DNA from: Candidatus Heimdallarchaeota archaeon
GTDB taxonomy: Archaea; Asgardarchaeota; Heimdallarchaeia; Heimdallarchaeales; Kariarchaeaceae
DNA length: 32,000 nucleotides
Assembly: GCA_030149205.1 (NCBI GenBank)
Contig: JASBSB010000006.1
Span: 150,001 to 182,000 of the forward strand
Direction: 5' to 3'
A model generated the notes under the pieces. The model ran no database searches and was not told the origin of the DNA. It was given only the letters and a program-made list of their open reading frames with translations. A program made the position numbers and the translations under genes. This document shows positions 1-32,000 of this stretch, piece by piece; within the stretch, counting starts at the first letter, position 1, and every line of letters starts with the position of its first letter.

Positions 1-91
1 ATTCCCTTTCAAGGAGGTGGACACAATATCTTAATTCTTGTCACTTTAAGAAGAATAAAGATATAATCTAAGAAAATAAAGTACCAACAAG

Positions 92-757
92 ATGGCAGAA
101 TATTTTACCTCATCCAAAAAAACTTTGTTTGATTATTGGCAGGATAAATCTCGTTCATTACGGTTTCTAGATGGAGGTACAAGAGAAGAAGCTTACAGCT
201 ATTTTTGTCTAAACTGTCACCCAAAATTTCCTTGGCTTGATATTGGGTCTGGAACTGGATATGTGATTAAAAAGTGTTTGGGAAATATCTTGGGACAGTT
301 GATTATCGCGGTCGATATATCATTTGAGATGTTAATTCGATATCAAGTTCCAGAAGTTAACAAAATTATTGCTTCAGGTGAATTCCTTCCTTTAAGAAAA
401 AAGTCTATTGCATTCACAAGTAGTTTCTTTTGTCTTAGTGATTATCCAAGACTTAGCTTGTTTTCGAATTCTATACAGCGAATATTAATTGACGTGGGAG
501 AAGTAATTTTATTTGATTACGCGGTGGGTGATGGTTATTGGGAACTCAGAAAGGCACACCATGACCCACAAAAATTAATAGGGAATATTAACCTAAGAAC
601 TGCAGAAGACATAAACAAAGAGTTTTCAGATTTGAGCAGTTTACAAGAGAAATATATCACATCTACTGTGTCCACCAAGAATTTGATGAGAAAATTTGAC
701 TTTCTCCCTGAAACCCTTGATAGAAAATTTTTATTCATTCATCTCAAGCGGAGATAA
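92..757 (+). CDS. Class I SAM-dependent methyltransferase
   Basis: Motif I WLDIGSGTG, acidic motif II AVDISFEML, post-II ASGEFLPL. Substrate not identifiable. Confidence 0.8.
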   Translation: MAEYFTSSKKTLFDYWQDKSRSLRFLDGGTREEAYSYFCLNCHPKFPWLDIGSGTGYVIKKCLGNILGQLIIAVDISFEMLIRYQVPEVNKIIASGEFLPLRKKSIAFTSSFFCLSDYPRLSLFSNSIQRILIDVGEVILFDYAVGDGYWELRKAHHDPQKLIGNINLRTAEDINKEFSDLSSLQEKYITSTVSTKNLMRKFDFLPETLDRKFLFIHLKRR

Positions 758-1678
758 AAGATTGAAAATGTCTTCAGGAGAATCACAAATTAAGTAAGCT
801 ATTTGTTCTAGACCTAAGATAGGTTCTGAGTAAATTAATATGGGTTTTGAACTATCACCCAATAAATTAAACACCTTAGAAATTGCTTTTAAGCTCATTG
901 TATCAATATTGGCTTTAATTTCAGTGACAAGTCCCTTTAGACTAATTAATAGCATATTGGAAAATTTCAGAGTAATCGCTGCCCTTAAATGTTCAAAAAA
1001 CTGATGAACTGTCAATAGGAGTCTCGCAGTTCCTTCTGAAGCTCCAAACTCTGGGGAAGGAATGCGGGTTAAGTGTCCACGATACTTAGTAATTCTTCCT
1101 GGGAAGGCTGAAACATCTAGTTCTGATTGCATATCTGATGTTCCATAGATCATCTGTAACCCAATTTCAGGAACAATTGCTGGTAAAATTGATAACTGAT
1201 CCAATGAACGGATTATCTTTCCCAAGGATTGAATTATAGTGAACCTTTCTTCGGTTAGGAGCTGTATCTGATGTTCTGTGGTAATACAAGCTGTGCAAGG
1301 AGCTCCACCTGTGTTCAATCCAGATACAATTTTGGAATGTAGGACACATGTTGGACCACTGATGCGCAACTCTTTGCATTTCTCACAAACTTTTTGGATA
1401 GCCTTCTCGACAGAGTTTTTTTCTGATAAAATTAAAATTTCTGTGACCTCTTGGGCTACAAGTTTTGCACTTTGATCTATCATCTTAACTTCTTTGTTGT
1501 CTAAATCTAGTTTGATTTTTTGTTTTTTCCTAAGATATGAACTCACCAAAGCCTGAGAAACCCTAAGAATTGATGCAATTTCTGATTGGGTGTATCCAAG
1601 TTTTGAGAGATTTATCGCTGTTTTTTGTCTTACATTTGCAATGTAAGGTTCTGCGATTAGTTCACATGGCATTTTCAT
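731..1678 (-). CDS. thiR: ThiR-like transcriptional regulator (XRE-type HTH plus ThiN-like thiamine-phosphate-sensing domain)
   Basis: N-terminal HTH (GYTQSEIASILRVSQALVSSYL), Cys/His-rich linker (CEKC..C..H..CTAC), ThiN-like C-terminal domain (IVPEIG, DVSAFPGRI, PEFGASEGTARLLL). Divergent from thiBPQ. Confidence 0.75.
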   Translation of the reverse strand: MKMPCELIAEPYIANVRQKTAINLSKLGYTQSEIASILRVSQALVSSYLRKKQKIKLDLDNKEVKMIDQSAKLVAQEVTEILILSEKNSVEKAIQKVCEKCKELRISGPTCVLHSKIVSGLNTGGAPCTACITTEHQIQLLTEERFTIIQSLGKIIRSLDQLSILPAIVPEIGLQMIYGTSDMQSELDVSAFPGRITKYRGHLTRIPSPEFGASEGTARLLLTVHQFFEHLRAAITLKFSNMLLISLKGLVTEIKANIDTMSLKAISKVFNLLGDSSKPILIYSEPILGLEQIAYLICDSPEDIFNLLSPLEMNE

Positions 1679-1751
1679 AATTCTTTACAATATAAGTGGG
1701 TGATATAAGAGTATAATAACCTTCTTAATTTTGAACACAAAACCTCAATCA

Positions 1752-2945
1752 ATGAAGAATAAATTTCTCTTTTTGTTTATAACCTCCATCTTGTTTATGT
1801 CTGCTTCAACAAATGGATTAAATCTCCAACAAAATACTTCAAAACTAACCATTTATACCTATGACAGCCTCTTAGCTGATCCGGGGTATGATTTTGTGGG
1901 TAATTTCTCAGTACATGCAAATATACCTCGAAATGATATAAAATTGGTGAAATTTAGTGATGCTGGATCTATGTTAAGCCGTGTAATAGCAGAAAGGAAC
2001 AACCCTATTGCCGATGTTATCATAGGACTTGATAATGTGTTGATTCACAAAGCAAGACAATTTGATGTTTTACAACCATATCTCGCAAATGGGACGAATA
2101 AACTTAGAAGTTCTCTGGTGAATGAACTTGCACCAGATCATTTATTGACTCCATATGATTACGGAGTTTTTGCAATATGGTATGACACTGCGAGATACAA
2201 TGGAATTAGCGCAAACAACTTCACTCTAACGGACTTGATCAAAGCAGGAGTTTCAGATAAATTAATTATAGAAAATCCACTGATATCCTCTGTTGGTTCT
2301 GGATTTTTGCTTTGGGCAATATCAGAATTTGGTGATAACGCATTGAACTTTACAACTTCAACTAATTGGAGAACTTATTTTAGCCAATTACAGTCAAGAA
2401 ATGTAAGACTGGTTCCAAGTTGGGGAGATGCATTAAATCTGTTTTTCACCCCTGAAGAACATCGTCCAATGATGGTCTCATACACTACCAGTCCAGCATA
2501 TGGGGCATGTCTCTATGGAGGAGACACCACGAAGGCAGTTGTATCCAACCACAATGGAACAAAACAAGGTTGGTTCCAAATAGAAGGATTAGGAATTGCA
2601 AAAGGTGCAGCTCATCCTCAATTAGCAAAAACTTTTATTGATTGGTTCATCAGTCCAGAACTTCAAACTCAGATTTCTACAAACCAGTGGATGTATCCAG
2701 CGTTAAACAATATATCGCTTCCATCTTGTTTTACCAATTCTACCATCCCTGCAAGCTCAATTCAATCACTAAACAGTCGAATTCCAACCAAAGTGTTAAA
2801 CTCATCCTTAGAAGGATGGAAATCAGATTGGGAGAAAGCGTGGGCAACTTCTGGGGGTGCATTCCTTTATAGTAACCTTTTGCTCCCATTGGGTCTCACA
2901 CTTTTCGTAACTGTTATAATTTTAAGGAAGAGAAGGAAATATTGA
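1752..2945 (+). CDS. thiB: Thiamine ABC transporter substrate-binding protein
   Basis: LTIYTYDS, DVIIGLDN, PYDYG and SYTTSPAY motifs; N-terminal signal peptide; C-terminal TM anchor followed by RKRRKY. ATG at 1752 preferred over the TTG at 1731 in the ORF track. Confidence 0.85.
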   Translation: MKNKFLFLFITSILFMSASTNGLNLQQNTSKLTIYTYDSLLADPGYDFVGNFSVHANIPRNDIKLVKFSDAGSMLSRVIAERNNPIADVIIGLDNVLIHKARQFDVLQPYLANGTNKLRSSLVNELAPDHLLTPYDYGVFAIWYDTARYNGISANNFTLTDLIKAGVSDKLIIENPLISSVGSGFLLWAISEFGDNALNFTTSTNWRTYFSQLQSRNVRLVPSWGDALNLFFTPEEHRPMMVSYTTSPAYGACLYGGDTTKAVVSNHNGTKQGWFQIEGLGIAKGAAHPQLAKTFIDWFISPELQTQISTNQWMYPALNNISLPSCFTNSTIPASSIQSLNSRIPTKVLNSSLEGWKSDWEKAWATSGGAFLYSNLLLPLGLTLFVTVIILRKRRKY

Positions 2946-2952
2946 TTTTTTA

Positions 2953-4575
2953 ATGAAAGGTTCAAGTTGGTTCTTTTTAATTCCAATGATGCTATTTCTG
3001 GTATTATTCTACTGGTTACCACTTGGAAATATGCTAGCCTTCAGCTTATCACTACCATTGAACAAATGGGTTGAATTAACATTAGGGTCTCAGTTATTCA
3101 TACAGTTTTTTCAGTTTACATTTACACAGGCTATACTTTCCACACTGTTCAGTGCTGTGATAGGTACAACAACTGCCTACCTTATAGCAAACTGGAAATC
3201 CTACTTTATGAGGATATTATCACCTGCCCTGACTGTTCCATTTCTACTCCCACCAATTTCAATATTAATTGGATTTGTAATTATTTTTGAACCAGGAGGG
3301 GTAATTTCAGGGGCTTTTAACTTATTTGGGTTTAATTTTTCTATTTTTTCAAATCCTTGGGCTATAATTTTAGCCCATACACTCTACAATATCTCAGTCT
3401 ATGTAAAAATCATGTTAACTTATTTTAACACCGAACCAGAAGGAATGAATCTAATCCTTGAGTCTTTTGATGGAAGATGGAGTGATAGGTTAAGATACGT
3501 GCTTTTACCTCATATCAAAACGGGTTTTCTTTCTGCAACATTATTGGTTTTTCTTTACAGTTTCAACAGTTTTGCAATTGTGCTGTTATTAGGGGAGGTA
3601 AAATACCAGACCTTAGAAGTTATGATATACACTCAAACACGTGTAAGGTTTGATTTTGCTACTGGATCAATTATTGCGATGCTACAATTAGTATTCAACA
3701 TCCTTATTATTTGGCTATATCTTCAACTTGAGAACAGACAGAAGAACAAAATTTCTGGATCCTCCTTTCATATCACCTCCCCAAACAACCTAAAGCGAGT
3801 TTCTTCAACAATCTTTACAATTTTAATCACGTTATTTACTTGGACTCCAATCTTAGCTACCTTTTATCAATTCACTAGGCTGTTCGAGCAGGCAAACCCT
3901 GTTCTTAAAGAAAAACTAATTTCTGGATCCTATGAAAACCTTCTAGGTACCTCACCAATGCAAGTGCTCATAAACACATTATTTTTTGCAATTGCCTCTG
4001 CAACAGTCACTTTGTTATTTTCTGTCCTTTATATTTTATATTTACAGACTAATAAGCATCCAAGATTTCAAAAAATAATTAACCTTACCACGATTTTACC
4101 GATTGCGACCAGTGGGGTAACCTTGGGATTTGGCTTCATACTTTTTTATTCACCATACATTGATTTAAACTCATATGTTTGGGTTTTCATAATCTCCGCT
4201 CATCTGCTTGCTGAATTACCATTTGTGATAAGAATCATCGCGAGTTCTTGGGAGTATATTGATACAAAATTTATGATTGTCGCTCGTACCCTCGATGCAA
4301 GTAACTGGGAGATATTTAGATGGATATCATTTCCCATACTGCGTAAGTCATTTGCTGTTGGGTTTATTTTCGCTCTTGCTATATCGATTGGTGAATTTGG
4401 TTCCACTTATTATCTTGTCACCGGAAGATGGATGACAGTAGCGGCCGCAATTGGAAGGTTATTCTCCTCTCGAACCGCTTTGCTGCCAGTATTTTATGCA
4501 TCAATTCTTTCAATACTTGGATTTGTCCTCTTTTTTGTTGCTGAACAAACCACATCTATAGAGCTGAAGGTATAA
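2953..4575 (+). CDS. thiP: Thiamine ABC transporter permease (two fused permease domains)
   Basis: About 12 hydrophobic segments with a duplicated permease pattern (PFLLP..LAHTLYN; AHLLAELPF..ARTLDAS..ISIGEFG). Lies between thiB and the ATPase. Confidence 0.85.
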   Translation: MKGSSWFFLIPMMLFLVLFYWLPLGNMLAFSLSLPLNKWVELTLGSQLFIQFFQFTFTQAILSTLFSAVIGTTTAYLIANWKSYFMRILSPALTVPFLLPPISILIGFVIIFEPGGVISGAFNLFGFNFSIFSNPWAIILAHTLYNISVYVKIMLTYFNTEPEGMNLILESFDGRWSDRLRYVLLPHIKTGFLSATLLVFLYSFNSFAIVLLLGEVKYQTLEVMIYTQTRVRFDFATGSIIAMLQLVFNILIIWLYLQLENRQKNKISGSSFHITSPNNLKRVSSTIFTILITLFTWTPILATFYQFTRLFEQANPVLKEKLISGSYENLLGTSPMQVLINTLFFAIASATVTLLFSVLYILYLQTNKHPRFQKIINLTTILPIATSGVTLGFGFILFYSPYIDLNSYVWVFIISAHLLAELPFVIRIIASSWEYIDTKFMIVARTLDASNWEIFRWISFPILRKSFAVGFIFALAISIGEFGSTYYLVTGRWMTVAAAIGRLFSSRTALLPVFYASILSILGFVLFFVAEQTTSIELKV

Positions 4576-4578
4576 ACA

Positions 4579-5517
4579 ATGACACAAATAAAGCTAGAAA
4601 ATTTGACTATTCAATATGACGAATCACCTGTCATAAATAATTTAAACACACAATTCAAAGGAGGGACTTTTAACATCCTGCTCGGAAAATCTGGGGCCGG
4701 GAAAAGCACAATCCTTAAGGCGATACTGGGTATCGCTAAAGTTCACAGTGGCAAAATTCTATTTGATGGAGAGATTATGAATACAGTTCCAAGTGGCAAG
4801 CGAAATATTGGCTATGTACCCCAAGATCAGATTCTTTTTCCTAACTTAAGTGTCTGGGATAATATTGCTTTTGGGTTAAAAATTAAGAAAACACCTAAGG
4901 AACAGATACGTACAAGAGTCATGAATGTTGCAAAACTGCTCAATGCTGAGGATTTATTAGACAGAGACCCAGAAAATCTTTCTGGTGGTGAGAAACAACG
5001 TGTTGCCTTAGCAAGGGCACTCATCATCAATCCTAGTATACTTTTGCTTGATGAACCCTTAAGTTCTTTAGATACTGGTGAAAGAATGAGATTAGCACTA
5101 TCTCTAAAGAAAGTACAAAAGAAGTTACAATTAACGGTGATCTATGTAACTCATTCAGCAATTGAAGCAGAGCTCTTGGGTGACGAAATATTCGTGCTGG
5201 AGCATGGAGATATTCTTCAAAGTGGCGAATTTCAAGAGTTGAAAAAGAATCCTACGACATTTTCCTCAGCTGAACTTCTTGGCTTAAATAATATATTCAG
5301 GGAAGCTGAAATTCCAATTGAGCTAAGAAAAGTGACAGAAAAATTCAGAAGAGACAATTTTGTCTACATTCCACCTAGTGAGATTTATTTTAGTGACAAA
5401 GGGCATGAATTTGAAGCTATCAGTCAGACAAATGATTTTTCGTACATCCAAACTCACTCGATCTTTTTGGTTAGCAGGAATAAGAATGACAATCACAAGT
5501 TCTTCAATTTTAAATAG
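4579..5517 (+). CDS. thiQ: ABC transporter ATP-binding subunit of the thiamine importer
   Basis: Walker A GKSGAGKS, Q-loop YVPQD, signature LSGGEKQR, Walker B LLLDEP, H-loop YVTH. Operonic with thiBP. Confidence 0.85.
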   Translation: MTQIKLENLTIQYDESPVINNLNTQFKGGTFNILLGKSGAGKSTILKAILGIAKVHSGKILFDGEIMNTVPSGKRNIGYVPQDQILFPNLSVWDNIAFGLKIKKTPKEQIRTRVMNVAKLLNAEDLLDRDPENLSGGEKQRVALARALIINPSILLLDEPLSSLDTGERMRLALSLKKVQKKLQLTVIYVTHSAIEAELLGDEIFVLEHGDILQSGEFQELKKNPTTFSSAELLGLNNIFREAEIPIELRKVTEKFRRDNFVYIPPSEIYFSDKGHEFEAISQTNDFSYIQTHSIFLVSRNKNDNHKFFNFK

Positions 5518-5583
5518 CATTAGGAAAGGCAACCAATTCTTTGAAGAAAAGCTATTAAATGAGTTTTCTCACATATAACTTAG

Positions 5584-6120
5584 ATGTCTCGCAAGAGTAA
5601 GGTTCCTTTCACTTTCAAAATCCTACTTCTGGGTGACCCAGCAGTTGGAAAAACCTCCTTGATTAGAAGATTCATTCATGGAAAATTTACTAAAGATTAT
5701 CTTGTCACACTTGGGATGGAACCTTATTCCAGATATGAGACCATTGATGGCACAACAGTTGCTTTGAATCTTTGGGATATCGCAGGTCAGCAAAAATATG
5801 AGAGCTTCCGATCGGTTTTTCTCAAAGGGGCACAGGGAGCGATAGTGGTTGGAGATGTCACTCGAAGATCTACTTTTGTTAGTGTTGATCAATGGGTAAA
5901 TGATGCGAGAAAATTATCACCTAACATGACAGTCCTTCTTGTTGGGAATAAGAGTGATTTAAAGGACAACCGAGCATTTTTTAGACGTGAAGGAAACCAA
6001 AAAGCCCGTGAGACTGAAAATTGTTTGGGTTATATCGAAACCTCAGCGTTAACAGGCCACAGGGTGGTAGAGGCATTTCACACAATTGCTTCACATATAT
6101 TGGAACAACAGAGAAGTTAG
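5584..6120 (+). CDS. Rab-like small GTPase (Ras superfamily)
   Basis: G1 GDPAVGKT, G2 YLVTLG, G3 WDIAGQ, G4 NKSD, G5 ETSA. No C-terminal Cys prenylation motif. Confidence 0.93.
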   Translation: MSRKSKVPFTFKILLLGDPAVGKTSLIRRFIHGKFTKDYLVTLGMEPYSRYETIDGTTVALNLWDIAGQQKYESFRSVFLKGAQGAIVVGDVTRRSTFVSVDQWVNDARKLSPNMTVLLVGNKSDLKDNRAFFRREGNQKARETENCLGYIETSALTGHRVVEAFHTIASHILEQQRS

Positions 6121-6176
6121 AACATGTTACCTCTGTATTCTATTATTATATAAAGAATCAGTACAAATTAGTTTTT

Positions 6177-6575
6177 GTGTTTGATTTAGAGAAATTGCAA
6201 CAAGAGTTCAATCAGACAGCGAAAAATTTGTTTATCAATGAAGAAGAGAAAAGGGATAACATATCCAAGGATAAGATTATTAACCTTTATGAAAGATGTA
6301 GACAGCAGAAAAAACTGATCAAAACCGCATATTGGGCTTTAAATGACCAAAATTTATATGTAAAGCTCGCTGCATTGGATCTCATCCAAACCTACCCTAG
6401 TGAAGAATCAAAGGAATATCTATTTAAAGCCCTAGAAGATGAGGAAAACATAAACATTAGACAGAAAATTGTAGAATCAATAAACAAAATTGAATCAGAG
6501 ATAAAAAAGATGTATACTAAAGAAGATGGAAAAATAACTATATCTGGAGCAGTAAAATATCTTAATTATTCGTAA
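6177..6575 (+). CDS. Small HEAT-repeat (PBS lyase-like) protein
   Basis: [17 protein letters not shown] and [21 protein letters not shown] repeats. In-frame GTG at 6177 with an AT-rich TATA-like element near 6143-6152; the track start at 6021 overlaps the GTPase. Confidence 0.65.
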
Positions 6576-8631
6576 GATTTGATATTTCGAAATTTTGTTC
6601 TAAGTCTGACATTGTTCTTATTGGAAGTTTACAAACCATGTTTTCACAGATGTAAATTACCTCATCGTCAGTTTCTTCTCTAAAGGAAAGAATCTCCCAA
6701 TCCGGTGTTTCTAATGATGGGTAATATACCAATCTCATTGGAATATACTTGCTAAAAAGTTGTTTCGTTATGTTTCCTTGATTTAAAATTAAAATTTCTT
6801 TGTACTGGCCTTCGAAGTACTCTATAGCTTCAACAAATGTACTGGTTGCACTAGAATACACCTTGAGTAACGAAGACAGTTTATTTATAACTGTTTGCCC
6901 AATCTTGAGATAATCTTCATTTTCAAGATATCTACCAAGCTTGTAGAGCATTTGAACCAAGATACCTAATGCGGAGGGGATTGCTTCATCAGTTACTTGA
7001 ACAGAATCAACTCCAACTGACTTTCTGTCAGTAGGATTATTATGATAGAACACACCTTTTTGTTGATCATAAAATCTTTCTAGGACTATTTTCAGGAGTA
7101 ATTCCGATTTAGTAACATAGCTCCAATTACCTGTAATTTCATAAGCTATCACCAAAGATTTTATTAAATAGGAATAATCATCTAGAGACCCTTCAATAGT
7201 TCTTGAGTTTGAGTTATTGTGTACTCTCGACCGAACTATTATATTGTCTTCTAAATGTTTGTCAAATATTTCTTGTAATTCTTTGAGAGTTCTTGATAAC
7301 AGTTCTGAATCATTAAATGTAATGGCATAGGTTAACAAAGCCTCAATCATCAGTGCATTCCAGCTTGTTATAATTTTGTTATCTAGGTCGGGCCTGACTC
7401 GCTTTAAACGTTCACTCAAGAGCATTTCAGTTGCCTTCGCAAGTTTTGTGTTTTTATCCAAATGTGCAGAATAATTTTTGGTTTTTAAAGTATTAAGAAC
7501 ATTCAAACCGAGTTTTTCAGGGTGATGAGGGTCTCTGAAGTTTCCCTCAGAAGATATCCCAAAATGTGAAACAACTCCATCAAAAATCTCGGGATCCTCT
7601 TCATTTTCAAGAACTGATCGGATTTGCTCCAGTGTCCATACATAATACTTTCCCTCCTCTCCTTCACTTTCTGCGTTCAACGATGCAAAAAAACCTCCAG
7701 ATTCATGGTGGAGCTCATTGAACAACCAACTAATAGTCTGTTCTGAATATTTTTTGATGAAATCTCTCTTCGTAACTTGGTAAACCTCTGCGTAAATTTG
7801 TATGAGTAATGCGTTATCATATAACATTTTCTCAAAATGTGGAATCAACCAATGCTTATCCACGGAATACCTTGCCCATCCACCAGCTAATTGGTCATAA
7901 ATTCCTCCTCTCACTAATTGTTCCAGAGTAAAAACCACAAAATTTGTTAATTCAACACTTTTTTCCAATGAGTGCCTAAAAAGGAATTTTAAGTTTGACA
8001 CCTGAGGAAATTTAGGGGCAGAACCAAATCCACCGTCGTCAGAATCGATTTTTTCTGAGAGTGCAGCATAAGTTTCACCTATTAATGATTGAGGTTGATT
8101 TTCTTCTTGAGGTGTTTTTATTAGAGAATGTTGAAAAGAAATTAATCCAGACTTAATTTCACTCGCCTGTTGTCTGATTTTTAATTCATCAGTATTCCAC
8201 ATTTCCGAGATTTGTGTGATAACCTGCTTGAATGATGAAAGGCCATGAGAGGGTTCTTTTGGAAAATAAGTACCCAGGTAAAAAGGTTCCTTTTCAGCCG
8301 TCATCCAAACTGAGAGAGGCCACCCACCACCTCTTCTAAATACTAATTGATACAGCTCCTGATAAATTTTGTCTACTGCTGGATATTCTTCTCGGTCCAT
8401 TTTTATATTGACAAAATTTGCATTCATAAACTTGGCAATCTCTTCATCTTCAAAGCTTTCTCTCGCTAAAACATGACACCAATGACATGATGAATATCCA
8501 ATTGATAGAAATACGGGGACATTTCGCTCTGTTGCCTCAAGGAATGCCTCTTCTGAATATGGCCACCATTCAACAGGATTATCTTTGTGTTGTAATAAAT
8601 AAGGACTTGATTCATTTGCAAGTTTATTCAC
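6562..8631 (-). CDS. Thioredoxin domain-containing protein, YyaL/DUF255/SPATA20 family
   Basis: [72 protein letters not shown]-terminal CENMVCKLP. Confidence 0.92.
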
Positions 8632-8693
8632 AAAAGTTCTTTTTCCGGATCTAATTCAAGATTTGGATTAATTCAAGTTAAAATGCATGTAAA

Positions 8694-9443
8694 TTAGGGT
8701 CTGATTATCAGCCAGACTCCAGTAACAACAATAGTTATCACAACAAACTGAACTAACGTTTTTACAACTGGAGACATACCTTTTTTCTCTGGAGGAGGCA
8801 GCTCTTCCAAATCACTTAAGTCAGTAAGTCTTGGGTCACTCTCAATAATTTCTCTTTTCTCTTCTGCTGACATTTCAGAAACAGGCTTTGAGAAAACGTT
8901 CGCACTTCCATACGCAAATTTACCCTTTTTCCCTGCTACCCCACCTCCAGAAATGCTTGCTTCATTCAATTTGTAATCTCTTAGTCTATCGGGTTTTTCA
9001 ATGAAGAGTTTATAAATTACAAATGCGAAAAATATTCCCCAAAGTATCCATAGAAAACCCGGGTCAAAAAAGTTATTGGGGTCAGATCCTAACTTTATTT
9101 CTGCATTATCCGGAAAGCCATCGAAATCTGAATCCGGGTTATAAGGATTGGTCCCAGTACCCGTACCAATAACTCCAAGCCCTGGAGGGCTGACGGGTTG
9201 ACCAAAAGGTGTCATCTCCATTAAATCTGGAAGTTGATCGTTGTCTGAATCTGGTGCTGTATCTACCCAAGCTCTTGATGCAAGGCCTTTATTGATATTA
9301 CTTAGTTGAATCAATTTCAACCAACCTAAGACCATTGTAGACAGATAAAAAATTGAACCTATTAACAATAAAGTAAAGGAAACAACCAGAACATCTTCCT
9401 TTGCCCTTCTCCAAATTGCTCTCAAGGTATCTAATAAACCCAT
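8694..9443 (-). CDS. Membrane protein with DxDxDG-type putative Ca2+-binding repeats
   Basis: Three hydrophobic segments; the loop between the first two carries DSDNDQLPDLME and DSDFDGFPDNAEIKLGSDP. Confidence 0.6.
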   Translation of the reverse strand: MGLLDTLRAIWRRAKEDVLVVSFTLLLIGSIFYLSTMVLGWLKLIQLSNINKGLASRAWVDTAPDSDNDQLPDLMEMTPFGQPVSPPGLGVIGTGTGTNPYNPDSDFDGFPDNAEIKLGSDPNNFFDPGFLWILWGIFFAFVIYKLFIEKPDRLRDYKLNEASISGGGVAGKKGKFAYGSANVFSKPVSEMSAEEKREIIESDPRLTDLSDLEELPPPEKKGMSPVVKTLVQFVVITIVVTGVWLIIRP

Positions 9444-9519
9444 GACTGTTTGTTCTTTGGAATGCTTATATATGCATCGGTATTACGATGGGTTGCAATT
9501 TACTTTTCTTGTTATTATC

Positions 9520-10590
9520 TTAAAGGTAATCAAGAATTGATTTCTGGTCAAAGGTTTTGTTTCGGGAGTTTAGGTTGTAAAGATCAATTGGATCATCAGT
9601 ACAAGATTTAAGAGGTTTAGCCACGTATTGGAGGTATTGATTGACATAATCTGCGAACTTGTCGTCATAAGAATAATGTGTCAACAGATATGAGGGGTCG
9701 ATCTGTTTAACTGTTTGAATTAACTCACTAAAATTTGCGTGGGTTGATAAAGGAGCAGAAAATTCAAAAGATCTGAAGGGGAATCTTGAACTTTGACCAG
9801 TTACAATTGCTCTTGAGTGAGGTATCAACTGCATTTCCTTTGGAACCTGCTTCTCCCCTCTTGGAAGCAAAATGATTGGCTGATCTGTTGAGTTATTTGG
9901 ATCAAAACTTTCTAATGGGAGAAAATTTAAGTCGATACCTTCTGATTGATAGATAGCACTCACTGTTTGAATCTTCGGGTGAACATAAATTGGAGTATCA
10001 GAAAGATTGTTGATTAATTTGATGATTTCTTGTGCACCTCCCATATGTGCAACATTAATAATAGGTAAAAAATTCGAACTAAGCTTTTGAACAACCCATT
10101 GGATTAAACCCATTCGTATGTCTGATCTACTTTTAAATTCAAGACTGGGGTTTCCATAGGTTGTCTCAGTTATCAACACATCTATATCCTCATTTGGCAG
10201 TACTGATTTATTGACACAAAGGAGATCCTCTGGACAAAAATCACCAGAAAACAATATGGTCTGTCCCTTCCTTCGAATGATCACCTGTGCCGCACCTAAC
10301 AGGTGCCCAGCGGGAATTAATTCAATCTCAAACCCGTTAATTTCAAATGGATCATAAAATTCTACCAAATGATTGTTTCTTACTGATTTTTTATTTACAC
10401 TGGAAAATAGCCTTTCAGTTCCTACAGTACAGTATGCATCGTTTTGACTCTTCAAACCAGCACTATGATCACTATGAGAATGTGTTACCACAATTGAATG
10501 TTTGATCGGAACATGTGTGGTTTCGGAATCCACAAAAAGTTTATCATTTCCCTCTGTAATGATCAACCCCTTGTTGAATCTAATCTCCAT
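9520..10590 (-). CDS. MBL-fold beta-CASP-type nuclease
   Basis: THSHSDH, AGHLLGA, FSGDF, ETTYG, STHA motifs. Confidence 0.82.
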   Translation of the reverse strand: MEIRFNKGLIITEGNDKLFVDSETTHVPIKHSIVVTHSHSDHSAGLKSQNDAYCTVGTERLFSSVNKKSVRNNHLVEFYDPFEINGFEIELIPAGHLLGAAQVIIRRKGQTILFSGDFCPEDLLCVNKSVLPNEDIDVLITETTYGNPSLEFKSRSDIRMGLIQWVVQKLSSNFLPIINVAHMGGAQEIIKLINNLSDTPIYVHPKIQTVSAIYQSEGIDLNFLPLESFDPNNSTDQPIILLPRGEKQVPKEMQLIPHSRAIVTGQSSRFPFRSFEFSAPLSTHANFSELIQTVKQIDPSYLLTHYSYDDKFADYVNQYLQYVAKPLKSCTDDPIDLYNLNSRNKTFDQKSILDYL

Positions 10591-10658
10591 TCAGTTTATC
10601 TAAGACATTGGCTAATTAAGCCTTGTCAAAGAAAAAAGAACACAGTTATTCTTTATCA

Positions 10659-11033
10659 TCAATTAGTAAACGAGTTCAAAGCCTCTTCAATTTTTCCACT
10701 GGTGGCAGGCTTTATAATATAAAAATCGACATGTATTCCTCGCTTCTGAGCATCTGAAAGTGGATCACTCGAAATCATGATCAACTTGGTTTTGGTGTTG
10801 TTCTGCCTATCAACACTGTTGATGAATCTAGCCAACTGTGTACCGTTTTGATTCGGAAGAATTTGATCTATCGTCACCAATGTGGGTTTAAGTTCCAGAA
10901 ATTTCTCTTTCCCTTCCTCAGCACTACCCACCATTTCGATAACTTCATGTCCCATTTGTAAAAAATACCGCTTCAATGCTAATCTGTTGAGAGGTGAATC
11001 ATCCACAATAAGTACTCTTTCCATTGTAATCAT
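10659..11033 (-). CDS. Stand-alone CheY-like response regulator receiver
   Basis: LIVDDS acidic pocket, phospho-acceptor Asp in TIDQILP, Ser in MISS, conserved KP. Confidence 0.88.
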   Translation of the reverse strand: MITMERVLIVDDSPLNRLALKRYFLQMGHEVIEMVGSAEEGKEKFLELKPTLVTIDQILPNQNGTQLARFINSVDRQNNTKTKLIMISSDPLSDAQKRGIHVDFYIIKPATSGKIEEALNSFTN

Positions 11034-11170
11034 AATGATTTCTTCCTTTATTACATCTTCTATCGTATTTAGTTTTGCAATCTAATTTTCTTTAACTCAA
11101 TCAAGAAATTTACAGTGCCATGAAAAGGAAGGAGAGGTATTAAATTTAGATCGGATTTTGATATAAATGA

Positions 11171-11632
11171 TTAACTATTTTCAGAGGAAATTTTTTTAAC
11201 GTAATCAGCATGTAACTTAAGGGGTAATCCCATAGAAGCACTCGTTATTTCTGCTGTGACTTCTTGATTAGATGAGTCAATACGTGTTACCTTTGCCCTC
11301 GCACCCTTAAAAGGGCCATTAATTATCTCTACCATGTCTCCCTGCTGAAGTCCCTCGATCGCAGGTCTGGGGACTAGAATATCTTGTAGTTCATCAAGAT
11401 CAACTGGATTAATCGATATAGGTTTATTGGTAATTCCTCGGATAGTTGAAGTAAGTTGTTCTATTTGCGTTAGGTCTTCACCTTCTATGTAGATGTAACC
11501 TTTTGTGGAATCAGTGAACATTACAGCTGAAATAAATCCCTTGTATTGGGGAAGATCTTTTGACTTGTTTGCAAGCATCTTTGCAAGCATCTTTTCTTTT
11601 CCATTACTTGCTCGGTGAATATATACTGGCAT
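11171..11632 (-). CDS. spt5: Transcription elongation factor Spt5 (NusG family)
   Basis: NGN domain (NGKEK, KGYIYIE) plus KOW domain (GDMVEIINGPFKGARAKVTRID). Directly downstream of secE; ATG at 11632 preferred. Confidence 0.92.
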   Translation of the reverse strand: MPVYIHRASNGKEKMLAKMLANKSKDLPQYKGFISAVMFTDSTKGYIYIEGEDLTQIEQLTSTIRGITNKPISINPVDLDELQDILVPRPAIEGLQQGDMVEIINGPFKGARAKVTRIDSSNQEVTAEITSASMGLPLKLHADYVKKISSENS

Positions 11633-11636
11633 AAGC

Positions 11637-11819
11637 TTAACCCAATGTAACTGCAATTATTTGATGAACTAAAAAGCCTATGGTTCCAATGAAAACTACA
11701 CCTAATGCTGTGATGATAGTGGTAATTCTCAACTCTCTTTTGCTTGGCATTTTGGTGGATTTAAACAAAAGACGTTTTGAATTGTTATAATACCGTCTTG
11801 CAGTATATTGAACACTCAT
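11637..11819 (-). CDS. secE: Protein translocase subunit SecE/Sec61-gamma
   Basis: KMPSKRE followed by a single TM helix (ITALGVVFIGTIGFLV). Canonical secE-spt5 order; ATG at 11819 preferred. Confidence 0.88.
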   Translation of the reverse strand: MSVQYTARRYYNNSKRLLFKSTKMPSKRELRITTIITALGVVFIGTIGFLVHQIIAVTLG

Positions 11820-11879
11820 AATTATACTTCTCACTTAATTGTTTTAAGGATTATCATTTGTCACGATTAAAGCAAATAT

Positions 11880-12476
11880 CTAAGTGTCAAAGAACATTGA
11901 CAGAATTTTGGCTTGAAAGTTCCTCAACCTTTGATGTTCAATCTTCAGCAATTCAATAGATTCTTTGATGACCATTTGAAAAAAGGAAATGCTAACTTGG
12001 ATCTCATTTTCAAAATATATAGGAAGAGCTAAGTTGCCCGTACCTAAAATTTCTACAGTGAGACTTGGTTGTATCGATTGAAACTTAGACTTTCCTAATC
12101 CTGAACTCAGAGCTATATCTCTCAAAATTTCAGCAGTTTTAAGATTTTTCACCCCAATATGAAAATTTGGAGCTTCAAAAAGAAACCACCCTGTTAAATT
12201 TGGTTCAAAATTGATATCACCAAGGTTTATTAAGTTTAATTCTGACATTGTATGAGCTTTAAAGTAAAATTTAGTGTGATATTTCGAGCGAATCTTATCC
12301 TTCCCAATAATTATCGCTCTTCCAGAACAACTAGATGTAGTATACATATCTGGAATTCTATTAACAAGATTTACTAAGGGAAGGCTAATTTCATCTACTT
12401 TGTGCTGTTCCAAAGCCATTTCTAAATTGTGTAATGAACGCTTTTTTCTGGTTAAAAACACATTTTTATCAATCAT
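11880..12476 (-). CDS. tyw3: tRNA(Phe) wyosine-derivative methyltransferase Tyw3/Taw3
   Basis: VDEISLPLVNLVN..YTTSSCSGR family signature; later HIG and GL..S motifs. Confidence 0.88.
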   Translation of the reverse strand: MIDKNVFLTRKKRSLHNLEMALEQHKVDEISLPLVNLVNRIPDMYTTSSCSGRAIIIGKDKIRSKYHTKFYFKAHTMSELNLINLGDINFEPNLTGWFLFEAPNFHIGVKNLKTAEILRDIALSSGLGKSKFQSIQPSLTVEILGTGNLALPIYFENEIQVSISFFQMVIKESIELLKIEHQRLRNFQAKILSMFFDT

Positions 12477-12500
12477 TTTAATTGGTGTTAGACACCATGC

Positions 12501-13406
12501 TTATCTAAACTCATCATAAATAGATTCAGCATCGACATTGTTTTCCTTAAAGGTTAGAGGTTCATCCACAGGAATCTTTCCTCTTTTTAATACTCTATCA
12601 AGATCTTCCAAAGGAGGCTGGGATTCATTTTGATAAAAAACACCTATTGGGATTTTGGTCCCCCATTCTAATCCTCTTTTGAAGGCGGAATTTATATCCT
12701 TATGATTATAGCCTTCTTCCTCATCAAGGTTATAGATTCTTTCATTATACCAATCATAGGTGTTTAGTCTGTTGAATGTAACACAAGGACTTATTGTATC
12801 AACCAAAGCGAAACCTTTATGTTTAATTGACTTAACTATTAGGTCTACAAGGTGTGCAGCCTGACCAGAAAATCCTCTGGAGACAAATGAAGCACCAGCA
12901 CCTAGAGCAAGAGCAATCGGATTAATTCTTTGTTCATCCACACCTTCGGGTGTTGTTAGGGTAATATGATGCATCTGAGATGTAGGGGAAGCTTGACCAA
13001 GAGTTAAGCCATAAATTTGGTTATCCATCACAACATAGGATATGTTTAAGTTTCTCCTTGCTGCGTGCACAAAATGACCTACTCCTATTCCAAAGCCATC
13101 TCCATCTCCGCCTACCACGATAATCTTTAAATTAGGATTTGCTAAGGCAATTCCTGTTGCTACAGGTAATGCTCGACCGTGTGTAACATGAAAACCATAA
13201 GTTGACGAAAAGTGCGGGAGGTTCCCAGAACATCCTATTCCACTTACTATTACAACCTCGTTTGGGGTATACCCTAATTCAGATAGTGCTCGAGTTAGAG
13301 CTGATAAAACTCCATAATCACCACAGCCAGGGCACCATGATGGTCTTGGACCTTTAAAATCTTTGGCGGAAACTTTGGATTGGGGTTCAACTGCAGATTC
13401 TTGCAT
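12501..13406 (-). CDS. korB: 2-oxoacid:ferredoxin oxidoreductase beta subunit
   Basis: WCPGCGDYG, SGIGCS, HGRALP, TPP-binding GGDGDG..IG, MDNQIYGLTLGQASPT, SPCVTFN. GAGGA SD-like sequence upstream. Confidence 0.95.
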   Translation of the reverse strand: MQESAVEPQSKVSAKDFKGPRPSWCPGCGDYGVLSALTRALSELGYTPNEVVIVSGIGCSGNLPHFSSTYGFHVTHGRALPVATGIALANPNLKIIVVGGDGDGFGIGVGHFVHAARRNLNISYVVMDNQIYGLTLGQASPTSQMHHITLTTPEGVDEQRINPIALALGAGASFVSRGFSGQAAHLVDLIVKSIKHKGFALVDTISPCVTFNRLNTYDWYNERIYNLDEEEGYNHKDINSAFKRGLEWGTKIPIGVFYQNESQPPLEDLDRVLKRGKIPVDEPLTFKENNVDAESIYDEFR

Positions 13407-13500
13407 GAAATATCCTCTTCTTAATTACTTTAAGTGTGATAGCGTTAATTAAATGTATAGTTAATTTAACACCCCAGAGATTTTCTCAAAAAAAAAATAT

Positions 13501-13513
13501 TCAGAAATTCTGA
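13501..13513. promoter_or_regulatory. 13-bp palindrome TCAGAAATTCTGA, copy 1 (upstream of korB)
   Basis: TCAGAA-A-TTCTGA about 95 bp upstream of the korB start, in a 271-bp intergenic region. Identical copy at 22221-22233. Confidence 0.45.
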
Positions 13514-13677
13514 CTTTAAAATAAAATTACCTATTCAAAAAAATAATTACAAAAGTCTGTAAGTTTGGTTCAAGATGAACTTTGGCATACATATAGGATT
13601 AATTATTAACCAATTATATGAATTTACAAAACATTGTCGAACATCTCAATACCCCTTGCTTAATTTTGATTGTTATT

Positions 13678-14610
13678 TTAATTTTGATGATTTTCACCAT
13701 TTTTGAGTATTGATTTCAATCCACGGAAATAAGGTGCAGCGATTTTAATGAATTTAATGTCATTTGTTCTATAAAATGCGCTGATAAACCATGATACCAT
13801 CAGCAGTAGAACTAACTCCGTCCATTTGGTGACCTTTTCTTGATCAATTCTAGAATCATTTAAACTATGAAGCTTATCTTTAACATGCTCTATTGGGTCT
13901 GAAAACTTAGATTTTCCTAAGCTGTAAAGCATAAAATAACAAAGGTCAAAATTTGGATCTCCCAATGATGCATATTCCCAATCAATTATTTTGAATGAAT
14001 TGGTCTCCTCCTCGAACAGAATATTTTCTGGGTAGAAGTCCCCATGTATTAAAGTATGATTAGTAGAATACAAATTAAGGTTTAACCATCTTTCAATAGA
14101 TAATCCCATAGAATTTTTGAACTTGAAATCAAATATGGGGTCAACTGAATGAAGGTCTCGTTCCGTGAGAATTTGATGTATTTTCCCTAATGTTTCAATT
14201 ATGACCTCACTGTGAAGGCTGAAATTTGACCTATTAAAATTATTTTTACTGAGTTCCTTTAGGGAAAGCCAGACTTTGTAAGCCTCTGCGAGTTCAATAG
14301 TTGGCTTAATTTTGGGCTCATCTACATATTTTAAGATTATAGACTGATAAGAAGCAATTTTAAAATTCCCATAATATTTTGGGACGAGGTTTGATTTCTT
14401 ATTAGAAAAATATTCATAGGCAGCTCGCTCCCTTTTGAAATAAGAATTTCTATCAGGTGGGTATAACCTAATTACAAATTTTGTATTACTATCAGAGCTA
14501 ACAGTAAATTTTAAGACTGACAATCCACTATCTAACCTTGTTATCTGTCTTGGTGTTACACTAAGATGAGAAATTAGGGTGTTAGAAATTTCTTCTTTTA
14601 GTTTGTTCAC
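13678..14610 (-). CDS. Aminoglycoside phosphotransferase/choline kinase family protein
   Basis: Brenner motif HGDFYPENI, IIDWEYA, GDPNFDL; N-terminal KFVIR and RERAAY. Confidence 0.85.
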   Translation of the reverse strand: MNKLKEEISNTLISHLSVTPRQITRLDSGLSVLKFTVSSDSNTKFVIRLYPPDRNSYFKRERAAYEYFSNKKSNLVPKYYGNFKIASYQSIILKYVDEPKIKPTIELAEAYKVWLSLKELSKNNFNRSNFSLHSEVIIETLGKIHQILTERDLHSVDPIFDFKFKNSMGLSIERWLNLNLYSTNHTLIHGDFYPENILFEEETNSFKIIDWEYASLGDPNFDLCYFMLYSLGKSKFSDPIEHVKDKLHSLNDSRIDQEKVTKWTELVLLLMVSWFISAFYRTNDIKFIKIAAPYFRGLKSILKNGENHQN

Positions 14611-15848
14611 TTTGATTCTCCAACAATGATTTTCCCTAATTTTACTACCAAAGAAATTTTATCCCGGTTTGAGATATATTCAATATTTTCTAGTGGAGAA
14701 TTTCTTAAGGCCAACAGATCTGCGTCGTAGCCTACCTTTAACAACCCAGATTTTTTAGCTAAGCTTCCCACGGTTTTGGCCCCCATTCCCGTTGCTGAAA
14801 CTAATGCATCTTCTTTTTTCATTCCAGCCTCAACCAAATATTTTAGTTCCATTGCGTTTTCTCCATGGCGAAACACTCCATTTGGACCTGAAACAAACAT
14901 ATCAGTACCCATCGCAATTTTTACCCCTGTTTTTATTGCTATTTTCATTGCAGATTTATGTTGCTCGTATAAGTTTTTGAGTTTCTCCATAGCATATTCT
15001 GGGACATTAGAATTTTGAGAAGAAGCAAACAACTTTTCAATGACATATCTGGTTGGTACTAGAATTGCCTTTTTTTCAACCATTAACTCAGCTAGATCCT
15101 CATCAAGATAAGTTCCATGCTCAATAGTTTTTACGCCAGCATTTAATGCAGCCTTGATTCCTGGGGATCCATGACAGTGGGCTGCGACTAATCTATCTGC
15201 TCTATGTGCCTCTTCAACTATGGTTTTTAGTTCCAAGTCAGAGAGTTGTTGATGAATTGGATGATCAAGTTCACTCATTACCCCACCAGATGCACAAACT
15301 TTGATTATCTCCGCACCCTTCCGTAGTTGCTTTCGCACACCTTTCAGACAACCGCTAACTCCATCCACCAATTCTCCCAATGGAGAGTTACCCCAAGTCC
15401 TGTAGATTTCCAATGGGATTCCATGTACATCTGAATGACCACCAGTCATACCTAAGACATTTCCCGCTCCATATATTCTTGGACCATCAATCAGACCCTC
15501 TTCGACAACTCTATTCAAATACACACCAATCCCTCCTACTTCCCTCACACTTGTTATTCCGGACGATAGTAACTCCTTGAGGTCCCATGTTGATCTTGCC
15601 GCCGCAACATAAGGATTGACCATTAACCAAGACTCAACAGAGGCTGTCAGACTACCTGAGAAGTGGCAGTGGGCTTCCCATAACCCAGGCATTAGAAATG
15701 GAACATACAGCTCTTTTTTTACACTCGGAGCATGCTCAGTTTCACCACTGTAAGTTATTTTATTTCCCTCTAGGACAACAGAACCATTTTTTATGATTTC
15801 ACCGTCTCCAATAAATAATGTATCAGTATCTATTTTTAAAGCATCCAT
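14607..15848 (-). CDS. Metal-dependent amidohydrolase (Xaa-Pro dipeptidase/ochratoxinase-like subgroup)
   Basis: PGLWEAHCH, GITSVRE, TGGHSD, carboxylated-Lys site IKVCASGG, AHCHG, IEHG, GTD. 4-bp overlap with the kinase gene. Confidence 0.88.
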   Translation of the reverse strand: MDALKIDTDTLFIGDGEIIKNGSVVLEGNKITYSGETEHAPSVKKELYVPFLMPGLWEAHCHFSGSLTASVESWLMVNPYVAAARSTWDLKELLSSGITSVREVGGIGVYLNRVVEEGLIDGPRIYGAGNVLGMTGGHSDVHGIPLEIYRTWGNSPLGELVDGVSGCLKGVRKQLRKGAEIIKVCASGGVMSELDHPIHQQLSDLELKTIVEEAHRADRLVAAHCHGSPGIKAALNAGVKTIEHGTYLDEDLAELMVEKKAILVPTRYVIEKLFASSQNSNVPEYAMEKLKNLYEQHKSAMKIAIKTGVKIAMGTDMFVSGPNGVFRHGENAMELKYLVEAGMKKEDALVSATGMGAKTVGSLAKKSGLLKVGYDADLLALRNSPLENIEYISNRDKISLVVKLGKIIVGESK

Positions 15849-15898
15849 AAATTTTATAAAACTTTAACAATAAAAATACAATGCCAACAGAGTGAAAA

Positions 15899-16330
15899 TT
15901 ATACCTGTTGATAGTTCATACCTTGACGGGAAGCTATTTTGTTTTTGATTGATTCATAGGTAAGCTTAGATTTATCATCCTCATGAATTTGTGTTGATAA
16001 TCCTACAAAGCTGGACGTTACGGTTTTTTTAGTACCTGCATAACTCATTCGGAGTCTTACTGATGATTCTAAGGGCATCCAGAATAAAAATAACATACGA
16101 GTGTCGTCCAAGCCAACCCTATTTTTCATAGGAAAATCATAGAGAACATATCGGGGCTCATTATCAGGGAGCTCATTCACAACCTCTTCAAAGGATTGTT
16201 CTGTCCTTTTATCAAGGACAATGTGTTCATCCTCAATTTTCAGGATCATCCCCTGTGCTTTTTTCTCAAATCTCATTTTTTCATAATCTTCGATTATGGT
16301 ACTGTTCACTTCAATTCCAGTGGTACTCAT
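15899..16330 (-). CDS. ADF/cofilin family actin-depolymerizing factor (single ADF-H domain)
   Basis: 143 aa. MSTTGIEV N-terminus, LPDNEPRYVLYDF, FLFWMP..SSVRLRMSYAGTK and GLSTQIHEDD.S.LTYESI match the cofilin pattern end to end. Confidence 0.85.
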   Translation of the reverse strand: MSTTGIEVNSTIIEDYEKMRFEKKAQGMILKIEDEHIVLDKRTEQSFEEVVNELPDNEPRYVLYDFPMKNRVGLDDTRMLFLFWMPLESSVRLRMSYAGTKKTVTSSFVGLSTQIHEDDKSKLTYESIKNKIASRQGMNYQQV

Positions 16331-16392
16331 AGATCTTCAAATTAAATTGAACTCAAGGTCTTTTAAGTTTTACTTGAATTTTCGACCTAGTT

Positions 16393-17064
16393 TTAAGATT
16401 GTTCAGGATTTTGAAAACTTGGTAGGAAGGAATAATTTTTTCTCGGTTTAAATGATCCTGAAATTGAGATATTTCTTTGAATAAAAGCCTCTGCTGCAGT
16501 TGTTCCAGCCTGGATACCCCGGAGATGAGTTCTGGCAGAATGGAAGCGAGAATAGAAATTATCTCCACCTTTGTGTGATTGTGATTCATAGATTTTTATC
16601 GCCTTGTCTCTGAGTGAAACAGTGTCACTGATATCAACCAATACTTCAGGTATATCGATTAATACAGTGGTTTCGGCTGACCAAACATTTGATACCTGAT
16701 GAGCCTCTCCTTGTGTGGTGTGACTCGCCCATTCTACAGCTTCTAACACTATTTCTTGAGTGATGCGATGTTCTTTGTGATAATCGTTCGGGATATGTGT
16801 AATCACATGCTGTGGTTTGTGTTTTACAATTAATTCACTCAATTGATTTTGAATCTTTCTGCTATTTTCCCAGGTTATATTCTTTTCATTTAAGGTGATC
16901 GGCAAAGTGTTTAGTATTGAACAAGCTTCCTTGAATTCATCTTCTCTTTTAGGATCTGCTGTTATACTAACAGAAACACTTTTAGAGTATTTAGCCAGAG
17001 TTCCTCCACAGGAAAATGTTTCATCATCCTGGTGGGAAAATATACTCATAATTTTATCTTGCAT
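16393..17064 (-). CDS. bshB: PIG-L family deacetylase, candidate GlcNAc-malate deacetylase BshB
   Basis: SHQDDE..SCGGTL metal motif (variant of HPDDE), DYHKEH, AI..YESQ, AEAF. The bshB assignment rests on co-location with bshA and bshC. Confidence 0.7.
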   Translation of the reverse strand: MQDKIMSIFSHQDDETFSCGGTLAKYSKSVSVSITADPKREDEFKEACSILNTLPITLNEKNITWENSRKIQNQLSELIVKHKPQHVITHIPNDYHKEHRITQEIVLEAVEWASHTTQGEAHQVSNVWSAETTVLIDIPEVLVDISDTVSLRDKAIKIYESQSHKGGDNFYSRFHSARTHLRGIQAGTTAAEAFIQRNISISGSFKPRKNYSFLPSFQNPEQS

Positions 17065-17077
17065 TTATAATCCTCAT

Positions 17078-17353
17078 GAGGTGAGAAGGTAATCCAGATT
17101 TTGTTTGATCCGCACGACAATCCTGCCTTGATCACGCAACATTCATCTTTGCTTGCTACCCGATTCCTCAGAAGGTGATTCATCGGAATCTGCTTGCAAT
17201 TGCACCACGGTGATGATCCGTTTCAGCATCCAATGGAAGTATCGTTTCTGCTATCAGAGCCAGGTTCTCACCTGAAAGGTTTACACCTTTACCGTTCACC
17301 TTCTGGTGTCTGGACTTTCCTCAGTTTCCCGCAGGTTGCGTTCTTCTCTCCTC
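17078..17353 (-). ncRNA. rnpB: RNase P RNA, compact archaeal type A
   Basis: Minus strand reads GAGGAAAGUCCAG (CR-I), GCAGAAAC (CR-II), UGAAACGG (CR-III), AACAAAAUCUGGAUUA (CR-V). Pairings: P1 GAGGAGAGAAG/CUUCUCACCUC, P2 CGCAAC/GUUGCG, P4 AGUCCAG/CUGGAUU, P5 CACC/GGUG, P6 AGAAGGUG/CACCUUCU, P8 AAAGGU-GUAA-ACCUUU, P9 CAGGU-GAGA-ACCUG, P19 UGAUC/GAUCA; L15 GGU present. Confidence 0.95.
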
Positions 17354-17375
17354 AAATTTCAAGTAAATTACTCTC

Positions 17376-17389
17376 TAATATAATCTTTG
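17376..17389 (-). promoter_or_regulatory. Probable BRE/TATA promoter of rnpB
   Basis: Minus strand CAAAGA-TTATATTA ends 22 nt upstream of the P1 5' end, typical archaeal spacing. Confidence 0.5.
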
Positions 17390-17395
17390 TGTTTA

Positions 17396-18469
17396 TCAAC
17401 TCATTCGGGAAATAATCTTAAATGTTTCATCGTCTACCTTATCATAAGTCACCAAAATATTCCGCTTTAACAGAGTTGTAATGACAAATATTGAATCTAT
17501 AGAGAGCAAAGCTGGGTTTCCTTCTAATCTAAGTGATTTCAGTGGTAGACATGCATCCATGGGAGGTATTGATTCAAGTTGATTATTTTGTAATGATAAA
17601 GTGTCCAAAGGAAGATTGATAAGTTGATACGGAAGTGACTTTAATTTGTTTCTTGATAAATAGCAATACCTTAAGCTTTGACAGCCACCAATGGTCTCTG
17701 GGAGATGAGTTATCTGATTATCTTGAAGCCATAATGATTCTAATCCCAACAGATTACCAATCGATTCAGGTACCTGAATCAGTTCATTATTGTGTCCAAA
17801 AAGTTGCCAGAGATTTCTCATTAACCCCACCTTTGGAGGTAAAAATTTTAGTTGATTGTATTGAACCGAGAGCTTGGTGACCTTATATAACAAATCTAAA
17901 TTTTCTGGGAGAGACCTCAATCTGTTGTTATTCAAAGTTAAAACCTGCAACTCTTTAAGTTTGGTTACATCCTCTGGAATAGCTCTCAAATGATTATGGG
18001 ATAGGTCTAGTTTTTTTAGTTTACTCAGGTTTGAAATGTGTTCAGGAATCTCGGTGATATGATTATTTGAGAGATGGAGGTACTCAAGATTCTTTAACTC
18101 AAATAATGCTTCAGGAATCTCAGTCAATTGATTGTTTGATAGGTTTAAAGTTCGTAGATTTTTTAATTCTGAGATATTCTCAGATAAGGATAAAAGGTTA
18201 TTATTTGACACAAAAAGATCTTTAAGATCTTGAAGCGCATATATTTTCTCTGGTAGACGCTTCAGGTGGTTAAAGGACAACTGTAAGCCCTGTAGACCCT
18301 GAAATTCAAATATGATGTTAGGAAGGTATCCTAACCCTAAATCTGTTAAACGTAAATAGGTGAGAACATTACCTCTGTCAAATTCAGTTCTGGGATAATC
18401 ACTTACCAATCCTCTTAGGTCACTTGAAATTTGTTTTTCAAGTCTAAGTAAATTGGCAAGGTCATCCAT
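17396..18469 (-). CDS. Leucine-rich repeat protein, about 13 repeats of 23 aa
   Basis: Consensus LxxLxLxxNxLxxLPxxIxxLxx repeated through most of the protein. No catalytic or Roc domain visible. Confidence 0.92.
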   Translation of the reverse strand: MDDLANLLRLEKQISSDLRGLVSDYPRTEFDRGNVLTYLRLTDLGLGYLPNIIFEFQGLQGLQLSFNHLKRLPEKIYALQDLKDLFVSNNNLLSLSENISELKNLRTLNLSNNQLTEIPEALFELKNLEYLHLSNNHITEIPEHISNLSKLKKLDLSHNHLRAIPEDVTKLKELQVLTLNNNRLRSLPENLDLLYKVTKLSVQYNQLKFLPPKVGLMRNLWQLFGHNNELIQVPESIGNLLGLESLWLQDNQITHLPETIGGCQSLRYCYLSRNKLKSLPYQLINLPLDTLSLQNNQLESIPPMDACLPLKSLRLEGNPALLSIDSIFVITTLLKRNILVTYDKVDDETFKIISRMS

Positions 18470-18527
18470 TCTACAAGTAATTAACGTATCTTTTGATATT
18501 AAAAGCTATTCACACTTCTCAAATGGG

Positions 18528-20450
18528 TTATGAAAAACTCTCTTGATTGATGACAATATTTTTTCTATTGTTCCACTCTCTCTTTGGCATTGAAAAGAGT
18601 GGTTCTATACCATCAATTACCATATTTTTCATAAATTTAACCATACGAGTTCTGGTTAATAACTCACCATCTATATGTCGAATAATTCCATTAGGTCTCC
18701 AACCAGTATACGTAAACAGCAATTGTTCAAGTTGCCCAGTATAGTTTATTTCTACAATAATAGATTTTTTGATTTTATTCAATTCAGTTTTAACTTTCTC
18801 AACAGGTAGTGGAAACATATTAGTGAAAATTAAACCATTCCACTTTAATTCAGTCTGTTCATTTAACAGTTCAACAGTTTCTTCAACCGCTGTACCAATA
18901 GAACCCCACCCTATTAATGTTATATCTGCATCGTCACCATTGACCCACTCTGGTGGATCCATATCCTCAGTAGCTAATTTTTCTAATTTTCGAAACCTTT
19001 TGTCAAACATTTGGACTTTTAGTTTTCTTGCCTTGGAAAGACCTGCAGAATGTCCTGCAAGTGAGAAAGAATCTACATCATGTTCAGCACCAACAGCCAC
19101 ATGGATCCCATCAGGATGAGGAGCGAATAGCCTGGGTGATATTCCATCTTCAGTTAGAGCATATCTGTGATATTCTGGCTCTTCTTCAGTTGGACCTTCC
19201 CAAACCTTTCCTCTATCAATTTTCACATCAAAGTTAAATGGTTCTACATTTTGAATCCCTTCAGCCAGACCAAAATCTGAGAGAATAAAAACAGGAATTT
19301 GATACTTTTCTGCAATGTTGAATGCCTTTATAGTCAGATGATAGGCATCTGTAATATCTTTTGGTGAGAAAACGGCTCTCGGGAATTCTCCATGTGAAAG
19401 ATTAATCACTGAATGTAAATCTCCCTGTTCGGTCTTGGTAGGCATTCCAGTTGATGGACCTCCTCTTTGAGCATCAACAATTACAACAGGAGTTTCAGTT
19501 ATTCCTGCCAGGCCTACATTTTCAGCCATCAATGATATTCCAGGCCCTGATGTTGCTGTCATGGCCCTTACTCCCGTCCATGATGCACCTATAATCATTG
19601 CGATGGCAGCTAACTCATCTTCAGCTTGTCTTACTACGATTCCGAATTTTGAAGCGTTTTGAGAGAGGTATGTCAAAATACTTGAGGCTGGTGTGATTGG
19701 ATACTGAGCAACAAATTTGAGTCCTGCTGCTGCTGCTCCAAGCGCCACAGCATGATTCCCATTAATCACGATCCCATTTGACTTTTTAAGTTTGCCTTCA
19801 GTTAAAATTAATTCGAAGTCTAGACTATCTCTTGAGAATTCAAACCCTTTTTGTAATGCTTCAACATTCATGTCAAAAAGATCTTTTCGGGGAAATCTTT
19901 TTCTTAATACTTCATGGTACGGTTCAAGTGGAAGACTAAGAATTTCCAATATCGCACCAATAGCAACTGTATTTCCTAATACAGGTTTTTTAAGATCAAT
20001 CTCACGAGCAATCGTTGTGAGAGGAATCCCTAGAAGCACCAGATTTTTCTGTTCTATAACATCCATAAATTCCGTCAGATCGACCTTTCGAGTGTTATTG
20101 TAGATCAAAACACCATTAGGTTTAATCTCGTTTAAGTGGATCCCCACAGAGTTTGCATCAAGGGCAACTATCATATCGACAACGTTATCTGCTGTTGCAA
20201 AGTTTTCGCTGGATATCTCAATATGGTACCAAATATGACCTCCCCTAATAGCTGATTGATTCCCAGGGTAGCCATGTACACTATAACCCAACGTATTGAA
20301 ATATTTTGTAATCAATAAACCTGTAGACTGAAGACCATCACCAGCAGCACCACCCCATTTCATGGCGAATCGTTTCAGTGGTTTGCCTGATTCAATAGGT
20401 TTCTGTGTGTCTACGTCTTTTAACACTTCTTCCAGTGAAATTGAACTCAT
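18528..20450 (-). CDS. korA: 2-oxoacid:ferredoxin oxidoreductase alpha subunit (gamma-alpha fusion)
   Basis: GGAAGDGLQSTG, IRGGH, QYPITPAS, QAEDE, TATSGPG, QRGGPSTGMPTKTEQGD. GAGGT SD-like sequence upstream. Confidence 0.95.
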   Translation of the reverse strand: MSSISLEEVLKDVDTQKPIESGKPLKRFAMKWGGAAGDGLQSTGLLITKYFNTLGYSVHGYPGNQSAIRGGHIWYHIEISSENFATADNVVDMIVALDANSVGIHLNEIKPNGVLIYNNTRKVDLTEFMDVIEQKNLVLLGIPLTTIAREIDLKKPVLGNTVAIGAILEILSLPLEPYHEVLRKRFPRKDLFDMNVEALQKGFEFSRDSLDFELILTEGKLKKSNGIVINGNHAVALGAAAAGLKFVAQYPITPASSILTYLSQNASKFGIVVRQAEDELAAIAMIIGASWTGVRAMTATSGPGISLMAENVGLAGITETPVVIVDAQRGGPSTGMPTKTEQGDLHSVINLSHGEFPRAVFSPKDITDAYHLTIKAFNIAEKYQIPVFILSDFGLAEGIQNVEPFNFDVKIDRGKVWEGPTEEEPEYHRYALTEDGISPRLFAPHPDGIHVAVGAEHDVDSFSLAGHSAGLSKARKLKVQMFDKRFRKLEKLATEDMDPPEWVNGDDADITLIGWGSIGTAVEETVELLNEQTELKWNGLIFTNMFPLPVEKVKTELNKIKKSIIVEINYTGQLEQLLFTYTGWRPNGIIRHIDGELLTRTRMVKFMKNMVIDGIEPLFSMPKREWNNRKNIVINQESFS

Positions 20451-20534
20451 TAATTAACCTCAACCAACTACCAAGATATTACTTTAAATACAGAACTATA
20501 ATGAACCCAATTTTTGACCTATAATCATTCAATA

Positions 20535-22166
20535 TTAAACTTGAGTGTTCAAGTAGTTGAACCCATGAGGGCTAGAAACAGGGTTATAACTTCTAATGTA
20601 AGTAGGAATATAATCTGCAAGTCCAGTCAATAAAGCTAGGTCGATCCATATCCATGATACCTCTTGTCCAAATTTCTCTTTGGTAAACCTCCCAAATTGC
20701 CAAGAAAGATATTTACTAGGGTCAGATTTATGCTGAACCTTTAACAGAGAAAGAAAGGTCGAATGTATAAATTCTCTGAGTTGTATCTCAACCTTCCTCA
20801 AGCCAGCTAGATCCTCTGACTTTTGACATGTAACCTGGTCTCTTAAGATTTTAAACAGGAACTGATTTTGCAGACTCGGGATATTCCTTTTTTCTAATTC
20901 TTTCCCTAGTTTCTCAATCCAATTTGAATTGTAAAAGGCTCTTTTATACCTGAAATAAATAGGAGTTTTTATTGGAATCGCATTAATAGCATTTGAAACC
21001 TGAGCATAGTATGCAATTTCACCAGGTCCTGAAATTCTTATCTTTATATTCAGGATGTTTTGAACTATTGCTTGTGAAGATTCAACCCTTGGCCCCAAAT
21101 CTTTGATAATCGATTTCAAATCTTCCTCAGTTTTAACTAGGAACTCATAATCTTTTTTGCAAACCGAACATTGACCATAAAGTAGAAATCCGTCCTGATG
21201 CTTAGATTTTGAAATATTAACACGGTATCCCGAGCAGGGACATTCATAAGAGAAAGGTAAGTAAGATTCATCTCGTTGGGGGAGAGAGGGCTTATATCCC
21301 AATTTGATGAGCTCTTCGGTTTGCTTGTTGAATATTTTGTGAAAGTCATCTGAACAAAGAATTTTAAAGTACTGAGATGTCAGTAACTCTCTTAGATCTG
21401 GGTGGGATGTCGGAAGGAATACAATCCCAAGATCATTTATTTTATTAGATATAGTTCCCCAAATTTTGACGAAGAAATCTGGAAAGGTCTTTGAGTTAGA
21501 ATGTGCAAATCTGATTAATGTTTTAATGTGGGCAAGTCGCTCATCCAATAGTTTTTTCTTGTCAACTGGTTTTACAGAACTTTTAAACCCGTTTATCGAT
21601 TGATCGATCTGAAGAAAGACATTTTCTAGCCATTTTTCATCAGGAATTTCAACTCTATGGATAACAGTATCTTCCTGTACCTCTAATGAATCATTTGCAT
21701 CTAGAATTACCGCATTAGGTGAGATCGGGTTTGGAAAATAAGTTCTATAGAGCTCTTTTTGATACCCATCATAATCACCAACCATAAATATTGGTGCTAT
21801 CTTTTTTCCTTCAACATCTACAACTTCTGATATGGCTGAAAGAATTGATATTTTGTTTGCAATAAAACCAGGACCTCCCAAAATCACCGGTTGTTGACCA
21901 GCCATCACTGAACCAAAATTCAATCGTTGGATATTATCTTCAACTTTTTGAGAATAAATTGAGTGCTCAATATGGAAATTTCTTAACAATACCTTTAATT
22001 TGTCAAGATCGTCTGCATCAGTTTCGTTGTTTTCAAAAGAAATCTGATCAGATAGCTTGTTAATCTCTGATCCAATATTCCCCCAAAATGGATTGATTAA
22101 CTCTCTCTTTTCCAAAAATAAATCATACAGGGTATTTGGATTAAGAAGATCAGAATCCTTGTTCAC
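20535..22166 (-). CDS. bshC: Bacillithiol biosynthesis cysteine-adding enzyme BshC-like protein
   Basis: AGQQPVILGGP...NK (BshC TGQQ..GGP.Y...K), PIFMVGDYD (PVFW.AGEDHD), GPGEIAYYAQ (GPGE.AYW.Q). 543 aa, typical BshC length; GTG start. Confidence 0.8.
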   Translation of the reverse strand: MNKDSDLLNPNTLYDLFLEKRELINPFWGNIGSEINKLSDQISFENNETDADDLDKLKVLLRNFHIEHSIYSQKVEDNIQRLNFGSVMAGQQPVILGGPGFIANKISILSAISEVVDVEGKKIAPIFMVGDYDGYQKELYRTYFPNPISPNAVILDANDSLEVQEDTVIHRVEIPDEKWLENVFLQIDQSINGFKSSVKPVDKKKLLDERLAHIKTLIRFAHSNSKTFPDFFVKIWGTISNKINDLGIVFLPTSHPDLRELLTSQYFKILCSDDFHKIFNKQTEELIKLGYKPSLPQRDESYLPFSYECPCSGYRVNISKSKHQDGFLLYGQCSVCKKDYEFLVKTEEDLKSIIKDLGPRVESSQAIVQNILNIKIRISGPGEIAYYAQVSNAINAIPIKTPIYFRYKRAFYNSNWIEKLGKELEKRNIPSLQNQFLFKILRDQVTCQKSEDLAGLRKVEIQLREFIHSTFLSLLKVQHKSDPSKYLSWQFGRFTKEKFGQEVSWIWIDLALLTGLADYIPTYIRSYNPVSSPHGFNYLNTQV

Positions 22167-22220
22167 AAAACATAAATTTTTGATATCTTTTAATGTTCTT
22201 TCGAAGGGATAAGTTTCACC

Positions 22221-22233
22221 TCAGAAATTCTGA
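22221..22233. promoter_or_regulatory. 13-bp palindrome TCAGAAATTCTGA, copy 2 (bshC/trxB divergent intergenic region)
   Basis: Identical to 13501-13513; about 55 bp from the bshC start and 67 bp from the trxB-like start. Confidence 0.45.
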
Positions 22234-22299
22234 TTGAAAATTTACAATTTGGGAGGATTATCTAAAAATCTTATAAGGAAGAAGGGTTAATATCCATTA

Positions 22300-23211
22300 A
22301 TGTTTAACATGCCAAACGGTGAACTAATTCACACTGATGTTGTTGTAATAGGCGCTGGAATTGCGGGAATAAACGTAGCAAAAATCATTAAGGAGTTCAC
22401 AGAAAAAGAGGTTTGGCTATTAGGGAGCCCATATGAGTCGCAGGTGGCAAAGGCTGGATACATCGTGGATTCAGATGATGTCAGCTCTCAAAAAGTTGGA
22501 CAACAATTAATAAAAGAAATGTTTGAAGAGACAAAAGGTTTGGGAATTAAAACTAAAACCAGCTTAGTGACTGAAATAGAGCCTCAGGGTGAGAAAGTAC
22601 TTTCAAAAACTAAATTTCAAGACTTTATCTCAGATTATATCATAATTGCAACAGGAGCAAAACAGATGAACAGCTTAATTCCAGGATTTGATGACCTGCT
22701 ACACCAAGGTGTTTCTGATTGTGCTGTTTGTGATGCGAACTTGTATAAAAACAAAAAAGTTGCCTTATTTGGTAATCATGAGTACTCTCTCCAAAGTTTG
22801 AAGTTTTTGCTAAATGTTGTACCTGATGTATATTTATTATGGGAAGGGGAGAATCTATCGACAACAGAACTTCCTCTTGATAAATCCAAAATTTATTTGG
22901 GTGTAAAGAATTTACGAATTTTTGGGAATGAGGTAGTAGAAGAGGTAAAGTTTGAATCTAACAAAGAGCAGCATTCGTTAAAAATCAATGGACTCTTTGT
23001 TGAATCCAAGCCACGGTCAAACTCCACGATCTTTCAGAATTTACTTGAAGTAACAGAAAATGGAGAAATTGTTACTGATCAATATTTTAGAACCTCTGCA
23101 AAGAACATTTATGCAATAGGGGACGTGACTTCAAAAGAAAAATCTGTGGCAAGTGTATTTAATCAGCTAAAGAGTTTTAAAAATCTTGTAAAATCCAAGA
23201 CTATCTTATAA
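22300..23211 (+). CDS. trxB: Thioredoxin reductase-like flavoprotein with degenerate NAD(P)H-binding motif
   Basis: FAD motif VVVIGAGIAG, IIATGA, redox CAVCD, RTSAKNIYAIGD. The GGGxxA position reads FGNHEYS. Confidence 0.7.
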   Translation: MFNMPNGELIHTDVVVIGAGIAGINVAKIIKEFTEKEVWLLGSPYESQVAKAGYIVDSDDVSSQKVGQQLIKEMFEETKGLGIKTKTSLVTEIEPQGEKVLSKTKFQDFISDYIIIATGAKQMNSLIPGFDDLLHQGVSDCAVCDANLYKNKKVALFGNHEYSLQSLKFLLNVVPDVYLLWEGENLSTTELPLDKSKIYLGVKNLRIFGNEVVEEVKFESNKEQHSLKINGLFVESKPRSNSTIFQNLLEVTENGEIVTDQYFRTSAKNIYAIGDVTSKEKSVASVFNQLKSFKNLVKSKTIL

Positions 23212-23255
23212 TTCCTTGTCCAAAAGCGTTAAAACTTGATAAGATACTGTATCCT

Positions 23256-24851
23256 GTGCAAATAAAATTCGGGATCATTGAAACTACAATCTTTCAAAAG
23301 CGGTTAGAGAGCATTGCTGAGGAAATGAGTAGGGTATTGAGGAGAGCCTCATACTCACCAAACATCAAAGAGAGAGCAGACTTTTCATGTGCGATATTCG
23401 ACAGTGAGGGGAGATTAATGGCTCAGGCTGAGGCAATACCTGTACATCTGGGATCAATGGGGTTTGTTGCAAAGCCAGTTATAAATAAATTTCAAGGAAA
23501 ATGGAGTGAGGGGGACGCAATAATCGTAAATTCACCTCGTTCTGAATTTGGTGGAACCCACCTTCCCGATATTACCTTGTTATCACCGATTTTTGTTGAA
23601 GAAAAACTGGCTTATGTGGTTGCAAATCGTGCTCATCATGCAGATGTTGGGGGTATGGCACCAGGTTCGCTTCCTGCAGATTCAGTTGAAGTGTTCCAAG
23701 AGGGTCTAATAATTCCACCAATAAGATTATTCAAAAAAGGAAGGGTAAACTTAGATGTTCTTGAATTGATTTTAGAAAACGTCAGAACCCCAGATGAAAG
23801 AAAAGGAGACCTAAACGCACAGTATGCAAGCCTATCCCTTGGTACAAGAAGGTTAAAATCAGTTTTGGGAACAAGTTCATTTTCAGAAATAGTTCAAATT
23901 AACACAAATATTTTAGATTATTCAGAATCGGCAACGAAAAAGATTCTTAAGACTTTACCAAAAGGTTCAGGGACATTTGAAGATACTTTAGATAACGATG
24001 GTTTTAGTCAATCGCCTGTGAAAATTAGATGTTATGCTAATTTGACAGATCAAGGTGAATTACTCTTTGATTTTACAGGAAGTGATTCTGAACAACTGAG
24101 TAATTGTAATGCACCGCTTTCAATCACAACCTCATGTGCTTATTATGCCACTAGACTGTTAACAGGGCCATCAGTTCCAACAAATGAAGGTTGTTTCCGC
24201 TCAGTTAAGGTTATTGCTCCGGAAAATAGTATCCTAAACCCCTCTAAAAATGCAGCAACTTCAAGCGCTAACACAGAGACCAGCCAAAGAATTGTTGATG
24301 TAATCCTTGGAGCACTCAGTCAATGGATCCCTTTAATTCCAGCTGCATCACAGGGAACCATGAATAACGTTATCCTAGGTGGGATTTACAAAGAAGAAAA
24401 TTGGACAATTTATGAAACTCTAGGAGGAGGAGCTGGGGCAAATTTTGAAAATGAGGGGACATCCGCAATACAGTGTCATATGACCAATACTGAGAATACA
24501 CCAATAGAAGCTCTAGAAACACAGTACCCCTTAATAATAAGAGAGTACAGGATTAGAGAGGGCTCTGGGGGATTAGGTGAAAAGGTTGGTGGAGATGGGT
24601 TAATTAGAACATATGAGTTTGTGGATAAAACTACTGTTTCGTTACAGACTGAGAGAAGAGTGTCTAACCCTTATGGCATAAAGGGAGGGAAACCTGGGGA
24701 AAAAGGTGAAAACATTCTCCTACAAAAGGGTAAAAAAGGTGAAAAATTAAGGGGTAAAACATCCTGCCGGATGGAAAGTGGTGATATGCTAATTATTAAA
24801 ACCCCAGGTGGTGGAGGATACGGATCCCTTACAAAACAACCTCTCCTTTGA
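23256..24851 (+). CDS. Hydantoinase B/5-oxoprolinase family subunit
   Basis: AEEM..VLRRASYSPNIKERADFSCA, PVHLGSM, GGTHLPD, RAHHADVGG, GTMNN, YETLGGG, HMTNTENTPIE, TPGGGGYG. Confidence 0.93.
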   Translation: MQIKFGIIETTIFQKRLESIAEEMSRVLRRASYSPNIKERADFSCAIFDSEGRLMAQAEAIPVHLGSMGFVAKPVINKFQGKWSEGDAIIVNSPRSEFGGTHLPDITLLSPIFVEEKLAYVVANRAHHADVGGMAPGSLPADSVEVFQEGLIIPPIRLFKKGRVNLDVLELILENVRTPDERKGDLNAQYASLSLGTRRLKSVLGTSSFSEIVQINTNILDYSESATKKILKTLPKGSGTFEDTLDNDGFSQSPVKIRCYANLTDQGELLFDFTGSDSEQLSNCNAPLSITTSCAYYATRLLTGPSVPTNEGCFRSVKVIAPENSILNPSKNAATSSANTETSQRIVDVILGALSQWIPLIPAASQGTMNNVILGGIYKEENWTIYETLGGGAGANFENEGTSAIQCHMTNTENTPIEALETQYPLIIREYRIREGSGGLGEKVGGDGLIRTYEFVDKTTVSLQTERRVSNPYGIKGGKPGEKGENILLQKGKKGEKLRGKTSCRMESGDMLIIKTPGGGGYGSLTKQPLL

Positions 24852-24969
24852 GTTTCTACATGAAAATGAAAATAAATATATATACTGCAAAATATCTATG
24901 AGTATAGGTTGGTTTAGAATTCTTCACAGAAATTCAAATAGGCCAGTTCAAGGAGATTTCAATGCTCAT

Positions 24970-26226
24970 ATGAACAGCAATGGTTCTAATGTAAAAACAG
25001 TAATAGTTGCGGCAGTCCCAGAAATTAACCGAAACATCTCTTCCCTCTTTGCTAAATTTAAATTTGACATCATCGGTTCTACAACCTCTCTTGATGAGGC
25101 ACACACCATATTGCGAAAATCTCAACCAGAAGGGATAGTATACTTTCTTGATGTTGATATCAATGAGGTTCTTACTGCCTTCCAAATCTTTGATGAATTA
25201 CCCCAGACCCCAATTCTCCTCTTAGGGCAATTAGATGCCCTTATTAAGGTTAAATTGAAAAAACTAAAAAACCCAACCATGCATTCTGATTACCCACTTA
25301 GGAATCCATTCTCTGTTTTAAATAGATTTAAGTCATTAATCCTGGGTGATACAGATAATTCTGATATCTTTGCTCTTGAATTTATCAACCATATTCTCAA
25401 TGAGATTTACTTATTAACACCAAGAACATACAAAAAAACGGTGAAGGCTTTAATTACCCAAGTATTTCAGAATGTCGAGAAAAGGAACTCAAACTTTGTG
25501 TTTGATCAAAACACACTAACAATTTTTTATTCAATTGACGTTACTGAAATTAAAACTCAACAAATGATCTTACTAGTTTCGAGCTTTGCACTGAACGAAT
25601 TTATCCAATTGTTAGATAAAAATATCGATGAGCATTGGAGTCATTCACTGGTTCAGGATGCGATTCTCCAAGTTCTTATAAAATTTGGAAACAAAAATCA
25701 AAAATTGCTTCAGGTTTTCATTGATCAATTTGACGACTTAGCTGAATATAAATCAACCCTAAACCTCCCAACTGGGTCAAAGGATGAACAATTAGATGTA
25801 CATGTTGGACTAATTACTCTTGAGAATGATGGACCAGTCCTCAAGAAGTTCATTGGCTCTGGATCATTATTTGACCCTGTTAATGTTGCCCAGCTTGTGT
25901 TATTGGTTGGTCAAGGAGAATCTTATCGTGAAGGAATATATGGACCTGTTCCGTTTAATACCCCTGTAGGAGATTATGTCACAATAATTGCTAGTAAAAA
26001 AATGAAATCAGATACCCTAACGGATGAAAGGATGGGTGGGACAACACTCGCATTATGTGTTGGTATATTCCATAGATCTTTAGTTAAGACTATTAAAGTT
26101 AGAAAGGTATTCAAAACCATATTCTACCCCTTCCTTGAGAAGTTATCTGTAAATGATATTGATGAAAATATACTATCAAGGATTAATCAGGGGATATTGA
26201 ATTATCTTCAGGATAATACTAGTTAA
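24970..26226 (+). CDS. Hypothetical protein: pseudo-receiver-like N-terminus and longin/uDENN-like C-terminal domain
   Basis: Long clean ORF. N-terminal beta/alpha pattern resembles a receiver domain without the acidic pocket; C-terminus has ITLENDGP..GQG..Y..GIYGPVP..DER. Start uncertain (ATG 24898 or 24970). Confidence 0.55.
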   Translation: MNSNGSNVKTVIVAAVPEINRNISSLFAKFKFDIIGSTTSLDEAHTILRKSQPEGIVYFLDVDINEVLTAFQIFDELPQTPILLLGQLDALIKVKLKKLKNPTMHSDYPLRNPFSVLNRFKSLILGDTDNSDIFALEFINHILNEIYLLTPRTYKKTVKALITQVFQNVEKRNSNFVFDQNTLTIFYSIDVTEIKTQQMILLVSSFALNEFIQLLDKNIDEHWSHSLVQDAILQVLIKFGNKNQKLLQVFIDQFDDLAEYKSTLNLPTGSKDEQLDVHVGLITLENDGPVLKKFIGSGSLFDPVNVAQLVLLVGQGESYREGIYGPVPFNTPVGDYVTIIASKKMKSDTLTDERMGGTTLALCVGIFHRSLVKTIKVRKVFKTIFYPFLEKLSVNDIDENILSRINQGILNYLQDNTS

Positions 26227-26279
26227 AATTAAATTAGAGCTTAGTCACAGTTTATTAACAAACCACTAAAATTTCCCTT

Positions 26280-28262
26280 ATGTGGAAAATTGTTGGAGTT
26301 GATGTTGGAGGTACATTCACTGATGTGATAGCCATTGATCAAAGCTCTAGGGTTCGTGTGTTTAAAATCCCATCCACACCAGAAAATCCAATAGATGCAG
26401 TAACTAGTGCAATTGATACATTAGATGGTGACATAATTGAACTTTATCATGGAACCACAGTAGCTACTAATCATGTTCTTCAACAAAATGATGCCAACCT
26501 CGTTTTCATTACTACTCAAGGCTTTAAAGATGTAATTGAAATTGGTAGACAGAACAGACTGAATATCTATGACATTATCCCAACCCGATCAAAATCTCTG
26601 GTAAGAAGAGACCATAGAGTTGAAGTTGAAGAAAGAGTGTTAGCAACTGGGAAAATAGAAAAAGAAGTCACCGTTGAGGAATTAGATAATCTTAAAGAAA
26701 AAATCAAATTCCTGATGGATCATGATAAAATTAATGGAATTGCCATTGGATTTCTCTTTAGTTTTCTAAACCCTAGAAATGAAATATTGGTTGAGTCATC
26801 TCTTCAGTCCTTAGGGGTACCAATATCAAGATCATCAGCTATTGTTCCAGAATATCGTGAGTATGAACGCTTCAGCACAACAATCTTAGACGTATATCTT
26901 AAACCTGTACTTGAAACATATACCTTAAATTTAAGAAAGTCAATTCTCGACTCTGGAATAGTAAAAAATCTAGCAATAATGAAGTCTAGTGGCGGGTTAA
27001 CATCAACAAAATCAGTATTAAAAAAACCAGTAGAGTTGTTGATTTCTGGTTTAGCAGGTGGGATGCTAGCAGCAAAACATACATCAGAATTGACTCATAC
27101 TCCAAATATTCTAAGCTTGGATATTGGAGGAACTAGCACAGATTTAGGTCAGATTAAAAACTTCAATTACCAGATGAAAGATGAAATCAAAATTGCAAAC
27201 ACCCCGGCTTTTATTCCTGTTGTTGATGTTATTACTATAGGAGCTGGAGGAGGGTCTATTGTTGAATTAGACGGAGGGTTCCTAAAAGTCGGACCAGAAA
27301 GTGCTGGAGCAAACCCTGGTCCAATTTCGTACAATTTAGGTGGGGATAAACTTACCATTTCTGACATAAATTTAGCTTATGGAATTTTAGCTGAGAACCT
27401 TGGAGGAGGGATTGTACAATTAAATAAACCGTTAGCATTAAAAGCAATCGAAAATATGGCTAATAATTTAAAAACGGATGTAAATTCGTTTGTGGTGGGT
27501 GTTCGAAAAATTTTTCATGAAAACATTGTTGCTTCCTTAAGGCAGATTTCCACTGAGAGAGGAGAAAATCCCAATGAATTTTCTTTGTTAGGATTTGGTG
27601 GGGCTGGTCCATTACATACTGCAGAATTGGCAGATATTTTAGGAATATCAAATGTATTGATACCTCCATTTCCGGGAATTTGGTCTGCATATGGGCTATT
27701 GTTCGGAAATTATAGGTATGACATCAAAAAGACAAATTTCGAAATTCTTGATCATGTTAATGACAAAACTCTTGAAAAGAATTTTTCAGAATTGAAACAA
27801 GAATTAATTTATCAAATTGAAGACGACAGGATACAAATGGACAACGTAAAGTTTAGCGAGGTAATAGATGTAAGATTTAAAGGGCAATCTTACCATTTAC
27901 CAATTGAATGGAAACAAGACAAAACTCTACTAAAAGAAGATTTTTTTGAGGAGCATAGGAAGTTATATGGGTTTGTTGACAGAGCAGAAATCGTTGAAAT
28001 TGTCGCATTAAAGATGAGTGCTGTTATTGAATCTGAGAATGTTAAACTACCTAACATCAAACAAAAAACTTGGAATGAGAGTCCGGGAATGAGAAAAGTC
28101 ATTGGGATTGGAAATGTTGAAATCCATGATAAGGAAGAATTTTCAATAAACTCCTTGTATCAGGGTCCATTAATAATCGAACAAGAGGACACAACAATTT
28201 GGGTTCCACCTAAATGGAAGTTTCGAGTTGATAAACTTGGGTTTGTACGCCTCACAAAGTAA
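26280..28262 (+). CDS. Hydantoinase A/5-oxoprolinase ATP-binding subunit
   Basis: GVDVGGTFTD, HGTTVATN, EYERFSTT, DIGGTSTD, IGAGGGS, GPESAGANPGP, FGGAGPLH, GPLIIEQEDTTIWV. Confidence 0.93.
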   Translation: MWKIVGVDVGGTFTDVIAIDQSSRVRVFKIPSTPENPIDAVTSAIDTLDGDIIELYHGTTVATNHVLQQNDANLVFITTQGFKDVIEIGRQNRLNIYDIIPTRSKSLVRRDHRVEVEERVLATGKIEKEVTVEELDNLKEKIKFLMDHDKINGIAIGFLFSFLNPRNEILVESSLQSLGVPISRSSAIVPEYREYERFSTTILDVYLKPVLETYTLNLRKSILDSGIVKNLAIMKSSGGLTSTKSVLKKPVELLISGLAGGMLAAKHTSELTHTPNILSLDIGGTSTDLGQIKNFNYQMKDEIKIANTPAFIPVVDVITIGAGGGSIVELDGGFLKVGPESAGANPGPISYNLGGDKLTISDINLAYGILAENLGGGIVQLNKPLALKAIENMANNLKTDVNSFVVGVRKIFHENIVASLRQISTERGENPNEFSLLGFGGAGPLHTAELADILGISNVLIPPFPGIWSAYGLLFGNYRYDIKKTNFEILDHVNDKTLEKNFSELKQELIYQIEDDRIQMDNVKFSEVIDVRFKGQSYHLPIEWKQDKTLLKEDFFEEHRKLYGFVDRAEIVEIVALKMSAVIESENVKLPNIKQKTWNESPGMRKVIGIGNVEIHDKEEFSINSLYQGPLIIEQEDTTIWVPPKWKFRVDKLGFVRLTK

Positions 28263-28471
28263 TAAAACGCATATTTAATCAGATTCTTTAAAAAAGGTTA
28301 AGCTCAAATAGTTAAACAAACAGATTGTTTTATTTTTGACCTTGTTTATAGTATTCACTTCCTATAATACTAAAATTAAAAGGACCATAATTCCAATCAT
28401 TAAGCCAGACGTAATTAAATTGTCAAAATCAATGGTAAGATATACATAGCTATTCTTGATCTTCTTTCCTG

Positions 28472-29572
28472 CTATTGTAATAAAGTTTCATAGATACTCT
28501 CGTATTCAGCAATTATTTTTTCTTTGTTAAATTTCTCTATTACAAATTTCCTACCAAACTCACCAAATCTGTTCCTTAAACTTTCATCACCCATTAATTT
28601 TTCTAATGAGTTTATGGCTGATTCTACAGAATTTACCTCAAATAGGTAACCAGCAGAACCATGTACACACACCTCAGGGATGCCACCCACGTTTGTAGCC
28701 CAAACGGGGGTACCTGATGACAATCCTTCAGCAATTGTCAATCCAAATGATTCAATCTGACTCGGAGCAGCTAAAATGGAGGAAGTTGAAAACTCTATTG
28801 GGATATCTTTTGTTGGAGGCTGAAACATTATTTTATCTAAAAACCCCCCCTCTTTTGCAATCCGATGACAAATCGGTCTCTCAGGCCCGTCACCTATTAA
28901 TTTAAGTTTCCAATTAGGGTAATTTTCTTGCACTTCACCAAAGATTTTCACTAAAAATGGAATTCTTTTGACCGGTCGGTAATTACTGGCTGCCACGATA
29001 ACTTTTTGTTTAGGTTGATCCTTTGGAGAAAATAACTCGGTGTCTATAAAATTATAAACTGTTAACGGTGTTTTTTCAAGAGAAAATGTCTCAGTTGCAA
29101 GATTAGACAAATAATTTGAAACTGTTGTTACTTGATTTGAATTATTCAAGGCTTCTCCAACTATTTCCTTTATCGAGTCTTTGTTACCAAGTGTATGAAC
29201 ATCTGAACCATGAAGCGTGACAACAGATTTTGACTTAGTTCCTTTTGTTGCTAAGTATGAAGAAACTGCATTTGGGATGCCATAATGAGTGTGAATTAAA
29301 TCTAAGCTATGTTCCTTTATAGCTTTTCTTATTGTATTTGCTAACGGAATTGTATAAAGTGCGCCGATCTCTTGAAATAATGGATACTTCTCCATTTCAA
29401 CATTGTGAAAAAATAAATTTGGATTTCCTTGAACTTTTTCATCAAGAAATAAAGGCTTTTTGTAGGAGATAATGTGAACTTCATGCCCTTTTTGGGACAG
29501 TTCAACTGCAAGATTACTTGCAACCATCCCACTACCACCCAATGTGGGAAAGCCAACAATCCCAATCTTCAC
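28472..29572 (-). CDS. bshA: N-acetyl-alpha-D-glucosaminyl L-malate synthase BshA (GT4)
   Basis: MKIGIVGFPTLGGSGMVASNLA, YPLFQ, HTHYGIPNA, TLHGSDV, SNYRPVKR, GDGPER, ESFGL..AEG, TNVGGIPEV. These follow the BshA-specific pattern rather than generic GT4. GTG start. Confidence 0.85.
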   Translation of the reverse strand: MKIGIVGFPTLGGSGMVASNLAVELSQKGHEVHIISYKKPLFLDEKVQGNPNLFFHNVEMEKYPLFQEIGALYTIPLANTIRKAIKEHSLDLIHTHYGIPNAVSSYLATKGTKSKSVVTLHGSDVHTLGNKDSIKEIVGEALNNSNQVTTVSNYLSNLATETFSLEKTPLTVYNFIDTELFSPKDQPKQKVIVAASNYRPVKRIPFLVKIFGEVQENYPNWKLKLIGDGPERPICHRIAKEGGFLDKIMFQPPTKDIPIEFSTSSILAAPSQIESFGLTIAEGLSSGTPVWATNVGGIPEVCVHGSAGYLFEVNSVESAINSLEKLMGDESLRNRFGEFGRKFVIEKFNKEKIIAEYESIYETLLQ

Positions 29573-29691
29573 GGATGGTAAGTTTTCTGATGCTTAAAAA
29601 GAATTGTGAATTCGCTAATTGAATTCTATCACATAAATGGAACTATGAATTTGAAGACTAAAGTTATAAACTTGATTAACTAATTAAATCA

Positions 29692-30225
29692 TTGAACAGA
29701 CTAAAGATTGTTCATTACAATCAATGCGATAGAAAAAAATGTTCTGGTACAAGATTAATAAATTTAGGGGTGGCAAAGCAGGTTTCGATTAAACAGATCA
29801 AAAGAGAAGTTGTACTATCACCCTTCGCTGAAAGAGTGATATCTGCTGAAGACAAAGAAACATTTAACAAATTTGGCTTAGTGGGAATGGATTTGAGTTG
29901 GAATAAAATTGCTTCAGACCTCAACAAATACAAATCAATTTTCAATAAGGGAACACCTAGAGCATTACCATTTTTGGTTGCCGCAAATACAGTTAATTTC
30001 GGAAAACCTACAAAACTAAACACTTTGGAAGCGATAGGGAGCGCACTTTGGATTCTTGGAGAAATGGAAGGTGCTGAGAAGGTATTTCAATCTGAAAAAT
30101 ATGGAAAAAACTTCATTGAATTGAACTACGAGAGACTGGAGAGATATGCTAAGGCAAAAAATGCTCAAGAAGTTATTCAAACCCAGGCTGATCTCATGAA
30201 AGAGCTTTACTCAGATTTAGCCTGA
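29692..30225 (+). CDS. tsr3: SSU rRNA aminocarboxypropyltransferase Tsr3
   Basis: QCDRKKCSG, LSP, DLSW, RALPFLVAAN.VNFGKPTKLNTLEA. Confidence 0.92.
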   Translation: MNRLKIVHYNQCDRKKCSGTRLINLGVAKQVSIKQIKREVVLSPFAERVISAEDKETFNKFGLVGMDLSWNKIASDLNKYKSIFNKGTPRALPFLVAANTVNFGKPTKLNTLEAIGSALWILGEMEGAEKVFQSEKYGKNFIELNYERLERYAKAKNAQEVIQTQADLMKELYSDLA

Positions 30226-31958
30226 AGGAACACATCATTAATTAGATCATTAATGATATCAAATACGGGTGATCCACTCGTGATAACCTCAGTCTCATTA
30301 AAGTAATCAAGAACCTTCAGTATTTTTAGTTTATTCGTAAAATCTTTGAATCTGCGACGTGTGGTGTAGGTATCTGAGGCTGTGACTATTACACAGGTGT
30401 AATCATTTCCTATGGGATTTAAAAGTAATACATAACCTTCTTGTTCTATTTTGTTTAAACTACCACTTCCTAAGACCTCTCTGGAGAAAGTTGTTATTGC
30501 ACCAAGAAGAGCAGAAACCAAATATTCATCAATTTTTATCTGTGAATTTAATTTTCGAGTAAAAGCTGTTAATCCCGATGACTTCGTTATTAAGATCAAC
30601 GCAGGGACCTCATCTTGCTCTCTTGGTTCGTCTGAAGAAGTTGCTTGTTGTAATTGTAAAAGATTTAATAGTCGTATCCCCTCAAAAGCACTTAACTTAG
30701 CCAAATTGTTACTTTCGAACCATGACCTAAAGCCATCAATAATACCCTCAGCCTCACTATTAAACTCCATTTCTAAACTTACTGAAACCGATTGGAGTCG
30801 TTTATTTATCAGTTGTAACTCTTTTTTCTGTTCTTCTGTGGTTTCCTCTGTTACCAGGGTTTCCGTTACCTCAAGAATGATCTGGTTTGCACCCCTTTCT
30901 CGATTTATGCATAAATTTGCGTAAGCCTCAACAATGAAGAATATCATGTTATAATATGGATTTTCTAATTTTAGGATAATGGGTCTTAAGTCGCTTAATA
31001 TTTCAAGAATAAGTTTGATATCCTCTTGAGTTCCATCATTAATGAACAATCTAAAGAGAACCTCAAGATATATGATATTCAACTCTAAGATTTGAGAAAA
31101 TTGATTTTCCTTCTCAGCTACTTCGATACCTTTTTCCACAATCAGTTTTGCGTCACGGAGATTTCCCTTTTTCATAAAAAATACGGAACTTGCATTAATA
31201 AACCATCCAAAGGCATATCGATCGACTATGTTGATTTGATTTACATTCTTAAGTGCAAGCACAAGCTTGTCAAGAGATGAAAAGTTATCAAAGGTGGTTT
31301 CCGCCAATCTCCCTATGAAGATTTCAGCTTCTGGAAAGCTGTTTAATTTGGAATAAAGGTTAGCGAAGTATGCAAAAGTGGCAGGTTCTTTATCATCTGT
31401 AAGTGTAAAGAGGTGTTCTGCCTTTTCTAAAAAGGTTTTTGCGAGTTTTGTGTTGTTACTTTCAAGATAAAGCTTACTTACAAGGAGAGAATAAACTAAT
31501 GACATATTGTAAGTACTCATTTCGTTTAATGTCACAATCACTTGTTCTAATAATTCTCTTCCCTCCTCTCTTCTCCCCTGGACAATTTGACCAACTGCCA
31601 AATTTGCACCTACAGCACCAAATTCTCTCCTGGCCTGAATTAGAGCAAATTGATCAATTGATTCATTCCAAACTTTAAATCCAAGTGATGCTTCGTTTTT
31701 CATCATAAATTGAATGCCCTTCAAGTTGAGATATTGACCATAGTAATAGGGGTCTGAAACACTGTCAATCCAAGAATTCAAAAATTGAATTGTCTCATTA
31801 AATTTTTCAATATCTCCTGAATAAAGAGATTTTATGATAAGGAGTATATAGCCAGGTAATACAAAATTACTCAGTTGATTTTTTGGAATAACTTTCTTGA
31901 ATTGACGAGAATCAGTAAATAATTCGTATTTTCTTATGAATTGATCTGCAAGATCCAT
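30207..31958 (-). CDS. TPR-like helical repeat protein with C-terminal longin/roadblock-like domain
   Basis: Helical repeats (YYYGQYLNLKGI, GAVGANLAVG..VQGRREEG, SSVFFMKKGNLRDA); C-terminal LILITKSSGL...DEYLVSALLGAITTFSREVLG. ATG at 31958, but the frame stays open to the window edge, so the 5' end may lie outside. Confidence 0.65.
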   Translation of the reverse strand: MDLADQFIRKYELFTDSRQFKKVIPKNQLSNFVLPGYILLIIKSLYSGDIEKFNETIQFLNSWIDSVSDPYYYGQYLNLKGIQFMMKNEASLGFKVWNESIDQFALIQARREFGAVGANLAVGQIVQGRREEGRELLEQVIVTLNEMSTYNMSLVYSLLVSKLYLESNNTKLAKTFLEKAEHLFTLTDDKEPATFAYFANLYSKLNSFPEAEIFIGRLAETTFDNFSSLDKLVLALKNVNQINIVDRYAFGWFINASSVFFMKKGNLRDAKLIVEKGIEVAEKENQFSQILELNIIYLEVLFRLFINDGTQEDIKLILEILSDLRPIILKLENPYYNMIFFIVEAYANLCINRERGANQIILEVTETLVTEETTEEQKKELQLINKRLQSVSVSLEMEFNSEAEGIIDGFRSWFESNNLAKLSAFEGIRLLNLLQLQQATSSDEPREQDEVPALILITKSSGLTAFTRKLNSQIKIDEYLVSALLGAITTFSREVLGSGSLNKIEQEGYVLLLNPIGNDYTCVIVTASDTYTTRRRFKDFTNKLKILKVLDYFNETEVITSGSPVFDIINDLINDVFLQAKSE

Positions 31959-32000
31959 ATTACGTGAGTAGATCGAATTTAATCCCAATGCATAAATTAT

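Follow-up and report, generated by a model that had tools for sequence, protein, structure and literature searches.

Three genes in the 32,000-nt stretch of Heimdallarchaeota DNA analysed here (the window) probably specify the enzymes of an archaeal form of bacillithiol synthesis; they lie scattered over 13 kb through a rearrangement at the genus level (Table 1). This reading rests on the families and folds to which the proteins belong, on catalytic residues that are kept, on a conserved gene neighbourhood and on phyletic co-occurrence; the predicted product is most likely bacillithiol or a close Cys-GlcN derivative. BshA would move GlcNAc from UDP-GlcNAc onto L-malate, the PIG-L zinc deacetylase would strip the acetyl group to give GlcN-malate, and the BshC-fold enzyme would join cysteine to the free amine, so that the cytoplasmic low-molecular-weight thiol would be Cys-GlcN-malate (bacillithiol) or a compound very close to it. 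An NADPH-dependent Bdr/YpdA orthologue would then recycle the oxidised disulfide, and a TrxR-fold CxxC flavoprotein without an NADPH site would probably pass electrons from another donor into the thiol system. Malate as acceptor, what the deacetylase acts on, the cysteine-adding chemistry and the part played by the linked flavoprotein are predictions. All four ORFs named in the original prediction (366, 543, 223 and 303 aa for bshA, bshC, the PIG-L gene and the TrxR-like gene) were found exactly where it had placed them, and the Asgard-like archaeal context that it proposed was borne out by Ras-family GTPase, cofilin/ADF, LRR, Spt5 and TYW3 genes on the contig and by the closest named relatives, which are Heimdallarchaeota or Kariarchaeaceae MAGs.

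Table 1. Features of the predicted pathway and its surroundings (window positions unless stated otherwise)
Feature	Coordinates	Strand	Evidence or remark
bshB-like PIG-L/LmbE zinc deacetylase, predicted GlcNAc-malate deacetylase	16393..17064	-	PF02585, motifs, synteny
Archaeal-type bshC, BshC/UPF0747 fold, conserved Cys cluster, predicted cysteine-adding enzyme	20535..22166	-	PF10079, fold, synteny
bshC/TrxR-like divergent intergenic region	22167..22299	.	palindrome TCAGAAATTCTGA at 22221-22233
TrxR-fold flavoprotein, CxxC, without NAD(P)H motif, candidate accessory reductase	22300..23211	+	TIGR01292, PDB, synteny
Three genes between bshC/TrxR-like and bshA	23256..28262	+	synteny with cluster
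bshA, retaining GT4, predicted UDP-GlcNAc:L-malate GlcNAc-transferase	28472..29572	-	TIGR03999, PDB matches, residues
tsr3 (DUF367) rRNA aminocarboxypropyltransferase	29692..30225	+	NF002621, 169 bits
Bdr/YpdA orthologue	G000:C2:342363-343331 (160 kb away, same contig)		TIGR04018

The GT4 protein scored 327.4 bits against the BshA model TIGR03999 (equivalog cut-off 273.7), and its top five PDB matches (2jjm, 3mbo, 5d00, 6n1x and 6d9t; 212-232 bits, full length) are all BshA structures, which confirms the family to which it had been assigned. Of 87 alignment columns in which bacterial BshA hardly varies, 66 hold the same residue in the window protein. The functional residues of S. aureus BshA (H118, T120, N171, K209, E280, S281 and E288; PMC10361700) have as counterparts H121, S123, N174, K202, E274, S275 and E282, with Ser at the Thr120 position in every archaeal BshA, and the ESFG GlcNAc motif is kept. 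Two N-terminal-domain residues that are invariant in bacteria, Glu (column 88) and Arg (column 112), are replaced by Asn20 and Phe42; since these positions could not be placed on the malate site, the acceptor might be other than L-malate. The public bshA call (P0036, 351 aa) starts 15 codons too late in the alignment and loses the conserved GGSG loop, and the longer GTG start (366 aa) of the original prediction is to be preferred. In phylogenetic trees the window BshA falls within a Heimdall clade whose branching follows genus, family and order and whose sister is the bacterial BshA clade.

The BshC-like protein, whose sole family matches are BshC models, scored 60.8 bits against PF10079 (cut-off 27) and 65 bits against TIGR03998, far under the cut-off of 265.8; its gene is the only PF10079 gene in the genome. 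Searching with its AF2 model (pLDDT 92.9), Foldseek returned B. subtilis BshC (4WBD) as best match, with full-length superposition (E 8e-22, TM 0.68), and hhalign aligned it to canonical BshC with 98.7% probability and the common motifs GQQP..GGP..K and GPGEI.Y, so that both fold and profile-profile comparison uphold the BshC-like call. Archaeal BshC carries a cluster of three or four Cys in a beta-hairpin subdomain, whereas B. subtilis BshC has no such cluster; across 26 homologues of the BshC-like protein C309 and C333 never vary, while conservation of C336 exceeds 90%. The cysteine-adding chemistry of BshC has never been reconstituted, the bacterial enzyme included (PMC5790435).

The deacetylase matched the PIG-L family PF02585 with 60.8 bits; its top NCBIfam matches were BshB2 (62 bits) and BshB1 (57 bits), under the respective cut-offs of 195 and 182, and its top PDB matches were BshB1 (6p2t) and BC1534 (2ixd). 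H11, D13 and D14 of the HxDD motif and H99, the final His of HxxH, do not vary among 36 orthologues. As the genome holds five PIG-L paralogues, with the window copy the weakest Pfam match, the BshB assignment needed independent support. PIG-L genes of the window type adjoin bshA in 10/17 and 32/43 fetched loci (8 contigs are common to both sets), and in neither set were orthologues of the other four paralogues found beside bshA. Furthermore, nine diverse members of the subfamily matched BshB1, BshB2, MshB or Mca models only and kept the zinc-binding and catalytic motifs. Orthologues of the window PIG-L are 52-59% identical within the family and 33-41% in other lineages. BshB and BshC of the window are members of discrete archaeal subfamilies; in a search of 1.84 billion representatives, full-length scores ran from 825 to 226 bits and then fell to 107 or less. 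The original claim of a complete pathway holds in that the three genes are present, but a complete canonical pathway would be an overstatement, because neither BshB nor BshC reaches its equivalog cut-off and each stands in an archaeal subfamily of its own.

Of 301 Asgard genomes sampled across the phylum, 132 carried both BshA and a BshC-family gene, 8 had BshA without the BshC family (with bshA at a contig end in 5), 24 had the BshC family without BshA, and 137 had neither. The window-type PIG-L, archaeal-type BshC and BshA genes directly adjoin one another in dozens of Heimdall, Thor-labelled and Bathyarchaeia loci. Orthologues of precisely these three genes form a compact cluster in relatives and in about 22 Bathyarchaeia MAGs, so that the archaeal subfamily is not confined to Asgard archaea; in 8 Bathyarchaeia cluster loci a CxxC thioredoxin-like gene is inserted. 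Together with BshA membership and the BshC fold and profile match, this neighbourhood and co-occurrence support the three genes as a bacillithiol-type functional set. In the window, bshA and bshC are 6.3 kb apart and the PIG-L gene and bshA 11.4 kb, a layout that two congeneric species (L037 and L038) keep with intact genes. Given the tight cluster in same-family relatives, the 13-kb spread is a derived rearrangement in the window's genus. The original prediction took the interleaving with archaeal housekeeping genes to suggest long residence: the residence itself is supported by the lineage-congruent BshA trees, but interleaving is not the ancestral state.

The three genes between the TrxR-like gene and bshA encode hydantoinase/oxoprolinase B, a 472-aa protein for which Pfam/NCBIfam-type models gave no family match, and hydantoinase/oxoprolinase A (Pfam Hydantoinase_B and Hydantoinase_A). 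They flank the TrxR-like/bshC pair in further members of the family, at six loci (L034, L035, L037, L038, L072 and L077) and, by this common synteny, are candidate members only. tsr3, which in families f1, f2 and f4 adjoins either bshA or bshC, is a conserved synteny marker beside bshA and lies outside the pathway. The palindrome TCAGAAATTCTGA occurs twice in the window (13501 and 22221) versus 0.21 expected matches, and five times in the genome.

The gene divergent from bshC, across a 133-bp spacer, had been described as disulfide-reductase-like. Its product scored 150 bits against TIGR01292 (cut-off 343), with S. solfataricus TrxB-3 (3f8p, 88 bits) as best PDB match; the motif SDC(A/S)(V/I)CD is invariant among orthologues, and in 10/10 of them G-N-H-E-Y-S/T stands at the second GxGxxA site. 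The protein has no NAD(P)H motif and is distinct from the known bacillithiol disulfide reductase; a true Bdr/YpdA orthologue is encoded elsewhere. A canonical TrxR is encoded separately in the same genome, and the divergent gene is an extra paralogue: all neighbourhoods fetched from the window's family have it beside bshC, and those of other families do not. The Bdr/YpdA orthologue scored 355 bits against TIGR04018 (cut-off 339.9), and its best PDB matches are B. cereus and S. aureus Bdr. It occurs in 4/4 genomes of the genus, the window's own counted, and in only 9 of the 301 Asgard genomes, all nine of which have BshA. Val stands where Firmicutes carry Cys14, a residue not conserved among distant Bdr homologues (PMC8113031).

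It is possible, if rather unlikely, that the same enzymatic logic leads to another product, i.e. Cys-GlcN on a non-malate acceptor or a modified (e.g. N-methylated) bacillithiol, in which case the compound would be an archaeal-specific thiol and not bacillithiol itself. Such a product would fit the discrete subfamilies of BshB and BshC (scores down to 226 bits, then 107 or less), the archaeal-lineage substitutions at bacterial-invariant positions in the N-terminal (acceptor) domain of BshA and the archaeal Cys cluster, and modified bacillithiols are known in Chlorobi (PMC12719100). However, BshA clears an equivalog model trained on malate-using enzymes, the Heimdall clade is the archaeal clade nearest to bacterial BshA in the trees, the Bdr orthologue is about 45% identical to bacillithiol-disulfide-reducing enzymes, and no cluster-linked methyltransferase was present in any locus examined.

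A GT4 enzyme followed by a PIG-L enzyme also makes up the first two steps of GPI anchor synthesis, and the window pair could by this logic make a GlcN glycoconjugate (a GPI-like GlcN-lipid or surface glycan, cf. eukaryotic PIG-A/PIG-L), with no thiol pathway and an unrelated BshC-fold protein. Although the PIG-L protein falls under every BshB cut-off and BshC chemistry has been demonstrated by no one (PMC5790435), this seems very improbable: the GT4 scored 327 bits on BshA versus 68 on MshA, with other GT4 models far under their cut-offs, the BshC-fold gene is tied to bshA by synteny and phyletic pattern in two archaeal phyla, Bdr co-occurs, the inserted Bathyarchaeia gene is CxxC thioredoxin-like, and the three protein sequences, read by eye, have no obvious hydrophobic membrane segment. 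We give least credence to the view that the genes are decaying remnants, scattered through lost selection and making no product. The cluster is split in the window and compact in relatives, and substitutions at conserved positions of the window BshA exceed the clade average, but every ORF is intact and full length, the catalytic residues and Bdr are retained, and two further species of the genus share the scattered layout with intact genes.

The idea of an Asgard bacillithiol pathway is already in the literature, and the original guess that Bsh homologues are auto-annotated in Asgard genomes proved correct, as public annotations carry them. InterPro hits to Asgard BshA and BshC appear in the review of Rawat and Maupin-Furlow 2020, and bacillithiol has not been detected in any archaeon to date (PMC7278568). 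To the archaeal bacillithiol-type pathway favoured here, in which two enzymes belong to uncharacterised archaeal branches, the present analysis adds the BshB assignment via synteny, the extension to Bathyarchaeia, Bdr and the bshC-linked flavoprotein.

Compared with the bacterial BshA-BshB-BshC system (B. subtilis, B. anthracis, S. aureus and D. radiodurans), the window has the same three families and step logic, in an Asgard host. Chlorobiota make an N-methyl bacillithiol variant. The window BshA is about 40% identical to crystallised bacterial BshA and retains the catalytic residues, and in both settings bshC follows bshA through co-occurrence and occasional clustering. The window BshC, in contrast, shares only about 16% identity with its B. 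subtilis counterpart, does not reach the TIGR03998 cut-off and adds a conserved Cys site, and the window BshB fails TIGR04000 and TIGR04001 and belongs to its own archaeal subfamily. A further difference is that searches of the window's genome for the bacilliredoxins BrxA/B (PF06491) and BrxC/YtxJ (TIGR04019) found none. The mycothiol pathway of Actinobacteria (MshA-MshB-MshC) runs a parallel chemistry with a GT4, a PIG-L deacetylase and a cysteine ligase, but its models score far under cut-off on the window proteins (MshA 68 vs 462 bits, MshB 26 vs 224, and likewise Mca), its ligase is an MshC/CysRS homologue where the window has a BshC fold, and the window has no MshD. MshC has a class I aaRS-like fold, and MshC and CysRS bind cysteine via an active-site zinc, which the Cys cluster of the window BshC might parallel.

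The ferredoxin-dependent FFTR (6gna-6gnd) and deeply rooted DDOR/DTR (5j60) enzymes, like the window TrxR-like protein, combine the TrxR fold, FAD motif and redox-active CxxC without GxGxxA; they are among its PDB matches at about 55 bits, no nearer than ordinary TrxRs. No counterpart has been described for its constant placement next to bshC. The PIG-L/bshA/bshC cluster of Thorarchaeota has the same BshC and BshB subfamilies (orthologues 26-38% identical) and the same inferred function, but is compact where the window's is scattered; Thor-like BshA reads EGMP where the Heimdall-clade BshA reads ESFG, and the window's family adds Bdr/YpdA and the bshC-linked TrxR-like gene without NADPH motif. 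Another Heimdall-class family (f6; L011-L019, L043 and L044) shares the three steps, with a canonical bshC-bshB1-bshA cluster, whose proteins clear the bacterial equivalog cut-offs (BshC 386, BshB1 236 and BshA 405-424 bits), whereas the window genes are of the divergent archaeal type. The f6 BshA branches with the bacterial clade in the trees; this suggests that the f6 cluster is a separate bacterial-type acquisition.

The window and its genome very likely encode a means of making and recycling bacillithiol, or else a Cys-GlcN derivative close to it, through a pathway that is a divergent archaeal variant of the known one, already hinted at in the literature. The original prediction, which had read bshA, bshB and bshC genes within 13 kb as an apparently complete bacillithiol-type set, was right in substance but wrong in some details, namely the meaning of the interleaving of the genes and the identity of the disulfide reductase; the four open reading frames that it cited were all found exactly where it had placed them. 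From sequence alone, BshA is the only secure family member among these four genes. The genome is 93.5% complete at 3.3 Mb, with about 36% G+C, and the nearest named relatives of the window proteins are in MAGs labelled 'Candidatus Heimdallarchaeota' and 'Kariarchaeaceae/Kariarchaeota'; a further genome of the window's genus, G036, corresponds to NCBI record WAKA01000180, which bears the label Heimdallarchaeota. The features discussed are collected in the table below.

Features of the window, with strand where given and principal observations
Feature	Coordinates	Strand	Observation
Methyltransferase	92-757		Zero PDB matches
Ras-family GTPase	5584-6120		Asgard hallmark gene
DUF255/thioredoxin-domain protein, 689 aa	6562-8631	-	YyaL/SPATA20-like, thiol-redox-type
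13-bp palindrome	13501-13513		Upstream of the OFOR beta gene, korB
Cofilin/ADF	15899-16330		Asgard hallmark gene
PIG-L/LmbE protein, 223 aa	16393-17064	-	Best NCBIfam models BshB2/BshB1, at about a third of the cut-offs
LRR protein	17396-18469		Asgard hallmark gene
BshC-like protein, 543 aa	20535-22166	-	Matches BshC models only, weakly: PF10079, 60.8 bits against a cut-off of 27
13-bp palindrome	22221-22233		Divergent spacer between bshC and the TrxR-like gene
TrxR-like flavoprotein	22300-23211	+	TrxR fold; TIGR01292, 150 bits, below the 343.45 required
Hydantoinase_B	23256-24851	+	Oxoprolinase/caprolactamase-like, under all NCBIfam cut-offs
Protein of 472 aa	24808-26226	+	No Pfam or NCBIfam match
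Hydantoinase_A	26280-28262	+	Oxoprolinase/caprolactamase-like, under all NCBIfam cut-offs
GT4/bshA	28472-29572	-	TIGR03999, 327.4 bits against a cut-off of 273.7, over residues 1-365 of 366
Spt5 and TYW3	In the window		In the Asgard hallmark gene list

The identification of the GT4 protein as BshA is borne out, the equivalog cut-off being passed over the full length of the protein and again in a genome-wide search (325.3 bits), while MshA and all other GT4 models scored far under their own cut-offs. The top five PDB matches were all full-length matches to BshA structures, from B. anthracis, B. subtilis and S. aureus. The functionally important residues of the S. aureus enzyme, H118, T120, N171, K209, E280, S281 and E288 (PMC10361700), have their equivalents in H121, S123, N174, K202, the E274-S-F-G motif and E282 of the window protein, that is, the catalytic and GlcNAc-binding residues are retained; the one substitution, of Ser for Thr at position 120, is conservative and found in every archaeal BshA. 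Of 87 alignment columns with conservation of 97% or more across 67 bacterial BshAs, 66 are identical in the window protein. The product is probably bacillithiol proper or a near-identical compound. A thiol with a variant aglycone, made from an acceptor other than malate, would be the less probable outcome but one that keeps an appreciable minority chance, mainly because two residues of the N-terminal (acceptor) domain that are invariant in bacteria are replaced in the window BshA (Glu by Asn20 and Arg by Phe42).

The GlcNAc-contacting ESFG motif (columns 389-393 of the BshA alignment) is intact throughout the Heimdall clade. The same position reads EGMP in Thor-like BshAs and ESAP in those of Bathyarchaeia (loci L045-L050 and L078-L105). 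In the N. meningitidis W polymerase, a related GT4, Pro versus Gly at the equivalent position reportedly switches the preference between Gal and Glc donors and, by analogy, the Thor-like and Bathyarchaeia enzymes may therefore use another UDP-sugar. The public call of the window bshA (P0036, 351 aa) starts 15 codons 3′ of the GTG at 29572, omitting 29528-29572, and lacks the conserved N-terminal GGSG loop, which lines up with residue 1 in the BshA crystal structures; its start was probably mis-called.

Phylogenies of BshA were built with FastTree (165 rows) and IQ-TREE (LG+C20+F+G4 PMSF, 55 rows). In both trees the window BshA groups by lineage, nesting successively with sequences of its genus, family and order inside a Heimdall clade (SH-aLRT 96-97), to which a clade containing every bacterial BshA sampled is sister (SH-aLRT 99). 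Thor-like BshAs form a clade of their own in both trees, as do those of Bathyarchaeia. Because the single outgroup is very long (a branch of 3-6 substitutions per site), no direction of inter-domain transfer was read from the trees.

The expectation that the genes should occur together across related genomes held in a sample of 301 genomes drawn evenly from the same phylum. BshA (E <= 1e-60) was found in 140 genomes (134 over the cut-off) and PF10079 (E <= 1e-3) in 156 (142 over the cut-off). Genome by genome, both were present in 132, BshA alone in 8, PF10079 alone in 24 and neither in 137, counts that are given without a P-value since related genomes are not independent. That is, a PF10079 gene accompanies BshA in 132 of 140 cases, and in five of the eight genomes with BshA alone a contig end lies less than 1.5 kb from bshA. 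The pattern holds family by family, the counts for BshA and PF10079 being 10/10 and 9/10 in f1, 28/29 for both in f2, 10/11 for both in f6, 69/76 for both in f11, and 16/19 and 17/19 in f17; in f5 (21 genomes sampled) and f14 (68 sampled) BshA was not found. BshC itself was first identified by its co-occurrence and clustering with bshA. One of the BshA-lacking f5 genomes, of the Heimdall class, encodes a 558-aa BshC-family protein (PF10079, 40 bits; L107:7287-8963, minus strand) whose gene is convergent with a class I/II aminotransferase gene, no glycosyltransferase or PIG-L gene being present inside 4 kb of it, and a similar aminotransferase gene (L045:11951-13225, minus strand) also adjoins bshC in a Thor-like cluster.

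In nearly every positive genome bshA and bshC are neighbours. In 19 neighbourhoods fetched and searched by tblastn with the window proteins, an orthologue of the window PIG-L gene immediately adjoins bshA, so that the genes form a compact PIG-L/bshA/bshC unit; identity for PIG-L is 52-59% inside the family and 33-41% for other lineages. Loci with this unit belong to the window's family (L033-L035), a sister family (L042) and two further Asgard families (L045-L050). When GTDB species genomes were scanned with the BshC alignment, 43 loci were returned, 8 of them contigs already among the 19 neighbourhoods. Their sources were MAGs labelled Heimdall, Kari, Thor or 'Promethearchaeota', together with about 22 MAGs of Bathyarchaeia; the unit was present in 32 of the 43, and most exceptions were cut by contig ends. 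Two short contigs with bacterial labels (Desulfaltia and Krumholzibacteriaceae), whose genes nest within the clade of Bathyarchaeia, are probably misbinned. Together the three genes of the window make up a single, conserved functional unit. In Bathyarchaeia, an Amidohydro_2 gene lies within or beside the cluster at 13 loci, most often with the PIG-L gene on one side and bshC on the other.

The proposed BshC-like ligase agrees with BshC in fold, Pfam domain and linkage to bshA, but falls well short of the TIGR03998 equivalog cut-off (65 against 265.8 bits). Its PF10079 score exceeds the gathering cut-off, a PDB search retrieved 4WBD (E 2.6e-6), and an AlphaFold2 model built with 26 homologues (pLDDT 92.9, pTM 0.93) has the BshC fold: the top Foldseek match in the PDB was B. 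subtilis BshC, 4WBD, over the full length (E 7.9e-22, TM 0.68, 16% identity, 588 aligned columns), followed by class I lysyl-, glutamyl- and methionyl-tRNA synthetases. Profile comparison by hhalign aligned archaeal with canonical, bacterial-type BshC over 347 columns at 98.7% probability, and the two have in common the motifs GQQP..GGP..K, P.F...D..E, GYKP and GP(G/S)EI.Y. When the archaeal profile was searched against 1.84 billion cluster representatives, 1708 matches reached E <= 1e-3, just 56 of them reached E <= 1e-30, and full-length scores ran from 825 down to 226 bits, the next being at most 107; on the basis of this gap in profile scores, archaeal BshC is a discrete subfamily. Within a beta-hairpin subdomain (residues about 300-345), C309 and C333 are invariant and C336 nearly so; C311 of the window protein is not conserved, and many homologues have Asp at the third residue past C309. 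The subdomain is present in B. subtilis BshC, without the cysteines. A metal site there is plausible because of the conserved Cys309/Cys333/Cys336 cluster and a weak structural match of this stretch to a zinc-ribbon protein (rank 49). The addition of cysteine to GlcN-malate has not been reconstituted in vitro even with bacterial BshC (PMC5790435).

The choice of the window PIG-L protein as BshB proved to be that of the right paralogue, with the motifs kept, although its scores lie far under the equivalog cut-offs (BshB1, TIGR04001, 57.3 against 182.5 bits; BshB2, TIGR04000, 62.3 against 195.25), as do those of nine orthologues (55-95 bits). The best PDB matches are BshB1 (6p2t) and BC1534 (2ixd), with whose HxDD...HxxH motifs those of the window protein align, H11, D13, D14 and H99 being invariant in 36 orthologues. 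The genome has five PIG-L paralogues, among which the window copy matches Pfam least well, and one of the others, at locus L006, scores better on BshB1 (98.9 bits). Synteny decides against that paralogue, since it is the orthologues of the window gene, not those of the other four, that adjoin bshA: the window copy is 11.4 kb from bshA here, its orthologues are next to bshA or bshC at loci from Heimdall, Thor-labelled and Bathyarchaeia genomes, and the clusters contain only such orthologues. An L006-type gene stands next to bshA at a single locus, L051.

The disulfide-reductase-like gene divergent from bshC does encode a protein of TrxR fold with its CxxC and FAD motifs kept, but the NAD(P)H motif GxGxxA reads FGNHEYS in the window and is degenerate in 10 of 10 orthologues. 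It can be set aside as the bacillithiol disulfide reductase (Bdr/YpdA), which is a different gene on the same contig (342363-343331; L052:1429-2484, minus strand), with 355 bits on TIGR04018 against a cut-off of 339.9 and PDB matches to 7a76 and 7a7b (225 and 200 bits; about 45% identity to the B. cereus and S. aureus structures). A canonical TrxR is also encoded elsewhere (394.8 bits), making the TrxR-like flavoprotein the third protein of this fold in the genome. Its gene is divergent from bshC in every fetched neighbourhood of the window's family and in no other family, and it could tentatively be an accessory reductase. YpdA was found in 9 of the 301 sampled genomes, all of them BshA-positive, namely 7 of 11 in the window's family, including the window's own genome, and 2 in a sister family. 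In place of the Firmicutes motif GGGPCG the Bdr of the window's genome has GAGPVG, with Val at the position of Cys14; as C14 is not conserved in distant Bdr homologues (PMC8113031), its absence is no defining mark of the wider family. The bacilliredoxins BrxA/B (PF06491) and BrxC/YtxJ (TIGR04019) gave no match at E <= 0.001 in this 93.5%-complete genome. One Bathyarchaeia subclade (L080-L082, L089-L092 and L095) has a Thioredoxin_9 protein with the motif WCGDC encoded between bshC and bshA, a candidate archaeal 'bacilliredoxin'. The DUF255/thioredoxin-domain protein of the window, which has a glycoside-hydrolase-like six-hairpin tail, is not linked to the thiol cluster in relatives.

The ancestral order in the window's family is approximately hydantoinase A/B, the 472-aa protein, the TrxR-like gene (reverse), bshC, bshA (reverse) and PIG-L, as at L035 and L067. 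In the window's genus (L037 and L038) PIG-L is next to cofilin, several kb off, and the hydantoinase genes lie between bshC and bshA; relative to these two loci, the block from OFOR-alpha to the gene for a 593-aa protein is inverted in the window. Dispersal of the thiol genes among housekeeping genes is a recent, derived rearrangement, for which reason interleaving is not evidence of long residence, as had been argued; long residence itself is supported by the lineage-congruent BshA trees. Hydantoinase_A and Hydantoinase_B are syntenic with the thiol genes across the family, and orthologues of the 472-aa protein encoded between them (25-29% identity) keep their place by the bshC-linked TrxR-like gene in at least 8 family loci (L033-L035, L067, L069, L070, L076 and L077). 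The eukaryotic fused homologue of the hydantoinases, 5-oxoprolinase, is part of the glutathione cycle, and we know of no link of such genes to bacillithiol. The palindrome TCAGAAATTCTGA has 5 exact copies in the genome, against none for the reversed control. That it is an operator common to the thiol genes is unsupported, the palindrome being absent at bshA, the PIG-L gene and Bdr.

[quoted passage not shown] For BshA and for BshC a 2020 review listed 39 archaeal InterPro hits apiece, the majority in Asgard, and for YpdA just two (Rawat and Maupin-Furlow 2020, 'Redox and Thiols in Archaea', PMC7278568), a 2021 preprint on Asgard viruses called BshA 'prevalent in Asgards', and many of the genes already bear the names BshA or BshC at NCBI and JGI, as the original prediction had suspected. 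A 2025 BLAST survey of RefSeq reported the complete pathway in no archaeon (PMC12719100), which is explained by the divergence of archaeal BshB and BshC. In the literature searched, no description was found of the conserved three-gene archaeal cluster or its presence in Bathyarchaeia, nor of a Kariarchaeaceae-type Bdr orthologue or the bshC-linked flavoprotein.

Eukaryotes use glutathione and, to our knowledge, production of bacillithiol has not been demonstrated in any archaeon. With the present analysis, what was a hint in the databases has become a defined set of genes that can be tested: it is specified which PIG-L paralogue, which type of BshC and which reductases belong to it, and the set is old, vertically kept in Heimdallarchaeia and common to Bathyarchaeia too. 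Its value is as a lead into Asgard redox biology that can be put to the test. In addition, the divergent, candidate metal-binding BshC branch with its fixed flavoprotein neighbour offers a second, independent system in which to approach the unsolved BshC reaction.

The family f6, also of the Heimdall class, has a canonical bshC-bshB1-bshA cluster (L011-L019, L043 and L044) in which BshC (386 bits), BshB1 (236) and BshA (405-424) all exceed the cut-offs. In the trees the f6 BshA falls with the bacterial sequences, whereas the window BshA belongs to the Heimdall clade. The f6 set looks like a separate bacterial-type acquisition within the same archaeal class and, as an internal control that passes the bacterial cut-offs, it shows that the window BshC and BshB are indeed of a different, archaeal type. 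A more far-reaching combined reading, which we consider unlikely, is that archaeal BshC is mechanistically distinct, partnered by a flavoprotein, and makes an archaeal-specific Cys-GlcN thiol. The BshC of Kariarchaeaceae-type Heimdallarchaeia would then work with the always-adjacent, NADPH-independent TrxR-fold flavoprotein in a thiol system linked to ferredoxin or another donor, and the product would be common to Asgard archaea and Bathyarchaeia. If this were true, the archaeal branch could finally show the cysteine donor and the chemistry of BshC. In CysRS and MshC zinc holds the cysteine substrate, and on this reading the counterpart in archaeal BshC would be the Cys309/Cys333/Cys336 site, which, completed by a further Cys or Asp, would coordinate zinc and in like manner keep the cysteine in place.
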